Origin: an uncultured bacterium
GTDB taxonomy: Bacteria > Planctomycetota > UBA1135 > GCA-002748355
DNA length: 64,000 bases
Assembly (NCBI GenBank): GCA_937858895.1
Contig: CALLZN010000288.1
Location: 6,074-70,073 of the forward strand
Reading direction: 5' to 3'
Shown here: piece after piece, positions 1-64,000 of the stretch
Layout: each line of letters begins with the position of its first letter
Position numbering within the stretch: the stretch's first letter is position 1
Made by a program: the position numbers and the translations under genes
Notes under the pieces: model-generated
Told to the model about the DNA's origin: nothing
Databases searched by the model: none
Seen by the model: the letters and a program-made list of their open reading frames with translations, nothing else

Positions 1-550
1 ACGCGGAATGCCCTTCTTCGGCGCGGCGTACGCGCGAAGCGACCTGCACTTCGGAGGACAGCCATTCGATGACGGCACTCCTGTCGACCTCGCTGAGTTC
101 CGGCCCATCGTCGGGCGGCATCTCACCGTTGGTCAGAACCGAGAGGACCTCGAGCCAGCGCTCGACGTCCGGGCCGCGCACGAGATCGGGGTTCAGCTTG
201 TCGATGCGCACGTCGCCTTCTTGGGTGTCGGCGCCGTGACATTCGAAGCAGGTCTTCTCGAGGATGGGCGCGATGTGCTTGCGGAAGATCTCGAGCTTGG
301 GCGTTGGTGTTCCATCCTCGGCCGTCCGTCGCTCTTGATTCAGGTAGGTGGATCCCTTGGCCCCAAGGACTTTGAGTTCGTCGAGGCTCGGCTGCGTTGT
401 CTCCTTGGTGAACGGCGGCTTCGTGGCTTCACCGTCCTGTGCCAACAGGAGAACCGGGAAGGCGAAGACGCTCGCAACAGCAATCGCGAACGAGATCAGA
501 GAGCAGATCTGTAGCTGCCGAGAAGACGAGAATGGAAGCACGCGAGGCAT
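1..550 (-). CDS. Secreted CXXCH heme-binding protein of the planctomycete-type cytochrome c domain family (PSCyt/DUF1592-like). Only the 5' part is in the window.
   Basis: Absent from the ORF track because it has no stop in the window. Reverse-strand ATG at 548-550 gives MPRVLPFSSSRQLQICSLISFAIAVASVFAFPVLLLAQ (signal peptide), then FRKHIAPILEKTCFECHGADTQEGDVRIDKL and LTNGEMPP. The + ORF 8..514 is its antisense shadow. Confidence 0.6.
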   Translation of the reverse strand, partial: MPRVLPFSSSRQLQICSLISFAIAVASVFAFPVLLLAQDGEATKPPFTKETTQPSLDELKVLGAKGSTYLNQERRTAEDGTPTPKLEIFRKHIAPILEKTCFECHGADTQEGDVRIDKLNPDLVRGPDVERWLEVLSVLTNGEMPPDDGPELSEVDRSAVIEWLSSEVQVASRVRRAEEGHSA

Positions 551-574
551 GCTAGCCGAATCTCGCTGGGCGCG

Positions 575-2182
575 TTACTTCGCGAGGCGAGGGATGTTCT
601 CGATGCCGATCGGCTTGCGAGCTCGCGGCGCACTCCGGCCGCCCTCCTTCTTTGTTAGTGTCGCAAGGAGTGCCTGCATCGCGTCGCGCTTCTCCTCTTC
701 CTTGAAGTAGAGATTGCGCGTCTCGCCCGGGTCGTTCGCAAGATCGTAGAGCTGCCCCGGAGCCTCGAGCTCGGGCTCGGGCAACGCATATTGCTTCAGC
801 ACACCCTTCGTGTAGTCGTTGCCGCCCGACCCTGCATGGGCGAGGAACTTCCACTGGCCCTGGCGCACTTGAAATTCACCTCGAAAGCTCTGTGTGAGCA
901 TGTGCGGCCGCACGGCGTCGTCGTCGCTCTTCTGGCCGAGCATCACAGGCAACATGTCGAAACTATCGACCGCGTCGTCGTCGCCTAGTTCATGGCCGAC
1001 GACCGACGCGAGGGTCGCAAAGATATCGGTCGTGCTCGTCATCTGCGTGGAGACACGTCCCGCCGGAATGCGACCGGGCCACCGCACGAGGAAGGGCACA
1101 CGGTGTCCCCCTTCCCAGCCATCACGCTTCATTCCGCGCCAGCCGCCGGCCGCGTCGTGGTCGTGGTCTTGACGCATCCACACGGCATGTAGCGTCTCCG
1201 GACCGTTGTCCGAGTTGAAGAGTATCAACGTGTCTTCGTCGATACCGAGCTCGGCAACGGCATCGAGGACTCGCCCTGTGATCGTGTCGAGTTCGCGGAC
1301 GAAGTCGCCGCGCGCGCCGGCCTTGGTCGCGCCTTCGAAGCCCTGCGCCGGCAGCACGGGCGCGTGGCAGACCTGCGTCGACAGAAGCACGAAGAAGGGT
1401 TTGTCCGGCGTCTTCTCACGGTGGTCCTTGATGAACGCCAAGGTCTTGTCGAGGAAGAGCAGGTCCGCATCCACGAAACGGTAGCCTTCGGCCATCCAAC
1501 CCTCGTCGTTGTCCCAGCGCCACTTGCCGCCGGGGTTGGGCAAGGTCTTGGAACGGTGTCGACGACTGGCCGGCACCGGCACCATGCCATTTTCTATGTA
1601 AACGTAGAGCGGATCGGTCGTCGGACAATTGGGTGTGACGAACGACTCGTCGAAGCCGCGCGCGTTCGGACCATCGACGAGCGGCGTGCTCGACGCGTAG
1701 TCGATGAGCAAGGCATTCTCGAACCCGCCAGCGAGCTGCTTACCCGCCGCGTCGCGCCAGGTGAGGCCGACATGCCACTTGCCGAAGACCCCCGTGCGAT
1801 ACCCCTTGCGTCGGAGCATCTCGGCGATGGTCAGCGTCCCGGGTGCGAGGTAGCTCGGACCACCCGGACCCTCGAAGGCGCGCGAGCCACGCCCGGTTCG
1901 ACACAGCTGCTGGCCGGACAGGAGGCCATAGCGCGAAGGCGAGCAGATCGTGGACGGGCTGTGCGCATCCGTGAAGCGCATGCCCTCGGCCGCCATCGCG
2001 TCGAGCCGCTGTGTGCGATACGCGGCCTTCGGGTTGTAGCACGAGAGATCACCGTAGCCCAAGTCGTCGGCGTAGATGACGATGATGTTCGGCAGTGCCT
2101 GAGCGTAGGACTGAGCAGCGCAGAGCAGTCCAAACGCGACGAAGGCGAGGAGGACGGCGACGAGAAATCCACGAAGCGACAT
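575..2182 (-). CDS. Arylsulfatase (formylglycine-dependent, Cys-type)
   Basis: NIIVIYADDLGYGDLSCYN and the CSPSR (C-x-P-x-R) formylglycine motif. Signal peptide MSLRGFLVAVLLAFVAFGLLCAAQSYAQA begins at the ATG at 2182. The track ORF extends to 2212. Confidence 0.9.
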   Translation of the reverse strand: MSLRGFLVAVLLAFVAFGLLCAAQSYAQALPNIIVIYADDLGYGDLSCYNPKAAYRTQRLDAMAAEGMRFTDAHSPSTICSPSRYGLLSGQQLCRTGRGSRAFEGPGGPSYLAPGTLTIAEMLRRKGYRTGVFGKWHVGLTWRDAAGKQLAGGFENALLIDYASSTPLVDGPNARGFDESFVTPNCPTTDPLYVYIENGMVPVPASRRHRSKTLPNPGGKWRWDNDEGWMAEGYRFVDADLLFLDKTLAFIKDHREKTPDKPFFVLLSTQVCHAPVLPAQGFEGATKAGARGDFVRELDTITGRVLDAVAELGIDEDTLILFNSDNGPETLHAVWMRQDHDHDAAGGWRGMKRDGWEGGHRVPFLVRWPGRIPAGRVSTQMTSTTDIFATLASVVGHELGDDDAVDSFDMLPVMLGQKSDDDAVRPHMLTQSFRGEFQVRQGQWKFLAHAGSGGNDYTKGVLKQYALPEPELEAPGQLYDLANDPGETRNLYFKEEEKRDAMQALLATLTKKEGGRSAPRARKPIGIENIPRLAK

Positions 2183-2196
2183 GGCAGGCGACAGCC

Positions 2197-3711
2197 TCAA
2201 GAAGCAGGACAAGCTGCGCAGACCTCTTCGACGAAACGATCGACCGCCGCCTGCACCGGTCCAGCCGGACCGACGAAGTCATTGACGAGGATCGAAAACA
2301 CGAGCGGCGCGGCCTTCCCGCGCGGCACGTAACCCGACAGGCCGACCGTGCGGCTCACGAAGCCGGTCTTTGCCCGCACGCGACCGCGCGCGACGCTCGA
2401 GCCAGCAAAGCGACGACGCAAAGTCCCGTCGACGCCTGCAAGCGGCAGCGAATCCAAGTAGACCTCGAAGTTGGGGCTGCCCTGCATGCCGTGCAGCAGC
2501 GTCGCGAGTTGGCGCGGCGCCACCATGTTGAGTCGACTCAAACCCGACCCGTCCGCGAGCACGAGGCGCCGCGTGTCGACGCCGAGGCGCGCGAGCTCGG
2601 TGCGAGCGACTTCACGAGCACCCGCCATCGAGCCGGGCTTCTTGCGAGCGCGCGCGGCGGCGCGCGGCAACTGTTCGGCGTAGAGATTCTGGCTGCGCTT
2701 GTTCAAGGCCCTGACGATGACCGCAAGCTGTGGCGAGCGGTGCTCAGCGAGGAGCACGCGAGGCGCTTGCGCCGGCGGGGCTTCGACCTCGTCGAGGTCG
2801 GCGACCCCAGCGTCGACAGCGATGCCGTGCCGCACCAAGGTTTCGCGCAGTACGGTCGCGGCAAAGGCCGTCGGGTTGTGCACGCTTCCCGAGTCACGCA
2901 GGCTGCGCGTGGCAGAAGAGAGCGACCCCGTGAGCACGATGTGGTTGCCGCCAAGCCTTCGTGACCACGTGACGCCGCGCGGCGCGGTCCCCGCCGACGA
3001 CTCAGATCCCGGCGCCTCGACGCAGCGCACGCGGTTCTCGATCTGCACGTACCGCGTCGCAGGCTCGAAGCGCAAGCGCGCGAGCTGCCCGCCGGCCGTG
3101 CCATCGAAGACGACGTCGATGCAGTTCTCGTTGAAGCAGAGACCGCCGACCTGCGCCGCATACCAATCCGCGTGGTAGGACCAGTCCCAGCCGAGGCCCA
3201 TGACTTCGTCGGGCTGGCACGAGTCATCGCCGATCACGCGCCCCGTGATGCGCTTGATGCCACGCTTCTCGAGCTCGGCCGCCATGCGCACGAAGGGAGC
3301 CGTGGGACCCGCCTTCTCGAAGATCGCAGCCCCCAAGGTCGGGTCGCCATCACCGACGAGGACGAGGTCGCCAACGAAAGTCCCGTCAGCTTGCAAGGCG
3401 CCCGCCCCCTCGAGGCGCGTCACGAAGACATGGTCGCGGCCAAGGACCTCGAGGGCGACGGCGCTCGAAATGAGCTTCATGTTGGACGCCGTGATGAAGC
3501 CTTCGTCTGGGCGCGCCTCTGCGAGTACGCGCGTACTGCCGGGTTCGAAGACGACGACCCCGACCCGAGCTCCGTCGAGGGCGGAGACTGCGAGCAAGCG
3601 CGTGAGGGCCGCGCCGATCGCTTCTCCATCCACGGCTTGAGCACGCAGCCCGGCGGTGCAAGCCGCGAGGAACGCGATGACGAAGACGCTGCCGATCCGT
3701 TGCATGCTCAT
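2197..3711 (-). CDS. dacB: D-alanyl-D-alanine carboxypeptidase/endopeptidase (PBP4, peptidase S13)
   Basis: SxxK motif in ITASNMKLISSAVALEVLG. Signal peptide MSMQRIGSVFVIAFLAACTAGLRAQ starts at the ATG at 3711, which overlaps the upstream stop as ATGA. The Arg-rich extension to 3981 was rejected. Confidence 0.85.
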   Translation of the reverse strand: MSMQRIGSVFVIAFLAACTAGLRAQAVDGEAIGAALTRLLAVSALDGARVGVVVFEPGSTRVLAEARPDEGFITASNMKLISSAVALEVLGRDHVFVTRLEGAGALQADGTFVGDLVLVGDGDPTLGAAIFEKAGPTAPFVRMAAELEKRGIKRITGRVIGDDSCQPDEVMGLGWDWSYHADWYAAQVGGLCFNENCIDVVFDGTAGGQLARLRFEPATRYVQIENRVRCVEAPGSESSAGTAPRGVTWSRRLGGNHIVLTGSLSSATRSLRDSGSVHNPTAFAATVLRETLVRHGIAVDAGVADLDEVEAPPAQAPRVLLAEHRSPQLAVIVRALNKRSQNLYAEQLPRAAARARKKPGSMAGAREVARTELARLGVDTRRLVLADGSGLSRLNMVAPRQLATLLHGMQGSPNFEVYLDSLPLAGVDGTLRRRFAGSSVARGRVRAKTGFVSRTVGLSGYVPRGKAAPLVFSILVNDFVGPAGPVQAAVDRFVEEVCAACPAS

Positions 3712-4967
3712 AGCATGCCCGCGCGATCGCGGATCACCTCGTGCAAGTCTCGCAGCAGGTCCGCTTCTCGCGGGGCCAGGGCCGCATCGACAGCGACGGC
3801 GTCCGCAGCCGACATCGCGCCCTCGGAGAAGCGAATGCCGTCGACGGCGCAGAAGATCGCCGCGACGGGCGTCGTTCCGGGCGGCTTGGCGGGGACGACG
3901 GCTTGCTCCTTCTTCACGCGGTGCACGAGCCCGGCATCCGCCAAGATCTGAGCGATCTCGTCGACACGGCGACGTGGCCAACGACTGGCCCCCGCGAAGT
4001 CGGCGAGCGCCAGCGCCTTGCCGCTTTCGAACTCGTCGAGGGCTCCGCGAAAGAGCCCGAGCGCGAGGCGGCGGCGCTGGTCCGGCGTCCAGATGCGGTC
4101 CGCCTTCTTGCTGTGCATCGTGATGCGATTCTGGAGGACGTAGCAGAACTCAGCACCCCAGAGCACGATGGACCAAGAGAGATAGAGGTAGAAGAGCAAG
4201 AAGGGCAGCAGCGCGAGCGAACCGTAGATCGCGTTGTTGCGACTGATGCCGATCTGCGCGTGGAGGAAGCTCGACTGCGCCACATACCAACTCGTGCCCG
4301 CGAGGATGCCCGCGGTCGACGCAGGACCCCAGGCGACCGTGACGTTGGGCATGACCTTGTAGACGAGCGTCAACGCGAGCCAGATCATCGCCATCGGCAC
4401 GAGATCGAGGCCCGACCGCACGATTTGGCCGAGCAAGGGCACCGACGTGATGAAGCCACCGAGCGTCACCACCGTCTCGAGCGCCGTCGCCGCGAGCACG
4501 AGCAGCGGGACGAGGAAGAGCATCGCGACGTAGTCGGCGTAGCGGCGCGCAAAGGTCCGCGAACGACCGGCTTGCCAAGTCGCGTTGAGGGCGTGCTCGA
4601 CGCGCGCGAGCAGCGACAGGACGACCCAGACGAAGAGCAGCAGACCGAAGGCGCCGAGGAGCTCGATACGCACGTTCTCGACGAGGTCGAGCACGGTCTC
4701 TTTGACGAGCACGAGCTGCTCGGACGACCCGACCACGTTCGCGTCGACCCACGCTCGAAACTGCTCTTTGACGCCGAAGGCACTCGCGATCAACAGCACG
4801 ACGGTCAGGCCGGGCACGAGCGACATCAGGGTCAAGTAGGTGAGTCCGCCGGCGCGTAAGCTGCCTTGGTCGTCGAGGTAGCGACGCAGAGAGACCCAGA
4901 CAGAACGCAAGAAGCGCCAGCCGAAGGCGCGCACGCGCCGTTTCCAGCCTCGCAGCCGAGCATTCAT
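3708..4967 (-). CDS. YihY/BrkB-family inner membrane protein with a C-terminal extension of about 120 aa
   Basis: LRAGGLTYLTLMSLVPGLTVVLLIASAFG plus multiple hydrophobic segments. ATGA overlaps at both ends (4964-4967 and 3708-3711). Confidence 0.8.
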   Translation of the reverse strand: MNARLRGWKRRVRAFGWRFLRSVWVSLRRYLDDQGSLRAGGLTYLTLMSLVPGLTVVLLIASAFGVKEQFRAWVDANVVGSSEQLVLVKETVLDLVENVRIELLGAFGLLLFVWVVLSLLARVEHALNATWQAGRSRTFARRYADYVAMLFLVPLLVLAATALETVVTLGGFITSVPLLGQIVRSGLDLVPMAMIWLALTLVYKVMPNVTVAWGPASTAGILAGTSWYVAQSSFLHAQIGISRNNAIYGSLALLPFLLFYLYLSWSIVLWGAEFCYVLQNRITMHSKKADRIWTPDQRRRLALGLFRGALDEFESGKALALADFAGASRWPRRRVDEIAQILADAGLVHRVKKEQAVVPAKPPGTTPVAAIFCAVDGIRFSEGAMSAADAVAVDAALAPREADLLRDLHEVIRDRAGML

Positions 4968-5545
4968 CGCTGCGCCACCTCGGCCGCCGGCGGACCGTCG
5001 CCGGCCAAGTAGCGGTCGAGGTAGGCAAGCGCTGCGATCGACTGCCCGTCCCCGAGTCCGTCATCACCGGGCGGACCGAGAATGCGTCGACGGGCCTCAT
5101 CCAGCGTCACGACATCGACTTCGATGGCCTCGGAGGCCTCGAGCTGCTGGTCACCGGCTTCGAGTTCGCGCGCCAAGAACACGTGGCAGACCTCGTTCGA
5201 CACGCCCTTGTAGGGCGCGAAGGCGCCGATGTGCTCCCAGCGAGAAGCGCGGTAGCCGGACTCCTCGGCGAGCTCCTTCTTCGCGACCTCGAGTGCATCC
5301 TCGCCGGGCGCGATGCCGCCGATCGGGAACTCCCAAACCTTGCGGCGCAGGAGGTAGCGTTCGACCTCGACGACGACGACATCGCCATTCGCGAGCATCG
5401 GCACGACGAGCGAAGAGCCAGCCATGTCGATGTAGTAGTACTCGCCTTCCGACCGATCTCGCTGCGCGTAGCGATCGAGGCAGTAGCGGTGCCACGGATT
5501 GTCGACGAGGACGCGGCTCGAGATTCGCTCGAAGGGTCTGGGCAT
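4964..5545 (-). CDS. NUDIX hydrolase
   Basis: Nudix box GGIAPGEDALEVAKKELAEESG. ATG at 5545 (MPRPFERISS...) overlaps the upstream TGA by 1 nt. The longer ORF to 5983 was rejected. Confidence 0.85.
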   Translation of the reverse strand: MPRPFERISSRVLVDNPWHRYCLDRYAQRDRSEGEYYYIDMAGSSLVVPMLANGDVVVVEVERYLLRRKVWEFPIGGIAPGEDALEVAKKELAEESGYRASRWEHIGAFAPYKGVSNEVCHVFLARELEAGDQQLEASEAIEVDVVTLDEARRRILGPPGDDGLGDGQSIAALAYLDRYLAGDGPPAAEVAQR

Positions 5546-7308
5546 CAATGTCCGGTCGTGACCGTCATGAGTCGCGAGATCCCAACCGGGAAGGACGACA
5601 GCAAGAACGGATCGAAGTCGAGGATCTGAAAGTGCAGATCGACCCCGACGCCTGTCGGAATGCACGGCAGAGGAAGCACGAGCTTGGCATCGCCTGCCGG
5701 ATCCGCACGGACAGCATAGAACTCGATCGGGTCGAAGTAGAGCAGACAACCGCTGCGCGCGCCCACCGCCACGAGGTCGAGCGGCGACGCGAAGCGCTGG
5801 ACCCCGAGCATCCAAATGCTCGCTCCGCTCGGCACGAGCCCCCAACCCTCGACGGCGAAGTCGTTGCGACCCGGCATCGCAGGCACGAGCGTCCGCGCTT
5901 GCGGAAGCCCTCGCGAAGTCGCGAGCCCGACGCCAGACCATGTGACCTTCGCAGAGTTCTTGCTGATCCGCAGGCGGTCGCAAGTGAAGGGACGCTGCTG
6001 CGCCGGGTTGGCGATGCGCTCGCGATAGGCGATGTAGACACCGCCGAGGGCAGGTTGCGAGAGCTTGCCCCCGATGTGCACGCCGTCGCCGCAGCCGTAG
6101 CTACCGCCGAACCAAGCTTCCACGACATCGCCTCGCAACTCGAGGCGCACACGCTGCCAGCCCTGGTCGACCTGCGGTCGCAAAGCGATTTTGCCGAGGA
6201 CGCGGGGCGCGCTGCGCGCGTTGGCGCCCCAGGCGCCGTCGCCATGGTCGACGAGATAGAGGGTCGCACCGACATCGTCGGCCTCGTAGGTGAGCGAGAC
6301 CCCGGTGTTGCCGTTGGCGACGGACTGGGGTTGTGTGCCCGATACGTCAGCGAACTCGAAGTAGCTGCCGGTCCCACCCTGGGCACCGATGGACCACGTC
6401 GCGCGATCGGCGAGGGCGAGCGGCGAAGCCTCGATCCAGACCCAAGCCTCGATGACGACGTCCCGCACACCGTCCGCGAGCAGCATCGTCATGTTGCCGC
6501 CACCCTGCGCATCCCAGAAGACCGCCGCGTTGCCCCCCTGAGGTGAAGCTGGCACGACGCTCGGGTTGTTCGCATCGACCGTTTGAGGATCGATGACCAC
6601 AGGGAGCGCAAAGCTGCCCCCCCACTCGGCGAGTGTCGCGCCGACAGTCAAGCTATCGAAGCCTTCGTCGATCTCGCGCGGCGCGAGGTCGTTGCTCGCC
6701 CCAGGCGTCGCTGGAGCGATGCGGAAGTCGCGAGCGTTCCTCGTGTCGTAGCCATCACGAATGCGCGACCAAGAAGTCCGCCGCGCGTCGCGGCTCACGA
6801 AGTCGGGCCAGATCCCTTCGTCGATCGGCGAGCCGACACGCCACTTCGAGCGCCAGGCCTCGTAGACGACGCTGTCGACGAGCTTCGACTGCGCATCGAC
6901 GAGCTTCAACGCCGCTTGTGCGTTGTCCCAGATGTCCGTCGTGCCGACGACTTGGTCGACGCGCGGCACGGCCGCCGAGCCGAGCACATAATGCGCACCT
7001 GGCGCGATGCGCGCGCCCGAAGGCAGAACGAAGCTCGAGCGCGGCCCGATCGGATCCTCGCTCTCGAGGCGCCAACCCGATAGGTCGACGGTCGTGCGCG
7101 AGGCGTTGTAGAGCTCGACGAACTCGCCATCATCGACGCCTTCGTCGTCGTAGAGGAACTCGTTGATCACGACACCGCTTGCGTGCTGGGCACAAAGCGA
7201 CGTCGGTCGAGCGAGGAAGAAGGTCGTAGCCACCAAGATCAGGAAGCACGACGAACGAGAGTAGCGAGGCAGGCAGGCAGTCACGGCGCGACCAGGATAG
7301 CAGCGCAT
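5545..7308 (-). CDS. Secreted lamin-tail-domain (LTD) protein
   Basis: N-terminal hydrophobic signal, then VINEFLYDDEGVDDGEFVELYNASRTTVDLSGWRL (LTD signature). ATG at 7306-7308; the track start at 7311 is TTG. Confidence 0.7.
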   Translation of the reverse strand: MRCYPGRAVTACLPRYSRSSCFLILVATTFFLARPTSLCAQHASGVVINEFLYDDEGVDDGEFVELYNASRTTVDLSGWRLESEDPIGPRSSFVLPSGARIAPGAHYVLGSAAVPRVDQVVGTTDIWDNAQAALKLVDAQSKLVDSVVYEAWRSKWRVGSPIDEGIWPDFVSRDARRTSWSRIRDGYDTRNARDFRIAPATPGASNDLAPREIDEGFDSLTVGATLAEWGGSFALPVVIDPQTVDANNPSVVPASPQGGNAAVFWDAQGGGNMTMLLADGVRDVVIEAWVWIEASPLALADRATWSIGAQGGTGSYFEFADVSGTQPQSVANGNTGVSLTYEADDVGATLYLVDHGDGAWGANARSAPRVLGKIALRPQVDQGWQRVRLELRGDVVEAWFGGSYGCGDGVHIGGKLSQPALGGVYIAYRERIANPAQQRPFTCDRLRISKNSAKVTWSGVGLATSRGLPQARTLVPAMPGRNDFAVEGWGLVPSGASIWMLGVQRFASPLDLVAVGARSGCLLYFDPIEFYAVRADPAGDAKLVLPLPCIPTGVGVDLHFQILDFDPFLLSSFPVGISRLMTVTTGH

Positions 7309-7597
7309 CAACAGCGCAACGCCACGCGACCGCGGGTCGCGCTCCGCTTCACGATCCCTTGATCCGGATAGCGACGCAGGCCGAGGCTAGGCTTCGCAGC
7401 GCGAGCAGCGCGCCCATGCCATGGTCGCTGGCCGCGCCGTCGTCAGGTCCCGAGGCGAGCGAAGGCCAGGCCGTTGCCGTGGTAGAAGCGCTAGAAACGT
7501 GGTTTGTCTTGTCGAGGTCGAGCTGAGTTTCTCTTGTTCGCTCCTTCGTTGATGCAGACGCGTGAAGTCGCGAGTCCACGCTCGGTGTCCAACACGG

Positions 7598-9097
7598 TCA
7601 CAGCTGCCGGAGGACAGAGCAGCGCGGCTCGCGGATGTCGAGGACTTCCTCGACCTCGCTACCGTCGACGTAGCGCACCTTGAGCAGGTGCCGGCCCAAG
7701 GCCATCACGACGGTAGCTTCCAGGAGGCTTTCGAGCTCATCGCTCGATCGCGGACGAAGCTTCAGCACGACGTTCTCTGCTGCGGTGCCAATCGTGCAGT
7801 GGTCCACGCGTTGTGGCGGAGCATTCGTTGCGCGGAACGTGACGTGGACGATTGAGGCCCGAACCATGTCGGCATCGACCTGCCCGTCTGGAGCAACGAC
7901 CGCGCGCGAGATCCACGACTGTCCTCGAGCATGAGCGAGGATGCGGATGTGCCGACCAAAGTTCGCAACCCGTGCCCGCGGTTGGTGCCAAGTCGGGCGC
8001 CCCAAGGGCAGGGTACCTGGCTCTTCGTCGACAACGGCCTCGCCGTCGATGCGCGCGTCGACACGTAGAGGGCAGTCGAGCAGGCGAATGCCGACGAGTG
8101 CGACTTCGATCGCCTCGTCCGTCTCGCGAAACTCCATGGCAAATCGATTGCTCTGCCGCTCTTCGACGACGAACGATGCGGGCTCGGCTCTCGCGCTACC
8201 AAGCTCGCAGAACATCACGTCGTACACGTCAGGCGGCAAACGCCCCTCCCTCGTGCCGCTGTCGCTGTCACGCGGCAAGATGCCAAGACTGAAGCGTGTG
8301 CCGCTACGACGACCGCGCACAAAGCAGAACTGAGGCCCGACGAGAAAGGCCCCCGTCCGACGCATCGAATACTGCACTTCACATGGCAGGGCTGCACTCG
8401 GTTCGAAGAGCACCAGCGTATCGCTCTCCATCCGATACGGATACTGTTGCAGCTCACTCGACTTCTCATGCCCTTCAAAGCCTGCCTGCGGCACGAGGCT
8501 GATCAATCCGGCGCTGCTGCCAGTCCACTGCCAATACCCGGGGAGGTCATGCCCAGCCGGAGTCTCGCGGCGACGCAGCAGAACCGAGTCGTCGCGATAC
8601 GTGTAGTCGAAGCGCGGCGGTGTTGCATCCGACGTCGAGACGAAGTGCGCGACCGAAGCGCGCTCGAGATGCAAGCATGCAGGTCCACTCGCTGCATCGA
8701 TCACGTAGTAGCGCGTCGCCACACGCGACTCGGAGAGGAAGACCGAGAGCCAGAGCCGCTCCGTCGTCGGCGCCTCGAACTCCCACGTTCCACCTCCGTC
8801 ACGAGACCGTGCCTCGACGAAGGACTTTGCGCGAACGGACGCAAGTACGTTGCCTGGGTCGATACCGCGGACGTGGACCGCACGCGGCTGCAGTCCGCCG
8901 CTGAAGGTACAACGGACCCTTGTCAAAACTTCACTCCTGCGGCCGTCCAACGCCACCGCAGGTGTGGATCTACGGGGTTGCGACGGGGTCAGGGCATCGC
9001 TCGAGTTCGCGACACGCGACCCGCCCCGCCAGCAGTAAGCGACGCAAACGAGCGCGCAGGCGACAATGCCGCTCCCGAGAGCGTAACGCGACCTCAC
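7598..9097 (-). CDS. Hypothetical membrane-anchored protein with no recognisable domain
   Basis: In-frame GTG at 9095-9097 overlaps the Kelch gene stop (GTGA). It is followed by the hydrophobic anchor ALGSGIVACALVCVAYCW. The track ORF start at 9418 (TTG) would overlap the upstream gene by 325 nt. Confidence 0.45.
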   Translation of the reverse strand: MRSRYALGSGIVACALVCVAYCWRGGSRVANSSDALTPSQPRRSTPAVALDGRRSEVLTRVRCTFSGGLQPRAVHVRGIDPGNVLASVRAKSFVEARSRDGGGTWEFEAPTTERLWLSVFLSESRVATRYYVIDAASGPACLHLERASVAHFVSTSDATPPRFDYTYRDDSVLLRRRETPAGHDLPGYWQWTGSSAGLISLVPQAGFEGHEKSSELQQYPYRMESDTLVLFEPSAALPCEVQYSMRRTGAFLVGPQFCFVRGRRSGTRFSLGILPRDSDSGTREGRLPPDVYDVMFCELGSARAEPASFVVEERQSNRFAMEFRETDEAIEVALVGIRLLDCPLRVDARIDGEAVVDEEPGTLPLGRPTWHQPRARVANFGRHIRILAHARGQSWISRAVVAPDGQVDADMVRASIVHVTFRATNAPPQRVDHCTIGTAAENVVLKLRPRSSDELESLLEATVVMALGRHLLKVRYVDGSEVEEVLDIREPRCSVLRQL

Positions 9098-11388
9098 GGC
9101 TCGATATGCACGTGGATGGTGTTGGTGAAACCGACGGGCTGCGCAAGCTTGTCGAAGACGAGACAGGCATGGACGTAGTCGAGCCCCCGCAAGGCGGGCA
9201 GATTCGGGATCGTGTACGACGAGCGCCCCCGGCCGCTCGAGTTGAGCGGAATCGTCGTCAACGTCTGCAGACTGAGTTGTAGCAACGGATCCACCGTCAT
9301 GGGCAGGAAGAGCGACTTCGCCCCGAGTGAAATCGCTCTTCCCGGCGCGGGCGCACCTGAAAAGAGCAAGAGCGCAACGCCGCCATGTCCACGGGCATCG
9401 TCGAGCGTAAGCTCGCAACGCTCACCTGGTGCGAGGTATTGATGAAACTGCTGCGCGTGTTCTCCCCAGAATGTTGGGGCGCCGAAGCTCAGCATGAAAT
9501 ACTCGCGATTCGTATGGCCCATGATGTGCATGTAGAAAGCGACACCGACATCTCGGTTCGTGTCGTAGCCGGCCGCCACGGGACGGTTATAGTTATCGGT
9601 GCTCGCCGAGACCGTCACCTTTTGCCATGTCGTACCGTCCCAAGCCCAAACATCCTCGGCACCTGGCGCGATCGGCGTGCCGCCGCCGACCAGATAGGTC
9701 TTCCGATGCGCAACGTGGTAGAACATTTTGTGGCCTGTGCGCCAGGCCGGGCCTGAGGCGCCGACCGGTTGACAGGTCCATTGAGATCCATCCCATTCGC
9801 AGACGTCCGGGGGGCTTGTCGTGCCGAAGAGGACGATTCGATCGCGATGAGAGTCGTACACGACCGCGAATTCGCTACGGTTCGGCAGAGCACCCGCTGG
9901 CAAGGAATGCCAGCCTTGTGCATCCAAGAACCAAAAGTCGATGCCACCGGCATTGCTGTTCGCAATATACACAAGCCGTCTTCGCTTCGAGTCGTAGACA
10001 AAACTGGAATAACTTGTTACAGCTGGTGGCGAGAGCTTGGACTTCAACTCCGCCCACGTGCCGTTCGACCATTCCCACGTGCGTGGCGTCGATGGCCATG
10101 ATGCATGGGCAACGATCACCTTGCGTCCTGGATCGTAGGCCAAGTGGAGTCCACTGATCGGCAAATCCTTGATATCGGGAACATCGACAATACGATCGCC
10201 ACTCAGCATCTCGAAATGCCCTGGAACGTTCACACCCCCCCCCCACTTGTGCAGGATCCAGGCATCGTGAAGCGGCGAGAATACGTCCTGGTAGCGATAT
10301 CCGAGACTGGAGCTATGGCCGACAATCGCAGTCCCCAGCTTCGTCCACTGCAACTCCCCAGAAGCTGATTGCGCCAAGCTCCACAAGGACGAATCGTCAC
10401 CCGCGATCGGGCCATCAAAATGCAGGATGCCGGACGGAATCGAACACACGTTGGCCCAGGATGCGCGGGGCGTTGGACCAGCCGCGAAACGCGTGACCTT
10501 CGACCAATCCTTGCCGGCCCAAATCCAGACGTCGTACTGACGAGTCTTGTATTGCTCACTGCCGATGGCGAGCAAGTCGCCGGATGGCAGGCGACCGAGC
10601 TCAACAGAGTCCCAGTTGAGTACAGGAGTCGTGACGGCCGTCCTGAGCTTCGACCACTGGCCAAATCGCCATTCCCAAGTATACGCGTCCGCCTGCGCCC
10701 CTCCATCGAAGCCTGCAAGGACGACGATCGACTTCCGCCGTGGGCTATAAACAGCCGCATGGAGCGCTCGTGGACCGGGATCCAGGGTTGAAGCTGCGAG
10801 TCTCCACGCGGTGCCATTCCAGATCCAGGTGTCGCGCGAGGCCAGGGCTGGATAGCGAGTCGGCCCCACGACCGTTCCGCCGCCGTACATGACGATTTCG
10901 TTCCGCGACTCATCGAGCGTCATGCTCTGATGCCAAAGTCCCGGAGGACGTGGGCTCGACAGCGCAATGCGCTCCCACTTCCGACCGTCCCAGGACCACA
11001 TGTCGTCGAAGACCTTGCTCCCATCGCTGCCCCCGAAGAGCACGACTGCCTTGCGCACGGGATCCCACGCCATGGTCGCCCCACTCCGTCGACCCGGGTT
11101 CGGGACCGGGTACTTAGCACGCCAATCCCGCGCACCATCGCCGAGCTCCCAGGTTGTCTGCATGGGCAGGAACCACAAAGTGCCGGCGCGTGCGTTGAAT
11201 TGGCCGCCGTACATGACGGTTACCTTGCGCAGCGGATCGTAAGCCATCGCCGCGCCCCAGCGCGGAATCAGCGCAGCCACGGGCGCCTCATAGACTTCCT
11301 GAGCCTGGACGAAGCGCGTCGTCACCAGGCACAGCAAGAAGCAGAGCATCCAGCGCAGGCGAGAACTCACTTTACGTTGACCAGGCAT
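9094..11388 (-). CDS. Secreted Kelch-repeat beta-propeller protein
   Basis: Signal peptide MPGQRKVSSRLRWMLCFLLCLVTTRFVQAQ. Repeated Kelch-like units (VTVMYGGQFN, VVLFGGSDGSKVFDDMWSWDGRKWERI, IVMYGGG, IVLFG). Lower GC than the flanks. Confidence 0.8.
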   Translation of the reverse strand: MPGQRKVSSRLRWMLCFLLCLVTTRFVQAQEVYEAPVAALIPRWGAAMAYDPLRKVTVMYGGQFNARAGTLWFLPMQTTWELGDGARDWRAKYPVPNPGRRSGATMAWDPVRKAVVLFGGSDGSKVFDDMWSWDGRKWERIALSSPRPPGLWHQSMTLDESRNEIVMYGGGTVVGPTRYPALASRDTWIWNGTAWRLAASTLDPGPRALHAAVYSPRRKSIVVLAGFDGGAQADAYTWEWRFGQWSKLRTAVTTPVLNWDSVELGRLPSGDLLAIGSEQYKTRQYDVWIWAGKDWSKVTRFAAGPTPRASWANVCSIPSGILHFDGPIAGDDSSLWSLAQSASGELQWTKLGTAIVGHSSSLGYRYQDVFSPLHDAWILHKWGGGVNVPGHFEMLSGDRIVDVPDIKDLPISGLHLAYDPGRKVIVAHASWPSTPRTWEWSNGTWAELKSKLSPPAVTSYSSFVYDSKRRRLVYIANSNAGGIDFWFLDAQGWHSLPAGALPNRSEFAVVYDSHRDRIVLFGTTSPPDVCEWDGSQWTCQPVGASGPAWRTGHKMFYHVAHRKTYLVGGGTPIAPGAEDVWAWDGTTWQKVTVSASTDNYNRPVAAGYDTNRDVGVAFYMHIMGHTNREYFMLSFGAPTFWGEHAQQFHQYLAPGERCELTLDDARGHGGVALLLFSGAPAPGRAISLGAKSLFLPMTVDPLLQLSLQTLTTIPLNSSGRGRSSYTIPNLPALRGLDYVHACLVFDKLAQPVGFTNTIHVHIEP

Positions 11389-13799
11389 GTCTGCATGTTC
11401 TTCTTGGACAAGTTGGGGCGCGGCTCAGCGTCAGAGTATTCGATCGAATAGCGGCTCGCCTGTGTCGCCCCCGTCGGCTTGAGAGTTGCATAGGCGTTCG
11501 CTCCGTGTGTTCCTCGGCACCACGAATCGTAATTAACGATCAAGGACTGGCCCGCCACGAACGGCGACGCCGAACCGAGAAACAACCATGGCTTCCCCTC
11601 GTAGGTTGTCGGATGCAACAGTGCATCGAGCCACACGAACTTCTGGTTACCTGTCCCCGCTCCTCCTGGATTCGGATCGGGACTTATCGGGTAAACATAG
11701 AGATTCCCATTGACGATCGGCCCTTCGATAGCATCGAAGTAGCGCCAGAACGGATTGCTAGGATGGTAGATCGGGTTGACGATCGACCACCATGGATGGA
11801 CATCAGGCAGTAGATGCGGCGTAACGTCTGCAACCGTTGGATAAGACTGCGACCCCACGTGACGGTAACCCGTGGCGGCGGGCCTCGCAAACGCCCAATT
11901 CGACTGCCAGGTTGTGTCTGGAGCTGTGGCAAGGTCCACGTAGCGCGGCCTTGCCTGGAGATCCGGACCGCCACCCGCAAGGCTGTCGGGAACACCGATG
12001 AACCAGACGTATTTGTTGTCCATCTCGACCGTAATTGGACCAGGCGGATCCATAGTTTCTGCAGCCCTCGAATGAAACCGTGTCGTTCCAAAGCGATAGC
12101 CGGTCACAAGCAACTGTCCCAATTCATCCGCTCCGATATCGATCTTTCCATATGGATTCGAAGGGTTGTAACTCGGATGATCGGACTCTCGAGGATTGCC
12201 AAAGCCCTCACAATCGCTACTCCAGGAATGAAAGATCCACTGCTGCTCCTGCGTCGCAATCCAACCCGGCGGAACAGTGAACAGGCGCCCATTCGCCATC
12301 GTGAACGGCAGATCCGAGAGCCCTGCATCGACGAGCGGATTCAAAATCGTCGGCGGAGCATAAGCAGACTCGTTGGTAGCAACCGCGGGTGACAAACGGA
12401 AGTCATGAGCGGAGCCGTCGAACTCAGTCGCCGGCTTGAATATCGGGGGTGAGACCTGCTGTCCCGCGTAGATCAAGTCACGCACAAACAAGGTCCCCCG
12501 GCGCCCAGAAATCTCATTCCCCTTGCGCACGTAGTCGCGAACATCAATGCCAGGCATCGCAGGACTCGCGTTGCGCGCGAGGGTTACCTTATTGCCGAAC
12601 AATCCGTTGAGCAATGCTAGAGTCGTCATACGGTTGTAGCGACCGGAAGAGTACGCGTTGAAGTCCCGAGCAGGCATCACACTTGTCACGGTCAGATCAT
12701 CGGCATCCACACCTTCGAAGTCTGAGCACAAATTGGCGTTTATCACACCAAACGGCACTGGATTATTACCGACAAATGCCGGTTCCTGAGCGCTATCAAA
12801 TACATTATTGACGAGCGTGAGCCGCGAGACACCGCAACTATTCGGCTCCAGTGGGTCATACTGCCCATTCCAGATACCTAGACAATTTCCTGCGAACGTA
12901 TTATTGACAATGATCGGCTCGTGCGATACGAACGGAACTTGGTCACTCCTAGAAGCGTCAACAAATATTCCGTACGCATTGTAGAGAATCATGCAGTTCG
13001 TGATCGTCGGAACGCATTTTCGGCTTCTCGTCAGGAGGATGCCTGAAGTATTGTACGGCTGCGTGCCGTCCATCGCACCCAGAATTGCTACGCGGTCGAT
13101 AGTCGTATTTTCTCCGGTACACGCGATGTTGCGCTGCTTCCCGACAACAGTCCCAAAGTTCACAAGCTCACCAAACTGAACAATCGAGGAGCCTCCAGCG
13201 GCATGCGCGTCCAGATAGGTATTCAGCGCACTTGTGCCCTTCAACGTAAAGTTGGGTGGTATGCAAATCGGGAGCACCTCACCATTTGAATGAACGCCAT
13301 TATGGTTATAATAGCTCGGCGTTGGCATCGTGTTTGACCCAGAAGTCTGGGGGCCATATCTCCCCGGGAGCAAGTGTATGATGGCATGCTCGAAGATATA
13401 CTTTCCATCATTCGATGTATATGGAAGCGGCGAACCGCTGGTCTTCGTGCTTTCGTCGACAATAAAGTCGATCGCGGCCTTGATCGTGTAGAACGGCCAC
13501 GGATAGTGGTAGAGACAGTCGTTCGTCGATGGGTGAACCCAATCGACCGGCATGCGGAGATTGGGCTGCCCGGACTGCGCACCGGACTTCGGGTTCAGGT
13601 TTCGCGCCTGGGCATCGTCGCCGTAGTGCGGATCGACCCAAACTTGGATCACGCGGCCGAGCGGCGGCAGGCTCACCTGTGCGATGCTACGCCCGCAGCA
13701 GAGGCTGACGACCAGACAGGCAGCGAGAATGCACCACGCGTGAGTGCGTGAGTGCGTGAGTGCGTGAGTGCGTGAGTGCGTGAGTGCGTGAGTGCTCAT
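11367..13799 (-). CDS. Secreted right-handed parallel beta-helix repeat protein
   Basis: ATG at 13797-13799, with GAGG 6 nt upstream and a TTGACA-17-TTATCC promoter. Signal-like AWCILAACLVVSLCCGRSIAQ. Beta-helix-type repeats (NCMILYNAYGIFVD, IIVNNTFAGNCLGIWNG, LTLVNNVFDSA). Many A/T-ending codons, which is atypical for this window. Confidence 0.7.
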   Translation of the reverse strand: MSTHALTHSRTHALTHSRTHAWCILAACLVVSLCCGRSIAQVSLPPLGRVIQVWVDPHYGDDAQARNLNPKSGAQSGQPNLRMPVDWVHPSTNDCLYHYPWPFYTIKAAIDFIVDESTKTSGSPLPYTSNDGKYIFEHAIIHLLPGRYGPQTSGSNTMPTPSYYNHNGVHSNGEVLPICIPPNFTLKGTSALNTYLDAHAAGGSSIVQFGELVNFGTVVGKQRNIACTGENTTIDRVAILGAMDGTQPYNTSGILLTRSRKCVPTITNCMILYNAYGIFVDASRSDQVPFVSHEPIIVNNTFAGNCLGIWNGQYDPLEPNSCGVSRLTLVNNVFDSAQEPAFVGNNPVPFGVINANLCSDFEGVDADDLTVTSVMPARDFNAYSSGRYNRMTTLALLNGLFGNKVTLARNASPAMPGIDVRDYVRKGNEISGRRGTLFVRDLIYAGQQVSPPIFKPATEFDGSAHDFRLSPAVATNESAYAPPTILNPLVDAGLSDLPFTMANGRLFTVPPGWIATQEQQWIFHSWSSDCEGFGNPRESDHPSYNPSNPYGKIDIGADELGQLLVTGYRFGTTRFHSRAAETMDPPGPITVEMDNKYVWFIGVPDSLAGGGPDLQARPRYVDLATAPDTTWQSNWAFARPAATGYRHVGSQSYPTVADVTPHLLPDVHPWWSIVNPIYHPSNPFWRYFDAIEGPIVNGNLYVYPISPDPNPGGAGTGNQKFVWLDALLHPTTYEGKPWLFLGSASPFVAGQSLIVNYDSWCRGTHGANAYATLKPTGATQASRYSIEYSDAEPRPNLSKKNMQTCLVNVK
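13738..13795. repeat. 8-bp tandem repeat: TGAGTGCG on the + strand, CGCACTCA on the coding strand. Six full units plus partial units.
   Basis: Read directly. 13741-13788 is six perfect TGAGTGCG units, followed by TGAGTGC. It encodes M-S-(THALTHSR)x2-THA at the N-terminus of the 11367..13799 gene. Confidence 0.95.
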
Positions 13800-13826
13800 G
13801 GTGTGCCTCGATCCCGGGAACTCGCA

Positions 13827-13855
13827 GGATAACGGGTGGGCGACGACCCTGTCAA
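13827..13855 (-). promoter_or_regulatory. Sigma70-like promoter of the beta-helix/Kelch operon
   Basis: On the minus strand: TTGACA (13850-13855), a 17-nt spacer, then TTATCC (13827-13832). This lies about 28 nt upstream of the ATG at 13799. Confidence 0.45.
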
Positions 13856-14069
13856 CTGCCCTTCGGGGGCTGTCCGGTTCCGAGCGTCCCTCGTCACGCC
13901 GATTCAGCCTCCATGATGTCGATGGTTCGCGCGCAGCAACTAGCATTGTGCGCGCATCCGCAGCGACGACTACGTAGCGCAACCTCGACCGAACCGGCGC
14001 TCGATGCTCGGGCACCTATCGCCTTAGGAACCGCGTGCTTCATCATCGAATCAGCTCAACGGCCAGATC

Positions 14070-14873
14070 TCAGTCGTCGCTGCGCTGCCCGAGGCGCGCG
14101 AAGGTGCGGTCCGTGTCGTGGTAGAAGAGGACGTAGGCGCCTTCGACCGCAGAACGACGCAAGAGGTCCGTGCGCGTCGCGAGGGCGAGCTCGGGGTCCT
14201 GGTCAGCCATGCGATCGACGCGAGGCTCGAGGAAGCGCGCGGTCGGCACGAGGTCGGCCGCGTAGAGGGCTGTAGCGCGCGCGCCGCGCAGCCATACCGC
14301 GACGAGGCCCTCCGTGTGCCCCGGTGCGAGCTCCACTTCGACGCGCGGGCCAGCGGCCTCGCCGAAGACCACGCCACGGTCGGGCAAGAAGGTCGGCAGG
14401 CCTGCGAGCGCGCGCTCCATGCGAAGCGCGAGGTCGCCGCCGCGACCTTCGCGCAGGGCCGCTTCCCACTCGACGCTGTGCACGTGGTGCTGCGCGCGCG
14501 CGAAGCGCAGCTCCGCGCTTCGTGACGGATCGCACACAGATCCAGCGAGAACGCCGGCCGCATGGTCGAAGTGCAGGTGCGTCAGCAACACATGGTCGGG
14601 CCCGTCCACGAGGCCAAGACGACGGCACTGGTCTTCGAGGGGCTCGGGATCGCGCAGCGCGAAGCGCTCGCGCCGCCGCGGGTCCGCCGGGCCAAAGCCC
14701 GGGTCGATGAGGCAGGACCAGGTGGCGCTGCGAACGAGCACGGGTCGCACCGCGAGCTCGAGGGCTAGGCGCTTCCCGGGTCGCTCGTAGGTGAAGGCCA
14801 GACTGCCGCCGTCGAGGAAGTCGACGCGTAGGCCACCGAGGTCGAGGGTCGAGTGATGGGATCCCTTTGTCAT
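14070..14873 (-). CDS. MBL-fold metallo-hydrolase
   Basis: HxHxDH motif in LLTHLHFDHAAG. ATG at 14871-14873. Confidence 0.8.
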   Translation of the reverse strand: MTKGSHHSTLDLGGLRVDFLDGGSLAFTYERPGKRLALELAVRPVLVRSATWSCLIDPGFGPADPRRRERFALRDPEPLEDQCRRLGLVDGPDHVLLTHLHFDHAAGVLAGSVCDPSRSAELRFARAQHHVHSVEWEAALREGRGGDLALRMERALAGLPTFLPDRGVVFGEAAGPRVEVELAPGHTEGLVAVWLRGARATALYAADLVPTARFLEPRVDRMADQDPELALATRTDLLRRSAVEGAYVLFYHDTDRTFARLGQRSDD

Positions 14874-14920
14874 GGCGGCGCGACCTGCGACGACGCGCTA
14901 CGAGGTTCTCCGACGAAGCG

Positions 14921-16060
14921 TCAGTTGGCGAGCAAGGCCGTCGCGACCTCGAGCCGACAGGCGTCCTCGTCGCCGTGCAGGACGGCGCAGGTCTTGGCAT
15001 CGCGGTAGAGGCGCTCGACGTCGTACTCGGTCACGAAGCCGTAGCCGCCATGGATCTGGATCGCCTCGTCGGCGCAGCGGACCGCGGCCTCACCCGCGAT
15101 GCTCTTCGCGAGGGCGGCGAGGCGCAAGAAGGCACGACCCTCGTCGCAAGCGTGCGCTGCGCTCATCACGAGCTTTTGGGCCGCGACGACGCCTTCGGTC
15201 ATGCGGCCGAGCTTGAGGGCGACGGCCTGCTGTCCGGCCAGCGGCTTGCCGAAGGCCACTCGTTCTTGGCTGTAGCGCAAGGCGCGGCGACAAGCGCTGT
15301 CGCCGAGCCCGACGAGGCAGGCGGCGGCGGCGAGGCGCATCGATGCGAGCGCCAAGTCGGTGATGCGCGTCGCCTCGCTCGCGGTCGCGACCAGCATGCT
15401 GTCGTCGACCTCGAGGCCTTCGACGATCACGCGGCCGAGCCCGGCGTTGCGCAGGCCGAGCGGCGCATCGAGCGCTTCGACTGCAAGGCCACCAGGACGC
15501 CCGCCCGCGGACGCATCGAGGCAATAGAGCCCGGGCGTCGTGCCATCGAGGACGCGCAGGATGAAGACATCGGCGACGTTGGCGTTGATTGCGGGCAGGC
15601 TGCGTCCCGTCACGCGCGCCCCATCGAGCACGAACTCACCGGCGAGGCCGGCGCAGGTCGCGATCTTCTGTCCACTCGCGAGGGCTTCGAGCGTCGCCTG
15701 GAAGCCCGCGCCACCACCCGCGGCCATCGCGCGGTCGAGGATGCGCGCGCCGAGCTCGAGGTGGGCGGCGAGGCTCATCGCCGTCGATGCGCCAGAGGTC
15801 GACAGGGCCTCGAGCGCGAGCACCGCAGCGACTTGGCCCATGCCGGCGCCGCCCCGCTCTTCTGCAACCGTCAAGCCCGGGAAGCCGAGCTCACCGAGGG
15901 CATCGAAGGCCGCGCGCGCGAAGTCCGGGCTCGCGTCGCGTGCCTCAGCGCCTTCGAGGAGGACGTCCTCTGCGAACTTCTGCGCGGTCTCGAGGATCAT
16001 CTCCTGCTCTTCGGTGAGCGAATGGGCGAACTCGGCCGCGACTTCTTTCGATGGGCTCAT
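14921..16060 (-). CDS. Acyl-CoA dehydrogenase
   Basis: C-terminal IQIHGGYGFVTEYDVERLYRDAK signature and an overall ACAD-like sequence. Confidence 0.9.
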   Translation of the reverse strand: MSPSKEVAAEFAHSLTEEQEMILETAQKFAEDVLLEGAEARDASPDFARAAFDALGELGFPGLTVAEERGGAGMGQVAAVLALEALSTSGASTAMSLAAHLELGARILDRAMAAGGGAGFQATLEALASGQKIATCAGLAGEFVLDGARVTGRSLPAINANVADVFILRVLDGTTPGLYCLDASAGGRPGGLAVEALDAPLGLRNAGLGRVIVEGLEVDDSMLVATASEATRITDLALASMRLAAAACLVGLGDSACRRALRYSQERVAFGKPLAGQQAVALKLGRMTEGVVAAQKLVMSAAHACDEGRAFLRLAALAKSIAGEAAVRCADEAIQIHGGYGFVTEYDVERLYRDAKTCAVLHGDEDACRLEVATALLAN

Positions 16061-16115
16061 TGTCTTCCTGCTTCGATACTGACTGTGTCTGCTTCGCTAC
16101 GTGTTGGGCTAGAAC

Positions 16116-16529
16116 TCAGCCGCGCGCTGCGCGTCGCGTGAACTCGGCTTCGATGTAATCCGCGATCTCGTCGGTGCGGCTCCCGGGCCCGAAGAGCTTG
16201 CCGAAGCCCTGCGCCTCGAGCGCCGCCGCATCCTCCTCCGGGATGATGCCCCCGCCGACGAGCAAGACCTCACCCATGCCGTTTGCTTCGAGCAAGCGGC
16301 GGATCTCCGGAAAGAGGTGCATGTGGGCGCCCGAGTGAATCGACAAGCCAACGACGTCGACATCTTCTTGGAGCGCCGCTTCGGCGATCTGGGCCGGGGT
16401 CTGGTGGAGCCCCGTGTAGACGACTTCCATGCCGCGGTCGCGAAGGGCGGCGGCGACGACCTTGGCCCCGCGGTCGTGGCCGTCGAGTCCGGGCTTCGCG
16501 ACGAGAACGCGGATCGGTGTGCTTCTCAT
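16116..16529 (-). CDS. Cobalamin-binding small subunit/domain of an acyl-CoA mutase (methylmalonyl- or isobutyryl-CoA mutase type)
   Basis: [20 protein letters not shown] (DxHxxG B12-binding motif), [23 protein letters not shown] overlap with meaB. Confidence 0.85.
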
Positions 16530-17554
16530 CGATGTTCCTCACTTCCCTCTGCGGGACTTCCGTGTTCGGGCCTTGCCTCGGCCAGCGACTCGCTGAGCTT
16601 GCCACGCGCGCGCACGGCAGCAAAGGCGTCGATCCTCGCGAGTAGCGCCGCATGGGCGGCATAGGGCCGTTGCAGGTCGGCCTCGTCGAGCTCCGCCGCG
16701 AAGTCCCCGTCTTGGCCGAAGATGCGCTGCCGCAGCGCCGCTTCGACGAGGCGGCGCACTTGCGCCAGATGCCGCGCGTGACGACGCTCAGCCAAGCGCC
16801 CCTCGCTTCGCAAGCGCTCGAAGCACGCCCCCACGGCTGCAACGACGTCGTCGACCCCTTCACCCGTCGTGGCCGTGCACGCGACAATCGGGATGTCCTC
16901 GCCGTGGCGAAACGGACGAAGCGCGAGCATGTCCCGCAAGTCGACGGCGACCCTGGAAGCGCCGGGCAAGTCGGCCTTGTTGATGACGAAGATGTCAGCG
17001 AGCTCCATGAGCCCGGCCTTCAAGGCTTGGATCCCATCGCCAGCCATCGGACTCAGGACGACGACGACGAGGTCGGTCGCCTCGACGACGTCGTGCTCGA
17101 TCTGTCCGACGCCGACGGTCTCGACGAGGACGTGCGGGAAGCCGAAGGCATCGAGCAAGTCAGCGGCCTCTAAGCTCGCTGCGCAGAGGCCGCCCATGGA
17201 CCCACGCGTCGCCATCGAACGCACGAAGACGCCGGTGTCGAGGACGTGGTCTTGCATGCGCACGCGGTCACCGAGCAAGGCGCCGCCCGTGAAGGGCGAA
17301 CTCGGGTCGACCGCGAGCACGGCCACGCGCTCGCTCGCCTTCCGCAGCGCGGTGATGAGCGCGTTGACGAGAGTCGACTTGCCAGCTCCCGGCGGTCCAG
17401 TGATGCCGATGCGCCGCGCCTGGCCGCGTGCGCCTGCCAACTCGTCGTAGATCGACGGAAACTGCGCTTCGCGGCGCTCGGCGAACGAGAGCAGACGACT
17501 CAGCGCGCGCCGGTCCCCGGCGCGAAAGGCCGAGATCAAGTCTGCCGCGTCCAA
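16526..17554 (-). CDS. meaB: Methylmalonyl-CoA mutase-associated GTPase (MeaB/ArgK)
   Basis: P-loop [17 protein letters not shown], plus [18 protein letters not shown]. There is no in-frame ATG near the 5' end. The TTG at 17552-17554 (or CTG at 17563) sits just after the upstream stop at 17560. The track extension to 17857 was rejected. Confidence 0.85.
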
Positions 17555-17559
17555 AGTGC

Positions 17560-18723
17560 TCAGCCCAGCACGGAGCGCGCGATCACGAGGCGCTGGATGT
17601 CGGTCGCGCCTTCGTAGATCTCGGTGATGCGCGCGTCGCGCAAAAAGCGCGCGACCGGCGACCTCGCGTCGAGGCCGCCATCGGCGCCGCAGATCTCGAC
17701 CGCGTCGCGCGCCGCCTGGTTGCACATGCGCGAGGCGAAGCTCTTGGCCATGGCCGACTGGGCCGTGCAGTTTTCGCCGAGGTCGCGCAGGTGGGCAGCG
17801 CTCCACGTGAGCAAGCGGGCTGCGTCGAGGTTGGTCGCCATGTCCGCGAGCTTCCAATGGAAGCGTTGTTGGGCAGCCACGTCCTCGTGCTCCCGCACGT
17901 AGACCGCCGTCGCCTCGAGGATGGCGCGCAGGATGCCGAGGCTCTGCGCCGCGATGCCGAGGCGGCCACCATCGAGGGTGTCGAGGGCGATCTTGAAGCC
18001 GACGCCTTCTTCGCCGAGCAGGTTGCCCGCCGGGACGCGGCAGTTCTCGAGGAGGATCTCCGTCGTCGGCGAGCCTCGCAAGCCGAGCTTGACCTCTTTC
18101 TTGCCGACCACGCAGCCCGGGAAGGCCTTCTCGACGAGAAACGCCGAGATGCCGCGCGTGCGGTGCTCACTCGTGCGCGCGAAGACGACGAAGCAGTCGG
18201 CGACGCTGCCGCTCGTGATCCAGAGCTTGGCGCCGTCGAGGACCCAGTCGTCGCCATCGCGGCGCGCGGCGCAGCGCAACGCAGCCGCATCGGACCCAGC
18301 GCCAGCCTCGGAGAGGCAGTAGGCACCGAGCCACTCGCCCGTGGCCATCTTCGGCAGGTACTTGGCCTTTTGCTCTTCGGTTCCGTGCTTGGTGACGGGC
18401 GCGCAAAAGAGCGAGTTGTGCACCGAGACCGTCACGCCGGTCGAAGCGCAGCCGCGGTTCAGCTCTTCGAGCAGGATGCAACCGGCGAGGTTGCTCATGG
18501 CAAGCCCCCCGTACTCGGCGGGGATCGTCATGCGCAGGAAGCCTTCGCGCGCCGCTTTTTGGATCGCCTCTTTGGGGAAGCGCGCCTCGCGATCCCAAAG
18601 CTCGGCGTTGGGCACGAGCTCGCGCTCGGCGAAGTCGTTCGCGCGGCGCCGCAGCTCTTCGAGTTCTGCATCCAGGCGAAAGTCGACGCCCGCGCTGTCC
18701 GTGGTCACGTTGCTCGAGGTCAT
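17560..18723 (-). CDS. Short-chain (butyryl-type) acyl-CoA dehydrogenase
   Basis: MTSSNVTTD... start at the ATG at 18723. C-terminal ITEIYEGATDIQRLVIARSVLG. Confidence 0.9.
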   Translation of the reverse strand: MTSSNVTTDSAGVDFRLDAELEELRRRANDFAERELVPNAELWDREARFPKEAIQKAAREGFLRMTIPAEYGGLAMSNLAGCILLEELNRGCASTGVTVSVHNSLFCAPVTKHGTEEQKAKYLPKMATGEWLGAYCLSEAGAGSDAAALRCAARRDGDDWVLDGAKLWITSGSVADCFVVFARTSEHRTRGISAFLVEKAFPGCVVGKKEVKLGLRGSPTTEILLENCRVPAGNLLGEEGVGFKIALDTLDGGRLGIAAQSLGILRAILEATAVYVREHEDVAAQQRFHWKLADMATNLDAARLLTWSAAHLRDLGENCTAQSAMAKSFASRMCNQAARDAVEICGADGGLDARSPVARFLRDARITEIYEGATDIQRLVIARSVLG

Positions 18724-18758
18724 GCTCTTCTCTTGCGCTCTTCGCTCTTGTAGGTCGA

Positions 18759-19604
18759 TCAATACTCGTAGAAGCCGCGGCCGGTCTTGCGGCCAAGGTG
18801 GCCCGCCGCAACCATGCGCCGCAGCAGCGGACACGCGCGATACTTGTCGTCGCCGAGGCCGTCCTTCAGGACGTCGAGGATCTCGACGCAGACATCCAGC
18901 CCGATGAAATCCGCGAGGGCAAGCGGTCCCATCGGGTGGGCCATGCCGAGCTTCATGATCTCGTCGATGGCCTCGCGCGTCGCGACGCCCTCCATGAGAC
19001 AGAAGACGGCCTCGTTGATCATCGGCATGAGGACGCGGTTGCTGACGAAGCCCGGGTAGTCCTCGGCGACGACCGGGACCTTGCCGAGCGCCTCGGAGTG
19101 GCGGACGACGAAGTCAGCGGTGGCATCGGACGTGTCGTTGCCGCGGATGACCTCGACCAGCTTCATGATCGGCACGGGATTCATGAAGTGCATGCCGATC
19201 ACGCGGTCGGCGCGCTTGGTCGTCGCCGCGATCTTCGTGATCGAGATCGACGAAGTGTTCGACGCGAGGATGCAATGAGGCCCCGTGTTCGCATCGAGCT
19301 TTTGGAAGACGGCCTTCTTGATCTCGAAGCGCTCGGGCACGGCCTCGACGACGAGGTCGCGGTCGGCCGTGCGCCCGAAATCGGTCGTGCCCTCGAGGCG
19401 CGCGAGGACGGCCTGGGCTTCGTCGCTGGAGAGCTTCTCCTTCTTGACGAGCCGCTGCAGGCTCTGGTCGATCGCCGCGCGCGCGCGATCGATCGCGGCA
19501 TCGTCGACATCGATCAGCTGCACCTGCGATCCGTGCATCGCGAAGACCTGCGCGATGCCGTTGCCCATGGTTCCACCGCCGATCACGGCAACACGAAGAG
19601 TCAT
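18759..19604 (-). CDS. hbd: 3-hydroxybutyryl-CoA dehydrogenase
   Basis: Rossmann motif [19 protein letters not shown] at 19604 overlaps the thiolase stop (ATGA). Confidence 0.9.
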
Positions 19605-20785
19605 GCGATCACCTCGATCGAAAGGGCGACGGCGTTGCCGCCACCGAGACAGAGCCCGGCCGCGCCGCGTGAGAGACCTCGATCTTCGAGCGCATGGAGG
19701 AGCGTCGTGAGGACGCGCGCCCCGGAGCAACCGATCGGATGGCCGAGCGCAACAGCCCCGCCGTGGACGTTGACCAATGCCTCATCGAGCTCGAGCTTGC
19801 GCACGAGCGCGACCATCTGCGAAGAGAAGGCTTCGTTGATCTCGATGAGGTCGAAGTCGCCGAGCGAGAACTTGGTCAAGGAGCAGAGCTTCTGGAAGGC
19901 GACTTCGGGCGCCATCAGGACCCACTCGGGGGCGAGGCCACCGGTCGCGTAGCCAGTGATGCGCGCGCGCGGGACGAGGCCGTTCGCGCGGGCCCAGTCT
20001 TCGTCGGCGACCACGAGGGCCGAGGCACCGTCGTTGATCGTGCTCGCGTTGCCCGGCGTGACCGTGCCGTCCTTCGCGAAGGCCGGGCGCAGCGCGGCGA
20101 GCTTTTCGAGGGTCGTATCCGCGCGCGGGCCCTCATCGCTGTCGAAGACCGTGACCTCGCCCTTCCGGCCCTGCAACTCGACCTTGAAGATCTCCTTCTC
20201 GAACTTGCCGGCTTTCTGGGCCGCGACCGCGAGCTGCTGACTGCGCAAGGCCCACTGGTCTTGTGCCTCACGCGAGACGCCATGTTCGCGGGCCACGAGC
20301 TCGGCGGTGCTTCCCATGTGTTGGTCGCTGTAGACGTCCCAGAGGCCATCGGCAACGAGGCTGTCGATGAGGCGGCCGTGGCCGAGGCGCTGGCCTGTGC
20401 GCGCTTCGGGCAGCATGTAGGGAGCGTTGCTCATCGACTCCATGCCGCCCGCGACGATGCACTTGGCGTCTCCGGCCTTGATGGCTTGGGCGGCGAGCAT
20501 GACGCTCTTGAGGCTCGAGCCGCAGACCTTGTTGACGGTGAAGGCCGCGACGCTCGTCGGCAGGCCAGCGCCGAGCGCTGCCTGGCGGGCCGGATTCTGG
20601 CCCTGACCGGCTTGGAGCACAGTGCCCATGATGCACTCGTCGATGTCGTTTGCATCGACGCCAGCACGTCGGAGCGCCTCGGCGACGGCGAGGGCGCCGA
20701 GCCGCGGGGCGGAAAGCGGTGCCAGGCTGCCTTGGAACTTACCGATCGCGGTGCGGCACGCGGAGACGAGGACCGGGCTACCCAT
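19601..20785 (-). CDS. Acetyl-CoA C-acetyltransferase (thiolase II)
   Basis: [10 protein letters not shown] (active-site Cys) and [22 protein letters not shown] at 20785 is preceded by AAGGAG about 10 nt upstream. Confidence 0.9.
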
Positions 20786-21044
20786 GGGAAACGGACTCCT
20801 TGGATCGGGGCATTGAGACTTTGTGGCTTCTTTGGAAGGCGCTAGCTGGGACGTTAGCGCGCCCGGCTGTCTGGCGCGAATGCCTTGCCGACTCCAGCTC
20901 GGATGGCGTTCTGCGACGAATCGACTCGGCGGGGCCATTCATGGGTATTGGGCAGTCCTTGGGGTGCCTCGGGTGGCGCAGTGACAACCGCGAAGGAGTG
21001 GGTTCGGGTTGCGTCAAGTCGTCCGCTTCCGTAAGTCAAGCCCC

Positions 21045-21767
21045 ATGAGAACGCACACTTCTGAGAGCCAAGCCAGCACGACTCCAAGGCGCGCCCTCGA
21101 ACTCCTGCGCGAAGGCAATGCGCGCTTCGTCAACAACTTGCGCATCAACCGCAACCTGCTGCAGCAGGCCAACGAGACCCGCGACGGCCAATGGCCCTTC
21201 GCGACGATCGTCAGCTGCATCGACAGCCGCACGTCGGCCGAGCTCATCTTCGACCAGGGGCTCGGCGACATCTTCTCGGTGCGCATCGCGGGCAACGTCA
21301 TCAACACGGACATCATCGGCAGCCTGGAGTTCGCCTGCCGCGCCGCCGGTTCGAAGCTCGTCGTCGTCCTCGGCCACACGGGCTGCGGCGCCGTCAAGGG
21401 CGCTTGCGACCATGTGGAGATGGGCAGCCTCACCGAGCTGCTGTCCAAGATCCAGCCAGCGGTCTACGAAGAGAACGAGACCAAGAACCCGGCCCAGCGC
21501 AACGCCTCCAACCCGACCTTCGTCGAGAACGTGGCCGACCTCAACGTGCGGCGCTCCGTGCGCGCGATCGTCAGCCGCAGCTACATCCTCGAGCACATGA
21601 TCGAGAACGGCCAAGTCGCGGTGATCGGCGCCAAGCACGACCTCGCCTCAGGTCACGTGCACTTCTTCGAGGACACGCACGTGCACGACGAGGCGTCGCT
21701 GCGGGCCATCACGGGTCGCAGTGCTTCAGGTGGATCGACCGGGGAAGCTCGGCCAGCGGAGGCATGA
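21045..21767 (+). CDS. Beta-class carbonic anhydrase
   Basis: SCIDSRTSAELIF and LGHTGCGAVKGAC zinc-ligand motifs. ATG at 21045. Confidence 0.9.
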   Translation: MRTHTSESQASTTPRRALELLREGNARFVNNLRINRNLLQQANETRDGQWPFATIVSCIDSRTSAELIFDQGLGDIFSVRIAGNVINTDIIGSLEFACRAAGSKLVVVLGHTGCGAVKGACDHVEMGSLTELLSKIQPAVYEENETKNPAQRNASNPTFVENVADLNVRRSVRAIVSRSYILEHMIENGQVAVIGAKHDLASGHVHFFEDTHVHDEASLRAITGRSASGGSTGEARPAEA

Positions 21768-21794
21768 AGACCTGACGCGCGCCGCCGGGCGGCA

Positions 21795-21836
21795 GTTTGC
21801 CCCGGTGGCCGTTTGCCCCCACTCGCCGTCTGCCCC
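21795..21836 (+). repeat. Three direct repeats GT(T/C)TGCCCC spaced 16-17 nt apart, upstream of the radical-SAM genes
   Basis: GTTTGCCCC at 21795-21803 and 21811-21819, and GTCTGCCCC at 21828-21836. They are followed by the imperfect inverted repeat GTGCCGAC-AG-GTCGGGCAC (21838-21856). Confidence 0.7.
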
Positions 21837-21951
21837 TGTGCCGACAGGTCGGGCACCGCGAAATGTCTGCGCCGAGGTGCCTGGATCACACCTATCCGCT
21901 TTACCGTGCTAAGGTCGAAGACCTCGGTCCGACCCCAAGCACACGACCCCC

Positions 21952-23058
21952 ATGCCAACCAGTCGCCTCATCCGCAGGCTGCGCCCCGTCGTCGACGGGC
22001 ACCCTCGGCTACGTACGCTTCTGAAGCGCCTCGACAACCGAGTCGCGCGGGCGCGCTACTCGCTCGCTGAAAAGCTGCCGAGCACGATTCGGCCGGCGCC
22101 CCGCCAGATCACGATCGCGATCACGGCAGACTGCAACCTGCGTTGCATCGGCTGCCGTTATGGACGCGACTTCATGACCGGCTCGGTGTTGAGCCTCGAC
22201 CAGGTCCGCGCCCTCCTCGACGACGCGCGGGCGGCCGGTGTGAATCGCGCGCGCTTCTTCGGCGGCGAGCCCATGCTGCACCCGGATCTGCCGGCGATGA
22301 TCCGCTATGCCAAGGAGCTCGGCTTCGACGCCTACATGACGACCAACGCGACGCTGCTCGAGCGTCGCATCGCCGAGGTCGCCGACGCCGGCCTCGACTG
22401 GCTCACGATGGGCTTCTACGGCGTCGGCGCGGCCTTCGACAGCTACACGCAGACGCGCAAGCACTTCGACCGCTTGCGCAGCGGACTCGAGGCCTTGCGC
22501 GATCGCTACAGCAAGCAGATCGAAGCGCAGCTCAACTTCGTGTTGCACCGCGACTCCTGCGACCTCGGCGCGCTCGAAGCAGCGTGGGACTTTGCCTCGA
22601 CCTACGGCATGTTCTTCTCGGTCGACCCGATCAGCGAGACCATCCCCTTCTTCGTCGACCCGACCGGCGTGCTCGACTTCGAAGAAGAGCACCGTCCCCG
22701 CCTCGAAGAAATGAGCGCGGCCTTGATCGCCAAGAAGCGCGCCAACCCGACGCGCATGCCCCAGAGCCTCGAGTTGCTGAACGCGCTCCCCGAGCTGCTG
22801 CTGCACCCCGAAACCGTGCGCATCCCCTGCGACGCCAACGAGCTCATCTGGGTCGGGGCCAACGGCGTCGTGCAGCTGTGCGACACGGCCTTCCCGCTCG
22901 GCAACATCCACGAACGACCGCTTCGTGAAATCCTCTTCACGGACGAGCACAAGCAGGCTTGCGTGCGGGCCTTCAAGCTCGACTGCCCCAACTGTCATTG
23001 CAAGATCGACAGCCGCATGCGCAAGCATGGGCCGAGCTTGCGACGCTTCGCGCTGTGA
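21952..23058 (+). CDS. Radical SAM protein with a Cys-rich SPASM/twitch-like C-terminus (paralog 1)
   Basis: CNLRCIGC (CxxxCxxC), FFGGEPMLHPDL, and C-terminal Cys residues (IPCDANELIWVGANGVVQLCDTAFPLGNIHE...LDCPNCHC). Confidence 0.8.
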   Translation: MPTSRLIRRLRPVVDGHPRLRTLLKRLDNRVARARYSLAEKLPSTIRPAPRQITIAITADCNLRCIGCRYGRDFMTGSVLSLDQVRALLDDARAAGVNRARFFGGEPMLHPDLPAMIRYAKELGFDAYMTTNATLLERRIAEVADAGLDWLTMGFYGVGAAFDSYTQTRKHFDRLRSGLEALRDRYSKQIEAQLNFVLHRDSCDLGALEAAWDFASTYGMFFSVDPISETIPFFVDPTGVLDFEEEHRPRLEEMSAALIAKKRANPTRMPQSLELLNALPELLLHPETVRIPCDANELIWVGANGVVQLCDTAFPLGNIHERPLREILFTDEHKQACVRAFKLDCPNCHCKIDSRMRKHGPSLRRFAL

Positions 23059-23060
23059 TC

Positions 23061-24218
23061 ATGAAGAGCAAACTCACACGCCTCATCGAAGCCAAGTTGC
23101 GCACGACGTTGCGCGACATGCCCGTGCTCAAGCGCCACGCCCTGCAGCTCCTCGAGCGCCGCGACCGTCGCCGTCACAGCGCCTGGCGGCAGAACCCGAG
23201 CCTGGTGCGCGCGCTGCCGCGCAAGATGACGGTCGCGGTCACGGCCGCTTGCGACCAGCGTTGCACGGGTTGTCGCTATGGCCGTGACTTCATGCCGGGC
23301 CACATGCTCGAGACTGGCTTGGCCTTGCGCCTCCTCGAAGACGCGAGCGCCGCAGGGGTCACGATGGTGCGGCTCTACGGCGGCGAACTGCTGCTCCATC
23401 CGGAGCTGCCAACGATGATCCGGCACTCGATCGCGCTCGGCATGTCGACCTACGTCACGACCAACGGCATCTTGCTCGGGAAGCGCGCAAAGGAGGTCCA
23501 CGACGCAGGCCTGCGGGGACTGACCATCGGCTACTACGGTGACGGCGCGGCCTACGACCGCTACGTCGGCGCGGTCGGAAGGCACGCGAAGCTGACGCGC
23601 AGCCTCGAGACCGTTCGTGACCGGTTCGGCGACGACTTCCAGATCCAGCTCAATTACTTGGTCATGCGTCCGAGCTGCAACCTCGAGGCGCTGCAGAAGG
23701 CGCGCGCCTACTGCGAGCGCTTTGACCTGCGCTTCAACACCGACCTCATCCACTACTCGCTGCCCTACTTCAGCGAAGGCCCGGAGCGAGAGCTGCGCTT
23801 CCGTCCTGAGGACGAAGCAGACGTGCACGCCTTCGTCGATGCCCTGCTCGCTTGGCGGCGTGAGGACCCGCGGCGCCTCACCGAGCCCGGAGCGAGTCTG
23901 CGCTCGATCCCCGATTGGCTCTTCTTGGGGCCGAACCTGCGCATTCCGTGTGATGCGTACAAGCTGCTCTGGGTCGGCGCCGACGGGACGGTGCAGCTCT
24001 GCTACGTGACGTTTCCGCTCGGCAATCTGCACGAGCAGCGACTCAGCGACATGCTCGGCACCGCCAAGCATCATGAGGCGGCGCGAGCGGCCTTCTGCCT
24101 CGAATGTCCGGGCTGTCACTGCGAGCGTAGCCACCGCATCGCGAAGGACGCGCCGAGCTTCGAGCGCTACTCGCGCGACGATGGCGGCGCCAGCTTCCGG
24201 GCGAGCGCTTCGGTCTGA
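23061..24218 (+). CDS. Radical SAM protein with a Cys-rich SPASM/twitch-like C-terminus (paralog 2)
   Basis: CDQRCTGC, LYGGELLLHPEL, IPCDAYKLLWVGADGTVQLCYVTFPLGNLHE...LECPGCHC. ATG at 23061 lies 2 nt after the paralog 1 stop. Colinear with paralog 1. Confidence 0.8.
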   Translation: MKSKLTRLIEAKLRTTLRDMPVLKRHALQLLERRDRRRHSAWRQNPSLVRALPRKMTVAVTAACDQRCTGCRYGRDFMPGHMLETGLALRLLEDASAAGVTMVRLYGGELLLHPELPTMIRHSIALGMSTYVTTNGILLGKRAKEVHDAGLRGLTIGYYGDGAAYDRYVGAVGRHAKLTRSLETVRDRFGDDFQIQLNYLVMRPSCNLEALQKARAYCERFDLRFNTDLIHYSLPYFSEGPERELRFRPEDEADVHAFVDALLAWRREDPRRLTEPGASLRSIPDWLFLGPNLRIPCDAYKLLWVGADGTVQLCYVTFPLGNLHEQRLSDMLGTAKHHEAARAAFCLECPGCHCERSHRIAKDAPSFERYSRDDGGASFRASASV

Positions 24219-24238
24219 CGACCGCGCGGCGACTTCGC

Positions 24239-25618
24239 CTACTTCGCCGCGGCTTCCTTCAGGTCGTCGACGCAGACGACGAAGGGCTTTTGGGCTCCGA
24301 GCGTCTCGCCGGTGCGGCCGAGGCGCAGATGCAGGGTGCGCGTGCCCGTGAAGCCGACGGCCTGGTGCAAGGTGCCGAGGCGATAGCGCTCGAGCTTGTC
24401 GTCGGGCCCCGAAAAGGCTGCACGCGCAGCGACCTCGAAGAGGGCATCGGCGTCCGCGGGCTCTTCGCGCGCGTTGCACCAAGCGCTAATCTTCGCGTAG
24501 CGTGAGCACGCCGACGGCTCCTTGCCCTTCAGGGCACGCGTGCGGTGGTGATTCGTGCAGGTGAGGAAGAGTTCCTTCGGCTGCGCGTCTCCGTTCTCGC
24601 CGTTCTTGCCATTCTCGCCGTTGTGGGCCACGACGCCGTCGGCGTGACGATCGGCGACCCGCAGCGTTGCCCCGTCATCGACCTTCTCGAAGGCGTCATA
24701 CTCGAGCACGCCAGCGAAGCGAGACTCCGCGTCCGGCGTCACGACCATGACGTTGTTGCCATAGAGCGTCGGCCACGCGTCGAGGAACTCGTGCGCCTTC
24801 TCGACGGCGCCCTTGGCCGCGAGGCGTTGCGCGAGACGTCGCAGCGCGACGAGGCGAGGAACGTTGCCATTCAACAAGGCCTGCATGCCGGCGACGCGCG
24901 GCACATCGTGGATCGAGACGAAGACGCCCTCGTCGTTCATCGCAGTGATCGCTCCGATCGAACCAACGTGGGTGACCGCGACGAAGGCGTGGCTCGACTC
25001 GCTCGCCTTCGAACGCACGATGACCTGCTCTTCGAGCAGCGAGCGAAAACCCCAGAAGTCGAAGTTGCGCGCAACGGCCGGCTTGCCACCGACGACCTTG
25101 GCGCCATGAAGCGCAACCGTGGAGCAGCCGAGCGCGAGCCAGTCCCCGACCGTGTTGATGGCGAGGAGGTCGCCGTATTCGATCTCGCGATCGAGGAAGC
25201 CGACGCGCCGTTCCGTTGGGTCGAGGCGGGCGCGCAGGCCCTTCAAGATCCCTTCGAGCTCGGCCTTCTCGTCCTCATCGATGCGGAAGGACGGCACGAG
25301 CGTGCGCACGACGCGGCGGTCGTAGTCCTTTGGCTGCATCGACGCCTTCTTCATGAAGCCGCCGAAGTCCTCCGACAGGAGCGTGACGATCTCCTTGCCC
25401 AGCAGATAGCCATGTGCAAAGCCGCGCTCGGCAGGCGTGCCCCATACGGTGAGGACCTTGTGGCCATCTTGAACCTCGAGCTTGCCGTGCAACTCGAGGG
25501 CTTCGGCGCCCTTCGGCGGAGCGGCTTGACCAGCCTGAGCGCCCGCAGAGGCAGCAGAGGCAGCCAGAAGGAGGACGTATAGAAAAACGTGTTCGCGAGC
25601 AGGCATCCTGGGCTCCAT
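24239..25618 (-). CDS. Secreted Ntn-type hydrolase, probably peptidase C45 / acyl-CoA:6-APA acyltransferase-like
   Basis: Signal peptide VFLYVLLLAASAASAGAQA. LALGCSTVALHG resembles the autoprocessing Gly-Cys nucleophile site. Alternative ATG at 25606. The family call is tentative. Confidence 0.5.
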   Translation of the reverse strand: MEPRMPAREHVFLYVLLLAASAASAGAQAGQAAPPKGAEALELHGKLEVQDGHKVLTVWGTPAERGFAHGYLLGKEIVTLLSEDFGGFMKKASMQPKDYDRRVVRTLVPSFRIDEDEKAELEGILKGLRARLDPTERRVGFLDREIEYGDLLAINTVGDWLALGCSTVALHGAKVVGGKPAVARNFDFWGFRSLLEEQVIVRSKASESSHAFVAVTHVGSIGAITAMNDEGVFVSIHDVPRVAGMQALLNGNVPRLVALRRLAQRLAAKGAVEKAHEFLDAWPTLYGNNVMVVTPDAESRFAGVLEYDAFEKVDDGATLRVADRHADGVVAHNGENGKNGENGDAQPKELFLTCTNHHRTRALKGKEPSACSRYAKISAWCNAREEPADADALFEVAARAAFSGPDDKLERYRLGTLHQAVGFTGTRTLHLRLGRTGETLGAQKPFVVCVDDLKEAAAK

Positions 25619-25745
25619 TGGGTTCGTTGCGGTGCACGCCTCAGCTCATGACAGTTGTGCCAGTCCGGCTCGAGCACGCGTCAACATGCTGCCGCCCATG
25701 GGACCATTCGTCGAGGCCCTGCCCCTCGAGCGCGCCGCGCCGCCC

Positions 25746-26441
25746 TCAAACAAGGCGCGACGGACAGTGGGGAGCAAGCGTGCAAACCGAACAGCGAGGT
25801 CGGCGCGCCGCGCAGACGAGGCGGCCGTGCCAAATAAGGGCGTGGCTGAACCAAACCCAGTCGGCCTGACTGACGACCTGCATGAGGTCGCGCTCGATCG
25901 CAACGGGGTTGTCGGCGCCCGTCATGTGGAGGCGCTGGGCCAGTCGGCCGACGTGCGTGTCGACGACGACGCCGACCGCGATCCCGAAGGCCGTGCCGAG
26001 GACGACGTTGGCGGTCTTGCGCGCGACGCCCGGCAAGCGCAGCAGCTCTTCCATCGTGCGCGGCACCTCGCCATCGAAGTCCTGCACGAGGAGGGTCGCC
26101 ATGGCGATGAGGTTCTTCGCCTTGTTGCGGTAGAAGCCGGTCGAGAAGATCAGCTTCTCGAGGCGTGCCGGCTCGGCCGCGGCGAGCGAGGCTGCATCGG
26201 GGTACTGAGCGAAGAGCGCGGGCGTCACGAGGTTGACGGTCTTGTCGGTGCACTGCGCCGACAAGATCGTCGCCACGAGCAGCTCGAAGGCATTGCGGTG
26301 CAACAGCGCGCAGTCGACATCCGGGTAGAGGCGTCGCAGTTCCACCTGAACGGCCGACAAGCGCTCGGCACGTCGCAGCTTGGACTCGCGACGCCTACTC
26401 GGCCGTGGCTGCTCGTCGGAATCGGAGGCGGATCGCGGCAT
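25746..26441 (-). CDS. nth: Endonuclease III
   Basis: LLVATILSAQCTDKTVN, helix-hairpin-helix LPGVARKTANVVLG, and the C-terminal 4Fe-4S Cys cluster CAARRPRCSVCTLAPHC. Confidence 0.92.
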   Translation of the reverse strand: MPRSASDSDEQPRPSRRRESKLRRAERLSAVQVELRRLYPDVDCALLHRNAFELLVATILSAQCTDKTVNLVTPALFAQYPDAASLAAAEPARLEKLIFSTGFYRNKAKNLIAMATLLVQDFDGEVPRTMEELLRLPGVARKTANVVLGTAFGIAVGVVVDTHVGRLAQRLHMTGADNPVAIERDLMQVVSQADWVWFSHALIWHGRLVCAARRPRCSVCTLAPHCPSRLV

Positions 26442-26474
26442 GTCGCAAACCAGTTTGCCGCGGCGGCGCTTCGT

Positions 26475-27569
26475 TCACAGGTGTTCCCGGTCTTCTCTCG
26501 TGCCGCGCGTCAGAGCTCGGCGCGGCGCGACGCGGACCGCGGTCTTGTCGATCGCGACCCAACATGCCTGACCCGGCCGCAAGTCCAGGCCGCGGGTCCC
26601 GTCCCGTGACAGCTCGGCAACGAGCGGCAGCGACCCGCCCACTTGCACGCGCGTCCCTTCGAGCGCAGTCTCGACTCCGAGGATCGGTGCGCGCCACGCA
26701 TGGATGTCGGGCCCGCGCGGCTCGACTTCGGACAAGGCGACCGCGCGCGGGTGCACGGCGACGAGGACCTCGCCTTCGACCTCGCACTCGTGCATCAGGA
26801 CTTCGCCAGCGAGCCGAAGAACGCCGTTGACGACGACCGCTTCGAAGGAGTTGAGCCCGACGAGGTCCGCGACGTAGCGGGTCCGCGGGGCTCGGAGCAG
26901 GTCATCGATGCTGCCGCTCTGCACGACGCGGCCCTCTTCGAGGACGACGATGCGATCCGACAAGGCCAGCGCGTCGGCAAGGTCGTGAACGACGAGGACG
27001 CGCGGTCCATCGAAGCTCGCGAGGTGGGCCCGGAGCTCTCGCCGCAGATCGACTCGCGCCGATGCATCCACCGCCGCCAAGGGCTCGTCGAGCAGAGCCA
27101 TGAGAGGCGCAGGCGCAAGTGCGCGCGCGAGGGCGACGCGCTGGGCCTGCCCGCCCGAGAGTTCGCTCGGCAGAGACCGATGCTGTGCCGCTTTGATGCC
27201 GACCCGCTCGAGCCACGACGCTGCAAGCTCGAGCGACTCGCGACGCGGTCGACCGCGACTGCGCATGCCGTAGGCGACGTTCTCGATCACGGTCAGCCGT
27301 GGGAAGAGCAAGTGGTCCTGAAAAACGACCCCGGCATGCCGCGCAGAGGGCGAGACGAAGAAGCCCGAACTCGCGTCCTCTAGAACGCGGCCCGACAGCG
27401 AGATGCGGCCACCATCGAGGGCCAAGAGCCCGGCGATCGCGAGCAAGCACGAAGTCTTGCCGGCGCCGTTCGGACCGAGCAGGGCCACGGTCTCGTTCGC
27501 CGCAACCTGGAAGCGCGCGTCGAGGACCAGCTCGCCTCTCGTGAGTCGGATGTCGACGTCGAGACTCAT
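26475..27569 (-). CDS. modC: Molybdate ABC transporter ATP-binding protein
   Basis: Walker A GPNGAGKTS and signature LSGGQAQRVALARAL, with a C-terminal TOBE-like domain. ATG at 27569 forms an ATGA overlap with modB. Confidence 0.85.
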   Translation of the reverse strand: MSLDVDIRLTRGELVLDARFQVAANETVALLGPNGAGKTSCLLAIAGLLALDGGRISLSGRVLEDASSGFFVSPSARHAGVVFQDHLLFPRLTVIENVAYGMRSRGRPRRESLELAASWLERVGIKAAQHRSLPSELSGGQAQRVALARALAPAPLMALLDEPLAAVDASARVDLRRELRAHLASFDGPRVLVVHDLADALALSDRIVVLEEGRVVQSGSIDDLLRAPRTRYVADLVGLNSFEAVVVNGVLRLAGEVLMHECEVEGEVLVAVHPRAVALSEVEPRGPDIHAWRAPILGVETALEGTRVQVGGSLPLVAELSRDGTRGLDLRPGQACWVAIDKTAVRVAPRRALTRGTREDREHL

Positions 27570-28375
27570 GACGAAGGGAACCACTGCTTGCGCAGCAAGA
27601 AGAGCACGCAGGCCGCGATCACGACCAGCAGCAAGCTCGAGACGATCGCCAAGTCAGGCGAAGTCTCGAGCGCGACGTAGACCGCGAGCGGCATCGTGCG
27701 CGTCTCGCCCGCGAGGTTGCCCGCGAACGTGATGGTCGCGCCAAACTCGCCAAGCGCCCGCGCCCAAGCGACGAGGAGCCCAGCCTTGAGGCTTGGCGCG
27801 ATCATCGGCAGCGTCACGGTCCGAAACACCCGCCAGGGACTCGCGCCGAGCGTCGCGGCTGCGCCGCCGTAGCGAGCGTCGAGCGAACGCAAGCCGCCTT
27901 CGACCGTCAAGACGAAGAACGGCATCGCGACGAAGGTCTCGGCCAAGATCACGCCAGCCCGCGTGAACGGGAGCGCGACTCCGAACCAATGGTCGACCGG
28001 CGCGCCGACGATGCCGTTGCGCCCATACGCGAGCAACATCGCGACCCCACCAACCACGGGCGGCAGGACCATCGGCAAGGTGACGAGGACCCGCAGCGAC
28101 GTACGCAGGCGACTCTGACCCAGCGCGAGCCAGGCCGCCAAGGGCAGGCCAAACAGAAGGGACAGCAAGGTCGCGGCGAGCGAGCACTGCAGCGACAACG
28201 ACAGCGCAGAACGCACATCGTGGCCGGTGACCAAGTCGATGAACCGCGACCACGGTGCCCGCCAAACCAAGCCCACGAGCGGCAAGAGGAAGAAGGCAGC
28301 GGCGACGAAGGCGAGGCCGAGCAAGGGGACTGGCAAGCTGCCGTGACGGCGCAGCTGTCTACGCGGCGGATTCAA
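27566..28375 (-). CDS. modB: Molybdate ABC transporter permease
   Basis: Multi-TM protein with ARALGEFGATITFAGNLAGETRTMPLAVY, typical of ModB. TTG start at 28373-28375 overlaps the modA stop (TTGA). Confidence 0.85.
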   Translation of the reverse strand: MNPPRRQLRRHGSLPVPLLGLAFVAAAFFLLPLVGLVWRAPWSRFIDLVTGHDVRSALSLSLQCSLAATLLSLLFGLPLAAWLALGQSRLRTSLRVLVTLPMVLPPVVGGVAMLLAYGRNGIVGAPVDHWFGVALPFTRAGVILAETFVAMPFFVLTVEGGLRSLDARYGGAAATLGASPWRVFRTVTLPMIAPSLKAGLLVAWARALGEFGATITFAGNLAGETRTMPLAVYVALETSPDLAIVSSLLLVVIAACVLFLLRKQWFPSS

Positions 28376-29139
28376 GGGCTCGAGAACCCGTAGCGCTGCA
28401 GAAGTGCCTGCCCCGCCGACGACAGCACGAAGTCGACGAAGAGCGCAGCGCCCGTCCGATTCTCGCCCGCGCCGAGCGACACGATGGGGTACGCGGCAGT
28501 GACGTTGTGCTCACCTGCAACTGCTACGGCGTCGAGATCCTCCTGTGCGCTCGCCCAATCGGTGACATAGACGAGCCCAGCGTCCACTTCGCCGAGGCGC
28601 AACTTGTTGACGACCGCTTGGACGCTCGGCTCGTCGGACAGCGAGCGTACGACGACACCAGCCTTTTCGAGCGCCTGCCGCGCGTAGCGCCCAGCTGGCA
28701 CTTCGGGCCCACAGAGCACGACACGCAGGTCCGCCCGCGCGAGGTCGGCGAGACCGCGGACTGCCTTCGGGTTGCCTTTGGCGACGACGATGGTCAAGCG
28801 GTTGCGCGCAAAGACGGACGCTCGACCGACGACCTTAGCGTTCTCGATGACGCGGCGCATGTTGGCCTCGTCGGCCGAAGCGAAGACATCGACCGGAGCA
28901 CCCTCACGGACTTGAAGCACGAGCTGAGGCGTTCCCGCAAAGTGCAGGTCGATCTTGCTGTCCGGATGCAGCGCCTCGAAGTCCTTGGCCAGGGCTTGGA
29001 AGCAGGCCGTCAACGAGGCCGCGGCGAAGACCAGGACCGACTGGCGCTCCAAGAGTCCGCGTCGTTCGCGCTCCCCGTCGCTGCATGCAGAGACAGCAGC
29101 GAGGACGAACCAGAGCAGATAGCTCGGGGGTCGCTTCAT
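28372..29139 (-). CDS. modA: Molybdate-binding periplasmic lipoprotein
   Basis: MKRPPSYLLWFVLAAVSAC lipobox, then VFAAASLTACFQALAKDFE and DVFASADEANM. ATG at 29139. The Arg-rich track extension to 29580 was rejected. Confidence 0.85.
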   Translation of the reverse strand: MKRPPSYLLWFVLAAVSACSDGERERRGLLERQSVLVFAAASLTACFQALAKDFEALHPDSKIDLHFAGTPQLVLQVREGAPVDVFASADEANMRRVIENAKVVGRASVFARNRLTIVVAKGNPKAVRGLADLARADLRVVLCGPEVPAGRYARQALEKAGVVVRSLSDEPSVQAVVNKLRLGEVDAGLVYVTDWASAQEDLDAVAVAGEHNVTAAYPIVSLGAGENRTGAALFVDFVLSSAGQALLQRYGFSSP

Positions 29140-29561
29140 CGGGCGTCGGCTCGCTCGCCACCGACATCCCGGTCGACGACGCGTTCGACGACCACGTTGG
29201 TCGCCTTGATGACGGCGTTGACCAGGACCCCCGCCTCGAGTCCGAGCTCGTCGACGGACTCGCGCGTGAGCAAGGACACGACCCGAAACGGACCACAGCG
29301 CATCTCGACTTGGGCCGCCACTCGATCGGCGACGACCTTGGTCACGATTCCCAACATGTGGTTGCGCGCCGAAGATGCGCCCTCGGACGCGTGGTCGGGT
29401 TCGAGGCTCTCGGCGAGGCGAGCGAGGTCGGCGCCATCGACGAGTCTTTGGTGCCCGGCAGTCCGCATGGAAGCGAGGCGCCCGGCGTCCGCGTGACGTC
29501 GGACGGTGTCGACGCTCACGCCGAGGACGCGGGCCGCGAGGCCGAGGCGGTAGAGGGGCAT
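29136..29561 (-). CDS. HTH (MerR/excisionase-type) plus TOBE/Mop-domain molybdate-responsive regulator
   Basis: N-terminal LYRLGLAARVLGVSVDTVRRHADAGRL. C-terminal Mop-like NHMLGIVTKVVADRVAAQVEMRCGPFRVVSLLTRESVDELGLEAGVLVNAVIKATNVVVE. Confidence 0.7.
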   Translation of the reverse strand: MPLYRLGLAARVLGVSVDTVRRHADAGRLASMRTAGHQRLVDGADLARLAESLEPDHASEGASSARNHMLGIVTKVVADRVAAQVEMRCGPFRVVSLLTRESVDELGLEAGVLVNAVIKATNVVVERVVDRDVGGERADAR

Positions 29562-29675
29562 GCGAGGATTTGATCGCCAATCTCTAGCGCAAGCAAGACT
29601 TGCGAGCGATTTCTCTCAGTTCGACGTTCGGGATGCGCGGCATCACGGCCGCGCTCCGGGCTAGAAATGAAAGCT

Positions 29676-29705
29676 CCCCGGCAAGGGCCGAAGCCCTCAC
29701 CGGGG
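29676..29705 (-). promoter_or_regulatory. GC-rich hairpin in the putative mod-operon leader (terminator/attenuator-like on the minus strand)
   Basis: CCCCGG-CA-AGGGC-CGAA-GCCCT-CA-CCGGGG (11 bp paired). On the minus strand it is followed by AGCTTTCATTTCT. It lies 115-144 nt upstream of the regulator ATG at 29561. Confidence 0.35.
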
Positions 29706-29709
29706 AACA

Positions 29710-29737
29710 CTCTCGTCTCTCTCTCTCACTCTCTCTC
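29710..29737. repeat. CT/GA-rich low-complexity tract
   Basis: ctctcgtctctctctctcactctctctc read directly. It is flanked by the hairpin GCACGGG-N9-CCCGTGC at 29738-29760. Confidence 0.9.
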
Positions 29738-29767
29738 GCACGGGCCCATGCATCCCGTGCAGGTCGG

Positions 29768-29797
29768 TATTAGGTTCCATGCTGCGGATGGTTTCAA
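29768..29797 (-). promoter_or_regulatory. Candidate sigma70-like promoter for the mod operon
   Basis: On the minus strand: TTGAAA (29792-29797), an 18-nt spacer, CTAATA (29768-29773). It sits in a locally AT-rich patch and would give a leader of about 200 nt. Confidence 0.3.
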
Positions 29798-29992
29798 AAA
29801 GCGTTTAGAAATTTCTTTGACGGCGTTGCCATCGTGGCTTCAGGGTCGCAACAGTGGGCGTGTCCGCCTTGCGCCGCCGTGGCCGGACCGCGCGTTGCAA
29901 AGTATCTTTGTGAGTAGCCTCCGCCGTTTCGACTTGCTCGCTACCGGGTCGAAGCGGCCAGTCGCGATCGAACCCGGACTTTCACTGCGGCC

Positions 29993-31090
29993 ATGACGAC
30001 ACTCGACCCTCTCGCCGATTCCTCGAGCCTGACCGAAGAGCGCAGCGCCTGGATCCGGAGCCCCAACTGGGACTTGGCCTGGCTGCTCGGGAGCGCCGCG
30101 ATCGTTCCTCTCGTGCTGGTCCTCGTCTGGGGGGGCATGTCCTCCGGGACGCTCATGCTCGTCATCACGGCCTTGATCGGCGGCCCCCACCTCTTCTCGA
30201 CCTACATCGTGACCTTCCTCGATCCGGCCTTTCGCCGCGCTCACGGCAAGGTCCTCGCGCTGATCACCCTCGTGATTCCGCCCCTCGTGCTCTTCGGCGT
30301 GATGACGAACTTCGCGGTCCTGCTCTCGCTCTTCATCTTCGCGGCCTCGTTGCACGTCGTTCAGCAGAACGCCTATCTCACCGACGTCTACCGACGCCGA
30401 GCAGCTCAGCGAGAAGCACCCAACGCGCGCTGGATCGACTACGGCTTGCTCTTCGTCTGCATGCATCCGATCGCGAGCTGGAAGCTCGTGCACGATGACT
30501 TCCGCCTCGGAGATGTGCCGATTCGCCTACCCGACTTCTTGCTCGGACCGTGGACCTACATCGCCGTTTGGCTGGTCTTCGCCTTCTTCCTCGTCGCGTG
30601 GTGCCGCAAGACGCTGCGCGAAGCGCGCGAGGGCAGCCTCAACCGCCCCAAGACCCTGCTCATCGGTGCGACGACGGTGATCGCCTTCTTCGTGCCAGCA
30701 GCGGCGGACGGCGAGCGCCTAGAGCTAGCCTTTCAGTCGGTCAACGCCTGGCACTCGTTCCAGTACTTGGGGCTCGTCTGGTATGCCCTCATGATCCGCA
30801 AGAAGCACGGGCTCTTGCAGTCGCGCTTCGTCAACTCGATTGCGGGCACGGGCGCGCGCCAGACGCTGCGCTTCTATGGCTTCTGCTTCCTCGTCACCGT
30901 GACGCTGCTCGCGTCGCTCTACGGCATCGTCGCGGTCGACCCGCTCGGACTCACGTTCCAGCAGTACTGGTACGTGATGGTGCTCTCACCGCTCCTCATC
31001 CACTATGCCCTCGATGCCTATCTCTTCGCGGTGAGCAACCGGCGTGGCGTCGACGTGGCGACTGTTCCCTTCGCGATCTCGGACCTCTGA
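29993..31090 (+). CDS. Hypothetical polytopic membrane protein
   Basis: At least 8 hydrophobic segments (e.g. LAWLLGSAAIVPLVLVLVWGG, AVLLSLFIFAASLHVV, YIAVWLVFAFFLVAW). No family recognised. Confidence 0.5.
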   Translation: MTTLDPLADSSSLTEERSAWIRSPNWDLAWLLGSAAIVPLVLVLVWGGMSSGTLMLVITALIGGPHLFSTYIVTFLDPAFRRAHGKVLALITLVIPPLVLFGVMTNFAVLLSLFIFAASLHVVQQNAYLTDVYRRRAAQREAPNARWIDYGLLFVCMHPIASWKLVHDDFRLGDVPIRLPDFLLGPWTYIAVWLVFAFFLVAWCRKTLREAREGSLNRPKTLLIGATTVIAFFVPAAADGERLELAFQSVNAWHSFQYLGLVWYALMIRKKHGLLQSRFVNSIAGTGARQTLRFYGFCFLVTVTLLASLYGIVAVDPLGLTFQQYWYVMVLSPLLIHYALDAYLFAVSNRRGVDVATVPFAISDL

Positions 31091-32590
31091 GGTCGTAGCG
31101 GTTCCGAGCTGCGCATGCGCGAGCGCATCGCGCAGGGATTTGGCGTCCGCGCTCGCGAGGTAGGGCAGAGTCAAGCACTCTCGCGCCCCGGCGACATCGA
31201 CGCCCAGGGTGGCCATGCCCCAGCGTCGGTCGAAGGGAGAGCACCAAAGGCTGACGACCTGGACCTTGGACAGGGGCACGAAGATCCAAACGCGGCCGGG
31301 GAAGCCGCGACGCGCGACGAGGTAGCCGCGAGCCAAGGCGTGGCCACGAAACTGCATGTCGCGACGCGAACGGAGCACCCACGCGAGCACGAAGGACAGC
31401 CCGACGATCGACGCGACGAGCACATCGAAGACGAAGAAGCCGAGGCCAGCGAAGAGCGCCCCTTCGACGCATGCGCGTCTCGTCACGCGCCGCGTCGCGG
31501 CCGCGTGGGGCCTGTCGACATGCGCGGGCAGCTCGCAGCCTGGCAAAACCGACGAGAGGAGCCGCTCGACATCGTGCCAGCGGCAGAGTGGCACGAAATC
31601 GTTGCGACCCGCGCGCTCCTCACTCTCGACGCGCGCCCCCGCGGTCTCGATGCGCAGCGAGGCCCAGCCCGAAAGACGTTGCACGAGCGACTGACGCAGA
31701 GTCAAGCGCTGCACGCGCTCACGCGGAATCGCGACGCGCCGCTCGGTCCAAGCGCCGGCGCGCCAGCGGAACTGCGCGTCTTCGATGTCGAGCCGATAGC
31801 GGGCGTAGCGAAAGTAGGTCCAAGCAATCGACAAGGACACGAGCCCGGCGACGAGGCAGGCGACCAAGCAGAGGGCCCAGAGGAAACTCGCTTCACGCGT
31901 GGCATCGAAGACCCGTTCGACGAAGGGCTCGACGAAGCTGTCCGCGAGGAGCTTCTCGGGAATGTCGAAGCGCCAGAGCACACCGAGGAGGGCGGCGAGG
32001 GCGATGAGACCGCGCCCCGAAGTGGCGCCGAGGAGGACGAGGTCGCGGGTAGTGAGGCGGTGCAGGGCCGTGCTGGCGTTGGCCGGCTCGGCTTCGGTCG
32101 CAGCACCTTGGGCTTCGATCGCTTCCAAGTGGGCAGCTGCACCAACGGCTGCCGAGCCCGGACCCGCGCGATCCCGAATCGCCGCGAGGATCTCCGTTAC
32201 GGAGCGCATCGAGAGGACCTTGAAGCTCGCTTCTACCGCCTCGCCGGATGCCGTGTCGAGGCGCACGTCGCCGACGCCGAAGAAGCGGTGCGCGGGATTG
32301 CGCGTCAGGTCGACGTTCTCGATGCGCTCGTAGGGCACATGCCGCTCGCGCCGGAAGACGATGCCCGAGCGCAGCACGAGCTCGTCTTCGCGCAGCGCGT
32401 AGCGAAACGACAGGTAGTGCAAGACGTGCGCGACACAGACCGGAACGAAGAGCCAAGCGAGCCACAGCTCCCAGCGTTGGTCGTCGTCGGCCCAGAGCCA
32501 AACCAGCAGCGCTGGCACGAAGAAGGCCTGGACCGCACCGACGAAGCGAAAGACCAGCGTCGCCGGATGCAGGCGCCGGAACTCGCTCAT
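30986..32590 (-). CDS. YdbT-like membrane protein with bacterial PH (bPH_2/DUF304) domains
   Basis: The ATG at 32590 (MSEFRRLHPATLVFRFVG...) forms an ATGA overlap with the upstream gene. SFRYALREDELVLRSGIVFRRERHVPYERIENVDL and repeated PH-like modules. Confidence 0.7.
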   Translation of the reverse strand: MSEFRRLHPATLVFRFVGAVQAFFVPALLVWLWADDDQRWELWLAWLFVPVCVAHVLHYLSFRYALREDELVLRSGIVFRRERHVPYERIENVDLTRNPAHRFFGVGDVRLDTASGEAVEASFKVLSMRSVTEILAAIRDRAGPGSAAVGAAAHLEAIEAQGAATEAEPANASTALHRLTTRDLVLLGATSGRGLIALAALLGVLWRFDIPEKLLADSFVEPFVERVFDATREASFLWALCLVACLVAGLVSLSIAWTYFRYARYRLDIEDAQFRWRAGAWTERRVAIPRERVQRLTLRQSLVQRLSGWASLRIETAGARVESEERAGRNDFVPLCRWHDVERLLSSVLPGCELPAHVDRPHAAATRRVTRRACVEGALFAGLGFFVFDVLVASIVGLSFVLAWVLRSRRDMQFRGHALARGYLVARRGFPGRVWIFVPLSKVQVVSLWCSPFDRRWGMATLGVDVAGARECLTLPYLASADAKSLRDALAHAQLGTATTSEVRDREGNSRHVDATPVAHREEIGIEGIVDEER

Positions 32591-33120
32591 GCGTCGACTC
32601 GCTCGCTCGCGCGCTCGAGGAGCGAATCGCGCAGGACGAAGGCGACCTCGCGCTCGATGCCCTCGAGGTCGACTTCCGCGAACTCGTTGCCCGCCGTGTG
32701 CACGCTGAGCTTGGCGAGGCCAAAGCGCCGCAGCAGCGGACCTTCGACGATGTCCGTGTGTTGGATGCGCGACCTGGGCACGAGGATCGATCGTCGCCAA
32801 AAGACGCCGCGCCGTATCTCGATCCCGACCGCGTCACAGCGCCAGCCTGCATGGCGATAGGCGACCGGTGCCCAGCACCACGCACGCAGCAAGAGTGCCG
32901 GGACAAGGAGCCCGAGGCCGAGCAAGATGTAGGGTTCCGCTCGCCCAAAGCGCCAATCGAAGACGACGGGGCCGACGAAGACCACGAGCGCCGCCAGCGC
33001 GATCAGCACGACGGCATCGAGGATATGCGCGACTCGCATGCAGCGGACGTAGCGAGCATCGAGCTGCTGCCACTGGTCAGAGGCCAACGTGGGCCAGTCC
33101 TCATCTCTTCTGTCCATCAT
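32587..33120 (-). CDS. YdbS-like membrane protein with a bacterial PH domain
   Basis: Two TM segments, then GIEIRRGVFWRRSILVPRSRIQHTDIVEGPLLRRFGLAKLSVHTAG. ATG at 33118-33120; the track start at 33126 is TTG. Confidence 0.7.
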   Translation of the reverse strand: MMDRRDEDWPTLASDQWQQLDARYVRCMRVAHILDAVVLIALAALVVFVGPVVFDWRFGRAEPYILLGLGLLVPALLLRAWCWAPVAYRHAGWRCDAVGIEIRRGVFWRRSILVPRSRIQHTDIVEGPLLRRFGLAKLSVHTAGNEFAEVDLEGIEREVAFVLRDSLLERASERVDA

Positions 33121-33137
33121 CTTCAAACGAGCGAGCT

Positions 33138-34256
33138 ATGCTTCTACGCGGCGCTGCAAAGGCGCCGACCAGCATGCAACTCTCTGCCTCTTCGATCCTC
33201 TGCATTCTCTCGAGCGCTGTGCTCTTTGCCTCGACGGCATCGAGTCAGACTTCGGCCGTCGTTCCGACCGGCATCGGCGATCGACCAGGAGCAGCATCGA
33301 CTTCGGTAGGCGTCGGCGACACAACGGCGCGCGCGCAGTATCTCTACTCGCGGTCGGCGACCGGCCTACGCGGCGGCGAACGCATCACCAAGTTGTCACT
33401 GCGACTCGACGAAGCAGCGACGACGCCAGGACGCAACGACCTCGACGTGACCGTGCGAATCTCGACGCGGGCGGTCGACACGTCGCGCATCCCCTTCGCG
33501 CGCTTCGACCTCAACGATGGCCTCGTCGTCGGCGCCTGGACGATGGCCCGCCTCGTCATGCCAGCGGTCATCACGACGCAACAGCCCCAGCCCTTCCTCG
33601 ACCTGCCGCTCGCGACGCCCTTCATCGTCGACGTCGATGGCACGCTCTGCGTCGATGTCAAGTTCAGGACCGCGGCCTTGGGTCCCTTTCCTCACCGGGT
33701 CGACTGCGAGTTCGATCCGGCTGTCCCCTTTCGCTTCGAGAACTACGGACGCGCTTGTCCGCCCACACTCACGAGCGGCGCGACGGGCTTTTGGGTCGGC
33801 AACACGAGCGAACTCGGCGCCTACACGTGGGTGCGTGGCGCGCCAGCTGGCTCGGCCGTCGTCGCCTGGCTCGACGTGCAGCGCTCGAACATTCCGATCA
33901 GCCTGCGCTACAACCAGGATCCTTGCTCGGTCTACGCGCTGCTCAGCTTGCTCCATCCGCGGGCAGCTGTCGTGAACCAAGGTGGGGACTACGCGCGCTT
34001 CCAGTGGCTCTCTGCGCAGAGCCTCGCTGACCCGAAGCTCGTCGGAACGAGCTTTGTCGCCCAGCACGGCATGGTCGACCCGAGCTTTCAGATCGGCTTG
34101 AGCGATGGGATCGAAATCGTGATCGGTGACGGCAAGGCCAGCCCTGACTTCGTGACGGTCTATGGATCGTCGCGTGAGCGGCCGGGCTTCGACCCCGACC
34201 TCGACGATGCTTCGAGCTTCTGGAGCGGTGCACCGGTTCTGCGCATCGGCCTCTGA
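33138..34256 (+). CDS. Hypothetical secreted protein
   Basis: ATG at 33138 gives MLLRGAAKAPTSMQLSASSILCILSSAVLFASTASSQ (signal-like). No domain recognised. Confidence 0.5.
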   Translation: MLLRGAAKAPTSMQLSASSILCILSSAVLFASTASSQTSAVVPTGIGDRPGAASTSVGVGDTTARAQYLYSRSATGLRGGERITKLSLRLDEAATTPGRNDLDVTVRISTRAVDTSRIPFARFDLNDGLVVGAWTMARLVMPAVITTQQPQPFLDLPLATPFIVDVDGTLCVDVKFRTAALGPFPHRVDCEFDPAVPFRFENYGRACPPTLTSGATGFWVGNTSELGAYTWVRGAPAGSAVVAWLDVQRSNIPISLRYNQDPCSVYALLSLLHPRAAVVNQGGDYARFQWLSAQSLADPKLVGTSFVAQHGMVDPSFQIGLSDGIEIVIGDGKASPDFVTVYGSSRERPGFDPDLDDASSFWSGAPVLRIGL

Positions 34257-34297
34257 CCTGCCTGGGCTGCGGCGGCGACACGAAGATCGATCGGCGA

Positions 34298-35674
34298 TCA
34301 AGACGGCTTCGGCCGCAGCTGACTCGCGAAGGTCTCATACTCGAGCCAACGCAAACCACGATCGAGCAAGGCGTAGGCGGTGACGACCGACACGAGCGCC
34401 GCGCTTGCGTAACCAAGCCCGTAGTAGTCGAAGCCCAGGGCCTGACTCCAGAGTGTCAGTCCCGCGTTGCTCACCAAGAAAACGGTCGCGCTCATGAAGG
34501 CCGCGACACGCAAGTCGAAGTAGAGCTGCACGAGGATCGTGATCAAGAGCAAGACGTGGAAGAAGGCTCCGAGACTGGTCAGCCTGAAAAGCCGCACCGC
34601 TGTTTCTGGCAAGCCGAGGACGGACAACACGATCGGCGCGAGGACCACGACCGCGGCAGTGATTGCTCCTTGGACTCGCAAGAGCTGGACGATGCCGCAG
34701 CGAAGACTCGCGAACATGCCCTCACGCTCGCGATCGATCACGTGCAGGGGCTGGTGCCCGAGAATGGCTCGATAGTAGGCGACGTAGCGCTCGTAGAACG
34801 AAGTCTCCAGGTGAATCAAATTGATGCACAAAGCGGGGATGACCGTCACATAGGCGAGGAAGCTGCACGTGTCATAGAGCGGGTGGAAGCGCACCAATGA
34901 GGACGCCTCGAGCCCCTCCTGAAACCAGAAGATGACCTTGTCGACCCAAATTCCGAGCGAGTACGTGATGCCGGTTCCGAGCAAGGCCTTGTACTGCAAA
35001 GGACTCTTCCACACCGAGAAGTCTCGCGGGCCGTCGCTGCGCATACCACGCACCAGGAGGCGTGTCAGGAGGACGAAGGTCAGGGCTTGACCCGCCCCGT
35101 AAGACGCCAAGTAGCCGTCGAGGTCGCCATCGCTGCCCCAGTAGTACATGGCGCCAACGCTGACCGCCATGCCGAGGCCGAAGCTCACCAGAATTTGGTT
35201 GTACTCGCGAATGACCGTCAACCAAATCAATGCGAGCCAGGTCAAGCAGATGATCGTGTAGAGCGCTGTCGCCAAGTAGGTCGTCGTGATCTCGAAGCCG
35301 CTGAAGAGGCAGAACGCGACGGCAACAAGCGCCTGTAACACGCCGACGACCGAACAGCAGGCGAGGTAGGCCGACAAGATTCGGTCGTACTCACGCAAGT
35401 AGAGCCGGTCGGCGATCCAGCGCGTCAGCGCCATCTGAACCGCGCCGACCGTCATCAAGCTGAAGGCGAAGCCGTAGGTCACGAGCGCGCGGAACAGCTC
35501 ATCGGTCTGACTCGAAGCAAAACCACCGCCCAGACTGACGCAAGCGAGCGTGACTGCGGTGAGGATCCACGGGCCCGACGAGATCAAGCCGGCAGACGTA
35601 TAGGCACGCAGCTTCGATAGAAGCCCCGAGCGCAGGCCGGTGAGGCGACGGAGTTCGAAGCCGATCCCGGCCAT
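34298..35674 (-). CDS. pelG: Pel polysaccharide biosynthesis membrane protein PelG
   Basis: MAGIGFELRRL... N-terminus characteristic of PelG, about 12 TM segments. The ATG at 35674 overlaps the pelF stop by 1 nt. Confidence 0.85.
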   Translation of the reverse strand: MAGIGFELRRLTGLRSGLLSKLRAYTSAGLISSGPWILTAVTLACVSLGGGFASSQTDELFRALVTYGFAFSLMTVGAVQMALTRWIADRLYLREYDRILSAYLACCSVVGVLQALVAVAFCLFSGFEITTTYLATALYTIICLTWLALIWLTVIREYNQILVSFGLGMAVSVGAMYYWGSDGDLDGYLASYGAGQALTFVLLTRLLVRGMRSDGPRDFSVWKSPLQYKALLGTGITYSLGIWVDKVIFWFQEGLEASSLVRFHPLYDTCSFLAYVTVIPALCINLIHLETSFYERYVAYYRAILGHQPLHVIDREREGMFASLRCGIVQLLRVQGAITAAVVVLAPIVLSVLGLPETAVRLFRLTSLGAFFHVLLLITILVQLYFDLRVAAFMSATVFLVSNAGLTLWSQALGFDYYGLGYASAALVSVVTAYALLDRGLRWLEYETFASQLRPKPS

Positions 35675-37266
35675 CAGGCCTGTCCTCCGCACGCGCTGAC
35701 CGTATGCACTTCTTGATCGCTCGCGACGAAGTCCACCTCGTCGGCGATGTGCTCGTAGTAGATCGAGCGATAGGCGTCGATCATGAAGCGCTCGTCATAG
35801 AAGCGCCGCACGCGGGCTTGCAGGCTTCGCCCCATCGCGCGCCGTAGGCTTTCATCGGCAAAGAGCTCGAGGATGGCTCGACCCGTCGCGCCCGGTGAAG
35901 CGATCGGCGTGATCAGCCCGCCCATGCCCAGGGCGCGGTCTTCCGGCGTGCGCCCGTTCAAGAGCTCACGGCAACTGCCGACGTCCGTCGCGACGATGGG
36001 GAGGCCTACGGCCCCCGCCTCGAGGATGACCAAGGGCTGGGCCTCCGAGATGCTCGTCAACACGAGCAGGTCGAGCTCCGGCATGACATCGTGCACAGCA
36101 ACGCGTCCCTCGAAGCGCACGTTCGCGTCGAGGTCGAGCGCGGACGCGAGCTTCTGACACTCCTCGGCGTACTCGGGGTCTTCTTCCATCGGACCGAGGA
36201 TGCGGACGAGGACATCGGGAACCTGGTCCTTGACGACGCGAGTCGCGGCGATCAGGGTGCGCACATCCTTGATCGGACAGACGCGGCCGACAAAACCCAC
36301 AGTGAAACGCCGGTTGGCTTCACGCGTGGCGAAGCGTTCCGCTCCGACTTCGAAGCGCTCGAGACTGATGCCGTTCGGGATGACCCGAATCTTCGCGGGG
36401 TCGGCCCCGTCCTTGATCTGCTCCTTGGCGTTCCCCATGTAGAGCGTGAAGATCGCAGCCGCGCGTTCGTAGCAGATGCGGCTCATCGTTTCGAAGTGTC
36501 GATTCCAGAAGCGCCGGAAGAACGGCGCTTGGTTTTGGACCGCGAGCTCGTCGTGGACCCGGTCTTGGATCCACTCAGCAGCATGAATTTCGATGCGGCG
36601 CTCCTTGGTGTAGATACCGTGCTCGGTCAGGAGGACCGGCCGCTCGTGGTGCGCGCCCGCCGCGGCCGCGAGCACACCCGCGTAGCCAGTCGAGATCGTG
36701 TGGTAGACCGAAGCGCGCGGAAGTCGCGTGGCGAGCACGTTGAGCAAGGGTTGATGCGCGTAGTACCAGTTCCAAAAGAAATTGAGGAAACTCTCGTCAG
36801 TGGCATCCTCACGAAACTCGTCGACGATGCCCGACCAATTCAGTCGATTGACGAGGAGGTTGGTCCGGTGGCGCAGCTTGCTCTTCTGGAGTGACGCCAC
36901 CATCGCTTCGAAGCCACCTAGCTCGCCACGCCGAAGATCTCCGACGAAGCGCGCAAAGTCGGCAGCGACGCGCCGCATGCGCAGCGCCTCGAGACCGCCA
37001 CGCAAGGTCGACGTTTCGTGCAAGTAGACCTCGTCCACGCCGATGACGTTGTCCGGGACTTCGTAGGCGCGCGCCTCGTAGTAGCCAGCAGCTGGACTGA
37101 TGTGGAGGATCGAGAAGCGCAGCTCAGGTAGCTCGTGGATGACGCGATGCACCCAACTCGACACGCCACCCGCGACGAAGGGGTAGGTGCCCTCGAGTAC
37201 GAGGCACACATCGGCGAGGCCAGCATCGGCGCTCGCGGATGCAGCAGACGTCCATCGCTCAAGCAT
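35674..37266 (-). CDS. pelF: Pel glycosyltransferase PelF (GT4)
   Basis: DVCLVLEGTYPFVAGGVSSWVHRVIHELPELRFSILHI matches the PelF N-terminus. GT4-type C-terminal half. Confidence 0.9.
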   Translation of the reverse strand: MLERWTSAASASADAGLADVCLVLEGTYPFVAGGVSSWVHRVIHELPELRFSILHISPAAGYYEARAYEVPDNVIGVDEVYLHETSTLRGGLEALRMRRVAADFARFVGDLRRGELGGFEAMVASLQKSKLRHRTNLLVNRLNWSGIVDEFREDATDESFLNFFWNWYYAHQPLLNVLATRLPRASVYHTISTGYAGVLAAAAGAHHERPVLLTEHGIYTKERRIEIHAAEWIQDRVHDELAVQNQAPFFRRFWNRHFETMSRICYERAAAIFTLYMGNAKEQIKDGADPAKIRVIPNGISLERFEVGAERFATREANRRFTVGFVGRVCPIKDVRTLIAATRVVKDQVPDVLVRILGPMEEDPEYAEECQKLASALDLDANVRFEGRVAVHDVMPELDLLVLTSISEAQPLVILEAGAVGLPIVATDVGSCRELLNGRTPEDRALGMGGLITPIASPGATGRAILELFADESLRRAMGRSLQARVRRFYDERFMIDAYRSIYYEHIADEVDFVASDQEVHTVSACGGQA

Positions 37267-38383
37267 GACTCAGGACCTCCGTCGTTCGGCGCTTCGTCAC
37301 GCCAGCGTGCTCGTTGACGACTTCCGCGTCCGAGGCGAAGTCTCGCGGCAGGCGACTCGCCCTCGCCGCATCGACGTCGACTTCGGCGCAGAGCGCGAGC
37401 AGCCAGGCAGGCAAGTCCATGTGCTGGCGCAGCATGTCGAAACCGATGGCCTTCGCGGCCTTGAAGTCACGCATGTCGAAGCGAATGCGGGCTCGCAACA
37501 CACGCACGCTCGGGTGCGACCAGAGCTCGTCGCAGAGGGTCGCGAGCACGGCCTCGGCCTCGACGAGCTCACGGCGCTCACAGAGAGCGCGTGCGCGCAG
37601 AACAGTGCCACGGATATGGCCAGGCGCCTGCGCCTCGACGATGGCGCATTGCTCGAGGCAGGCGTCGAGCCTGAAGCCGCGCATCGTAGCGTCGAGGCTG
37701 CCGCTGCAGGCATAGGCCAGGTTGAGTTCGGCGAGCTCCGCCCGAAGTGCGATCTCGTCTCGCTGGTCGTCGACGCTCGAGCGCAGGGCCTCGACGACTT
37801 CGACGATGCGCCGCTCGTGCGAGCGGCGCACGGCGTCGAGTTCGAGGTAGGCGCAGAGACGCAACTCGCTGTCTTCGTCGGCGAGCATGCGCGCGAGCAG
37901 CGCCATGTGCTGCGGTTGACCAAGGCGCGCGAGCTTGCGAAGCGCATCCCGCTTCTGCTCGAGGTCGCCGGTCTGCAGCACTTCCTTGTAGCTGATCGAA
38001 TTGACTTCGCGGGCGAGGTCAGCTTCGAAATCACCGAGGAAACGCGGTGGCGCGTAGGCCTCGCAGCGGCCGAAGTTCCGTTCCACTTGCTCCAGCATCA
38101 CCCGCGACGCATCTGCCTCTTCGTCGGAAGCGACCGGCATCATCCAAGCGAGGGCGGGACCAAAGAGCGGCACGAGCAGGGCCGTGACGAGGACGGCATC
38201 GAACTCGCGCCCACCACGCACGCCGGCGCTTCGCGCCGCGAGCACGGCGAGAATGGCGGCATGCACATGAAACGACGCGGCCGCGAGGAGGCGTTCGAGC
38301 GATGCGTCGCGCAGCGCGCAGTTCAGCGACAGCGCTTCGGCGAGGATCGCCAGGCAACCATAGAAGACGCTGACGGCGTTCAT
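37259..38383 (-). CDS. pelE: PelE-like inner-membrane/TPR-like protein
   Basis: Sits between pelD and pelF. N-terminal TM segments are followed by a helical repeat region. Assigned mainly by synteny. Confidence 0.55.
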   Translation of the reverse strand: MNAVSVFYGCLAILAEALSLNCALRDASLERLLAAASFHVHAAILAVLAARSAGVRGGREFDAVLVTALLVPLFGPALAWMMPVASDEEADASRVMLEQVERNFGRCEAYAPPRFLGDFEADLAREVNSISYKEVLQTGDLEQKRDALRKLARLGQPQHMALLARMLADEDSELRLCAYLELDAVRRSHERRIVEVVEALRSSVDDQRDEIALRAELAELNLAYACSGSLDATMRGFRLDACLEQCAIVEAQAPGHIRGTVLRARALCERRELVEAEAVLATLCDELWSHPSVRVLRARIRFDMRDFKAAKAIGFDMLRQHMDLPAWLLALCAEVDVDAARASRLPRDFASDAEVVNEHAGVTKRRTTEVLSHA

Positions 38384-40755
38384 GCGTCTTCCTCCAGGCC
38401 GAAGTCGGCCACGCCATCTTCGACCTCGAGCACGTCGTCGAAGAGCTCATCGAAGCCAGCGTCGAAGGCATCCAAGAAGCGATCGAAGTCCGACTTGCGT
38501 GCGTCGTCGTCACTCGGCTCTGACAACGGGAACCCTGTGGACACAGCTTCCACTCGAGCATCACTCGCCGGGGCCTCGACCAGCGGCAGCGGAGGCTCTT
38601 CCGGCTCGCCGAGCACGCGCGCGAGGAAGCGCTCGTACTCGTCGTAGTTGTTGCCAAGGGCATAGACGCGCGCTTCGATGCGCGCCGTGAGTTCGGGGCT
38701 CGCGCGCTGCTCGAGCGCGGTCAGCACCCGTTCGAGGGTCGCGAACGCGCCGTCACAAGTCGCACCCGGCAAGACGAAGGCGAACTTGGCCACAGCGCTG
38801 CGGTAGACGCCATCCGTCGGCCGCAGCATCTGGCGCGCGACGTGCTCGACGTGGCGCGCCAAGACATTCCCACGTCGCTGATCGGCCGCTTCGTCGTGGA
38901 GCTCGACGACGTAGACCTCGATGCCGTTGCGCACCGCGATCGACCATTCGGTCCGCATGCGACGCACGAAGTCGTCGAGTCGACCAAGCTCCAAGTGCTC
39001 CGCCACAGAGACCGGCAGGCTTGCCTCGAGGGGCACATCGCTCGTGAGCCGGAAGGCATCGGCAATGTGCGGCACGAGCGAAGCGAGGTCCGGCGCGTCG
39101 ATGTCTGGCGCAAAGACGCGTGTGAGATAGCGCCCGAAGGGTCGCTCGACGGCTGCCTCGAGGCGCAGCTCGATCCGCGACCGAACGACAAGAGCCTCGG
39201 CGGCCGCCGTGCCGCTGAGCACGAGGACATAGCAGTGTCGATAGCCAAAGGAATACACGCCGTCGGTCGGTCGCAAGTCCGGGACGACTTGCTCGACGAC
39301 CCACTGATCGAGGACGCCGACGTCGTCGACCGCCTCGCCTGCCGGGTCGAGGCACTGCAGGGTGACGACGGCCGTCGAGATGCCTTGCCGGCTGCAGCGC
39401 GCGTCTTCGATGCGTAGACGTGCGCCGAGCTGCTTCGCCGATCCGAGCCAGGGCCCGATCGAGATGGCTTCGCGCAGGCCGAGTCCAAAGTCGAGAGCCT
39501 TGGGTCCAGCGCCGGTTCGGCGCAGCGTCACCGCCACCCAGTCCGCGATGCCGTAGAAGGTCATGACCGTCGCATCGTTGAAGGCGCGAACAGGTATGCG
39601 ATCGAGGCAAAGCAGAAGGCGCACGACCCCGGCGGCATCGGCGATCGGAGCGACGACGAGCGGTCCAGCCGCCACGAAGACTTCGTCGAGGCCAAAGCCG
39701 TTGCAGCGCTTCCCGGTCTCGAGCACGCTTTGGACGAGCGGGCTCGTCTCGGAGCTCGCGAGCAGATCGCGCAGTTCGTGCGCCTCGTAGCCACGATGCG
39801 CCGCGAGGTCGAGCAGGCCGTCCTCGAGGACGGAGATGAAGGCGCAATGCGTTGCGCCACAGTGCTCTTCGACCATCTCGAGCGCGACGTCGAAGAGCTC
39901 GTTCTCGCTCGCCGCCTCGAGCCGTGTCGCGGTCCGGATCAAGCTGCCGAACTGACTCGAACTGTCGACGAGCCGGCGCTTGATCTCGTGGTTGGCTTCG
40001 GCCAAGAGCTCCTTCTCGCGGCGCAGCAGCGCGAGTTCTTCCCACTGGTGCCGGTACTGCGTCCAAAGCCCTGCCGCGCGCCGGGCCGCGGCGTCCCGGA
40101 ACTCACCAACGACGAAGCCGACCGCGAAGAAGAGCAGCGCTTCCTGCATGACGCTGCGATCGAGCAGGGCGAGGAAGTCGCCATCGAGGGCACGATGTGC
40201 GCCGATGGCGTAGAGCACGGACGCGATCCCCGCCGCGACGATGGCACCCACGACGCCCCGCGCCGCAGACATCGGCAAGACCACGAGCCAATAGGGGTGC
40301 GGGTGGACGGCGTGAGAACCGATGGTGCCAGTGACCGCGATCTCGCCGAGCGCGATCAAGCCGAAGAGCACCAAGGCCTCGAGCAAACTCGCGACGAAGC
40401 GCTGCTCGCTGGGGGCAAAGGACGCGACGGCCTCTCCTTCGATCTGCGCTTGGATGTCGACGTCGTAGACGACGTCGTTGTCGCCGATGTCGTTGTCGAC
40501 GTCGTCGTCGGCCCGCGCCACGCCGCTGTGCTGGTCGTCGAGCCAGTCGAGGAGTTCTTCTGGGTCTTCGAAGTCCGCCTCCGCGTCGAGCGCGAAGTCC
40601 TCGCTGCGCAGTTCCGGCTCGACTGCGTCATCGACGCCGCCGTCGTCGACCGCACTGTCCGCGCTCTCCACATCGACTTCGACGAGGATGAAGTCCTCGT
40701 CGAGGTCGAGCTCCAGCGCATCATCGTGAGCGCGCTTCACCAGCGCACGACCCAT
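38380..40755 (-). CDS. pelD: PelD-like c-di-GMP receptor (TM, GAF, two degenerate GGDEF-like modules) with acidic N- and C-terminal tails
   Basis: TM region at residues 120-215 and a GAF-like region. RIED (RxxD-type) at residues 448-451. LRPTDGVY occurs twice, 150 residues apart. Synteny with pelE/F/G. Confidence 0.7.
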   Translation of the reverse strand: MGRALVKRAHDDALELDLDEDFILVEVDVESADSAVDDGGVDDAVEPELRSEDFALDAEADFEDPEELLDWLDDQHSGVARADDDVDNDIGDNDVVYDVDIQAQIEGEAVASFAPSEQRFVASLLEALVLFGLIALGEIAVTGTIGSHAVHPHPYWLVVLPMSAARGVVGAIVAAGIASVLYAIGAHRALDGDFLALLDRSVMQEALLFFAVGFVVGEFRDAAARRAAGLWTQYRHQWEELALLRREKELLAEANHEIKRRLVDSSSQFGSLIRTATRLEAASENELFDVALEMVEEHCGATHCAFISVLEDGLLDLAAHRGYEAHELRDLLASSETSPLVQSVLETGKRCNGFGLDEVFVAAGPLVVAPIADAAGVVRLLLCLDRIPVRAFNDATVMTFYGIADWVAVTLRRTGAGPKALDFGLGLREAISIGPWLGSAKQLGARLRIEDARCSRQGISTAVVTLQCLDPAGEAVDDVGVLDQWVVEQVVPDLRPTDGVYSFGYRHCYVLVLSGTAAAEALVVRSRIELRLEAAVERPFGRYLTRVFAPDIDAPDLASLVPHIADAFRLTSDVPLEASLPVSVAEHLELGRLDDFVRRMRTEWSIAVRNGIEVYVVELHDEAADQRRGNVLARHVEHVARQMLRPTDGVYRSAVAKFAFVLPGATCDGAFATLERVLTALEQRASPELTARIEARVYALGNNYDEYERFLARVLGEPEEPPLPLVEAPASDARVEAVSTGFPLSEPSDDDARKSDFDRFLDAFDAGFDELFDDVLEVEDGVADFGLEEDA

Positions 40756-43700
40756 TGAAGACCGAGGCGCAGGCTGGCCTCGTTGCCGCTGCGTCCGAGC
40801 GTGCTGCCTGAAGCCGCCGTCAGCGAGAACTCGTGGTGGCGCGACGGTCGCCAGGTCGCCGCCGTGGACGCGCCCCAGAGCACGTCACCGCTGTGAAACT
40901 CGTGGCCGAGATGGGCCGACGCAGCGACCCCGAAGCCTTCGGCGAAGCTCCGTTCGGCGGCGATGGTCGCTTGCACGGACGTCGAGCGCCGCGCGATCGG
41001 CAAGGAGCTCGGCAAGTCTGCGTTGCCCGCAAAGCCGCTCGATGCGAGCGTCAGCCAGGCCTGGGCCAGCAGCGCACGCGCGGCGCCGCTGTGGGCGACC
41101 GGGCTCCCTTCGCGCGCGGATGCGACGTGGCGTGCGCGCCAGAGCGGCGTCGTCACGAGCGGACCCGCGGTGAGGCGGCGACCGAGGCTCGCGCTGGCCT
41201 GCCATTCGTCGTCGCTTCTGGCGACACCGCCATCGAAGAGAGCGCTGAGCCGCCGCAGCCGAGACTCGGCGCCGAGCCACCAGGCATCGCCGACTTCGAG
41301 CCACGTCGCAACTTCGAGCGACGTCGCGCGACCCTCGAGCCCGGCCGCTGCAGCAGGCTCGGCCCAGAGTTCGTTCCACGCGAGACGGGCCTCGACGAGG
41401 TGGTAGGGCTCGTCGCCGATCAGGCGTCCTGCGACGAAGGCCCCGACGTCAGAACCCGGGACGTCAGGCGCGGCAAAGAAGCCGGCGGCGAGGCCGCGTT
41501 TCGCGCCGTAGCGCCACTCGGCACCGACGTCGACGAGAGCCGAGCGCGCGACGACCTCGCTGGTGCCGCCGCGATGGCCGGCCGCGTAACCACGCCACTC
41601 GCCGTAGCCGAGCGAAGCGAAGACGCGCGTGTCCTCGCGGCCCGTCTCGAAGCTCCCGTGCTCGCGGAGCTCGAAGGCCTCGTCGTTACCGACCCGCGAC
41701 GACAGGACCGTCGTCCGCAACGTGCTCGCGGTCACGTCGAAGAGCCGCGCCTCGTTCGCGCTTCCATGCGCGTCGCCGGGGCGCAGCTGCAAGAAGCGCC
41801 GATAGGCATCGCGCGCCGCGTGCAGCTCGGCGCGCTCCTCTTGCACGTGGGCCAAGTCCGCGAGCAGACCAGCGTCCTCGCCGTGCAGCTCGAGGTGGCG
41901 CTCGAGGTGGAGCGCCGCTTCGTCGAAGCGCTCCTCCTTGGTCAAGGCCGCCGCGTGGACGCGCAGCGCCCGCCGATGCGACGGGTCGACGGCCAACAGC
42001 TTCGCGGTCGTGCCGTAGGCCGCTTCGAAGTCGCGAGCGAGGACGCAGGCCTCGGCGTGGTCGAGGGCGACTTCCTCGTTGCTTGGTTGTTCGCGCACGA
42101 GCTCGGCGAAGAGCACCCGCGCCTGCGTGACGTCGCTGATGCGGAGCAAGGCCTTCGCGAGCATCAAGCGCTCGTTGAAGCTCGCGCTCGTGCGCGCACC
42201 GAGTTCGCGCGCAACTTCCTTGTGGACACGCCGCGCCTCGCTCCCGCGCTCCGCCGCGAAAAGCGCCTCGCCGAGGTAGAAGCTTACGGTCGCACGATCC
42301 TCGTTCGAGACCGCCAAGCGACGCTCGAGGTAGGTGATGGCCGTGGACGCTCGATCCGTCCACGAGAGGATCAAGCCACAGCGCAGCAGCGCATGGGCGT
42401 GCCGCTCGTCGAGCTCGAGGACCTTGCGGTAATAGGCGAGGGCCGCCTCGGGTCGCTCTTCGGCGAAGAGGATGTCTGCTGCCTCGAGCAGGTGCTCGAC
42501 GCTCGATCCGTCGCTGTTGGCGATGGCGACGATGGCCTCGATCGCGTCGTCCGTCCGACCGTGCGCGAAGAGCGCTTCGATCAAGCGCCGCTGCGCTCGC
42601 GAGTGCACTCCCTCCGCATCGGCGAGGCGCCGCCAGAGAGTCAGCGCCTCGGAGCGGCGCTCCGCCGCCTCGTAGAGGTCAGCGAGGAGGCGCAGGTTGT
42701 CGTGGTCGTGGCTGACCAAGGCAGCGTAGTGCTCGCGCGCTTCGATCTCCTTGGTCACCCGCTCGGTCCAAGTAGCGCGCTCGATCCAGAGCTTCGCGAG
42801 GTCCGCGCGGTCAGGGAAGCTCAACGCCAGCTCCTTCGCGGCATCACAACGACGCAGAGGATCTGGCTCCAGATCGAGGAGCTCGGCGCGCAGCTCGATC
42901 GACTCTGCGTGCTGCGGAAAACGCTCGAGGGCTTGAGCGACGACTTCGCGCACCTGGCTCTGGTCGAAGAGCGGTCGCAGTCGACGCACCATCGCGAGCA
43001 AGGCCTCGGGTCGGATGCGCGCGTCGAACATCGGCGCGCCGAAGTCGCGCGGCAGGGTGACTTCACGCAAAGCCTCGCTCTCACTCGCTCGCGCCAAGAC
43101 ATGCGGCGCACGCTCGGCTTCGATCGGCACGCCAGCGAGGCTCGCGACAACACGCGCGACGGCGCTGCGCTCGCCGCGTGCGACCAGCAGGGACACGAGC
43201 TCGGCGCCCACGCTGACATCGCCGGCCGCGAGGCGTGTTTCGAGCGAGCGCAGCAAGAGATCGTCGAGGCCTAGGCGTCGGTAGAGGCCGTCGAGGCGCG
43301 CCGCGACTTCGCCGTCGAAGGCCACGGCCAGCTCGCGCTCGAGGGCTTCGATCGCGAGACGGGGCCGCAAATCCTGCAAGGCCAGGTCGGCGATCTTCTG
43401 CGAAAGCGCGCGGCGCGCATCGCCTTCGAGCTTGGGCACGACCTCGGCGAGAATCGACAGCCCATCGCTCGTGTATCCGCTCTCGAGCGCGAGTCGAGCG
43501 GCGGCCTCCATGTGCGCGACCTCGCCGATGCTGCGCGCGAGCTCGACGGCGTGCGGGACCGCCGCCTCGGGTCGACCGATGGCCGGGTAGAGCGCGACCA
43601 AGTCCTCGCGTGCGGCCTTGATCGCCGCGTCGTCGTTTGTGACTGCGAGGACAGCTTCGAGGGCGTCGACCCGCGCCTCGTCCAAGCCGATCCACGATGC

Positions 43701-44465
43701 GACGCGTGCCCGCCTCAGCAAGAAGGCCTCGAGCTCAGACGCTTCGACGTAGGGTGCTCCGCTCTGTACGAGCCACGCCTCGGTCAGGCGACCGTAGGCG
43801 AGGGCGTCGGCGACGAGGCCTTCGCGCAGCGCGGCCGAGAGGCGGTCGTCGTTCGGCGTTGCGTCAGCTGCGAGCGCGCGCAAACGCCAGCGTCGAGCCG
43901 CGCGCGGTCGACCGAGCGAAGCGAAGCTCCGCGCCAGCGCCGCCGCGGACCTGGGGTCCAGACCGCTGCGTCCGAGCCCGGCTTGCAGGTTGGCGGCGCG
44001 CGCGTCGACGCCGATCATCGTGTTCGTCACAGCCTCGGTCACGAGCGGCGCGAAGAAGGCTTCGGTCTCACGCGCGACGGCCGAGTCCTCCCCGAGGCCA
44101 ACGAGTTCTTCCGCCCAAGCGTCGGGCTGCTCGAGAGCGAGCTCCAGCAGCACTGCTGCGTCGACGCCCGTGTCCTCGAGCGGGCTCAGCTCCTTGCGCA
44201 AGAGCGTGACCGCCGTCCGGATCAAGGGCAGCGTCGCCGCCGTCCCGCTGATGCCCTCGAGCATCGCGAGCGCGGTTCGCGCGTCGCCGCTCTGCCGTGC
44301 TCGCGCCAGGAGCTGCCACACCGTTTCGATCTCGAGGCCGGTGCGTGTATCGAAGCCGGAGAAACTCGAGGCCTCGTCGTGTGGACCCGGGAGGCCGACG
44401 AGGACGATGAGCGCCAGGGCACCGACCAACACGAAGAGAACGACGTTCCAGCGCGAGAGCTTCAC
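40737..44465 (-). CDS. pelB: PelB-like TPR-rich export scaffold with a C-terminal beta-barrel
   Basis: 1242 aa with an N-terminal TM anchor and long Ala/Leu/Arg-rich TPR-like repeats. The C-terminal region of about 330 aa has alternating beta-strand character and ends ...LGLQWVVRW (aromatic terminus). The GTG start overlaps the pelA stop (GTGA). Confidence 0.65.
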   Translation of the reverse strand: MKLSRWNVVLFVLVGALALIVLVGLPGPHDEASSFSGFDTRTGLEIETVWQLLARARQSGDARTALAMLEGISGTAATLPLIRTAVTLLRKELSPLEDTGVDAAVLLELALEQPDAWAEELVGLGEDSAVARETEAFFAPLVTEAVTNTMIGVDARAANLQAGLGRSGLDPRSAAALARSFASLGRPRAARRWRLRALAADATPNDDRLSAALREGLVADALAYGRLTEAWLVQSGAPYVEASELEAFLLRRARVASWIGLDEARVDALEAVLAVTNDDAAIKAAREDLVALYPAIGRPEAAVPHAVELARSIGEVAHMEAAARLALESGYTSDGLSILAEVVPKLEGDARRALSQKIADLALQDLRPRLAIEALERELAVAFDGEVAARLDGLYRRLGLDDLLLRSLETRLAAGDVSVGAELVSLLVARGERSAVARVVASLAGVPIEAERAPHVLARASESEALREVTLPRDFGAPMFDARIRPEALLAMVRRLRPLFDQSQVREVVAQALERFPQHAESIELRAELLDLEPDPLRRCDAAKELALSFPDRADLAKLWIERATWTERVTKEIEAREHYAALVSHDHDNLRLLADLYEAAERRSEALTLWRRLADAEGVHSRAQRRLIEALFAHGRTDDAIEAIVAIANSDGSSVEHLLEAADILFAEERPEAALAYYRKVLELDERHAHALLRCGLILSWTDRASTAITYLERRLAVSNEDRATVSFYLGEALFAAERGSEARRVHKEVARELGARTSASFNERLMLAKALLRISDVTQARVLFAELVREQPSNEEVALDHAEACVLARDFEAAYGTTAKLLAVDPSHRRALRVHAAALTKEERFDEAALHLERHLELHGEDAGLLADLAHVQEERAELHAARDAYRRFLQLRPGDAHGSANEARLFDVTASTLRTTVLSSRVGNDEAFELREHGSFETGREDTRVFASLGYGEWRGYAAGHRGGTSEVVARSALVDVGAEWRYGAKRGLAAGFFAAPDVPGSDVGAFVAGRLIGDEPYHLVEARLAWNELWAEPAAAAGLEGRATSLEVATWLEVGDAWWLGAESRLRRLSALFDGGVARSDDEWQASASLGRRLTAGPLVTTPLWRARHVASAREGSPVAHSGAARALLAQAWLTLASSGFAGNADLPSSLPIARRSTSVQATIAAERSFAEGFGVAASAHLGHEFHSGDVLWGASTAATWRPSRHHEFSLTAASGSTLGRSGNEASLRLGLQWVVRW

Positions 44466-46597
44466 GGCAGGCGGACCTCGACGCGCGTGTCCCCGCCTGG
44501 AGGCGCTTCGATCGTGACGCGACCTGTCGCGTCGGCGCGCCGCGACTCCACATGACCGTCAAGGACGACGTCAACGACCGCCCCCGGCGCAAAGCCATTG
44601 CAAACGATGCTGCGCGGCGCGACCGACCGGGAACGGAAGCTCACGCCTCTCGCGTCCCGCTCGATGTCCTCGAGGATGTGGCTCGCCTCCTCGATGTGCG
44701 GGCTCGACGCCGTTGCATCATCGCGCGCGGACTGCGCCTGAAACTGCAAGCTCGCGCAGGGGCCGCCAAGCAAGAAGTAGCGTGAGCCAGCAATGCGCCG
44801 CTCTCCGACGATGCCCGGCGAAGCAGCCCAATCGATGCGTCGGTCGTCGCCGTCGAGCCGCACGGTGCGGCAAGCCTCGAAACCCGAGAAGCGCCATCCG
44901 CGCGGCTCGCGCTCGACGTGGCAGCGCTGCCGTGCATCGAGGACCGCGCGTACATAGTCCGAGGCATAGATAGCGGCCGTTCGCTCGCGCCGCCCCCAGC
45001 GATCGAGGACCTGTTGAAGGGCGCGCAGTCGCGGCGGACGTTCGACCGAGTAGAAGTGCGCGTAAACATTCGCCGGCTTGAGGATGCGACCGGTCCCACT
45101 GCGCTCGATCGTTCGATCCACATGTGCGAAGGCGCCGGGCATCGTAGAGAAGAAGCCGTCGAAGACGTTCTCGTTCGGCGCCGCGCAATAAACCTGGTAT
45201 TCGTCGCCGACGCTGCGCCCACGCGGCTGAACGAAGCTCACCGAAGCGTGGAGCTCGTCCCAACGGGCAACACCACCATTGATGTTGAGCAGCCCCAGCT
45301 CGCGCACGGCGCGCAGCGCGGCCTCGTCGGGATTGGCCATACCCGACCAAAAGAAGAGGCGGCAGGCCTTGCCGTCCGGCACGAGGTAATCCTCGAAGAA
45401 GCGCAGCGACTCGCGCACTTCGGAAACCATGTCGTGGCGATACGAAGCGAGCCCGTCATACCAGTTGACGACCCGCCGTGGCGTCGCCTTCGTCCACTTG
45501 CGACGCCAGTCGAGCGGGTGCAGGACCGAGTGGCTAGCGATCTCGACCTTCGGATCCGCAAAGAGCCGACGCGCAACCTGCATCGCGTGCGTCGGGGCTT
45601 CGGGCCGGATGTCGTCGGTCACGCTGGCGACGATGACGCTGAGCGTCATCGGTAGGTCGTAGCGCGCGAGGACCTCGTTCGCGAAGACCTCGCCACAGAT
45701 CAGGTCGTCGCGTCCTTGCACGCGAACCGTCGATTGGCTCTCGAAGCCATCACCGTCCACATGAAAGAAAAAGCCGCGCCGCCCACAATAAACATTCGGA
45801 TCCGCACAAGGGACCCCAATGCGATCCAGCGCTGCCGCGAAGAAGGCAAAAGGATCGACGTGCCAGCGCCGGTCGACGTGCACACCACCTGGCGTGAATG
45901 CCCACGGCAAGAGGGCGATGCCACCCCATGGCCCTGTGACGATCGGCGTGCGCACGTCACCCTTGCTGCGGTCTTGCGTGCGCAGCCAAACGCAGTTCAG
46001 AGCGTCGAAGGACGCTGGCCCGAGGTGTACGCTGCGTCGGCTTTGGCGACCCTCGTAGCCGGTCTCACGACCAGGTTCCCCCTGGACCTCGATCTGCACG
46101 GGATCGCCATTCCATCCGTCCTTGTGCTCGAGGCCGAAACCACGCAACCACTTGGCCAAGCGCGCTCGATCGAGGTCGAGCGGGCCGAAGTCGCCGAAGT
46201 GCACGAAGCGCACGTGTGCGTGGCGCCGCGCTTCATCCAGGAAGTCCCAGACCCAAGGCTCGGCTTCGTCGCCGTAGTAGAACGAAGTCATCACGGCGGC
46301 GACGTCGTTCCACGCAGTCTTCGAGGGCCGCTCCGCCTTGGCGTCGACGGGCACGACCTCGAGTCCCAAATGCTCGATCGGCAGCTCGAGCATGTCACGC
46401 ACGGCGTCGTCGCGCGACGACCCTCGGTCGTGGCTCAGGCGCGAAGCGAGGACGAGCACTTGCCGGCGCACGCGCGGCCCGTCCGCCTCGTGCTCGAGCG
46501 TCGGATCAGCCTGCGCCGCGCCCGCGACGAGGAAGGTCCCGACCGCGAGAAGCGCGCGGATGGACAGCGATTCGCGTCGTGGTGACTTCGAGCGCAA
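44462..46597 (-). CDS. pelA: PelA-like protein lacking the N-terminal hydrolase domain (reductase-like, CE4-type deacetylase and beta-jelly-roll regions)
   Basis: Signal peptide SLSIRALLAVGTFLVAGAAQA. FFFHVDGDGFES and EIASHSVLHP are deacetylase-like motifs. First position in the pel operon. TTG start at 46595-46597. Confidence 0.6.
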   Translation of the reverse strand: MRSKSPRRESLSIRALLAVGTFLVAGAAQADPTLEHEADGPRVRRQVLVLASRLSHDRGSSRDDAVRDMLELPIEHLGLEVVPVDAKAERPSKTAWNDVAAVMTSFYYGDEAEPWVWDFLDEARRHAHVRFVHFGDFGPLDLDRARLAKWLRGFGLEHKDGWNGDPVQIEVQGEPGRETGYEGRQSRRSVHLGPASFDALNCVWLRTQDRSKGDVRTPIVTGPWGGIALLPWAFTPGGVHVDRRWHVDPFAFFAAALDRIGVPCADPNVYCGRRGFFFHVDGDGFESQSTVRVQGRDDLICGEVFANEVLARYDLPMTLSVIVASVTDDIRPEAPTHAMQVARRLFADPKVEIASHSVLHPLDWRRKWTKATPRRVVNWYDGLASYRHDMVSEVRESLRFFEDYLVPDGKACRLFFWSGMANPDEAALRAVRELGLLNINGGVARWDELHASVSFVQPRGRSVGDEYQVYCAAPNENVFDGFFSTMPGAFAHVDRTIERSGTGRILKPANVYAHFYSVERPPRLRALQQVLDRWGRRERTAAIYASDYVRAVLDARQRCHVEREPRGWRFSGFEACRTVRLDGDDRRIDWAASPGIVGERRIAGSRYFLLGGPCASLQFQAQSARDDATASSPHIEEASHILEDIERDARGVSFRSRSVAPRSIVCNGFAPGAVVDVVLDGHVESRRADATGRVTIEAPPGGDTRVEVRLP

Positions 46598-46735
46598 GAC
46601 CAGAGAACCTGGACATGAGTGGCACTACAGAAAGCACTGCTGGAACGGAACTGCTGTGGTGGTTCGATCGACCGTCCAAAGACTGAGACTTGAAGCTCTG
46701 CAGGCGCGGCTCGGTCATGACCGATCGATGGATTC

Positions 46736-47770
46736 ATGTTCACTCGCTACCACGTCGCGCAGCGGGCCGTGCTGTGGATCACGACAATCACGTTGTCTGC
46801 ATGCACCACAGTGTCCCTTGCCCCACTGGCAAGGAAGCCGCTCGCGCAAGTCCGCTCTTGGGCGATCCAACTGCAGGGCCTCGAGCGCTCGGGCGCTGTC
46901 GCATCGCTGCAACGAGCGACGGTCGACCTCGTCGTGATCGAAGCCACCTCGAATGTGCGTGGAAGCGAGGGGTTTGCTAGCGCCGATGTCGTCCGCAAGC
47001 TCCGATCCACACCGGGCGAGGCGCTCCCTTCGAAGCTCGTCCTCGCCTATCTCAACGTCGGACAAGCCGAAGACTACCGGGACTACTGGCGCGAGGATTG
47101 GCGTGCGCCGACCACCGAAGAGCGTGGCAGCCCCGACTTTCTCTTGAGCCTCGATCCCGAAGGCTGGCCCGGCAACTACCCGTGCAAGTTCTGGGACGAA
47201 CGCTGGAAGCGCGTCCTCTTCGGCTCTCCCACGGCCGTGCTCGACCGCCTCCTCGAAGCCGGCTTCGACGGGGTCTACCTCGACTGGGTCCTCGGCTACG
47301 AAGACGCGAGCGTCCGGGCAGTCGCGCGGGCAGACGACGTCGACCCAGCACGCGCGATGCTGGAGCTCGTGGCGGAGCTCGCCGCCTACGCGCGGGCGCG
47401 GAAGCCCGGCTTCTTGATCGTCGCGCAGAACGCCGCCTGGCTCGGTCACGAAGCGCCGGGCTTCGAAGCGCACATCGACGCGCTCGCGCAGGAAGACCTG
47501 AGCTTCCGCGGCTCGGCGACGGCCAAGTGGGACGACGATGACGCGGGCGGCATCGATACGGTCCGCGAGCGGCTCGACGAAGACGGCCGCGACCCGCTGA
47601 TCGAACGCCTCAGCGAGATCCGAGCGGGCGGCCTGCCCATCCTCACGCTCGACTATGCCGTGCGTCGCGAAGACGTGCAGCGGGCGATCGAACGCAGCCG
47701 CAGCCGAGCCTTCGTGCCGACGGTCAGCCGCACGCCTCTCGATCGCCTACCGCTGCTGCTGCCGCGATGA
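46736..47770 (+). CDS. Lipoprotein glycoside hydrolase of the Glyco_hydro_114/PelA-hydrolase type (endo-alpha-1,4-galactosaminidase-like)
   Basis: Lipobox ITLSAC. LVLAYLNVGQAEDYRDYW, FDGVYLDWVLGYED and ALAQEDLSF are typical of the TM1410/GH114-like TIM barrel. Divergent from pelA. Confidence 0.75.
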   Translation: MFTRYHVAQRAVLWITTITLSACTTVSLAPLARKPLAQVRSWAIQLQGLERSGAVASLQRATVDLVVIEATSNVRGSEGFASADVVRKLRSTPGEALPSKLVLAYLNVGQAEDYRDYWREDWRAPTTEERGSPDFLLSLDPEGWPGNYPCKFWDERWKRVLFGSPTAVLDRLLEAGFDGVYLDWVLGYEDASVRAVARADDVDPARAMLELVAELAAYARARKPGFLIVAQNAAWLGHEAPGFEAHIDALAQEDLSFRGSATAKWDDDDAGGIDTVRERLDEDGRDPLIERLSEIRAGGLPILTLDYAVRREDVQRAIERSRSRAFVPTVSRTPLDRLPLLLPR

Positions 47771-47815
47771 GGGCGCGCTCGCGGCGCCGCAGCCATAACG
47801 TCAGAGACGGAAACG

Positions 47816-47891
<76 letters not shown>

Positions 47892-47929
47892 GCACGAGGC
47901 CGGGAAGGATAACGAGGCCCGGCCCTCGG

Positions 47930-49285
47930 TCAATGTCCGTTCCTGAGACCGACGCGCTTCACGAAACGAACGGGGCCAAGGGCTTCCTGCTCCTCGCTGC
48001 CCGCGACGACCGGGAAGCCGCGGGGCGCAAGGACACCCTGGACGGGTGAACGGCTGCGGACGACGAGGGGCTCCGTGCCTTCGAAGTGCACCGAACGACA
48101 GAGCACGCCGCCGATGACCTCGGCGCCGGCATTCGCGACGACCAGGTCGTGGGTGGCGCAGAGCATGAGTTGCACGCTCGCGCGCCGGTCAGGACTCGCA
48201 AGCCAGATGCGCCCCGCCCCCTCGGTCGGGCTCAGCAGTGGCAAGGTGACATGGGCCTCGCTTCTCGGCTCGTTCTCCGAGCGCCGGCCGTCTCGATCGA
48301 GGTCACGGTAGGACGCATAGCCCGGCCGGCCCGCGACGATGACGACTTGATCTGCCTCGCCTTGGAGCCGCACGGTCCCCGCGATGTGGACATCGCCATC
48401 GACCAGGATGAGGATCGTGCGCCCCCGTGTCGACAAGAGCGTGTCGGCATCGCTTCGGCCGATCCACAGATGGCCGCGTACGCGAAGGACGCTATCGCGC
48501 CGTGTGTGCAAGGCAGCGACGATGCGTGCGGCGGCGGGGTTGCCGAGTTCGAAATTGTCGAGTTCGGTCGCTCCGACTTGGAAGGCCTCGCGACGGCGCT
48601 CATCGGCACGGCGGAAGTTGGCGAGCAGAGCCGCCTCGGCATGGCCGTCACGGTCGCCGACGCGACGGCGATCGACCCAAACGTCCACATCACTCCAAGC
48701 CTCGACATCTTGGAAGGGCATACGTTCGAGACGCCGTGGTGTGCAACCCTCCACTCGGCAAGCGTCCTCGTCGCCAATGTCCGCAAGCGAAGCGAAGGGC
48801 CAAGAGAGGCACGGCTCGACGACGCCTCGTTGCAACGGCGCCTGAAAGAGCAGCAAGTTGGAAGCGACCTCGATCCCACAAACGAGCAGGCGCTCACGGT
48901 CTTGCTTGCGGAACTCGACCCAGGCACGCCCTCGTGGGTCATCGGCGAACGGACCTTGGTGCAAGCTGAGACGCTGCCCGGCGAAGAGCTGCCCCATCGC
49001 GGGCAAGGCTCGACGGAGCACGTCCTCGGCGACGGCGAGGCGCTTCGTTGCTTCCACACGTTTGTCGACCTGCGCCTCGTGCCGCTTCGGCTCGTCGACG
49101 ACGAGGACCGCGACCATGGTGATCGCCACAGCAGCGATGACCGCCACGGCGACGGCGCCCTCGGCTGCGAAGGGCCCCAGAAGCGTGCGCCTCCACGCCG
49201 CCCGCAGTCGACTCGCCCACAGACCTCGCCGCCGCGCCGGTCTGCGCGTGACGAGAGGGCGTGGTGCCTGGTCAGCGCTGCGCAT
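47930..49285 (-). CDS. Hypothetical single-pass membrane protein (start uncertain)
   Basis: Long ORF with the TM segment AVAVAVIAAVAITMVAVLVV. No domain recognised. Candidate starts are ATG 49285 (no overlap with the upstream gene), ATG 49378, ATG 49408 and GTG 49441. Confidence 0.4.
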   Translation of the reverse strand: MRSADQAPRPLVTRRPARRRGLWASRLRAAWRRTLLGPFAAEGAVAVAVIAAVAITMVAVLVVDEPKRHEAQVDKRVEATKRLAVAEDVLRRALPAMGQLFAGQRLSLHQGPFADDPRGRAWVEFRKQDRERLLVCGIEVASNLLLFQAPLQRGVVEPCLSWPFASLADIGDEDACRVEGCTPRRLERMPFQDVEAWSDVDVWVDRRRVGDRDGHAEAALLANFRRADERRREAFQVGATELDNFELGNPAAARIVAALHTRRDSVLRVRGHLWIGRSDADTLLSTRGRTILILVDGDVHIAGTVRLQGEADQVVIVAGRPGYASYRDLDRDGRRSENEPRSEAHVTLPLLSPTEGAGRIWLASPDRRASVQLMLCATHDLVVANAGAEVIGGVLCRSVHFEGTEPLVVRSRSPVQGVLAPRGFPVVAGSEEQEALGPVRFVKRVGLRNGH

Positions 49286-49316
49286 CGTCCACCGCCGTTC
49301 CGTGAGCGTCGGCGCT

Positions 49317-49868
49317 TCAGCGACCGACTGGAGGTGAAGCTTGGTTCTCGGTAGGCGGCGCGGCGACGGCGTCGACATCGGTAGCGCATCCGGTCGACGG
49401 GGTGGCATCGACAGGCTTCGGCTCGAGGAAAAGTTCGACACCTGCAGGCGGATGAGCGCGCAACCACGTGATCATCGCGTTGAGCTCATCGGCGATCTCG
49501 GTCAGCTCGTCACCCTTGCGCAACTTGACAGTAAAGCTCAAGTCGCCCTCACGGATCTCTCGCATCGAACGGCAGAGCCGAAACATCGGACCGGCGATGC
49601 GGTTGCTGTAGCGCAGCGCAGAGATCACGACCGTCGTCCCAGCGGCGACGATGAACAAGAAAAGCGAGACGAAGAGCGGCGCCAAGGTCGGCAGCCCCTG
49701 TTCGGCGGCCCGGGCTTCATCGAGGACGCGTCCCGTCAGGATCGCGACCGCGATGGTCGCCGCCACGAGCACCAACATCGGGATGATCGTGACACCGACG
49801 ATGATGCGCCGCTGAACGGGTTTGTTGATGATCAGCTTCTTGCGGCGATTCGGAAGAGTGTGCGACAT
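49317..49868 (-). CDS. Two-TM HAMP-domain protein without a recognisable output domain
   Basis: ATG at 49868 (MSHTLPNRRKKLIINKPVQRR). Two TM segments. HAMP-like SNRIAGPMFRLCRSMREIREGDLSFTVKLRKGDELTEIADELNAMITWL. The protein ends about 45 aa later. Confidence 0.7.
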   Translation of the reverse strand: MSHTLPNRRKKLIINKPVQRRIIVGVTIIPMLVLVAATIAVAILTGRVLDEARAAEQGLPTLAPLFVSLFLFIVAAGTTVVISALRYSNRIAGPMFRLCRSMREIREGDLSFTVKLRKGDELTEIADELNAMITWLRAHPPAGVELFLEPKPVDATPSTGCATDVDAVAAPPTENQASPPVGR

Positions 49869-50610
49869 CGACTGAGTGACCTCGAGCGTTGGGCAGCGCA
49901 CCGGAGTGGCACGTTCGTGGTCGATCGGCGCAGTTGAGATGCGAGCTTGAGCATGCAACAGAAGCTCGTTGGCGCCGCAGCAGGAGAGCGACGCGCGCCT
50001 TGCTCGTCACTGAGCGATTGCCGGCCGTCGACGTCCTTCGACGCGATTTTGGCCAAGTTCGAACAAGCACACAAGTTCGCTCAGACCGTGCCGACCATGC
50101 CGAGGTGACGTGAGCAACGCCTCACGATGGTTCCTGACGAAACAAAAAAATGAACGACTCCAGCGAGCGCCGCGCAATGCAGATCAAGTGCCCGACGATG
50201 CGCAGAGTCATCAACTTCGATCGGGAATCCGACACAAGGACGGCCGCCGTCGCTGTGGTGCGCAGCGCAATGCTACACACGTTGCACGAGCGCAACGCTG
50301 TCGCATCGAACTGCGCCCCGCATCGAAGCATGGGCCCTGTGCCTCACCTGAGATTTCGTTCTCCCTGCCCTTCAGTCGGTGATGAAAGTGCGCCGAGAAT
50401 GCGGCGAGAGGGCGTGACGCGAGCGTCATTGCCTTCGCCGTTCCAAGGGACTTCCGCCGTGGCAATGTCGTGTGAGTTGCCAGTCGTCGCGCGGAACAGC
50501 AGTGCAGGGACGAACGCGCAGTTTCTCGACCGAGCGCAGTGCCAGCCATCCGGACTGAACGACGCCAGCAACGCGTGCAAGCGTCCGAGAGCGTGATCAA
50601 ACCCTGACGA

Positions 50611-51078
50611 ATGGAGAACCCCATGAATCGTGCGAACGACAACAAGAGTGACAACATGGATGACGCACGCGACCGCCGAGCCGACTCGGTACGCTTCGGC
50701 GACCTCGACGATGACAACGATGGTCTCGCCGGTAACCAGGCCAACAAGGGCATGCTGACCGATGCCGTCGCTGACAAGCTCGGCGGCTCGCGTCGTCAAG
50801 CTGCCCGTATTCTCGACGCCGTGCTCGACAGCATCACCGACCTGCTCAATGACAAGGGGCGTGTGGCTGTCAAGGGCTTCGGCACCTTCGAACGCAAGAT
50901 CCGCAAGGGTCGCGCCTACAAGCACCCGGTCACCGGCAAGAGCATCGATGTCGCCGACAAGCTGACGATTCTCTTCAAGCCATCGAAGAACCTCATCGAC
51001 GCGACGACCTGCGAGTCGAACGACTCGAAGGGCTCGAACGGGAAGAACGACGAGCCCGCTGCGCTTTTTCGCGCCTGA
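50611..51078 (+). CDS. HU/IHF-family DNA-binding protein with N- and C-terminal low-complexity extensions
   Basis: Core LTDAVADKLGGSRRQAARILDAVLDSITDLLNDKGRVAVKGFGTFERKIRKGRAYKHPVTGKSIDVADKLTILFKPSKNL. Alternative ATG at 50623 is preceded by GGAG. Confidence 0.8.
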   Translation: MENPMNRANDNKSDNMDDARDRRADSVRFGDLDDDNDGLAGNQANKGMLTDAVADKLGGSRRQAARILDAVLDSITDLLNDKGRVAVKGFGTFERKIRKGRAYKHPVTGKSIDVADKLTILFKPSKNLIDATTCESNDSKGSNGKNDEPAALFRA

Positions 51079-51170
51079 AAGCGACGACTGAGTTCTCGGC
51101 CGATGATGAGCTTCCCGCGCGCGGCGTCGCTATGCTCGCGCGGGTTCTACGACGCTGAGACACCTGAGCG

Positions 51171-52025
51171 ATGACCAAGACCCCATCCGTCCGCGCGGCT
51201 GCGATCCAGTGGGACATCCACCGCGGGGATGCAGCCTTCAACTTCGCGGAGGCCGAGCGCCTCATCCTCGAAGCGCACGAAGATGGCGTGGAGATCGTCG
51301 TCCTGCCCGAGCTCTGGTCGACGTCCTTTGTCGGCGACCGCGCGGTCGACTATCGCGACGACATCGCGCGGGTCGAGCAGGGCTTGGCGACCATGAGCGG
51401 CGACCTCGGCCTGGTCGCGACCGGTTCGAGCTACGAGGTCGACGCGGCGGGGTCGGTGTTCAACACTGCGACGGTCTTCGAAGACGGCAAGGTGCTCGGG
51501 CGCTACCGCAAGGCCCACCTCTTCAGCCCGCACGGCGAGGACCGCATGTTCACGGCCGGCGACGCGCCGCTCGTGGTCGACACCAAGTTCGGTCGGGCCG
51601 CGATCGCGATTTGCTACGACCTGCGCTTTCCTGAGCTCATTCGTGAGCTCGCGTTGACCGAAGCCATCATGCTGCTCGTTCCGGCACAGTGGCCCGAGCC
51701 GCGCGAACGACACTGGAACGTGCTGTCCCGCGCGCGCGCGATCGAGGAGCAGTTCTTCGTCGTCGCGAGCAATCGCTGCGGCGTCGAGCCGAGTCTCTTG
51801 TCGGACCAGGACATCAGCTACCCCGGCAACTCGTTGATCGTCAGCCCGACCGGCGAAGTCCTCGCCGAAGGCGATGGCGAAGCAAGCGTCGTCGCGGCCG
51901 ACCTCCGCCTCAAAGAAGTCTCGATCATCCGTCGCGCGATCCCGGTCTTCCGCGATCGACGCCCCGGCTTCTACGCGAAGGCTCACCGCGACTTGAGTCC
52001 GATGCGTCCAGCGCCGGAAGCGTGA
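51171..52025 (+). CDS. Carbon-nitrogen hydrolase (nitrilase superfamily, omega-amidase-like)
   Basis: VVLPELWSTSF (Glu), YRKAHLF (Lys) and AIAICYDLRFPEL (Cys) form the catalytic triad context. Confidence 0.85.
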   Translation: MTKTPSVRAAAIQWDIHRGDAAFNFAEAERLILEAHEDGVEIVVLPELWSTSFVGDRAVDYRDDIARVEQGLATMSGDLGLVATGSSYEVDAAGSVFNTATVFEDGKVLGRYRKAHLFSPHGEDRMFTAGDAPLVVDTKFGRAAIAICYDLRFPELIRELALTEAIMLLVPAQWPEPRERHWNVLSRARAIEEQFFVVASNRCGVEPSLLSDQDISYPGNSLIVSPTGEVLAEGDGEASVVAADLRLKEVSIIRRAIPVFRDRRPGFYAKAHRDLSPMRPAPEA

Positions 52026-52141
52026 GCCCATGCGTGGCGCATCTGAGCGCCATCGTTTCCAAGCAAAGCAGTGCAAGGGCCACTGCCTGCACATACGTCC
52101 CTGCTAAGCGGCGTTCTGGCGCGAGCTCCGCTTTTTACTCG

Positions 52142-52153
52142 TTTGCGTGCAAA
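52142..52153. promoter_or_regulatory. Perfect palindrome TTTGC-GT-GCAAA at the 5' end of the MarR gene (candidate operator)
   Basis: tttgcgtgcaaa read directly. It overlaps the GTG at 52147 that the ORF track uses as the start. Confidence 0.3.
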
Positions 52154-52737
52154 CTATCTGGCATCCTGCCTGGGTGCCGTCTCCCTCGTTTGATCCGCCG
52201 TCAGTCGAACAGCAGGGCGAGATCCTGCGAGCCCTCCGCCGCATCATGCGAGCGGTCGACTTGCACTCGCGCCACCTCTTCGAAGACCACGGCCTGACAG
52301 CCCCTCAGCTCGCGGCCTTGAGGGCGGTCGAGACCCACGGACCACTGTCGCCTGCTGCGATCGCCCAGCGTATCCACCTGAGTCGCCCCACCGTGACCGG
52401 CATCCTCGCGCGGCTCTGCTCCCGCGGCATGCTCGCTCGCACGCCGTGTCCGAGAGACGGACGCAGCGTCTGGATCGAACTCACCGTCTCCGGTCGACAG
52501 GCCCTCGCTGCCATGCCCCCGGTGCTTCAAGAGACCTTTGTCCACCGCTTGGCCGAGCTCGCCGATTGGGAGCGAAGCTCGATCCTCGCGACCTTGCAGC
52601 GCTTGGCATCGATGATGGACGCGTCCGATCTCGACGCCGCTCCCCTCCTCGTCAACCACGCGCCCGACACCGTGCCGCCCAACACGAACGGCACGAACGA
52701 CCAGTCCTTTCCAACGGAGCATTCCAATGCTGGGTGA
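52147..52737 (+). CDS. MarR-family transcriptional regulator (start uncertain)
   Basis: Winged-helix region LTAPQLAALRAVETHGPLSPAAIAQRIHLSRPTVTGILARLCSRGMLARTPCPRDGRSVWIELTVSGRQAL. Confidence 0.8.
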   Translation: MQTIWHPAWVPSPSFDPPSVEQQGEILRALRRIMRAVDLHSRHLFEDHGLTAPQLAALRAVETHGPLSPAAIAQRIHLSRPTVTGILARLCSRGMLARTPCPRDGRSVWIELTVSGRQALAAMPPVLQETFVHRLAELADWERSSILATLQRLASMMDASDLDAAPLLVNHAPDTVPPNTNGTNDQSFPTEHSNAG

Positions 52738-52785
52738 GATCGCGAGACCTGCACCCAGCCCCAGCTGACGAGCCCAAGGAAGCGC

Positions 52786-54447
52786 ATGAAGACCACGACC
52801 CGTACTGTTTCCCCTCGCCAAGCGGATGCCGATCATCTGGAGCGCATTTGGAAACTCGCCTACGCCGCTACTACCACCGAAGATCTAGAACAACTGTACG
52901 AGGAGTGGGCTAGCACCTACGACCATGACCACGCGAAGATCGGCTTCGTTGGTCATCGCGTCGCAGCCCACGTGCTCCAGCGTCACACGACTCGCCACGA
53001 TCTCCTGCGCGTGCTGGACGCTGGAGCTGGAACCGGCGCTGCGGGACAAGAGCTGCAGCGACTCGGTTTCGCGCACCTGACAGGTGTCGACCTCTCCCCT
53101 CACATGCTGGCCGTCGCGCGCGAGAAGGCCTGCTATGAAGAGCTCGTCGTAGCGGACATGTCCCTGCCGGTCGACGCCCTACCGGGTTTGTACTTCGACG
53201 CTGCGATCGCGGTCGGTCTCTTCTCTTATGGCCAAGCGCCAGCCGAGACCTTGGACGAGATCCTGCGCGTCGTCCGCCCTGGCGGCGTCTTCGCATTGAC
53301 CATGCGGACCGACTTCTTCGAGGAGGACCCTCTCGGCATCCGCGCCCGACTGGAGATCCTGCAGAAGCAGCGCGTCTGCCGCTTGCTCGAGGTCACCGAG
53401 CCGCTGCCCTACCTACCCGGCAAAGACCCACGAGCGCTGTTTCGCGTGTGGTGCTTTCGGGTCATCGGCCGCCGCGATGCGGAGGCCGAGGACGGTTTCG
53501 AAGAGGCCGTCCGCGAGGCATTCGAAGACGCCAACTGGGTCAAGAAGTTGGACCACTCATGGATCTGGGACTCGCGGGCTTCGCGCCTCTACGAGCGCTA
53601 CTCCCAATCCGACGGCTACTACCTGACCGACAGCGAAGAGGAGATCATCGAGCGGGAAGCGCACGAGATCGTCGCGAGCGAACGACTGATCGTAGAGCTC
53701 GGTTGCGGCTCGGCTCCCAAAATCCCCCCAATCTTGAAGGCCCCGCCCCAGATCTCGGACGAGCCGCTGCGCTACTGCCCGATCGACGTCTCGAAGGGCG
53801 CGCTCGACGCGACCACCGAAGAAGTCCGGCGGCTCTTCCCGGAGCGCCTCGAAGTCTGCCCGCAACAAGGCTTGTTCGCAGACATCCTGGACCAGATCCC
53901 AGAAGACCAACCCAAGCTGGTCTTCTTCTTCGGTTCCTCGATCGGCAATCTGGATCAAGTGCAGGACACAGTTCGCTTTCTCGAGGAAGTGCGCGCACAC
54001 TTCCAGCCTGGGGACCGCTTGGTCTTGGGCATCGACTTGCACAAAGACGCCGACGTCCTCGAACGCGCCTACAACGAAGAGGAGGCCTGTCGGGATTTCT
54101 TCGTACACATGGTGCGACGCATCAACGAGACGCTCGGGTCGGACTTCGACCCACGCGTCTTCGAACTCTCATCGACCTACGAGCCCGAAGAGGCCTACCA
54201 GGACATCCGAACACATCGCATGAATTTGCGTGTAGCACCAACAGAGCCACAACGAACATGGGTCAAGCAGCTCGGCATGGAGGTCTCGCTCGAAGCGGGA
54301 CAGCCGGTCCAAGTCGGCATCAGCCGCAAGTTCGATCCTGAGTCCATTGGCAGGCTCGGCGAGGCGGCGGGCTTCCACCTTCGACGCCAGTACTTCGATG
54401 CCCGAAGGTGGTTTTCGCTCAGTGAACTCGTCAGCCCGGATGCCTGA
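52786..54447 (+). CDS. Fusion protein: N-terminal class I SAM-dependent methyltransferase plus C-terminal EgtD-like (Methyltransf_33, amino-acid N-alpha-methyltransferase) domain
   Basis: N-terminal domain has motif I VLDAGAGTGAAG and VRPGGVFAL. C-terminal domain has VELGCGSAPK, YCPIDVSKGALD, FFGSSIGNL, GDRLVLGIDLHKD, ISRKF and WFSLSEL, colinear with EgtD as I recall it. AAGGAAG lies upstream of the ATG at 52786. Confidence 0.75.
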   Translation: MKTTTRTVSPRQADADHLERIWKLAYAATTTEDLEQLYEEWASTYDHDHAKIGFVGHRVAAHVLQRHTTRHDLLRVLDAGAGTGAAGQELQRLGFAHLTGVDLSPHMLAVAREKACYEELVVADMSLPVDALPGLYFDAAIAVGLFSYGQAPAETLDEILRVVRPGGVFALTMRTDFFEEDPLGIRARLEILQKQRVCRLLEVTEPLPYLPGKDPRALFRVWCFRVIGRRDAEAEDGFEEAVREAFEDANWVKKLDHSWIWDSRASRLYERYSQSDGYYLTDSEEEIIEREAHEIVASERLIVELGCGSAPKIPPILKAPPQISDEPLRYCPIDVSKGALDATTEEVRRLFPERLEVCPQQGLFADILDQIPEDQPKLVFFFGSSIGNLDQVQDTVRFLEEVRAHFQPGDRLVLGIDLHKDADVLERAYNEEEACRDFFVHMVRRINETLGSDFDPRVFELSSTYEPEEAYQDIRTHRMNLRVAPTEPQRTWVKQLGMEVSLEAGQPVQVGISRKFDPESIGRLGEAAGFHLRRQYFDARRWFSLSELVSPDA

Positions 54448-55192
54448 CGCTTCGATTCGCTTCGAATCGGTCTCCAAGACCTACCGCTCTTCGAAGAGCG
54501 GGGCGACGACCGCAGCCGTAGTAGGTCTCGACCTCGAGGTCGCAAGCGGCGAGGTGCTCTGCCTCGTCGGCACGAGCGGCTGCGGCAAGACCACGACCCT
54601 GCGCATGATCAATCGCTTGGTCGAGCCCAGCAAAGGGCGGGTCCTGGTCGGCGAGCGCGACATCCAAGAGCTCGACCCCATCCGCTTGCGCCGCAGAATG
54701 GGCTACGTGCTCCAGCGAGGCGGCCTCTTCCCACATCTGAGCGTGGCCGAGAACATCGGCTTGGTCGCCAAGCTCGAGGGCTGGACGCGGGAGCGCATCC
54801 GCGCGAGGGTCCTCGAGCTGCTCGAACTGGTTCACTTGGGTCCGGAGCTCGCAGAGCGCTTTCCTCGACAACTCTCCGGCGGCCAACGCCAACGCATCGG
54901 CGTGGCCCGCGCGCTCATGCTCGACCCACCGATCATACTATTGGACGAGCCCTTCGGCGCCCTGGACCCGATCACGAAGCGAGAGCTGCACGGCGAGTTC
55001 CACGAACTGCGCCGCCTGCTCCCGCGCACGATGGTGCTGGTCAGCCACGACATGAACGAAGCGCGCACGTTGGCGGACCGCATCGGCGTGATGTCGGAGG
55101 GCAGGCTGCTCCAGATAGGGACCTGGGACGACCTCGTCGGGCAGCCCGCGAACGACTTCGTCGCGAGCTTCGTCGGAGGCGATCATGGCTGA
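54440..55192 (+). CDS. ABC transporter ATP-binding protein (glycine betaine/OpuC-type)
   Basis: Walker A GTSGCGKTT, signature LSGGQRQRIGVARAL, Walker B ILLDEPFGALD. The ATG at 54440 overlaps the methyltransferase stop by 8 nt. Confidence 0.9.
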   Translation: MPDASIRFESVSKTYRSSKSGATTAAVVGLDLEVASGEVLCLVGTSGCGKTTTLRMINRLVEPSKGRVLVGERDIQELDPIRLRRRMGYVLQRGGLFPHLSVAENIGLVAKLEGWTRERIRARVLELLELVHLGPELAERFPRQLSGGQRQRIGVARALMLDPPIILLDEPFGALDPITKRELHGEFHELRRLLPRTMVLVSHDMNEARTLADRIGVMSEGRLLQIGTWDDLVGQPANDFVASFVGGDHG

Positions 55193-56780
55193 GCCCCTGG
55201 GTCTGCGCCGCGGCATCTGGATTGGGTTACTCGGCTTCATCGCAACAGCGGCTGCGCTCCGAGCCGAGCCGACTGTCGGCCAAGACCCTGCCCGCAAGCT
55301 GGTCATCGGCAGCAAGAACTTCGCGGAGTCGCGCCTCCTCGCCGAGATGCTGAAGATCTTGGTCGAGGACCGGAGCGACTTCGAAGTCGAGCATCGCGCC
55401 AACCTCGGCGGGACCTTGGTCTGCATGGAAGCGCTCCGTGCAGGAGCAATCGACGTCTACCCGGAGTACACAGGAACGGGCTGGACGGTCATCCTCGAAG
55501 AGAAGCGGCGCGCGAGCGACCCCATGCGCACCTACTTCGAGGTCGCCAAGGCCTACCGCGAGCGCTGGGACATCGAGTGGCTCTCTCCATTCGGCCTCGA
55601 CAACACCTACGTGTTGGCGATCAGCGAAGCAAAGGCAGCGTCGCTCGGCATCACCACGATCTCGGACCTGGTCGCCCATGGGCCTTCGTTGACCGCGGGC
55701 TTCAGCATCGAGTTCATGGAGCGCCCCGACGGCTGGCCCGGCCTGCGCGAGTTCTACTCCCTGCAGCTCGGGTCCGCGCGCGGACTCGAGCATGGCCTGG
55801 CCTACGAAGCGCTCGCTGCCGGCGAAGTCGACCTCGTCGACGCCTACGCGACCGACGGCAAGCTGCTGCGCTACCCGCTCCGGAGGCTGAAAGACGACCG
55901 CGGCTTCTTCCCGCCCTACCAAGCCGCGCCGATCGTGCGAGGGGCCGTGCTGCGAGACCATCCGGAGCTGCGCTCCATGCTCGATGGCCTCGCCTACCGC
56001 ATCGATGACGCTTCGATGACGAAGCTCAACCATGCGGTCGAAGTCGAGCAGCGCGGCTTCCGAGAGGTCGCCATGGGCTTCCTCCGGGACGAAGGGCTCA
56101 CCCGGAACACCGCTGTCGAAGCGCCGGCCCAGAAGCGCACTGGCTTTTGGCGCTTCTTCTTGGACCGCTGGCGCGTGACCCTGCAGCTGGTCCTCGAACA
56201 CATCTGGTTGACAGCCATCGCGGTCGCCCTGGCGGCCCTCGTTGCACTTCCCCTCGGGATCTGGATCCAAGGGCGCCCCATGGCCGCGAGGATCTCCCTG
56301 GCTATCGCTGGTGTCATCCAGACCATTCCGAGCCTCGCGCTGCTGGCCCTGGCCATCGCCGTCCCAGGTCTCGGGCTCTCGACGCGGTCGGCCATCGCCG
56401 CGCTCTTCCTCTATTCGCTCCTCCCGATCCTGCGCAACACCCACGCGGGCCTAGGCGCCGTCGATGCCGAGCTCGTGGACGCCGCCAAGGCCATCGGCCT
56501 GACCAAGGGCCAAGTGCTGCGACAGATCAAGCTGCCGATGGCGATGAGCACGATCTTGGCCGGCCTGCGAACCGCGACCGTCATCTCGATCGGCGTCGCC
56601 ACGCTCGCCGCCTTCATCGGAGCAGGCGGCTTGGGGCAGCCGATCGTGACCGGGCTCTACTTGAACGACCCGGACTTGGTGCTGTCCGGAGCGCTGCCCG
56701 CCGGCTTTCTCGCCCTCGCGATGGACTTTGTCCTCGGCCGCCTCGAGCGCCGCCTCGTGCCACGCGGCCTGCGCGCTTGA
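55185..56780 (+). CDS. Fused substrate-binding (OpuAC/OpuCC-type quaternary-amine) and permease ABC transporter protein
   Basis: N-terminal half has LVIGSKNFAESRLLAEMLK and IDVYPEYTGTGW (betaine-binding-protein type). C-terminal half is a 5-6 TM permease with an EAA-like region. GGAGG precedes the ATG at 55185, which overlaps the ATPase gene by 8 nt. Confidence 0.85.
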   Translation: MAEPLGLRRGIWIGLLGFIATAAALRAEPTVGQDPARKLVIGSKNFAESRLLAEMLKILVEDRSDFEVEHRANLGGTLVCMEALRAGAIDVYPEYTGTGWTVILEEKRRASDPMRTYFEVAKAYRERWDIEWLSPFGLDNTYVLAISEAKAASLGITTISDLVAHGPSLTAGFSIEFMERPDGWPGLREFYSLQLGSARGLEHGLAYEALAAGEVDLVDAYATDGKLLRYPLRRLKDDRGFFPPYQAAPIVRGAVLRDHPELRSMLDGLAYRIDDASMTKLNHAVEVEQRGFREVAMGFLRDEGLTRNTAVEAPAQKRTGFWRFFLDRWRVTLQLVLEHIWLTAIAVALAALVALPLGIWIQGRPMAARISLAIAGVIQTIPSLALLALAIAVPGLGLSTRSAIAALFLYSLLPILRNTHAGLGAVDAELVDAAKAIGLTKGQVLRQIKLPMAMSTILAGLRTATVISIGVATLAAFIGAGGLGQPIVTGLYLNDPDLVLSGALPAGFLALAMDFVLGRLERRLVPRGLRA

Positions 56781-56795
56781 GCGACGGTCACTTCG

Positions 56796-58025
56796 TCAAT
56801 CGAAGCGGACCTGCTCCTTGCGCGTCAACTGGAGTTCGGGACGCCCGCGGTAACGAAAGATGGGCCCCGTGACGACGAGCTTCTTTCCCTTCCAAGTCAA
56901 GAGGTCGCCGAAGCGCGCGACGGCGTGGCGCGGCACGAAGAGGGTCAAAGAAGAGCGCGGCTTGTCACCCAGTTCGAGGTTGAAGTGGCCACCGCTGCGC
57001 GTCGCCTCGACGCGGCGCACGGTGCCGCTGACCTCGACTTCTTGCAGCAGGTGCCGCGCGAGCGCGGCGCCGTCGTCGGCCTGGATACGTGGTAGCGACG
57101 GCTTCGCGCCTTCGGTCGCGAGGACCTGCGGCGACGGCGCTGCCGGCAAGCGCGTCGGCTCGCCCTCCCACGCGAAGTCGACGACGACCGCAGCATGGTC
57201 CGAGGCATCGTTCTCGTCGCGCGCGAAGCGCGCCTGCGCCACGTCGAGTGCGCCCTCGAAGAGCACGTAGTCGATCTGCTGCTTCTGCCCTGCGTATTCG
57301 AAGCTCCACGCTTCTTCTGCCGGCACCTTTTCGGTCGCGTTCTTGAAGCGCGCGAAGAGCGGCGCGAGCGACGCTGAGTCCACCGTGTCGTTGAGATCTC
57401 CGAGCAAGACGAAGGGGCTCGTCTGGCCACCGGCGCGCAGCTCGTCGAGGACATCGACGATGCCGCGGGCCTCGGCGCTGCGCCAGCCGACGCCTTGCAC
57501 ATCGTCGCCGAACGTGCGCTTCGACTTGAGGTGCGTGGGCGCGACCAGGAGGCGCTTGCCCGGGTTCGGTTCGAGCTCATGGACGACGGGGTCCCGCGAA
57601 AAACGGCGACCTCCCTCGAGGACACGGTGACGGTGGCTCGTCGACCGCCGCAGCGGCACGCGCGAGAGCAAGGCGCAGTCGATGCCACGCATGTCGTTGC
57701 TCGACAGCACCTCGACGATGGCGTAGGGCTTGGCGAGGAGGCGGTTCAGCGCTTCGACGACCTCGCGGTTCTCGACCTCGCAGAGGGCCAACACGTCGGC
57801 ATCGATCGAGTCGATGGTCTTGGCGAGAACGCGGCGCTCGGCGAGGCTCTTGGGCGAAGTCTCTTCGTCGGGGCGATACGGATCGTCGTGGTTGTCGAAG
57901 AGATTCTCGACGTTGTAGCAGGCCACGCGCAGCGACTGCGCCGCGAGCATGCCCGGCAACAGGAGCACCGAAACCGCTGACACGAGGGAAAGGAAGCCGC
58001 GAAAAGGAGAGCGCATCGCGGCCAC
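56796..58025 (-). CDS. Secreted endonuclease/exonuclease/phosphatase (EEP) family protein with a C-terminal OB-like domain
   Basis: Signal peptide. LRVACYNVENLFD, DADVLALCEVEN, GDLND, SDHAAVVVDF. C-terminal VSGTVRRVEATRSGGHFNLELGD. Confidence 0.8.
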   Translation of the reverse strand: MAAMRSPFRGFLSLVSAVSVLLLPGMLAAQSLRVACYNVENLFDNHDDPYRPDEETSPKSLAERRVLAKTIDSIDADVLALCEVENREVVEALNRLLAKPYAIVEVLSSNDMRGIDCALLSRVPLRRSTSHRHRVLEGGRRFSRDPVVHELEPNPGKRLLVAPTHLKSKRTFGDDVQGVGWRSAEARGIVDVLDELRAGGQTSPFVLLGDLNDTVDSASLAPLFARFKNATEKVPAEEAWSFEYAGQKQQIDYVLFEGALDVAQARFARDENDASDHAAVVVDFAWEGEPTRLPAAPSPQVLATEGAKPSLPRIQADDGAALARHLLQEVEVSGTVRRVEATRSGGHFNLELGDKPRSSLTLFVPRHAVARFGDLLTWKGKKLVVTGPIFRYRGRPELQLTRKEQVRFD

Positions 58026-58037
58026 GTTAGCACCAGC

Positions 58038-58898
58038 TCAGGAGCGACGCGATTTCTGGAGCACGAGTCGCAGGCCCGCGGCAAACATGAAGACCGCGAA
58101 AACCATCGTGAACCACGCGGCGTCGACGCGGTGCACGAAGACCGTCCCGGCCACCGCCCCCGCTGCGCACGAGGGCGCGAGCACGCGCACGAGGCCAGGC
58201 TCCGCCGTCGCCTGCTCGCGGTGCCGCAGGTAGGCGACCAAGGCGGTCGGCAAGACGATCAGCAGCGAAGTCGAGCGACAGGCAAGCGGGCTGAGATCGC
58301 TGAAGACCAAGGCGAGTGCCGGAATGAGCACGAGCCCGCCGCCGATGCCAACGATGGTCGCGATCGACCCGCTCAGCAGGCCGAGGAGGGGCAGGATCAA
58401 GAACTCGACGCCGTTCAAGGCCTGGTATTCGAACCAGCCGGCCGCGCGCCCGCCCGACCCCAAGCCCGACAAACGATACGCCGAGATCCACAGCACGGCC
58501 GTGAAGCCGAAGCGGAGCCACTGATCGGGAATCCGCGACACGTAGCGCGTCACGAACGAGGCCGCGAACATCGAGGTCGGTGCGATCGCCGCGACCGCGA
58601 GCCAGGCCGGCTGGACGCTGTTGGGATCGAAGACGAGATGCAGGACTTCGATCGCGACGCTCGCGCCGACGACGAAGGCCACGATGCCGAGGCTCGTGCC
58701 CGTCGCGCGCCGCGGATCCAAGCGGTAGACGAGGATCAAGAGCGGCAGGATGATGACCCCGCCGCCGATGCCCAGGAAGGCTGCAAAGAGGCCGACGAGA
58801 AAGCCGAGCAGAGCTGTCGTCGACTTCTTCGGAAGTCGCTGCTCTCGCGACGGGTCAGGCATGCGCGCGACCATGACGACGCGTCGTGCCGGCGTCAA
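58038..58898 (-). CDS. TauE/SafE (TSUP) family anion exporter
   Basis: LLGFLVGLFAAFLGIGGGVIILPLL and the second-half repeat IATIVGIGGGLVLIPAL. Alternative ATG at 58862. Confidence 0.8.
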   Translation of the reverse strand: MTPARRVVMVARMPDPSREQRLPKKSTTALLGFLVGLFAAFLGIGGGVIILPLLILVYRLDPRRATGTSLGIVAFVVGASVAIEVLHLVFDPNSVQPAWLAVAAIAPTSMFAASFVTRYVSRIPDQWLRFGFTAVLWISAYRLSGLGSGGRAAGWFEYQALNGVEFLILPLLGLLSGSIATIVGIGGGLVLIPALALVFSDLSPLACRSTSLLIVLPTALVAYLRHREQATAEPGLVRVLAPSCAAGAVAGTVFVHRVDAAWFTMVFAVFMFAAGLRLVLQKSRRS

Positions 58899-58929
58899 TC
58901 GCGAGCCGGCCGGAAGTCGGCGACCGCGC

Positions 58930-59442
58930 TCAGTCGAACTTGCGCTTGCGGATCTTGCCGACGATCTTCGCGGCCGAATGCGCCTTCTTGTCGCCGCACG
59001 CGAGGAACTTGACGCCGTTCGCCTTCATCGCCGCGCGCTCGGTGAGGGCGCGCTCGTTGTGGTCCGTGCCCTTGGCGTAGACACTCGGCGACAGCGCCGA
59101 GATCAGGGAAGCCCCGTCCTCGTCCGCGACTTCGCAGACGTAGTCGACGCTCTCGAGGGCCGCGAGCACCTCCATGCGCTCGACGCTCTCCTGGATCGGA
59201 AAGCCCTTGCCCTTCTGCTTCGCCGCGATCTTGTCGTCGAAGACCCCGACGACGAGGAAGTCGCCGCGCGACTTCGCGTCCTCGAGGAAGCGCGCATGCC
59301 CGACGTGCAGCAAGTCGAAGCAACCCGTCGTCAGCACGATCGATTTGCCCTGAGACTTGAGGCCGTCCACGATTGCCCCGAGGTTGCGCTGGGACTTGAT
59401 GATCTTGTCCTTGAACTTTTTTCGCGAAGCGGTCAGAGCCAT
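58930..59442 (-). CDS. Stand-alone cytidylyl/adenylyltransferase-fold protein resembling HldE domain II (heptose-1-phosphate adenylyltransferase-like)
   Basis: TTGCFDLLHVGHARFLEDAKSRGDFLVVGV, compared with TNGCFDLLHPGHLDYLEKARAYGDVLIVGV in the neighbouring HldE. Lys-rich C-terminus KIVGKIRKRKFD. ATG at 59442. Confidence 0.7.
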   Translation of the reverse strand: MALTASRKKFKDKIIKSQRNLGAIVDGLKSQGKSIVLTTGCFDLLHVGHARFLEDAKSRGDFLVVGVFDDKIAAKQKGKGFPIQESVERMEVLAALESVDYVCEVADEDGASLISALSPSVYAKGTDHNERALTERAAMKANGVKFLACGDKKAHSAAKIVGKIRKRKFD

Positions 59443-59565
59443 CGTTACCTCGGCGCCGGGGATGAAGCGGTTCCCTCTTCCCATCGACCAGGGCGGCCTT
59501 GCGACTTGAGCGCAAAGCTCGATGCCATGCCCGCGACAGGGCCAGCGCCGGGGGTAGCGCCAGGC

Positions 59566-61050
59566 TCAGCGCGCCATCGACTTGCGGATGCGCTCGAGCA
59601 GTGCCGTCGTCGAATAGCCTTGGAGCAGCGGTACGAGCACAACCTGCCCGCCATGGCTCTCGACCCACGAGGCGCCGACGACCCCCTTGTCACGCCAGTC
59701 TTCGCCCTTGACGAGGATGTGCGGCGTGATGCGCTCGATCAGGCTCTCGGGCGTGTCGCTGCCGAAGGGCACGAGGTAGTCGACGACCTCGAGGCCTGCC
59801 AGCAAGGCGAGGCGGTCCGCGAGCGGATTGATCGGTCGATCGTCGCCCTTGCCCTGGCGGCGGATCGAAGCATCGTCGTTGACCCCGACGATCAAAACGT
59901 CGCCGTAGGCGCGGGCCTTCTCGAGGTAGTCGAGGTGGCCTGGATGCAGCAGGTCGAAGCAGCCGTTCGTGAAGACGACCCGGCGCTTCTCGCTGCGCAA
60001 CTCGACGAGCAACTTGGCGAGCGACGCGTCATCGAGGACCTTCCCGGTCTCGTGACCACCGAGGGCCGCGAGCAGCTCGTCTCGCGTGACTGCTGCGGTG
60101 CCGAAGCGCCCGACGACGATGCCAGCCGCATGGTTGGCGAGGCGCAGCGCCGAAGGCAACTCGAAGCCGGCCGCGAGCGCGAAGGCCAAGATCGCGACGA
60201 CCGTGTCACCAGCCCCCGTGACGTCGTAGACCGCCCTCGCTTCGGTCGGGAAGATGCCGGTCTCACCCTCCTTGGTCCGGAAGTAAATCCCGTCCGGCCC
60301 GAGCGTGATGACGACGCTGTCGAGGCCGCAGCTCTCGGCGAGCCCCTTGGCGACTCGTTCGAGCGCGGCCTCGCCATCGATGCTGACACCGCTCGCCACT
60401 TCGGCCTCGAGGCGGTTGGGCGTCACGAGGGTCGCGCCGCGATACTTGCGGTAGTCGTTGCCCTTGGGATCGACGAGGACCGGGATGCCGCGCTCGCGCC
60501 CACGATCGATCGCACGCCGCAGGCAGGCTTCGTCGAGGACGCCTTTGCCATAGTCCGACAGGATCATGGCGTCGAAGTCACCGAGGCGCTCGTCGAGGAA
60601 GGCAAAGATCTTCGCCTGCGCCTCGGCCGAAGCGCGCTGCTTGGTCTCTTCGTCGACGCGCAGCACTTGGTGTGTGCGCGAGACGTAGCGCGTCTTGACC
60701 GTCGTCAAGCGCTGCTCGTCGTGCACGAGGCCATCGACGCCGATCTTGGCCTCGACGAGCCGCTTGGCGAGGCGGTCGGCGCCCTCGTCGTTGCCGACGA
60801 GGCCGAGGCAGACGGCGCTTCCGCCCACGCTCACGACGTTGGCGGCGACGTTGCAAGCTCCTCCCAGTCGATAGCTCGCGAAGGACGACTCGAAGACGAG
60901 GACCGGCGCCTCGGGCGAGACGCGCCGCGCCTCCCCCTCGACGTAGCGATCCAGAATGAGGTCGCCGACGACGAGGACGCGGGGATGCTGGGCGTGAGAG
61001 AGTTGTTCGTAGAGCGAGAGCATCGAGGGTTTCAGCGTGTTCGTTCTCAT
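59566..61050 (-). CDS. hldE: Bifunctional D-beta-D-heptose 7-phosphate kinase / D-beta-D-heptose 1-phosphate adenylyltransferase
   Basis: N-terminal ribokinase-like domain (VLVVGDLILDRYVEGEARRVSPEAPVLV, DVTGAGDTVVA). C-terminal TNGCFDLLHPGH. The ATG at 61050 forms an ATGA overlap with the upstream gene. Confidence 0.9.
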   Translation of the reverse strand: MRTNTLKPSMLSLYEQLSHAQHPRVLVVGDLILDRYVEGEARRVSPEAPVLVFESSFASYRLGGACNVAANVVSVGGSAVCLGLVGNDEGADRLAKRLVEAKIGVDGLVHDEQRLTTVKTRYVSRTHQVLRVDEETKQRASAEAQAKIFAFLDERLGDFDAMILSDYGKGVLDEACLRRAIDRGRERGIPVLVDPKGNDYRKYRGATLVTPNRLEAEVASGVSIDGEAALERVAKGLAESCGLDSVVITLGPDGIYFRTKEGETGIFPTEARAVYDVTGAGDTVVAILAFALAAGFELPSALRLANHAAGIVVGRFGTAAVTRDELLAALGGHETGKVLDDASLAKLLVELRSEKRRVVFTNGCFDLLHPGHLDYLEKARAYGDVLIVGVNDDASIRRQGKGDDRPINPLADRLALLAGLEVVDYLVPFGSDTPESLIERITPHILVKGEDWRDKGVVGASWVESHGGQVVLVPLLQGYSTTALLERIRKSMAR

Positions 61051-62027
61051 TGTCGGCGCGCGGGCTCGGCGCTCGCAAGGCTCGGCGCGTCGGCTTGTGG
61101 CGCGGGGCGCGTGCGGTAGCGGTCGTGCACCCAAAAGTACTGGTCCGGAGCGCGCAAGATCAGCTCTTCGATGCTGGCCTGCAGGCGCCGCGTCGGCACA
61201 GCTAGGTCCTTGGTCCCCGCTTCGACCGCGAAGATGTCACTGAGTTCGAGGCGGAAGCGATAGCGCCGCCCGACGCGGTAGCAGGCCATGGCGACGATGG
61301 ATGCGGCGCTCATCTGGGCGAGGCGCGCCGGGCTCCGGTCGCAAGAAGCGAGCTTGCCGAAGACCTCGACGAAGATGCCGCGCATGCGCTGGTTCTGGTC
61401 GGGCAGCAGGCCGATCGCGCAGTTCGCGCGCAGGGCAGCGACCAAAGAGCGCACACCACCGCGACGCGGCACGATGCTGACACCGAGCTGGGAACGACAG
61501 CGCACGAGCCAGGCTTGGAGGTAGGGATTGCCGAGCGGGCGCGCGATGACGACGGCGCCGTCGAAGTGCAGCCCGAGCTGGAAACCCGCGACCTCCCAGG
61601 ACCCCAAGTGAGGCGTGCAGAAGATCGGCGCACCGACGAGGCCGAGCTCGGCGCGCCGACGCTCGAGCTGGTCGAGGAAGGCTCGGTCATCGACTCGGTC
61701 TCGGTGCTTGCCGCTGCGGATCATGCGCTCGATGCGCGCGACGTCACCCAAGACCATGAAGCTCGCGCCGCAGGCGCGGCGCGCGAGCGCGAAGAGTTCT
61801 GCCTCGGAGCGCTTCCCCGCGAAGGCCAGAGCCAAGTTGGCGATGGCGATCTTGCGCCGCTTCTTGCTGCAGCGCAGGTAGAGCCGACCGAGCGCATCGA
61901 GGGCCGGGTAGACCACGAACTCGGGCAGCCAAGCCATGCCGAAGAGCAGGGCGCGCGCGAGCGCGTACGTGGCCGCGTCGAGGACTCGCGAGCGCTGCTT
62001 CTTGGAGGACTTGTGGCGCGCGGACAT
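61047..62027 (-). CDS. Lipid A biosynthesis (Kdo)2-lipid IVA acyltransferase family protein (LpxL/HtrB-like)
   Basis: N-terminal anchor, length and a position next to lpxK. Sequence fits Lip_A_acyltrans-type proteins (CTPHLGSWE region). The family call is moderate. Confidence 0.7.
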   Translation of the reverse strand: MSARHKSSKKQRSRVLDAATYALARALLFGMAWLPEFVVYPALDALGRLYLRCSKKRRKIAIANLALAFAGKRSEAELFALARRACGASFMVLGDVARIERMIRSGKHRDRVDDRAFLDQLERRRAELGLVGAPIFCTPHLGSWEVAGFQLGLHFDGAVVIARPLGNPYLQAWLVRCRSQLGVSIVPRRGGVRSLVAALRANCAIGLLPDQNQRMRGIFVEVFGKLASCDRSPARLAQMSAASIVAMACYRVGRRYRFRLELSDIFAVEAGTKDLAVPTRRLQASIEELILRAPDQYFWVHDRYRTRPAPQADAPSLASAEPARRQ

Positions 62028-62030
62028 GGC

Positions 62031-63050
62031 TCAAGACATCCGCTGTGCGGCGACGAGGCCCGCCGGCAAGAAGGCCGCGATGCCCGGATCCTCGAGCCAC
62101 ACGTGGCCAATGCGCAGGACGAAGCGACGCGGCCCAGCGCCGGCTGTGAATCCGAGCCGTGCCTCGTCTTTTTCGGTCAGGACGAGGATGGCGTCGCTCT
62201 CGGTCGCGGCTTGCGCCTCAGCTTCGAGCAGCTCTCTTGCGATCGCGCGGTGATCCCGGAGCCAGCAATGAGCGATGACATCCAAGCCGTAGTCGCGCGC
62301 GCTGCGCAAGAAGCGCTCGGGACGCGCGATGCCCGCCAAGAGGCGAGCCTTCTTGCCGCGCGCCTCCTCGCGAGTCCAAACGTGGTCGCTCACGACATCG
62401 ACGAGGCCCGTGACTTCGCTGCGCAGCGCGTAGCAGCGCAGCTTCGGAAAGCGTCGCCGCAGCTCCGCCATGCGCGCTCGCCACGCATCCGGCTCGACGG
62501 CCTCGCAGCCGGTCAGGACGCAGACGTCAGCGCGGCCGAGCGCCGAGGCCGGCTCGCGCGCCCAGCCCGCCGGCAGCAGCGCGCCGCCGAAGGGTTGCTG
62601 CGCGTCGACGAGGCAGACGTCGAGGTCGCGGTGCAGCATGCGATGCTGGAAGCCATCATCGAGCAAGACAACGTCGACCGCCTTTTTCTCCAAGAGCCGC
62701 AAGCCAGCCTCATAGCGATTCGGGTCCTGGACCTGGGCGAGACCAGGGAAGCGCCGACGCAGCAGCTCGCCTTCGTCGTTCAACTCTGCCCCCGCAGCGC
62801 GGCCATAGCCACGCGCTAGCACCCCGACCTCGAGCCCGAGCGCCTGCATGCCCTCGACGAGCAAGGCCACGAAGGGCGTCTTGCCGCTGCCACCAACCGT
62901 GAGGTTGCCGATCGAAACGACGGGCACCGGTAGGCGCCGAACGCGCCGCAGTCCGCGGTCGAAGAGGCCGTTCCGCAACGCGACGCCGGCCCGGTAGACC
63001 CACGACAACGGCAGCAAGAAGGGTTCAGGTTCGAGCGCCTTCGAGGTCAT
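62031..63050 (-). CDS. lpxK: Tetraacyldisaccharide 4'-kinase
   Basis: LLPLSWVYRAGVALRN and P-loop VVSIGNLTVGGSGKTPFVALL. The ATG at 63050 aligns with the E. coli LpxK N-terminus length. Alternative ATG at 63086. Confidence 0.85.
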   Translation of the reverse strand: MTSKALEPEPFLLPLSWVYRAGVALRNGLFDRGLRRVRRLPVPVVSIGNLTVGGSGKTPFVALLVEGMQALGLEVGVLARGYGRAAGAELNDEGELLRRRFPGLAQVQDPNRYEAGLRLLEKKAVDVVLLDDGFQHRMLHRDLDVCLVDAQQPFGGALLPAGWAREPASALGRADVCVLTGCEAVEPDAWRARMAELRRRFPKLRCYALRSEVTGLVDVVSDHVWTREEARGKKARLLAGIARPERFLRSARDYGLDVIAHCWLRDHRAIARELLEAEAQAATESDAILVLTEKDEARLGFTAGAGPRRFVLRIGHVWLEDPGIAAFLPAGLVAAQRMS

Positions 63051-63933
63051 CAGCACGCGTGACCGACTTGGCGTTGACCGCGACATCGGCCGCCTTCGCG
63101 ATCTGGTCGACCATTTTCGTGAGCACGGGCTTGGGACCGAACTCGATGAAGTCGCGGTGCCCCGCTCCGAGCAAGTACTCGATCGACGGCTGCCAAAGCA
63201 CGGACGCCGCGAACTGGCGCTCCAAAGCGCTCCGCAGGTCCTCGGCGCCGCTACGCGGCTGCGCGTCGAAGTTGCTGACGACCGGGAAGGCGGCGTCGCG
63301 CAGCTCGACCGCTTTGAGGCGCTGCGCGAAGTCCGCCGCAGCGTCGCTGAGCATCGAAGAGTGAAAGGGCACGCTCACCGGCAAGAGCACAGCCTGGCGG
63401 CGTCCGAAGCGCTCGACGAGCTCGTGCATCGCGGCGATCTCGCCCGACATCACGTACTGGCCCGGCGCGTTGAGGTTGGCGAGTTCGCAGACTCCGCTCT
63501 TGACCTCGGCGGCGGCGCGGCGCGCTTCTTCTTCGCTCATGCGCAGCAGGGCGACCATGCCACCCGTGCCTTCGGGGACCGCGGCCTGCATGGCCTTGGC
63601 TCGGGCCACGACCAAGGGGAGGGCATCCTCGAGGCCCAGCCCCCCCGCCGCGACCAGCGCCGCGTACTCGCCGAGCGAGTGACCGGCCGCGATCGCGGGC
63701 GTGTGACCGAAGGCGCGGTAGGCCGCGACATCAACTGCCAGCACACAGGGCTGCGTGTTCTCGGTGCGTACGAGCTCCTCTTCGGGCCCCTCGAAGCAGA
63801 GCTCGAGCAGGCCCGGCAAGATGCGGTCGGCCGCCTCGAGCGTCGCCCGCGCTTGCTGCGCGTGCTCGTGGAGCTCGCGCCCCATGCCCGCGAACTGGGA
63901 GCCTTGGCCGGTGAAGAGTGCGACGTAGTTCAC
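63025..63933 (-). CDS. fabD: Malonyl-CoA:ACP transacylase
   Basis: LFTGQGSQFAGMG and active-site GHSLGEYAALVAAG. GTG start at 63931-63933. Confidence 0.92.
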   Translation of the reverse strand: MNYVALFTGQGSQFAGMGRELHEHAQQARATLEAADRILPGLLELCFEGPEEELVRTENTQPCVLAVDVAAYRAFGHTPAIAAGHSLGEYAALVAAGGLGLEDALPLVVARAKAMQAAVPEGTGGMVALLRMSEEEARRAAAEVKSGVCELANLNAPGQYVMSGEIAAMHELVERFGRRQAVLLPVSVPFHSSMLSDAAADFAQRLKAVELRDAAFPVVSNFDAQPRSGAEDLRSALERQFAASVLWQPSIEYLLGAGHRDFIEFGPKPVLTKMVDQIAKAADVAVNAKSVTRADDLEGART

Positions 63934-64000
63934 GTGTTTCGTCTCGTATGTCTCGCGTCGAGAGTCGGACCGATACAGCGCTGCGAAGAGCGCTGCGCGT

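Follow-up and report, generated by a model that had tools for sequence, protein, structure and literature searches.

Does a run of three tightly packed genes in an uncultured member of the Planctomycetota form one conserved module, and is its expression switched by the tandem repeat with which the first gene begins? The genes are found in a 64-kb stretch of DNA (hereafter the window), and we compared the locus with related loci from genomes and metagenomes.

Gene layout and conservation of the locus

The three open reading frames lie on the minus strand at the positions assigned to them by the first-pass annotation. The features discussed below are the following.

13826 to 13855, minus strand: sigma-70-like promoter candidate TTGACA-18-TATCCT, called from its consensus match (10 of 12)
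13806 to 13809, minus strand: Shine-Dalgarno (SD)-like GAGG, preceding the g1 ATG by 6 nt, read from the sequence
11367 to 13799, minus strand: g1, ATG start, 810 aa, predicted exported right-handed beta-helix protein
13738 to 13795, minus strand: perfect octanucleotide repeat (CACTCACG)7, g1 codons 2-21, proposed slipped-strand ON/OFF switch
13680 to 13799, minus strand: g1 signal peptide, residues 1-40, read from the sequence, with probable cleavage after SIA
9094 to 11388, minus strand: g2, ATG start, 764 aa (or GTG at 11370, 758 aa), predicted exported Kelch beta-propeller
10235 to 10244, minus strand: G10 tract within g2 (codons ~382-385), perhaps a second slippage site
9097 to 9486, minus strand: unannotated C-terminal domain of g2, ~130 aa, from alignment
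7598 to 9097, minus strand: g3, GTG start, 499 aa, predicted N-terminally membrane-anchored all-beta protein
9029 to 9085, minus strand: transmembrane or signal-anchor segment of g3, residues 5-23 (YALGSGIVACALVCVAYCW), read from the sequence

The g2 ATG at 11388 is located 22 nt inside g1, and the alternative GTG at 11370 overlaps the g1 stop codon as GTGA. At the second junction the GTG of g3 overlaps the g2 stop codon, again as GTGA. The true start of g2 may be the GTG rather than the ATG, because another gene caller used this -4 start in the assemblies L063 and L064 and because 4-nt overlaps recur in orthologous loci. For g3, previously given as 500 aa, the length is corrected to 499 aa plus the stop codon. 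This start is favoured over a 442-aa call made elsewhere because relatives share an N-terminus of M-K/R-R followed by a hydrophobic stretch, which was found in all 9 other full-length members of the alignment (11 rows, the eleventh, P0025, being truncated at the N-terminus). The GC content of g3 by codon position (0.68/0.52/0.73) is of the coding type. A sulfatase gene is encoded near the operon in the same window.

The promoter candidate precedes the g1 start codon by ~27 nt and is kept with one change (TTGACG) in the sister strain L063; sites like it occurred 3 times in 10 kb, against 1.7 expected. On the coding strand ahead of g2 or g3 we found no promoter-like site except a weak 9-of-12 match inside g1.

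Genes g1, Kelch and g3 were found in the same order, strand and adjacency at 11 independent loci in metagenome-assembled genomes (MAGs) of Planctomycetota, or in 13 assemblies if re-assemblies of the window locus are counted. The triad is present in the window and its twin assemblies (L001, L063, L064) and in the loci L002, L003, L005 to L011 and L025. Its junctions are mostly 4-nt overlaps (ATGA/GTGA) or gaps of 3-6 nt, and the flanking genes vary from locus to locus. Judged from gene order, the triad is a genuine operon conserved in uncultured Planctomycetota, which bears out the proposal that they form one unit co-occurring in other genomes. The proposal that the module is undescribed also held: it has no curated family in Pfam or NCBIfam and no PADLOC, PHROGs or Rfam match, and our literature search found no paper linking the module, or phase variation, to Planctomycetes.

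The encoded proteins and their possible role

Export or anchor signals, as previously predicted, are visible at the N-termini of all three proteins. That of g1 consists of THALTHSR repeats followed by WCILAACLVVSLCC and then SIA|Q, that of g2 of WMLCFLLCLVTT followed by VQA|Q, and in g3 a hydrophobic segment of 19 residues comes after MRSR. As read from the sequences, these signals indicate export across the cytoplasmic membrane and no further destination.

The beta-helix assignment of g1 was upheld at the level of structure, where the AlphaFold model supports it because every Foldseek match was a right-handed beta-helix protein; HMM matches remained below threshold (NosD, E 0.008; para_beta_helix, E 0.003). 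The AF2 model is of mediocre quality (pTM 0.77, pLDDT 62). Its weak matches (best E 2.7e-4, TM below 0.3, sequence identity 9-15%) cover core residues ~100-540, and ~270 residues, mostly C-terminal, were not confidently modelled; the C-terminal region itself comprises only ~190 residues and is poorly modelled. No catalytic motif could be assigned to g1 and no curated family threshold was reached. With 22 homologues at 27-38% identity, and with 58 genome and 30 metagenome loci of the family, g1 is by sequence comparison the founding member of a Planctomycetota-restricted family. It is under strong purifying selection (pN/pS of 0.09 against the sister strain).

The Kelch beta-propeller proposed for g2 was firmly supported by PF24681 (72 bits, cut-off 50, E 5.5e-20). 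Its C-terminal domain also occurs in the FG-GAP propellers that partner distant g1 paralogues and gave no sequence match in Pfam or PDB. The G10 tract is the sole homopolymer of at least 8 nt in the window and has the same length in L001, L063 and L064. Against the sister strain, pN/pS was 0.29 for g2 and 0.38, from few differences, for g3. No recognisable domain had been seen in g3, in agreement with our HMM search, which gave no Pfam or NCBIfam match. It is not an orphan, as had been thought, and belongs as a very divergent member (16-21% identity) to a family that occupies the third position of the triads and was found only there. Six of the 11 family members weakly match CarboxypepD_reg. 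The predicted structure of g3, suggested earlier as a check, was unusable (pLDDT 31).

The g3 product would be built of beta-sandwich domains and anchored in the cytoplasmic membrane, and the three proteins would most likely form one envelope complex, either glycan-binding or glycan-modifying or part of a surface structure. We put forward an envelope glycan or surface role tentatively. One alternative is a secreted polysaccharide-degrading system for nutrient acquisition, with g1 acting as a lyase, a hydrolase or an epimerase and accessory roles for the propeller and g3, rather than a module for surface recognition, adhesion or antigen display. In its favour, the fold matches of g1 are mostly carbohydrate-active beta-helix enzymes (pectin methylesterase, AlgE/AlgG epimerases, pectate and alginate lyases, glucanases), the g1 family at 27-38% identity has many invariant D, E, H, R and N residues, and the sulfatase gene is nearby. 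These matches are, however, weak as described above and include non-enzymatic tailspikes and fibres, g1 matches no CAZy-type Pfam family, and asparagine/aspartate ladders in beta-helices are structural. Flanking genes are moreover not conserved between loci, and a membrane-anchored partner suits an envelope complex better than a free secreted enzyme. We regard a degradative system as doubtful. Switching would in that case be a form of bet-hedging, the secreted enzyme being costly to make.

The repeat at the 5' end of g1 and in its relatives

The octanucleotide tract is the strongest tandem repeat of the window (TRF: period 8, 7.2 copies, 100% matches, score 116). It occupies the signal-peptide n-region, between the g1 ATG and the signal-peptide core. 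Length alleles were obtained from assemblies of the same or a ~97% identical strain. The window has 7 units, ERZ794926 has 5.5 and each of two Logan assemblies has 4. In GCA_035327345.1 there are 8, the frame is lost and the annotation starts g1 after the signal peptide. Three of the four alleles are thus in frame. The 5.5-unit allele, a 12-nt deletion (1.5 units), is not a simple unit slip, and the 8-unit allele contains three A-to-C mismatches within the tract, which suggest weaker assembly there. When unit number was simulated, 4, 7 and 10 units were in frame and other counts gave leader open reading frames of 26-52 codons.

Most loci of the g1 family share one layout, in which an SD-like motif is followed by ATG, a few codons and the repeat, and the leaders end in A-x-A/Q a few residues ahead of a conserved RVIHLWVDPxYGDD. 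Within 977 kb of non-redundant loci from genomes we counted repeats of at least 90% purity, at least 3.5 copies and at least 18 nt. Of these, 27 fell within 18.5 kb surrounding the 5' ends of g1 genes, every one with a period of 2, 4, 5, 7 or 8 nt, and the remaining 958 kb held 14, of which 11 had periods of 3, 6 or 9 and 3 were non-triplet. Genes of the g1 family thus have at their 5' ends 27 of the 30 strong non-triplet repeats in ~1 Mb. The units differ and are unrelated between loci; long poly-C tracts are likewise concentrated here, one of at least 9 nt taking the same place in ~12 further g1 genes, and ~40% of the family have no long repeat. At the g2 and g3 5' ends of the surveyed loci no frame-shifting repeat was found. 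Orthologues at ~74% nucleotide identity share one pentamer (6.0, 5.8 and 7.8 copies). The pattern was replicated in 19 new JGI contigs, with 8 repeats at g1 5' ends (units of 1, 2, 4, 4, 5, 7, 8 and 8 nt). One of these loci, L082, has another 7-mer repeat and a T9 tract a short way ahead of its g1 gene; these fell outside the scoring window, none being defined for that gene. Apart from them, only hexamers were seen elsewhere.

Frame states were assigned by a uniform best-SD ATG rule that is not validated for Planctomycetota. By this rule 30 of 40 repeat-bearing genes were out of frame and 10 in frame (expectation for in-frame genes 1/3, p = 0.32). Of the 28 repeat-free genes, 18 were in frame (Fisher p = 0.002 against the repeat-bearing set); the other 10 were called out of frame, which shows that the rule is noisy. 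Downstream of the repeats the reading frames stay open for 800-plus codons.

Length alleles and the family-wide signature are strong comparative evidence that the tract gates expression, and this was the best-supported part of the earlier interpretation. We consider it highly probable that g1 is repeat-switched and, with some less certainty, likely that the locus belongs to a multi-copy, Planctomycetota-specific family of phase-variable operons. Transcription of g1, g2 and g3 would start from a promoter upstream of 13826, and translation from the ATG at 13799 would enter the repeat, encoding a disposable n-region. Slipped-strand mispairing during replication would alter the number of units within a clone; with 4, 7 or 10 units the leader would be in frame and the beta-helix protein made and exported, and with other numbers translation would end after 26-52 codons. 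Because the start of g2 overlaps the end of g1 and that of g3 the g2 stop, loss of g1 translation is expected to lower g2 and g3 also, through lost coupling and polarity over 2.4 kb of untranslated RNA. That the whole operon follows the g1 switch is, on balance, probable.

It is rather unlikely that g1 alone is switched and that g2 and g3 are expressed independently, from internal promoters or by their own initiation. This would be in line with the lack of clear SD motifs at the g2 and g3 starts, where other start codons are available, with non-overlapping starts picked by other gene callers, and with pS values threefold or more apart between the genes. Against it, ATGA/GTGA overlaps recur in orthologous loci, nothing promoter-like precedes g2 or g3 beyond the weak site inside g1, and the restriction of frame-shifting repeats to g1 fits one switch per operon.

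Far less probable is an ordinary constitutive operon in which the repeat is a tolerated, length-polymorphic low-complexity stretch of the cleaved n-region. Most alleles of this locus are indeed in frame, one change preserves the frame, and length changes would be harmless since the repeat-encoded residues go with the leader. Neutral coding repeats should, however, favour units of 3 or 6 nt, which none of the 27 repeats at g1 5' ends has and with which 11 of the 14 elsewhere are compatible; furthermore, an out-of-frame 8-unit allele exists, and 30 of the 40 repeat-bearing relatives are not in frame with their SD-proximal ATG, yet their long reading frames are intact. Least likely, by a small step, are assembly or sequencing artefacts or decaying pseudogenes instead of selected switching: all data come from MAG or metagenome assemblies, some of them long-read, homopolymers are error-prone, one scaffold (L058) ends within the tract region and the allele of 8 units has internal mismatches, but repeats appear across different assemblers and projects, errors do not make perfect 4-8-nt repeats at one position of one family, the pure pentamer is kept in orthologues at 74% identity, and the open downstream frames and the low pN/pS of g1 speak against decay.

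Comparison with known systems

Random ON/OFF switching by a repeat is known mainly in host-adapted bacteria such as Neisseria. By carrying a number of such loci with separate repeats in each genome, a population would hold a mix of envelope states. At the level of fold, the core of the g1 model matches pectin-lyase-like beta-helix proteins and phage tailspikes only, although g1 stays below the thresholds of these families. The chlamydial Pmp proteins are paralogous beta-helix adhesins of the PVC superphylum, some with poly-G frameshift variation. The g1 family likewise comprises multi-copy, predicted beta-helix envelope proteins of a PVC-group bacterium with homopolymer- or repeat-linked frame variation; unlike the Pmp proteins, which are encoded by single genes, g1 has no autotransporter barrel and no Pmp Pfam match and is accompanied by a propeller partner and g3.

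Surface-glycan genes of Haemophilus and Campylobacter are contingency loci with tetranucleotide and poly-G tracts at their 5' ends (PMC2651432, PMC8437040, PMC6321876). Hypermutable 5' repeats, many independent loci per genome (the 'phasome') and frame-based ON/OFF states are common to both. Most of those genes encode cytoplasmic enzymes that belong to known pathways (glycosyltransferases, modification enzymes), whereas exported proteins are predicted here, in organisms not known as host-associated, although one of the MAGs is from a dolphin oral sample.

By analogy, the g1 family is best read as opa-like, phase-variable through its repeats and present at several loci in each genome. One strain of N. 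gonorrhoeae carries 11 phase-variable opa loci with a CTCTT pentamer in the leader-peptide region (PMC11868660). In contrast to opa, a single gene, the locus described here is a three-gene operon, g1 has no Opacity-family match and its cargo is not an 8-stranded outer-membrane barrel, and the g1 family alone uses units of 1, 2, 4, 5, 7 and 8 nt. Its hosts are uncultured environmental or wastewater Planctomycetota rather than a host-restricted pathogen, and we infer switching from sequence. In both, a perfect non-triplet repeat lies between the start codon and the hydrophobic signal-peptide core, a gain or loss of units shifts the frame, and the residues encoded by the repeat are, here by prediction, cleaved off. 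In both, paralogous loci with separate tracts occur several times per genome, most copies being out of frame at a given moment, and some g1 relatives (L003, L004, L065) even carry a CTCTT-type pentamer.

Gene structure and conservation of the triad

Three long open reading frames were found on the minus strand in 7598-13855 of the window, in agreement with the first-pass annotation:

13799 to 11367, minus strand: g1, ATG start, 810 aa, predicted exported beta-helix protein
11388 to 9094, minus strand: g2, ATG start, 764 aa, predicted exported Kelch propeller
9097 to 7598, minus strand: g3, GTG start, 499 aa, predicted membrane-anchored all-beta protein

The g2 ATG is indeed located 22 nt inside g1, with an in-frame GTG at 11370, overlapping the g1 stop as GTGA, as an alternative start. 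The stop of g2 and the GTG start of g3 likewise overlap as GTGA, as had also been annotated. The sequence TTGACA-18-TATCCT at 13855-13826 represents a promoter candidate, identified purely by consensus match, and an SD-like GAGG lies 6 nt 5' of the g1 ATG.

Homologues of g1 constitute a small family with 27-38% identity, all of them encoded in Planctomycetota MAGs. A scan with one genome per species yielded 58 loci in ~25 MAGs, usually several per genome, and the habitats of these MAGs comprised wastewater, groundwater, marine and vent environments and one animal-associated sample. In the closest subfamily a g1 gene, a Kelch gene and a g3-like gene were adjacent, in this order and on the same strand, at 11 independent loci (13 assemblies if sister-strain re-assemblies are included). 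Since the flanking genes differed among these 11 loci, it is the triad itself that is conserved, which bears out the earlier proposal of a three-gene unit. Stop and start codons of g1 and g2 overlapped as ATGA or GTGA at L005, L006, L007 and L009 (L numbers denote g1-family loci on other assemblies), those of g2 and g3 in the window and at L007, L009, L010, L011 and L025, and the remaining junctions were mostly gaps of 3-6 nt. The three genes thus show typical operon features, as they lie on one strand, with stops and starts that overlap or abut, and keep their order across genomes, and the tight junctions at most orthologous loci support, at the level of sequence comparison, a coupled operon. 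They also favour the originally annotated g3 start (499 aa) over a 442-aa call by another pipeline. Tandem arrays were observed at L036 (JADJWQ010000001.1) with four consecutive pairs of g1 and FG-GAP propeller genes, at L025 with g1 fragments alternating with Kelch genes, at L042 with three FG-GAP genes behind one g1, and at L044 with three Kelch genes on the opposite strand.

The genes upstream of the window triad (a metallo-beta-lactamase-fold gene, fatty-acid and methylmalonyl-CoA genes) and downstream of it (genes for a Lamin-tail-domain protein, NUDIX, BrkB, D-Ala-D-Ala carboxypeptidase and sulfatase) are unrelated to it. Protein fragments identical to those of the window have been deposited as uncultured Planctomycetota bacterium. 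The Lamin-tail-domain protein (PF00932, E 1.8e-20; 588 aa, 5545-7311, minus strand) is encoded 286 nt 3' of g3 on the same strand, and its gene is kept in sister strains. It was considered as a fourth module member and rejected, because it is missing 3' of the L002 and L003 triads and thus seems not to be part of the module.

GC content climbs along the operon (g1 55.6%, g2 60.8%, g3 64.1%). A recently transferred island was considered, given the GC of 56-64% compared to ~67% in the flanks, and rejected: in all 35 loci compared, the g1 gene was 2.5-11 GC points under the surrounding DNA (e.g. window 11367-13799, L007, L018, L044), so that low GC is a family trait and no sign of recent transfer. 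A possible cause is a more relaxed codon usage of genes that spend most of the time OFF. Synonymous divergence between the window and L063, a twin or sister-strain assembly of the same locus, was uneven (pS 0.13 for g1, 0.07 for g2, 0.02 for g3 and 0.06 for the Lamin-tail-domain gene), which may be due to recombination or differing histories inside the locus.

Predicted proteins of the module

In all three proteins the N-terminus plausibly carries an export or anchor signal; this would imply crossing of the cytoplasmic membrane only. The Kelch propeller assignment of g2 was supported by PF24681 (72.1 bits against a gathering cut-off of 50, E 5.5e-20), with a second Kelch model, PF24981, under its cut-off (47.9 against 50 bits). 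For g1, beta-helix HMMs stayed under their curated cut-offs (NosD 16 versus 23.6 bits; TIGR03804, NCBIfam para_beta_helix, 17 versus 19.45). An AF2 model of g1 based on 22 homologues reached a pTM of 0.77 with a core pLDDT of 70-94, and its top Foldseek matches were all right-handed parallel beta-helix proteins, with best E values of 2.7e-4 (PDB) and 1.8e-5 (BFVD viral library). Judged by this model g1 is a right-handed beta-helix at the fold level only, with low TM-scores; such weak structural matches fix the fold class and not the function. Models for anti-phage defence (PADLOC) and phage proteins (PHROGs) gave no matches at E up to 0.01, and Rfam gave none either. Membership of g1, g2 or g3 in the Opa, Pmp or autotransporter families was rejected, as none of the three had a Pfam or NCBIfam match to such families at E up to 1.

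In distant g1 paralogues the next gene encodes an FG-GAP propeller of ~500-560 aa instead of a Kelch propeller (PF13517, E 1e-32 to 1e-50). Both kinds of partner have in common only an unannotated C-terminal domain of ~100-130 aa with the motif IPNxPxLxGLxLxxQAL...TN, which had no Pfam match and no PDB sequence match. In the window it is located as follows:

9097 to 9486, minus strand: C-terminal domain of g2, always at the extreme C-terminus in an alignment (A5) of 16 loci

Because this domain is shared, the constant theme of the family is a beta-helix protein together with a propeller bearing the domain, with g3 as an addition confined to the Kelch subfamily.

The first-pass annotation had described g3 as an orphan. 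This did not hold: g3 is instead a divergent member of a family of third-position triad proteins, although the assignment is, on sequence, weak but consistent in position. The third-position proteins of L003 and L002 share 29% identity (E 7e-50), and g3 matched both over the same region of g3 in BLASTP (2e-5 and 5e-4, respectively) and the L006 protein in phmmer (1.6e-6). An exhaustive phmmer search of g3 against 1.8 billion proteins yielded two weak matches. One of them was the L011 protein (P0025, 1.3e-4); the other, P0024, was considered spurious, being a repetitive protein matched over a short stretch only. In a 5.8-billion-protein index, searches with the g3-family profile and with the single sequence returned only the query's own cluster. 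The family alignment has 11 rows, of which the eleventh, P0025, is N-terminally truncated. A hydrophobic N-terminus preceded by M-K/R-R and a low-complexity linker were common to all 10 full-length members, and 6 of the 11 weakly matched the CarboxypepD_reg beta-sandwich domain. Window g3 is the most divergent member (16-21% identity); it shows coding-type GC by codon position and a pN/pS of 0.38 against the sister strain, with few differences. No Pfam or NCBIfam model matched it, and the structure predicted from a 2-sequence alignment (pLDDT 31) was used solely for its all-beta secondary structure. With no curated match for g3 and no database naming the module, its description as undescribed was upheld.

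The combination of a beta-helix protein, a propeller and a tethered beta-sandwich protein suggests a complex of the cell envelope, either binding or modifying glycans or building a surface structure; this is the weakest part of our reading. The fold matches of g1 include pectin methylesterases, alginate epimerases and pectate lyases as well as tailspikes. A secreted system of polysaccharide enzymes, in place of a surface recognition or adhesion module, has perhaps a modest chance of being the right reading.

Frame-shifting repeats at the 5' end of g1 genes

The strongest tandem repeat of the 64-kb window is located within the 5' coding region of g1:

13738 to 13795, minus strand: perfect octanucleotide tract (CACTCACG)7, 100% pure, starting 5 nt past the g1 ATG

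Its unit length of 8 nt is not divisible by three, as is characteristic of opa-type repeats. Among five consensus assemblies, which stem from one strain or from strains ~97% identical to it, we found tract alleles of 4, 5.5, 7 and 8 units: 7 in the window, 5.5 in ERZ794926 (a 12-nt in-frame deletion, 1.5 units off the window), 4 in each of two Logan assemblies, and 8 in GCA_035327345.1 (L062), where the tract contains three mismatches and is out of frame. An exact-match search of JGI metagenomes for more alleles of the window locus gave none. In a simulation the g1 ATG was in frame at 4, 7 and 10 units only, while other counts led to a stop after 26-52 codons.

In the 8-unit allele a 44-codon leader ORF ends in a TGA overlapping the GTG of V42 (GTGA; window 13673-13676, L062 1455-1462). 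V42 is among the first residues of mature g1, and reinitiation at this GTG could in principle yield leaderless g1 in L062. The annotators of GCA_035327345.1 placed the g1 start at this very GTG, behind the signal peptide.

Tandem repeats with a purity of 90% or more, 3.5 or more copies and a length of 18 nt or more were sought in 977 kb of non-redundant genome loci. The surroundings of g1 5' ends, 18.5 kb in all, contained 27 of them, with periods of 2, 4, 5, 7 or 8 throughout. The other 958 kb contained 14 repeats, 11 with a period of 3, 6 or 9 and 3 non-triplet ones. With 27 in 18.5 kb compared to 3 in 958 kb, non-triplet repeats are several hundred times as dense at g1 5' ends as elsewhere. 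The units were unrelated among loci (e.g. CTTCT, CTGCGTC, GTTCGCC, TC, AGGA, GGAGA, TGCCGGAC, GCAGTCGC), and at the sequence level the conserved feature is the possession of a frame-shifting repeat and not the repeat sequence. Orthologues at ~74% nucleotide identity kept the same pure pentamer, in 6.0, 5.8 and 7.8 copies. Poly-C tracts of 9-14 nt occupied the same spot in about a dozen more g1 genes. In total, roughly 38 of 60 g1 genes with an intact upstream region were tract-bearing, and ~40% of the family had no long repeat. The layout was uniform, with an SD-like motif, ATG, a few codons, the repeat, a hydrophobic core, A-x-A/Q and RVIHLWVDPxYGDD. The pattern was replicated on 19 new JGI metagenome contigs, with 8 repeats at g1 5' ends (units of 1, 2, 4, 4, 5, 7, 8 and 8). 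Elsewhere on these contigs only hexamers occurred, apart from a 7-mer repeat and a T9 run at L082, which lie just 5' of g1 and beyond the scoring window (undefined for this gene).

Of 35 repeat-bearing genes inspected by eye and by script, 7 had the SD-proximal ATG in frame. Under a uniform start rule, which is crude and unvalidated for Planctomycetota, 10 of 40 repeat-bearing genes were in frame and 30 out of frame, which fits a random one-third (p = 0.32), compared to 18 in-frame genes among 28 repeat-free ones (Fisher p = 0.002). ORFs 3' of out-of-frame repeats were open for 800-plus codons and the pN/pS of g1 was 0.09, indicating strong purifying selection; out-of-frame g1 genes are therefore not decaying pseudogenes.

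Further tracts were observed outside this position. Homopolymers 50-220 nt 5' of g1 genes (G11 at L003 2622-2632, A11 at L020 884-894, C11 at L016 274-284) lie in promoter or UTR territory outside the coding sequence and may represent a transcriptional form of the same switch. The sole homopolymer of at least 8 nt in the window is a G10 in the middle of g2 (10235-10244, minus strand, codons about 382-385). It had the same length in three other assemblies, with no equivalent tract in orthologous g2 genes. A slip there would truncate g2 past its first propeller and uncouple g3. An imperfect CT-rich tract at 29710-29741 (TRF period 2, 13.5 copies, 85% matches) is intergenic, 5' of a plus-strand ORF, and no g1-family gene is associated with it.

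Probable repeat-switched expression and comparison with known systems

The best explanation of these data is probably a family of repeat-switched, opa-like phase-variable envelope operons. Slipped-strand mispairing would alter the number of repeat units, and depending on this number translation begun at the ATG would or would not continue through the signal peptide into the beta-helix protein. The peptide encoded by the repeat (THALTHSR...) lies within the part predicted to be cut off after export, so that an odd peptide would cost nothing. Without g1 translation, expression of g2 and g3 would presumably fall as well, owing to coupling and polarity. Where a genome has several loci, with repeats that differ from one locus to the next, these would switch independently of one another. 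The first-pass annotation had proposed that the repeat tract gates expression, and this idea holds on comparative evidence, namely length alleles, frame states and family-wide enrichment. Its interpretation was thus supported in part: operon, undescribed module and gating stood, the orphan status of g3 failed, and the suggested role in adhesion is putative.

Independence of g2 and g3 from the switch in g1 has perhaps a modest chance of being true; with their starts atop the preceding stops and no frame-shifting repeat seen at g2 or g3 5' ends, one switch per operon is the simplest reading. That the repeat is a harmless length polymorphism appears improbable, since 3- and 6-nt units, which would leave the frame intact, are absent at g1 5' ends and the majority of genes are out of frame. 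Frame shifts as assembly artefacts or pseudogene decay are slightly more improbable still, given perfect 4-8-nt repeats at one spot of one gene family across different assemblers, intact ORFs and low pN/pS.

We further propose, tentatively and with somewhat less than even confidence, that repeat switching of these operons amounts to a multi-locus 'phasome' in this uncultured Planctomycetota clade, with at least 3-5 independently switching operons per genome, each encoding a new envelope complex gated by its own leader-peptide repeat. The complex would consist of an exported beta-helix protein and a Kelch or FG-GAP propeller with the shared docking domain, sometimes with a membrane anchor. By analogy with known contingency loci, phages or grazers would target it, and bet-hedging against those that recognise the envelope would be the probable role. 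No contingency-locus system would have been described for the phylum before, and outside host-adapted bacteria this one would be among the clearest examples.

Repeat-driven phase variation is usually viewed as a hallmark of pathogens and commensals facing host immunity. In a review from 2025, phase variation is treated chiefly as a matter of bacterial-host interactions (PMC11868660). Within the incomplete coverage of our literature search, no work was found that connects Planctomycetes or Planctomycetota with phase variation or 5' repeats, which is absence of evidence only. Here the same repeat design recurs across dozens of loci in uncultured Planctomycetota sampled in wastewater, groundwater and marine settings, in a module unnamed in databases. 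If our reading is true, random switching of envelope components would be a general ecological strategy, e.g. against phages or grazers, beyond host adaptation. It would also account for many genes in these MAGs that have been called as 'frameshifted' or truncated at the N-terminus; several gene callers placed g1-family starts after the signal peptide. Furthermore, in-frame and out-of-frame cells or populations would provide an experimental handle on the three-protein complex.

The switching mechanism itself is classical. New are the phylum and habitat, a cargo module without database description, the gating at operon level and the range of unit sizes in one family. As in Neisseria opa genes, the frame-shifting repeat lies in a leader region predicted to be cleaved off, and some g1 relatives even use a CTCTT-type pentamer. 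Unlike Neisseria Opa, however, g1, g2 and g3 have no Opacity-family beta-barrel, and unlike chlamydial Pmp proteins they have neither Pmp repeats nor an autotransporter domain, so that the likeness to both systems is one of mechanism only.

Follow-up and report, generated by a model that had tools for sequence, protein, structure and literature searches.

An uncultured planctomycete has a gene for a secreted beta-helix protein whose first 20 codons contain a perfect tandem octanucleotide repeat. The sequence of this repeat and its natural length variation lead us to favour, with moderate confidence, the reading that it is a hypermutable slipped-strand ON/OFF locus that would work in the manner of the Neisseria opa genes. 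As a stochastic on/off switch, the tract is credible but unproven. The window (the whole stretch of DNA that was analysed, 64,000 nucleotides) holds the following features around the start of this gene.

13826..13855, minus strand: sigma-70-like promoter match TTGACA-18-TATCCT (consensus scan, 10/12 positions; consensus match only)
13806..13809, minus strand: GAGG Shine-Dalgarno-like motif, 6 nt 5' of the ATG (invariant in the contig alignment)
13797..13799, minus strand: ATG start codon, separated from the first unit by 2 nt (invariant in five contigs)
13680..13799, minus strand: signal-peptide coding region, residues 1-40 (translation, AF2 model, homologue comparison)
13738..13795, minus strand: octanucleotide tract, 7 x CACTCACG (Tandem Repeats Finder, shuffles, translation, length polymorphism between contigs)
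13673..13689, minus strand: stops of the two out-of-frame readings (simulation and sequence)
11367..13799, minus strand: gene for an 810-aa secreted right-handed beta-helix protein (ORF, AF2 model, Foldseek, homologues)

Position and reading frames of the tract

The tract is 58 nt long and perfectly periodic; the order on the coding (minus) strand is ATG AG (CACTCACG)x7 CGTGG, with an onset 2 nt past the ATG and with flanks that read …CACACCATGAG / CGTGGTGCATTC…. The preliminary description had counted six perfect units plus partial units, which is true in its own register (CGCACTCA). A half-period of 4 nt, CACT/CACG, is contained in the unit. Tandem Repeats Finder gave a period of 8, 7.2 copies, 100% matches, 0 indels and a score of 116, by a wide margin the highest of the 64-kb window (the runner-up scores 63), and it found no second tract of such kind in the window, which leaves a multi-gene phasome unsupported. 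A two-unit probe matched the 64-kb window 6 times, always at the tract, when shuffled sequences led us to expect 0.11 matches and none of 100 shuffles reached 6. Inverted octamer units were absent within 400 nt of the tract.

The tract is free of stops in each of the three coding-strand frames, as had been claimed, and the ORF translation confirmed the earlier reading of residues 2-21 as S-(THALTHSR)x2-THA. These residues form the n-region of the signal peptide: after the N-terminal M-S-THALTHSR-THALTHSR-THA-W come the hydrophobic core WCILAACLVVSLCC (h-region W22-C35, positions 13695-13736) and a c-region with SIA/Q, the cleavage site being placed by the -3/-1 rule. The AF2 model has a helix at residues 21-34 and leaves residues 1-20 disordered. 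In the homologues, short signal peptides stand directly N-terminal to a conserved RVIxxWVDPxYG motif.

That translation starts at the ATG at 13799, as proposed before, is supported by the invariance of the ribosome-binding site and of the ATG itself, by a 2-nt indel upstream and by the want of a canonical in-frame alternative. The candidate -10 is likewise invariant across the contigs, and the sister lineage has TTGACG as its candidate -35. Of the signals first described, the GAGG motif is present, while the promoter given as TTGACA-17-TTATCC is better read as TTGACA-18-TATCCT. An upstream start was rejected: the in-frame ORF extends to a GTG at 14015, and that stretch holds the 2-nt indel between lineages and the promoter-like site. 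A start downstream of the tract was also rejected, as no in-frame ATG, GTG or TTG occurs between the tract and the hydrophobic core, the first being V42, past the predicted cleavage site.

The results of a simulation of 0 to 12 units showed that the gene is ON only at 1, 4, 7 or 10 units, while the remaining whole unit numbers led to products of 18-52 aa; both out-of-frame readings terminate just past the tract, at TAG 13689-13687 or TGA 13675-13673. That the frame survives only changes of three units, as stated earlier, is true of whole units but not of a natural allele that differs by 12 nt (1.5 units) and is in frame. In the mechanism that we propose, the nascent and template strands would misalign during replication by at least one 8-nt unit, and occasionally by the CACT/CACG half-period, and the tract would change in length. 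As the only usable start and the hydrophobic core stand on either side of the tract, and as 8 is not divisible by 3, each such change would gate the frame: the four permissive unit numbers would give the full secreted protein, and any other whole number a short peptide ending just past the tract. In-frame changes are expected to be harmless, since the tract encodes only the length-tolerant n-region, and the ON lengths could thus interchange without damage to the mature protein. We infer slippage as the mutational mechanism, and reversibility and a high switching rate within populations would be expected along with it.

In-frame length might also matter in its own right, the tract acting as a rheostat in which its length tunes translation initiation or export, through an unstructured CA-rich stretch past the start codon and through the length and charge of the n-region, and in which the selected variation is that among in-frame lengths. 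The start region with the tract is no more structured as RNA than shuffled sequence (z = +1.0), the n-region contains 0, 1 or 2 arginines at 1, 4 or 7 units, and the octamer array also adjoins genes, as non-coding DNA, in other phyla, all of which would suit such tuning. However, a non-triplet unit makes frameshifting unavoidable, so that tuning could only be additional to ON/OFF switching, and a general leader function is made less likely by the arrays of Longimicrobium, which face either way with respect to the genes beside them. We consider a rheostat quite improbable.

Natural length alleles

Five public contigs from the same or the sister lineage (related public data: SRR26421928, SRR26421930, ENA ERZ794926, GCA_035327345.1 and the window's own assembly) carry four tract alleles between invariant flanks, a small sample drawn from about five or six assemblies. 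The alleles of 4, 5.5 and 7 units are in frame, and that of 8 units is out of frame with a 44-aa product. The 7-unit allele is that of the window. The 4-unit allele (a tract of 34 nt, against 46 and 58 nt for the longer in-frame alleles) occurs on two Logan contigs of 16 kb and 11 kb from the sister lineage at ~96.5% identity, and a third Logan contig is on record with the same 803-aa protein. The 5.5-unit allele is on an ENA contig (SPAdes-style, 4.4x coverage) that is 99.9% identical to the window, with 8 SNPs over 8.4 kb and its sole indel in the tract. The 8-unit allele comes from a fragmented NCBI TPA MAG, GCA_035327345.1, on a 2,656-nt contig whose sequence outside the tract matches that of the window with 100% identity over 2.6 kb.

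The comparison of orthologs that the preliminary description had called for thus came out in its favour, with variable length between conserved flanks, even among contigs that are 99.9-100% identical. Because these contigs are so nearly identical elsewhere and yet differ in the tract, the tract is, as judged from these alignments, the fastest-changing site locally. It is perfect in both lineages despite a dS of 0.14, which is consistent with ongoing turnover. The mature parts of proteins P0026 and P0001 are identical except for 4 substitutions. Exact look-ups of the metallo-beta-lactamase, the acyl-CoA dehydrogenase, the Kelch protein, P0026 and the GTG-start product returned nothing, or known contigs only. 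The invariant left flank had 0 matches in the JGI metagenomes, and the organism seems absent from that collection.

Three of the natural alleles are therefore ON and one is OFF. The latter carries three clustered A>C substitutions in its tract and none in the flanks, and it may be an assembly or sequencing error. The NCBI pipeline called its gene from a GTG past the signal peptide, as the 8-unit allele is out of frame. The switch originally proposed is accordingly supported in part, through its length variation and its start, and the sole OFF allele, which is from a short contig, could be erroneous.

Could all length differences stem from the assemblers' handling of a short tandem repeat? The pipelines do differ (Logan k=31 contigs, the SPAdes-style contig at 4.4x, the fragmented TPA MAG), and by our reasoning a k=31 repeat cycle traversed by its shortest path would give the 34-nt tract of Logan, with the length modulo 8 unchanged; the clustered A>C changes of the 8-unit allele also have the look of an artefact. 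Yet a k=31 cycle normally breaks contigs, whereas the two Logan contigs are uninterrupted and agree on 4 units, and the third has the identical protein. The 12-nt difference of contig L003 alters the length modulo 8, so that it is no simple de Bruijn collapse, and tracts of 46 and 58 nt are shorter than typical reads and than k=55. Moreover, CACTCCCG often occurs as a natural variant unit in arrays that are independent of this one, for the most part away from contig edges, and a real difference is expected in the Logan lineage, which is ~3.5% divergent. We regard an artefactual origin as highly improbable.

The beta-helix gene and its operon

The ORF from the ATG at 13799 encodes 810 aa with a signal peptide, and the AF2 model and Foldseek gave a beta-helix, in agreement with the secreted beta-helix product first described; secretion is supported by the predicted signal peptide. 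We found 22 homologues with 27-38% identity, and on these the protein belongs to an uncharacterised, Planctomycetota-restricted family. In Pfam it has a weak, sub-threshold NosD match, and the Foldseek matches to the AF2 model are weak and all to beta-helix enzymes, like secreted glycan-active enzymes; no specific enzyme family was assigned from these. The composition of the gene is atypical (GC 0.556, GC3 0.63), and the GC content of ~68% given earlier is to be corrected to about 66% for the window and 55.6% for the gene.

The octamer repeat is absent from all 21 more distant homologues, which have ordinary short signal peptides instead, and by this comparison the tract is a lineage-specific insertion at a tolerant position. 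The dN/dS of the gene between the lineages is 0.086, a sign of purifying selection, so the gene appears functional in both.

Such strong purifying selection would also suit a tolerated coding microsatellite, mutable but without an evolved regulatory role, whose out-of-frame variants are deleterious and purged. All alleles on long, good contigs (4, 5.5 and 7 units) are in frame, which a microsatellite of that kind would show as well; the non-integer change of 12 nt resembles frame restoration, and the n-region of a signal peptide tolerates length change. A search for recorded OFF-frame peptides of the locus found none, returning only unrelated octamer-repeat translations. Against this, single-unit slips are the commonest, so that OFF cells would arise at the mutation rate of the tract, "intended" or not, and the change between 4 and 7 units is most simply made through OFF intermediates. 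A perfect 7-unit non-triplet repeat sits at the most switch-prone position and is perfect in two lineages, and one OFF consensus allele exists. A merely tolerated repeat is in our judgement rather unlikely, although it deserves serious consideration, and we retain the ON/OFF switch as the preferred reading.

If the tract is a switch, its effect may extend to the genes downstream.

9094..11388, minus strand: gene for a Kelch beta-propeller protein that has a signal peptide too (Pfam Kelch matches, N-terminus, junction)
7598..9097, minus strand: third gene in the row, product of 499 aa without a Pfam family (its GTG start shares bases with the Kelch stop)

The Kelch gene begins 22 nt before the beta-helix gene ends, or 18 nt after that end if the start of a 751-aa product is used, and the two genes are probably in the same operon. 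The GTG start of the 499-aa gene overlaps the Kelch stop (GTGA), which suggests that it is translationally coupled to the Kelch gene. The sister lineage has the same gene order with 4-nt overlaps, and the operon partners of the beta-helix gene also encode signal peptides. Since the next two genes overlap or abut the stops upstream of them, the OFF state would probably lower the expression of these two secreted-protein genes too, by lost translational coupling or by polarity.

Comparison with known repeat systems

Simple-sequence-repeat (SSR) contingency loci are textbook devices of the host-adapted pathogens Neisseria, Haemophilus, Campylobacter and Helicobacter. The locus described here has a non-triplet repeat inside an ORF, a sufficient tract length, variation between strains and a surface or secreted product, which are four of the features by which such loci are recognised; further ones are natural ON and OFF alleles side by side, reversible high-frequency change of length within a clonal population, and expression that follows tract length. 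In a published survey, at least 3 units are the criterion for phase-variable ORFs with octanucleotides (PMC7383803), and the tract has 7. It is a tract of a known SSR type in an unusual phylum.

The opa genes of Neisseria have CTCTT repeats in the leader-peptide region and switch at ~1e-3 per cell per generation (PMC3960869). As in opa, a non-triplet SSR lies in the signal-peptide coding region and the unit number sets the frame of the mature protein (PMC3960869), and in-frame variants differ in the leader only, the tract encoding residues 2-21, before the h-region. Unlike in opa, the unit is 8 nt instead of 5 and encodes the polar n-region instead of the hydrophobic core, and a single locus in an uncultured environmental planctomycete stands against a multigene family in a host-restricted pathogen. 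The beta-helix protein belongs to a Planctomycetota family in which 21 more distant homologues have no repeat; by analogy the locus would work like opa, yet it is no member of it.

In Haemophilus influenzae, lic1A, lic2A and lgtC are tetranucleotide contingency loci with the repeats at the 5' end of the ORF. As at the H. influenzae loci, where repeats at the extreme 5' end of the ORF or in the promoters of surface-protein genes vary in copy number between strains, the window tract is at a gene start and variable. An octanucleotide SSR, GCATCATC, is variable at hmwA of H. influenzae biogroup aegyptius (PMC3309571). That octamer acts on transcription from within the promoter; the window tract would act on translation. 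A comparable coding SSR is the poly-C tract of Gardnerella nanH3, a gene whose product is a carbohydrate-active enzyme, secreted or in the cell wall, and is full-length or truncated according to tract length; heterogeneity of that tract within populations has been demonstrated experimentally (bioRxiv 10.1101/2020.09.16.300947). There, unlike here, the repeat is a homopolymer and the organism is host-associated.

The planctomycete shares a high-GC genome with SSR length change with Burkholderia mallei and B. pseudomallei, but they have thousands of mostly short, mostly non-coding tracts across the genome, and here there is one long perfect octamer at a strategic position. The GC content of B. 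mallei is ~68%. The preliminary description had held such SSRs to be unfamiliar at that GC content; in B. mallei, however, SSR lengths change on passage and can frameshift genes (PMC1574311), and high GC alone is therefore no novelty.

Arrays of (CACTNNCG)n, with 3-13 tandem units, are dispersed in Longimicrobium and other Gemmatimonadota genomes, among them the complete Gemmatimonadales chromosome OY969570.1 and Longimicrobium terrae. They share with the window tract the identical octamer unit, its tandem arrangement and a high-GC genome, but they are intergenic, many per genome, in either orientation and often with an inverted partner array, whereas the window tract is coding, single in 64 kb and without an inverted partner. 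By these differences it is not an array of the Longimicrobium type, and the Longimicrobium arrays are a phenomenon separate from it. We rejected the reading of those arrays as coding or leader SSRs at the 5' ends of long, co-oriented ORFs downstream because they are intergenic and in both orientations, and because a codon-position GC test showed these ORFs to be mostly high-GC shadow frames. An octamer array was also seen in a Pirellulaceae MAG; the tract there (L060) was rejected as a second planctomycete coding case, as it sits at the edge of its contig, past the 3' end of a convergent NRPS-like gene.

We give little credence to a broader proposal, in which a contingency operon has been selected for in a free-living planctomycete and would be the first phase-variable SSR locus of the phylum, its tract having been seeded, in a horizontally acquired gene, by the octamer-array element family that is dispersed in Gemmatimonadota genomes and also present in a Pirellulaceae MAG; if true, the 5' end of such a gene would have gained a new on/off switch from a mobile or dispersed repeat.

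Such tracts are of practical concern, as they cause mis-starts and truncations by gene callers, as in one NCBI MAG here. The ON/OFF reading, if true, would provide a simple sequence signature for the screening of metagenomes. The locus stands out by an unusually long 8-nt unit and by the proposed gating of an operon whose beta-helix and Kelch proteins are secreted. An adaptive benefit may lie, for example, in a varied exposed glycan-binding or glycan-degrading protein under pressure from phages or grazers, and outside pathogens such switching could help in surface attachment or in defence from grazers or phages. If well supported, it would suggest that stochastic switching of exposed proteins also occurs outside host-pathogen arms races.

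Octamer tract and its alleles

Tandem Repeats Finder reported a repeat at positions 13738-13795 (period 8, 7.2 copies, 100% matches) with a score of 116, against 63 for the runner-up repeat in the 64-kb window. A 16-nt two-unit probe gave 6 overlapping matches at the tract and 0 elsewhere in the window, while its matches in shuffles averaged 0.11 and never reached six. These results confirmed the octamer repeat that the preliminary description had placed after a start codon; the tract is real and well beyond chance expectation. The minus (coding) strand reads GAGG-cacacc-ATG-AG-(CACTCACG)x7-CGTGGTGCATTC…, and the ORF from the ATG at 13799 to the stop at 11367 encodes 810 aa with the N-terminus MSTHALTHSRTHALTHSRTHA-WCILAACLVVSLCC-GRSIA/QVSLPPLGRVIQVWVDPHYG, so that the tract encodes the polar n-region of a classical signal peptide.

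Besides the octamer tract, the window has one noteworthy non-triplet SSR, an imperfect (CT)13 at 29710-29737. It lies between genes, in a stretch of about 400 nt ahead of a gene starting at 29993 (+), and has so many interruptions that it is not obviously mutable. An imperfect GTCGTC / 12-15-nt repeat (65-83% matches) at 40456-40510, within a long minus-strand ORF, shifts no frame because its unit is a multiple of 3.

The 90%-identity cluster of the gene holds proteins of 803, 806 and 810 aa and a 399-aa fragment starting at a GTG after the signal peptide. The contig DNA of the cluster members was retrieved and aligned with the window, giving five sequences and four tract alleles.

Tract alleles in the five aligned sequences (sequence; source; tract; reading frame)
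L001, L002; Logan contigs of two runs (a third contig carries the same protein); 4 units; in frame
L003; ENA ERZ794926; CACG + 5 units, 44 nt, 12 nt fewer than in the window; in frame
Window; CALLZN010000288.1; 7 units; in frame
L004; NCBI GCA_035327345.1; 8 units (+8 nt), A>C change in three units; out of frame

Tract length thus varies among orthologs between flanks that are invariant around the tract, the pattern that the preliminary description had proposed to look for. BLASTN comparison with the window showed that L004 is identical over 2,656 nt apart from the tract, that L003 differs over 8.4 kb by 8 SNPs and one indel, which is the tract, and that L001 and L002, of a sister lineage, are 96.3-96.8% identical. 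The dN/dS of the gene between the window and the sister lineage was 0.086 (dS 0.143), which shows that it has kept its function in both, although their tracts differ by 3 units. Further alleles were sought by neighbouring-protein look-ups, by searches for the GTG-start product and the OFF (frame-losing) peptide and by a JGI flank scan, and none was found. The organism is rare in public data.

Assembly collapse was considered for the 4-unit Logan allele, whose length equals the shortest traversal of the k=31 repeat cycle. However, such a cycle should break contigs, and L001 and L002 (16 and 11 kb) pass through the tract, both with 4 units; their protein is also recorded in identical form on the third contig, and they come from a lineage about 3.5% divergent. 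The 12-nt difference of L003 is not a cycle collapse, because it alters the length modulo 8, and it is best explained by slippage at the internal half-period of 4 nt (CACT/CACG) or by a -8 change followed by a compensating -4. This 99.9%-identical ENA contig has a coverage of 4.4x and carries, in the gene, 4 non-synonymous and 1 synonymous changes relative to the window; the former cluster near the C-terminus of the protein (L003:5000-5421; …SAPPSVAGQSLTV…, …YAPLKP…) and may be low-coverage errors rather than real variation.

The OFF allele of L004 is the weakest of the four: its contig is short and belongs to a fragmented MAG, and the tract has three A>C changes within 20 nt against none in the flanks. 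The resulting unit, CACTCCCG (A>C at unit position 6), is among the two commonest natural variant units in independent octamer arrays, mostly not at contig edges; it was seen at L004:1330-1400, at L060:1-40 (the edge of an unrelated array on a Pirellulaceae contig) and commonly in Gemmatimonadota arrays. The changes in L004 are therefore not necessarily errors, and CACTCCCG is a natural variant that is favoured, or else a sequencing error that recurs in the octamer motif.

Start codon, reading frame and proposed switching

A sigma-70-like match (TTGACA-18-TATCCT, 10/12) was located at 13855-13826. The promoter of the preliminary description is at this same site, in a register that fits slightly less well. 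The five-contig alignment showed no variation in the -10 element, the RBS, the ATG or the sequence between them, a -35 element of TTGACG in the sister lineage and, further upstream, a 2-nt indel between the two lineages. This indel would break any frame, and the upstream extension of the mechanical ORF to GTG 14015 was rejected as coding. Downstream of ATG 13799, no in-frame ATG, GTG or TTG occurs until V42, past the predicted cleavage site. In distant homologues the signal peptide is short and ordinary and leads straight into the conserved motif RVIxxWVDPxYG; given the start evidence and these repeat-free homologues, the tract is an insertion specific to its lineage, placed between the start codon and the hydrophobic core.

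Simulation of 0-12 units gave the full protein only at 1, 4, 7 and 10 units, and peptides of 18-52 aa at other unit numbers, ending at TAG 13689-13687 or TGA 13675-13673. The L004 allele gave a 44-aa product, which is why the NCBI pipeline called its gene from an internal GTG.

The best-supported reading of the tract is a slipped-strand, translational on/off locus. Such a tract would mutate much faster than its surroundings by slipped-strand events, and most single-step length changes would abolish the secreted protein. OFF states would probably also lower the two coupled downstream genes, and in-frame length changes would be confined to the n-region of the signal peptide, which is disposable. 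The evidence for hypermutability is good; the existence of OFF variants is a near-necessary result of single-unit slippage and has been observed directly once, if imperfectly. Of the slipped-strand switch first put forward, hypermutability and frame logic were borne out and one OFF allele was seen; switching itself we infer, together with the reversibility, switching rate, polarity and adaptive value of the locus. A coding microsatellite that is tolerated, and from which OFF variants are simply purged, is the chief alternative; it parts from a switch on whether OFF subpopulations persist at appreciable frequency. A role in RNA structure is unlikely, since the start region and tract are unstructured (z = +1.0), and the tract may have a secondary rheostat effect on initiation or export.

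The beta-helix gene and its neighbours

Pfam search of the 810-aa protein returned NosD (beta-helix) alone, below threshold. A large protein database contained 22 relatives. Outside the gene's 90% cluster, identity is 27-38% and no Pfam domain is recorded for any of them; the few named ones are hypothetical proteins, two of them from Planctomycetota MAGs. The AlphaFold model, built on the relatives' alignment (mean pLDDT 62), showed a well-modelled core at residues ~100-560 with many short strands, a helix at residues 21-34 (the signal-peptide core) and disorder at residues 1-20. Foldseek matches in the PDB were weak (best E = 2e-3) and overwhelmingly right-handed parallel beta-helix proteins, including pectin methylesterases, GH87 and GH55 glucanases, mannuronan C5-epimerases, PL6 lyases, phage tailspikes and NosD. 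These matches support, at the level of fold and without an enzyme family, the prediction of a secreted beta-helix protein.

The next two genes encode a Kelch beta-propeller protein (751/764 aa) and a 499-aa protein without a Pfam family, both with signal-peptide-like N-termini. The Kelch start overlaps the beta-helix stop by 22 nt or follows it after an 18-nt gap, the start of the 499-aa gene overlaps the Kelch stop (GTGA), and the three genes look like an operon of exported proteins. All genes after the tract gene (window 5545-11388) have signal-peptide-like N-termini, including a Lamin-tail-domain (LTD) protein of 588 aa; the Kelch and 499-aa genes are coupled to the tract gene, stops and starts overlapping or adjoining, and the LTD gene lies beyond a gap of ~290 nt.

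The beta-helix gene (11367-13799) is compositionally foreign, with a GC of 0.556 and a GC3 of 0.63 against 0.70-0.71 and 0.83-0.85 in the genes just upstream, and this bias fades across the next two genes. Its dS to the sister lineage is 0.143, against 0.046 for the adjacent acyl-CoA dehydrogenase, a threefold difference. Composition and raised dS suggest horizontal acquisition or a different recombination history.

Other octamer arrays and known contingency loci

An exact scan of species-representative genomes for three octamer units gave matches of which those listed (L006-L125) were mostly from Longimicrobium and other Gemmatimonadota MAGs, with many loci per genome. Among these listed matches, the arrays are of the form (CACTNNCG)n with 3-13 units (e.g. 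L123:7230-7390, L010:960-1340 in minus-strand reading and L052:1-241), unit positions 5-6 being variable, and are intergenic in either orientation to neighbouring genes. A first impression that they stand at the 5' ends of long ORFs was rejected, the codon-position GC test showing most such ORFs to be shadow frames. About 1/5 of the listed arrays have an inverted array 16-263 nt away, always as (CGNNAGTG)n-spacer-(CACTNNCG)n, and these pairs look MITE- or REP-like. The window tract is coding and without an inverted partner, whereas the Gemmatimonadota arrays are intergenic and some have one. No description of dispersed octamer arrays was found in the literature searched, and the Gemmatimonadota arrays are apparently an undescribed dispersed repeat distinct from the tract.

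The genome of Burkholderia mallei has a GC content of about 68%. SSR indels arise in this species on passage (PMC1574311), which contradicts the preliminary description, where high-GC genomes were not known to have such loci. Octanucleotide SSRs occur at the hmwA promoters of H. influenzae biogroup aegyptius (PMC3309571), one survey took at least three octanucleotide units in an ORF as its criterion for phase variability (PMC7383803), and in Gardnerella a coding poly-C tract similarly gates a secreted sialidase (bioRxiv 10.1101/2020.09.16.300947). The closest functional counterpart is Neisseria opa, whose leader-peptide coding region contains CTCTT repeats that shift its reading frame at about 1e-3 per cell per generation (PMC3960869); the planctomycete locus would work alike, without homology. 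No literature tying SSR phase variation to Planctomycetes was found in the limited collection searched. By sequence-level and comparative criteria the planctomycete tract locus is a candidate contingency locus, and what is unusual is the phylum and the unit length, for an otherwise known type of locus.

What the first reader, a model, noticed from the sequence alone, without database searches (positions are those of the whole stretch)
52147..56780. Double methyltransferase (class I MTase fused to an EgtD-like domain) translationally coupled to a betaine-type ABC transporter, behind a MarR gene
What the sequence shows:
- The 553-aa protein joins a generic SAM methyltransferase (VLDAGAGTG) to a domain colinear with EgtD, the histidine N-alpha-trimethyltransferase of ergothioneine synthesis (GSSIGN, GIDLHKD, SRKF motifs).
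- No egtB/egtC/egtE-like genes are nearby.
- Its stop overlaps by 8 nt the ATG of an OpuC-type ATPase. That gene in turn overlaps a fused quaternary-amine binding protein plus permease (YPEYTGTGW).

Context: EgtD homologs make amino-acid betaines such as hercynine. Fused binding-protein/permease ABC systems of this type include the ergothioneine importer EgtUV. A biosynthetic methyltransferase coupled to such a transporter, and the MTase-MTase fusion itself, are not arrangements I recognise as described. The product could be a novel amino-acid betaine that is exported or recycled.
Basis: partly seen in the sequence, partly recalled or inferred. Interest (0 to 1): 0.62.

Follow-up and report, generated by a model that had tools for sequence, protein, structure and literature searches.

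The report
Uncharacterised betaine synthase-plus-importer gene cassette
A conserved bacterial operon pairs a two-headed methyltransferase (one head like the histidine-betaine enzyme EgtD but with an altered substrate pocket, the other like the orphan human enzyme METTL27) with a betaine-type uptake pump; it probably makes and recaptures an as yet unidentified amino-acid betaine.

Summary
Four + strand genes lie at 52147-56780:
- a MarR regulator;
- a 553-aa fusion of a class I methyltransferase and a Methyltransf_33 (EgtD-like) domain;
- a 250-aa ABC ATPase without CBS domains;
- a fused OpuAC binding domain plus permease.

Both downstream junctions overlap by 8 nt.

The fusion is a compact family found in Planctomycetota, Acidobacteriota, Gemmatimonadota and Myxococcota. 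PGAP names it "L-histidine N(alpha)-methyltransferase". In 18 of 19 assessable loci the same ATPase follows it, with the binding-domain/permease gene wherever the contig is long enough. An orthologous MarR sits directly upstream in about 40% of loci.

It is not EgtD. It scores 196 bits against a cutoff of 290.9. All 120 members keep the amine and carboxylate ligands (N166, Y56, Y206, S284) but replace the specificity residues (E282 to G, M252 to L/F, T213 variable, Y39 to W, F47 to Y).

The N domain is a homologue of METTL27/WBSCR27, whose substrate is unknown.

The binding domain has a four-Tyr cage and a Lys/Thr/Arg carboxylate clamp like A. fulgidus ProX. It lacks the ergothioneine-importer hallmarks.

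Best reading: synthesis of a non-hercynine amino-acid betaine plus its uptake. The product is unknown. I found no published description.

The parts
52106..52133 (+). Imperfect inverted repeat (11-nt arms, 6-nt spacer) upstream of marR. Possibly an operator. Weak evidence.
   Evidence: 82% complementary. No sigma-70 consensus promoter was found in 51900-57100. Function is inferred only.
52147..52737 (+). MarR-family transcriptional regulator (196 aa from a GTG; the true start is uncertain).
   Evidence: Pfam MarR_2 E 9.8e-17 and MarR E 9.9e-16. Orthologues (phmmer E 1e-25 to 1e-50) lie directly upstream of the fusion gene in L086, L098, L099, L101, L104, L105 and L110.
52729..52759 (+). Perfect 8-bp inverted repeat (15-nt loop) spanning the marR stop and the intergenic gap. 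Role unknown.
52776..52782 (+). AAGGAAG ribosome-binding site, 3 nt before the methyltransferase ATG.
   Evidence: Read from the sequence.
52786..53481 (+). N-terminal domain of the fusion (residues 1-232). It is a METTL27/WBSCR27-like class I SAM methyltransferase.
   Evidence: Pfam Methyltransf_25/11/12. PDB 7qcb METTL27: E 1.9e-24 with the single sequence, 1.1e-33 with the family profile; the next hit is at 1.8e-12. Shared motifs: YxxWAxxYDxD, LDxxxGTG, VGxxSxGQxP and LTxRT. 50 residues of this domain are invariant in 53 family members.
53497..54447 (+). C-terminal domain of the fusion (residues 238-553). EgtD-like Methyltransf_33 domain with altered specificity residues.
   Evidence: Pfam PF10017 E 3.6e-67. 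TIGR03438 scores 196.3 bits, below the cutoff of 290.9. Foldseek to EgtD: target-normalised TM 0.84-0.89, 28-29% identity. Residues at EgtD positions 39/47/163/166/206/252/282/284 are W/Y/S/N/Y/L/G/S.
54440..55192 (+). ABC transporter ATP-binding subunit (250 aa) of the ProV/OpuC family, without C-terminal CBS domains. Its ATG overlaps the methyltransferase stop by 8 nt.
   Evidence: Pfam finds ABC_tran only. TIGR01186 proV scores 280 bits against a cutoff of 326.6 and aligns only to model positions 5-232 of 363. Overlap read. Orthologues follow the fusion gene in 18 of 19 loci.
55185..55274 (+). N-terminal hydrophobic signal/anchor segment of the binding-domain/permease fusion (residues 1-30).
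   Evidence: Sequence MAEPLGLRRGIWIGLLGFIATAAALRAEP. No lipobox cysteine. Role inferred.
55290..56102 (+). Substrate-binding domain (residues 36-306), OpuAC family. It has a four-Tyr cage (Y95, Y142, Y221, Y245) closed by N140, and a carboxylate clamp (K44, T98, R180).
   Evidence: Pfam OpuAC E 2.2e-57. PDB hits: OpuBC-derived sensors, EgtUC, Lmo1422 and AfProX. The cage and clamp residues are invariant in the seven SBD-permease sequences (window included); across the ten they hold except position 221, which is Trp in two (L098, L100), and position 138 is L or F.
56193..56780 (+). Permease domain (residues 337-531) of the same polypeptide.
   Evidence: Pfam BPD_transp_1 E 7.9e-22, residues 355-524. 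TIGR03416 and ProW permease similarity.

Best explanation
The cassette is a biosynthesis-plus-uptake module for an amino-acid betaine that is neither hercynine nor ergothioneine.

Proposed mechanism:
- The 553-aa enzyme carries two catalytically intact SAM-dependent methyltransferase domains.
- The EgtD-like C domain binds the alpha-carboxylate and alpha-amine of an L-amino acid as EgtD does, and methylates the alpha-nitrogen up to the trimethylammonium state.
- Its side-chain pocket has lost the imidazole-recognition residues and is larger and more hydrophobic. The substrate is therefore most likely an aromatic or ring-modified amino acid rather than plain histidine.
- The METTL27-like N domain adds a further methyl group. 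Either it performs the slow first N-methylation (a division of labour, as in phosphoethanolamine N-methyltransferases and fused GSMT-SDMT), or it methylates a second atom on the side chain.
- The co-translated ABC system is an importer. Its fused binding domain has a quaternary-ammonium cage and a carboxylate clamp, so it would recapture leaked product or scavenge the same betaine from the environment.
- In a subset of lineages, including this one, a MarR repressor controls the operon.

Shown: domain identities, residue patterns, gene overlaps, conservation of linkage.
Inferred: N-alpha methylation chemistry, substrate class, direction and ligand of transport, MarR control.
Unknown: the actual product and the acceptor of the N domain.
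For: 1. Both domains look catalytically intact. The SAM motifs and 109 invariant residues span both halves in 53 members from several phyla. The AlphaFold model is confident as one body (pLDDT 90, pTM 0.82).
2. The C domain has the EgtD fold. It keeps N166, G161, Y56, Y206 and S284, which are the amine and carboxylate ligands in EgtD crystal structures (PMC8593015; mapping).
3. At EgtD positions 39, 47, 163 and 282, all 120 fusion members carry W, Y, S and G; position 252 is L or F in 118 of 120 (M in two) and position 213 is variable. The roughly 120 nearest stand-alone EgtD-likes carry Y, F, T/S/N, T, M and E. Positions 252 and 282 are the two residues whose mutation yields the tryptophan-binding EgtD variant of PDB 4pip (title).
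4. The fusion scores below the EgtD equivalog cutoff, 196 against 290.9. Bona fide EgtDs in L099 and L106 score 321 and 341.
5. The fusion is followed by the ATPase in 18 of 19 assessable loci, and by the binding-domain/permease gene in all 15 loci long enough to show it. These loci come from Vicinamibacterales, Kofleriaceae, Planctomycetota and Gemmatimonadota. In this window the junctions overlap by 8 nt.
6. The binding domain keeps the cage and clamp equivalent to EgtU F293/N339/Y341/Y419/Y443 and K242/T296/R379, with nearly identical spacing.
7. The same transporter type sits next to a bona fide EgtD in L106. In L099 a bona fide EgtD is inserted into the cassette. This ties the transporter subfamily to amino-acid betaine synthases in general.
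Against: - There are no biochemical data for any member.
- The binding domain's hallmarks (four Tyr; Phe at the EgtU-G244 position; L/F at the AfProX-F107 position) are those the EgtU paper assigns to glycine-betaine-specific AfProX-type proteins. That would fit a small betaine better than an aromatic one.
- The acceptor of the N domain is unknown. Its stand-alone homologues (L001-L039) are not linked to EgtD-like or OpuAC genes, so its role need not concern betaines.
- The ATPase lacks the CBS domains of the OpuA/OpuC/ProV-type ATPases (established knowledge, not shown here), and no osmotic regulator is linked. A classical compatible-solute role is therefore not indicated.
- One family member (L087) has no transporter nearby.
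- Pocket inferences rest on sequence alignment to EgtD, not on a ligand-bound structure.
Confidence: 0.55

Rival explanations
1. Hercynine/ergothioneine reading, following the database annotation. The fusion would be simply an EgtD (histidine N-alpha-trimethyltransferase) with an accessory domain. The transporter would be an EgtUV-type ergothioneine or hercynine importer.
For: - PGAP and JGI name family members L-histidine N(alpha)-methyltransferase.
- EgtD is the best PDB hit.
- EgtUC is among the top PDB hits for the binding domain.
- A bona fide EgtD sits inside the cassette in L099, and one replaces the fusion in L106.
Against: - TIGR03438 scores 196 bits, below the cutoff of 290.9.
- The residues that position or adjoin the imidazole in EgtD, E282 and T213, are replaced in all 120 members.
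- No egtB/C/E or eanB was found among the 44 other large ORFs scanned across the 64-kb window.
- The binding domain lacks the invariant EgtU G244 (here F46) and the F293/Y337 switch (here Y95 and L138). A G244F substitution costs EgtU about 100-fold in affinity.
- In L099 a canonical EgtD coexists with the fusion, which argues against redundancy.
Confidence: 0.12
2. Small-betaine reading. The two-domain enzyme would be a non-canonical de novo synthase of glycine betaine or another small betaine (alanine or proline betaine). It would be functionally analogous to fused GSMT-SDMT, paired with a ProX-like glycine-betaine importer for osmoprotection.
For: - The binding domain has the four-Tyr cage, the Phe at the EgtU-G244 position and the K/T/R clamp that characterise AfProX. 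AfProX is also the best PDB match for its N-terminal lobe (E 1.2e-15; criteria).
- Enzymes with two methyltransferase domains that split successive N-methylations are known. Phosphoethanolamine N-methyltransferases appear among the fold hits. Fused GSMT-SDMT of Actinopolyspora is from my own knowledge.
- The carriers are soil and sediment bacteria exposed to desiccation.
Against: - The side-chain pocket is opened (E282 to G) rather than filled. Y206, which pi-stacks on a pyridine ring occupying the imidazole subsite in an EgtD-inhibitor complex, is invariant.
- The same binding-domain type accompanies a bona fide histidine-specific EgtD in L106, so these hallmarks do not exclude larger betaines.
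- The N domain shows no specific similarity to GSMT or SDMT.
- The ATPase lacks CBS domains.
Confidence: 0.13
3. Import-then-modify reading. The transporter would bring in a preformed quaternary or partly methylated compound (for example hercynine or another plant or fungal betaine). The fusion enzyme would then methylate the imported molecule further, rather than building a betaine from a free amino acid.
For: - Binding-protein-dependent ABC systems are importers (established knowledge).
- In L099 a canonical EgtD precedes the transporter together with the fusion. That is compatible with the fusion acting downstream of hercynine.
- The altered channel residues Y39W, F47Y and T163S lie where N-alpha substituents of EgtD inhibitors sit. 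They could suit an already methylated amine.
Against: - The C domain keeps N166, which hydrogen-bonds a protonated alpha-amine.
- A fully trimethylated amine has no further site for an EgtD-type reaction.
- No catabolic genes are linked in any locus.
Confidence: 0.1
4. Unrelated-neighbours reading. The methyltransferase would act on a macromolecule (RNA or protein, as once suspected for METTL27), and the transporter would be an ordinary osmoprotectant importer that happens to lie downstream.
For: - The authors of the METTL27 structure considered nucleic acid the most likely substrate (PMC9240639).
- Stand-alone N-domain homologues have unrelated neighbours such as TruD.
Against: - Linkage holds in 18 of 19 loci across four phyla, with overlapping stop and start codons.
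- The C domain keeps the small-molecule amino-acid ligands of EgtD.
- The METTL27 study found no RNA or protein target.
Confidence: 0.04

Closest known systems
EgtD (L-histidine N-alpha-trimethyltransferase, Methyltransf_33, TIGR03438; PDB 4pim, 4uy7, 7scf)
   Same: Same fold (target-normalised TM 0.84-0.89) and the same SAM motifs. The amine and carboxylate ligands N166, G161, Y56, Y206 and S284 are the same. It probably performs the same chemistry, processive N-alpha methylation of an amino acid.
   Different: - It scores below the equivalog cutoff.
- The specificity positions differ in the whole family: E282G and Y39W, F47Y, T163S in all 120; M252L/F in 118 of 120; T213 variable.
- It is fused to an extra methyltransferase domain.
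- It is not linked to egtB/C/E.
- It is linked instead to an ABC importer.
Engineered EgtD M252V/E282A (PDB 4pip) and fungal aromatic amino-acid betaine synthases (Vit et al. 2015, cited in PMC9103826)
   Same: The same two positions (252 and 282) carry small or hydrophobic residues. The engineered variant binds tryptophan (entry title).
   Different: The natural family has Gly and Leu/Phe rather than Ala and Val, plus further changes. Its specificity is untested. My recollection that the double mutant switches specificity about 10^7-fold is from memory, not from a tool.
METTL27 / WBSCR27 (human and mouse orphan class I methyltransferase, PDB 7qcb)
   Same: It is by far the closest solved relative of the N domain (profile E 1e-33, against 1.8e-12 for the next hit). 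The N-terminal YDxWAxxYDxD helix motif and the SxGQxP loop after strand 4 are shared.
   Different: METTL27 is a stand-alone eukaryotic protein of unknown substrate. Here the domain is covalently joined to an amino-acid methyltransferase.
EgtUV ergothioneine ABC importer (S. pneumoniae SPD_1642-1643; bioRxiv 10.1101/2022.05.02.490363)
   Same: A two-gene ABC importer with the binding domain fused to the permease and a separate ATPase. It is in the same OpuAC subfamily (E about 1e-57). The cage and the K/T/R clamp are conserved with matching spacing.
   Different: - The domain order is reversed. Here the binding domain is N-terminal. In SpEgtU the binding-domain residues are numbered about 233-506.
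- EgtU-invariant G244 is Phe here, F293 is Tyr, Y337 is Leu/Phe, I243 is Asn and T274 is Gly.
Archaeoglobus fulgidus ProX (glycine betaine / proline betaine binding protein, PDB 1sw1)
   Same: The four-Tyr cage, the Lys/Thr/Arg carboxylate contacts and the Phe at the position of EgtU G244. It is the best PDB match for the N-terminal lobe (criteria).
   Different: ProX is a separate binding protein, whereas here the domain is fused to the permease. The position of AfProX F107 is Leu in this window. The ligand is untested.
Two-domain N-methyltransferases that split successive methylations (plant and nematode phosphoethanolamine N-methyltransferases, PDB 5wp5, 4krg; fused GSMT-SDMT of Actinopolyspora halophila)
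   Same: Two SAM methyltransferase domains in one polypeptide that lead to a quaternary ammonium product. This is a possible working analogy for the division of labour.
   Different: There is no specific homology beyond the class I fold (11% identity, rmsd 18 A over both domains). The second domain here belongs to a different family (Methyltransf_33).

Membership tests
EgtD (TIGR03438 equivalog) | Methyltransf_33 domain and fold | tested here: met
   Pfam PF10017 E 3.6e-67. Foldseek target-normalised TM 0.84-0.89 to 4pim, 4uy7 and 7scf.
EgtD (TIGR03438 equivalog) | Score at or above the curated equivalog cutoff (290.9 bits) | tested here: not met
   196.3 bits. Control EgtDs in L099 and L106 score 321.5 and 340.7.
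EgtD (TIGR03438 equivalog) | Alpha-amine and alpha-carboxylate ligands N166, Y56, Y206, S284 | tested here: met
   They are N388, Y278, Y429 and S513 in the window protein. All four are the same in all 120 fusion members tabulated and are invariant in the 53-sequence alignment. Their roles are taken from PMC8593015.
EgtD (TIGR03438 equivalog) | Residues that position or adjoin the imidazole: E282 and T213 (with M252) | tested here: not met
   G511 is present in all 120 fusion members. Position 213 is variable or deleted. Position 252 is L or F (M in 2 of 120).
EgtD (TIGR03438 equivalog) | Genomic association with egtB/egtC/egtE or eanB | tested here: not met
   None was found among the 48 large ORFs scanned in the 64-kb window, cassette genes included, nor in the +/-8 kb flanks of seven relatives. 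The rest of each genome could not be examined.
EgtD (TIGR03438 equivalog) | Histidine to hercynine activity | not testable with these tools
   Needs an enzyme assay.
EgtUV ergothioneine importer | Binding domain fused to the permease, plus a separate ATPase | tested here: met
   OpuAC and BPD_transp_1 in one 531-aa protein, with a separate 250-aa ATPase. The domain order is reversed relative to SpEgtU.
EgtUV ergothioneine importer | Invariant Gly at SpEgtU position 244 | tested here: not met
   F46 is found in all ten SBD-permease sequences compared, the window included. Lmo1422 shows K-L-G-A-E where the window has K-N-F-A-E. A G244F substitution lowers affinity about 100-fold.
EgtUV ergothioneine importer | F293/Y337 switch relative to AfProX Y63/F107 | tested here: not met
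   Y95, with L138 (F in some orthologues).
EgtUV ergothioneine importer | Quaternary-amine cage and carboxylate clamp (N339, Y341, Y419, Y443; K242, T296, R379) | tested here: met
   The residues are N140, Y142, Y221, Y245, K44, T98 and R180. Their spacing matches EgtU to within one residue.
AfProX-type betaine-binding protein | Four-tyrosine cage | tested here: met
   Y95, Y142, Y221 and Y245 are invariant in the seven sequences; across the ten, position 221 is Trp in two (L098, L100).
AfProX-type betaine-binding protein | High-affinity binding of glycine betaine or proline betaine | not testable with these tools
   Needs ITC or DSF with the isolated domain.
OpuA/OpuC/ProU osmoregulated ABC importers | ATPase with C-terminal tandem CBS domains | tested here: not met
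   The ATPase is 250 aa with ABC_tran only. TIGR01186 aligns only to model positions 5-232 of 363 and scores below the cutoff.
METTL27/WBSCR27-like class I methyltransferases (N domain) | Specific sequence similarity, including the N-terminal substrate-lid motif | tested here: met
   E 1.9e-24 with the single sequence and 1.1e-33 with the profile, well separated from the next hits. The family has no defined substrate, so functional membership cannot be tested.
GSMT/SDMT glycine betaine synthases | Homology of either domain to GSMT or SDMT | tested here: not met
   No GSMT/SDMT model appears among the 25 best of 31 NCBIfam hits listed. Glycine N-methyltransferase appears only as a weak generic class I hit (E about 6e-6).

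The most novel reading that the evidence does not exclude
The cassette makes and recaptures a natural product not yet described: a doubly modified aromatic amino-acid betaine. Examples would be a ring-N-methylated histidine betaine, or an O- or N-methylated tyrosine or tryptophan betaine. Soil Planctomycetota, Acidobacteriota, Gemmatimonadota and Myxococcota would use it as a stress protectant. The N domain would then reveal the substrate class, a small amino-acid-derived molecule, of the orphan METTL27/WBSCR27 family.
Probability: 0.3. Interest if true: 0.78.

Novelty: new variant of a known kind. Interest (0 to 1): 0.62.

Why it matters
- A gene family now annotated automatically as EgtD in several abundant soil phyla is probably misnamed. 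It may encode a new betaine pathway, which affects inferences about which environmental bacteria can make ergothioneine or hercynine.
- The operon supplies an enzyme, a matched high-affinity binding domain and a likely regulator. The product could therefore be identified with simple assays, and the binding domain reused as a sensor scaffold, as was done with its OpuBC relatives.
- The fusion gives the first genomic-context clue for the METTL27/WBSCR27 family. The substrate of the human member, which lies in the Williams-Beuren deletion region, has resisted identification.
- The recurrence of EgtD-family enzymes next to this transporter type (L099, L106) suggests that "amino-acid betaine synthase plus dedicated importer" is a general module that has not been described.

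Tried and rejected
- **Genome-contig scan.** It used the whole-protein alignment and chose generic SAM-motif patterns. It returned only stand-alone N-domain homologues (L001-L080), not fusion orthologues. I reused these loci to show that stand-alone homologues are not linked to EgtD-like or OpuAC genes.
- **Exact look-up of the window protein.** It is not on record. The closest protein is P0001 (95% identity), whose cluster includes a Planctomycetota protein.
- **Neighbourhoods of stand-alone N-domain homologues.** The neighbours are TruD, AIPR and tandem paralogues, which are not informative.
- **Literature searches** for the fusion, for Methyltransf_33 and for EgtD-like betaine synthases with transporters. 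No description was found.
- **Rfam scan of the whole window.** No riboswitch; only a tRNA.
- **Consensus scan.** No sigma-70 promoter. The terminator-like hits inside the genes are not above the shuffled expectation.
- **tblastn of the phage-contig variant P0127 against annotated phages.** No match.
- **EgtUV-type ergothioneine importer.** Considered and rejected because three defining residues are not met.
- **Classical osmoregulated OpuA/OpuC.** Rejected because there are no CBS domains.
- **Export of the product.** Rejected because the architecture is that of a binding-protein-dependent importer.
- **Residue-level inspection of the AlphaFold model.** Not possible, because the coordinates are not exposed.

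Full report
**1. What is in the sequence**

Four genes lie head to tail on the + strand:
- a MarR-family regulator, 52147-52737;
- a 553-aa methyltransferase, 52786-54447;
- an ABC ATPase whose real start is the ATG at 54440 (the ORF lister extends it to a TTG at 54347), ending at 55192;
- a 531-aa protein, 55185-56780.

The methyltransferase stop (54445-54447) and the ATPase ATG (54440) overlap by 8 nt. So do the ATPase stop (55190-55192) and the next ATG (55185). An AAGGAAG ribosome-binding site sits 3 nt before the methyltransferase ATG.

Pfam assigns:
- Methyltransf_25/11 to residues 76-170 of the fusion;
- Methyltransf_33 to residues 239-547 (E 3.6e-67);
- ABC_tran only to the ATPase;
- OpuAC (residues 38-301) followed by BPD_transp_1 (residues 355-524) to the last protein.

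None of the 48 large ORFs I scanned in the 64-kb window, cassette genes included, carries an EgtB, EgtC, EgtE or EanB-type domain. The surroundings are a Pel exopolysaccharide cluster upstream and LPS-core/lipid A genes downstream. The closest protein in the databases is 95% identical, and its cluster includes a protein from a Planctomycetota bacterium.

**2. The fusion is a conserved family and the operon is conserved**

A database search returned more than 120 full-length relatives, 47-64% identical apart from one at 95% (P0001). They come from Vicinamibacterales and other Acidobacteriota, Planctomycetota (including Gemmataceae), Gemmatimonadota and Kofleriaceae. PGAP names them "L-histidine N(alpha)-methyltransferase". 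In a library clustered at 50% identity only about three full-length representatives exist. After them the scores fall to stand-alone EgtD-likes and stand-alone N-domain homologues. The family is therefore compact.

Both halves are strongly conserved, with 109 invariant residues in 53 sequences.

Gene neighbourhoods came from exact look-ups and from a metagenome scan with C-domain patterns:
- The ATPase follows the fusion in 18 of 19 assessable loci.
- The binding-domain/permease gene follows in every locus long enough to show it.
- The one exception is L087.
- An orthologous MarR (phmmer E 1e-25 to 1e-50) lies directly upstream in seven other loci, on either strand, which is about 40% of those assessable.

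**3. The C domain is EgtD-like but is not EgtD**

An AlphaFold model built from the family alignment is confident (pLDDT 90, pTM 0.82). Its C half superposes on EgtD with a target-normalised TM-score of 0.84-0.89.

Against the NCBIfam EgtD equivalog model the protein scores 196 bits, below the cutoff of 290.9. Two bona fide EgtDs found in related loci score 321 and 341.

I mapped the residues that contact histidine in M. tuberculosis EgtD crystal structures onto the family. The residue roles come from PMC8593015. The mapping uses the HMMER alignment and a 250-sequence alignment.

| EgtD position | Role | Canonical EgtD-likes (about 120 nearest) | Fusion members (all 120) |
|---|---|---|---|
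| N166, G161 | alpha-amine ligands | kept | kept |
| Y56, Y206, S284 | carboxylate ligands | kept | kept |
| 282 | next to the imidazole subsite | E | G |
| 213 | positions a water that H-bonds the imidazole | T | variable or deleted |
| 252 | side-chain pocket | M | L or F (M in 2 of 120) |
| 39 | channel | Y | W |
| 47 | channel | F | Y |
| 163 | channel | T/S/N | S |

Positions 252 and 282 are the two residues changed in the engineered EgtD variant crystallised with tryptophan (PDB 4pip, title). Positions 39, 47 and 163 line the channel where N-alpha substituents of inhibitors sit.

I infer that the domain still methylates the alpha-nitrogen of an amino acid, but not that of plain histidine. 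The pocket is larger and more hydrophobic, and the ring-stacking Y206 is kept.

**4. The N domain is a METTL27 homologue**

It is not a generic class I methyltransferase. The only close solved relative is mouse/human METTL27 (WBSCR27):
- E 1.9e-24 with the single sequence;
- E 1.1e-33 with the family profile;
- the next hit is at 1.8e-12.

The N-terminal YxxWAxxYDxD motif and the SxGQxP loop after strand 4 are shared. METTL27's substrate is unknown. A dedicated study found no RNA or protein target and did not exclude a small molecule (PMC9240639).

Stand-alone bacterial homologues are 30-45% identical and occur in Dehalococcoidia, Alphaproteobacteria and SAR324. They are not linked to EgtD-like or OpuAC genes. 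The fusion is thus the only informative context for this domain.

**5. The transporter**

The ATPase belongs to the ProV/OpuC family but is only 250 aa. It aligns only to positions 5-232 of the 363-position proV model, so it lacks the CBS domains of that model's C-terminal part.

The binding domain is N-terminal to the permease. This is the reverse of S. pneumoniae EgtU, whose binding-domain residues are numbered about 233-506.

Its ligand-contact residues are the same in all ten sequences compared, window included, apart from position 221, which is Trp in two. They match EgtU in spacing to within one residue:

| This protein | EgtU equivalent |
|---|---|
| K44 | K242 |
| Y95 | F293 |
| T98 | T296 |
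| N140 | N339 |
| Y142 | Y341 |
| E176 | E375 |
| R180 | R379 |
| Y221 | Y419 |
| Y245 | Y443 |

The quaternary-ammonium cage and the Lys/Thr/Arg carboxylate clamp are therefore complete. This predicts a ligand with both a trimethylammonium group and a carboxylate, that is, a betaine rather than choline.

The features that the EgtU paper gives as defining ergothioneine specificity are absent:
- the invariant G244 is F46 here (a G244F substitution costs EgtU about 100-fold in affinity);
- F293 is Tyr;
- Y337 is Leu or Phe.

These are the states found in A. fulgidus ProX, which is also the best PDB match for the N-terminal lobe.

**6. Two informative variants elsewhere**

- In L099 a bona fide EgtD (canonical signature, 321 bits) is inserted between the fusion and the ATPase.
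- In L106 a bona fide EgtD (341 bits) replaces the fusion in an EgtD-ATPase-binding-domain/permease cassette. Its binding domain has the same Phe/Tyr states.

Neither locus shows egtB/C/E genes nearby. This ties the transporter subfamily to EgtD-family betaine synthases in general. It also shows that the AfProX-like hallmarks do not exclude an aromatic betaine such as hercynine as ligand.

**7. How it most likely works**

I commit to the following model, with confidence about 0.55. The enzyme converts an amino acid other than plain histidine, most likely aromatic or ring-modified, to its N-alpha-trimethyl betaine in the C domain.

The METTL27-like domain supplies an additional methylation, in one of two ways:
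- it performs the rate-limiting first N-methylation, a division of labour known from phosphoethanolamine N-methyltransferases, which appear among the fold hits;
- or it methylates a second site on the side chain.

The ABC importer then recaptures or scavenges the product. MarR controls the operon in some lineages.

- Shown: domain identities, residue patterns, overlaps and linkage.
- Inferred: the chemistry, the ligand and the physiological role.

Four rivals remain:
- the annotated EgtD/ergothioneine reading (0.12), contradicted by the failed membership tests;
- a small-betaine or glycine-betaine synthase (0.13), favoured by the ProX-like cage but not by the opened pocket or by L106;
- import of a precursor followed by modification (0.10);
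- unrelated neighbours (0.04), contradicted by the conservation.

**8. Novelty and verdict**

Betaine synthesis genes next to betaine importers, and enzymes with two methyltransferase domains, are known principles. The following were not found in the searchable literature:
- the METTL27-like plus EgtD-like architecture;
- its altered specificity signature;
- its tight coupling to a ProX-like binding-domain/permease importer.

I class it as a new variant of a known kind, with interest 0.62. It is a clean lead that can be tested directly. It corrects a widespread annotation, and it offers the first contextual clue for an orphan human methyltransferase family. The product is still unknown.

Noticed in passing
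L089:5235-6245: A phage-like contig carries a stand-alone EgtD-like gene (P0127, 40% identical to the window's C domain). Its other genes include a portal/Mu-F protein, two ParB_N proteins and a PAPS reductase. The gene has the variant signature of the fusion family at most positions (W39, L58, D60, F252, G282) but keeps the canonical F47 and T163, and scores below the EgtD cutoff (176 bits). No counterpart exists in the annotated phage collection.
   Followed up: partly
L099:5426-6436: A bona fide EgtD (TIGR03438 321 bits, canonical Y39/F47/T213/E282 signature) is inserted between the fusion methyltransferase and the ABC ATPase in one metagenomic cassette. That cassette also has the orthologous MarR upstream.
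   Followed up: partly
L106:3516-7254: A separate three-gene cassette consists of a bona fide EgtD (341 bits), an ATPase and a binding-domain/permease fusion. There is no fusion methyltransferase and no egtB/C/E within about 3.5 kb. It suggests hercynine itself may be made and imported as an end product in some bacteria.
   Followed up: partly
L090:253-2174: A stand-alone homologue of the N domain (P0128, 45% identical) overlaps the stop of an upstream M20-family peptidase gene by 4 nt. An M28/M20 peptidase also lies divergently upstream of the fusion in L081.
   Followed up: no
P0130 (723 aa): A protein made of three tandem METTL27-like domains. Its origin is unknown.
   Followed up: no
window 34298-47770: A Pel-type exopolysaccharide cluster: PelG (E 3e-120), a DUF3492 plus GT1 PelF-like protein, a 1242-aa TPR protein (PelB-like), three large ORFs without Pfam hits, and a GH114 PelA-like hydrolase.
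   Followed up: partly
window 7598-14015: A stretch of lower G+C (0.56-0.62, against about 0.66 elsewhere) holds three large minus-strand ORFs of 606, 764 and 882 aa. Only the middle one has a Pfam hit (Kelch/beta-propeller). It may be horizontally acquired.
   Followed up: no
window 50611-51078: An HU-family DNA-binding protein with an N-terminal extension of about 44 residues, rich in Asp and Asn, before the Bac_DNA_binding domain.
   Followed up: no
window 47816-47891: A single tRNA-Ala(CGC) gene on the minus strand, between the Pel cluster and a 503-aa ORF without Pfam hits. It is the only Rfam match in the window.
   Followed up: yes
window 58930-61134: A stand-alone cytidylyltransferase-like gene (184 aa) lies next to a bifunctional PfkB kinase plus cytidylyltransferase (HldE-like, 522 aa). 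The transferase module appears to be duplicated.
   Followed up: no
window 21952-24218: Two adjacent radical SAM genes (368 and 419 aa) of unknown function lie next to a beta-carbonic anhydrase.
   Followed up: no
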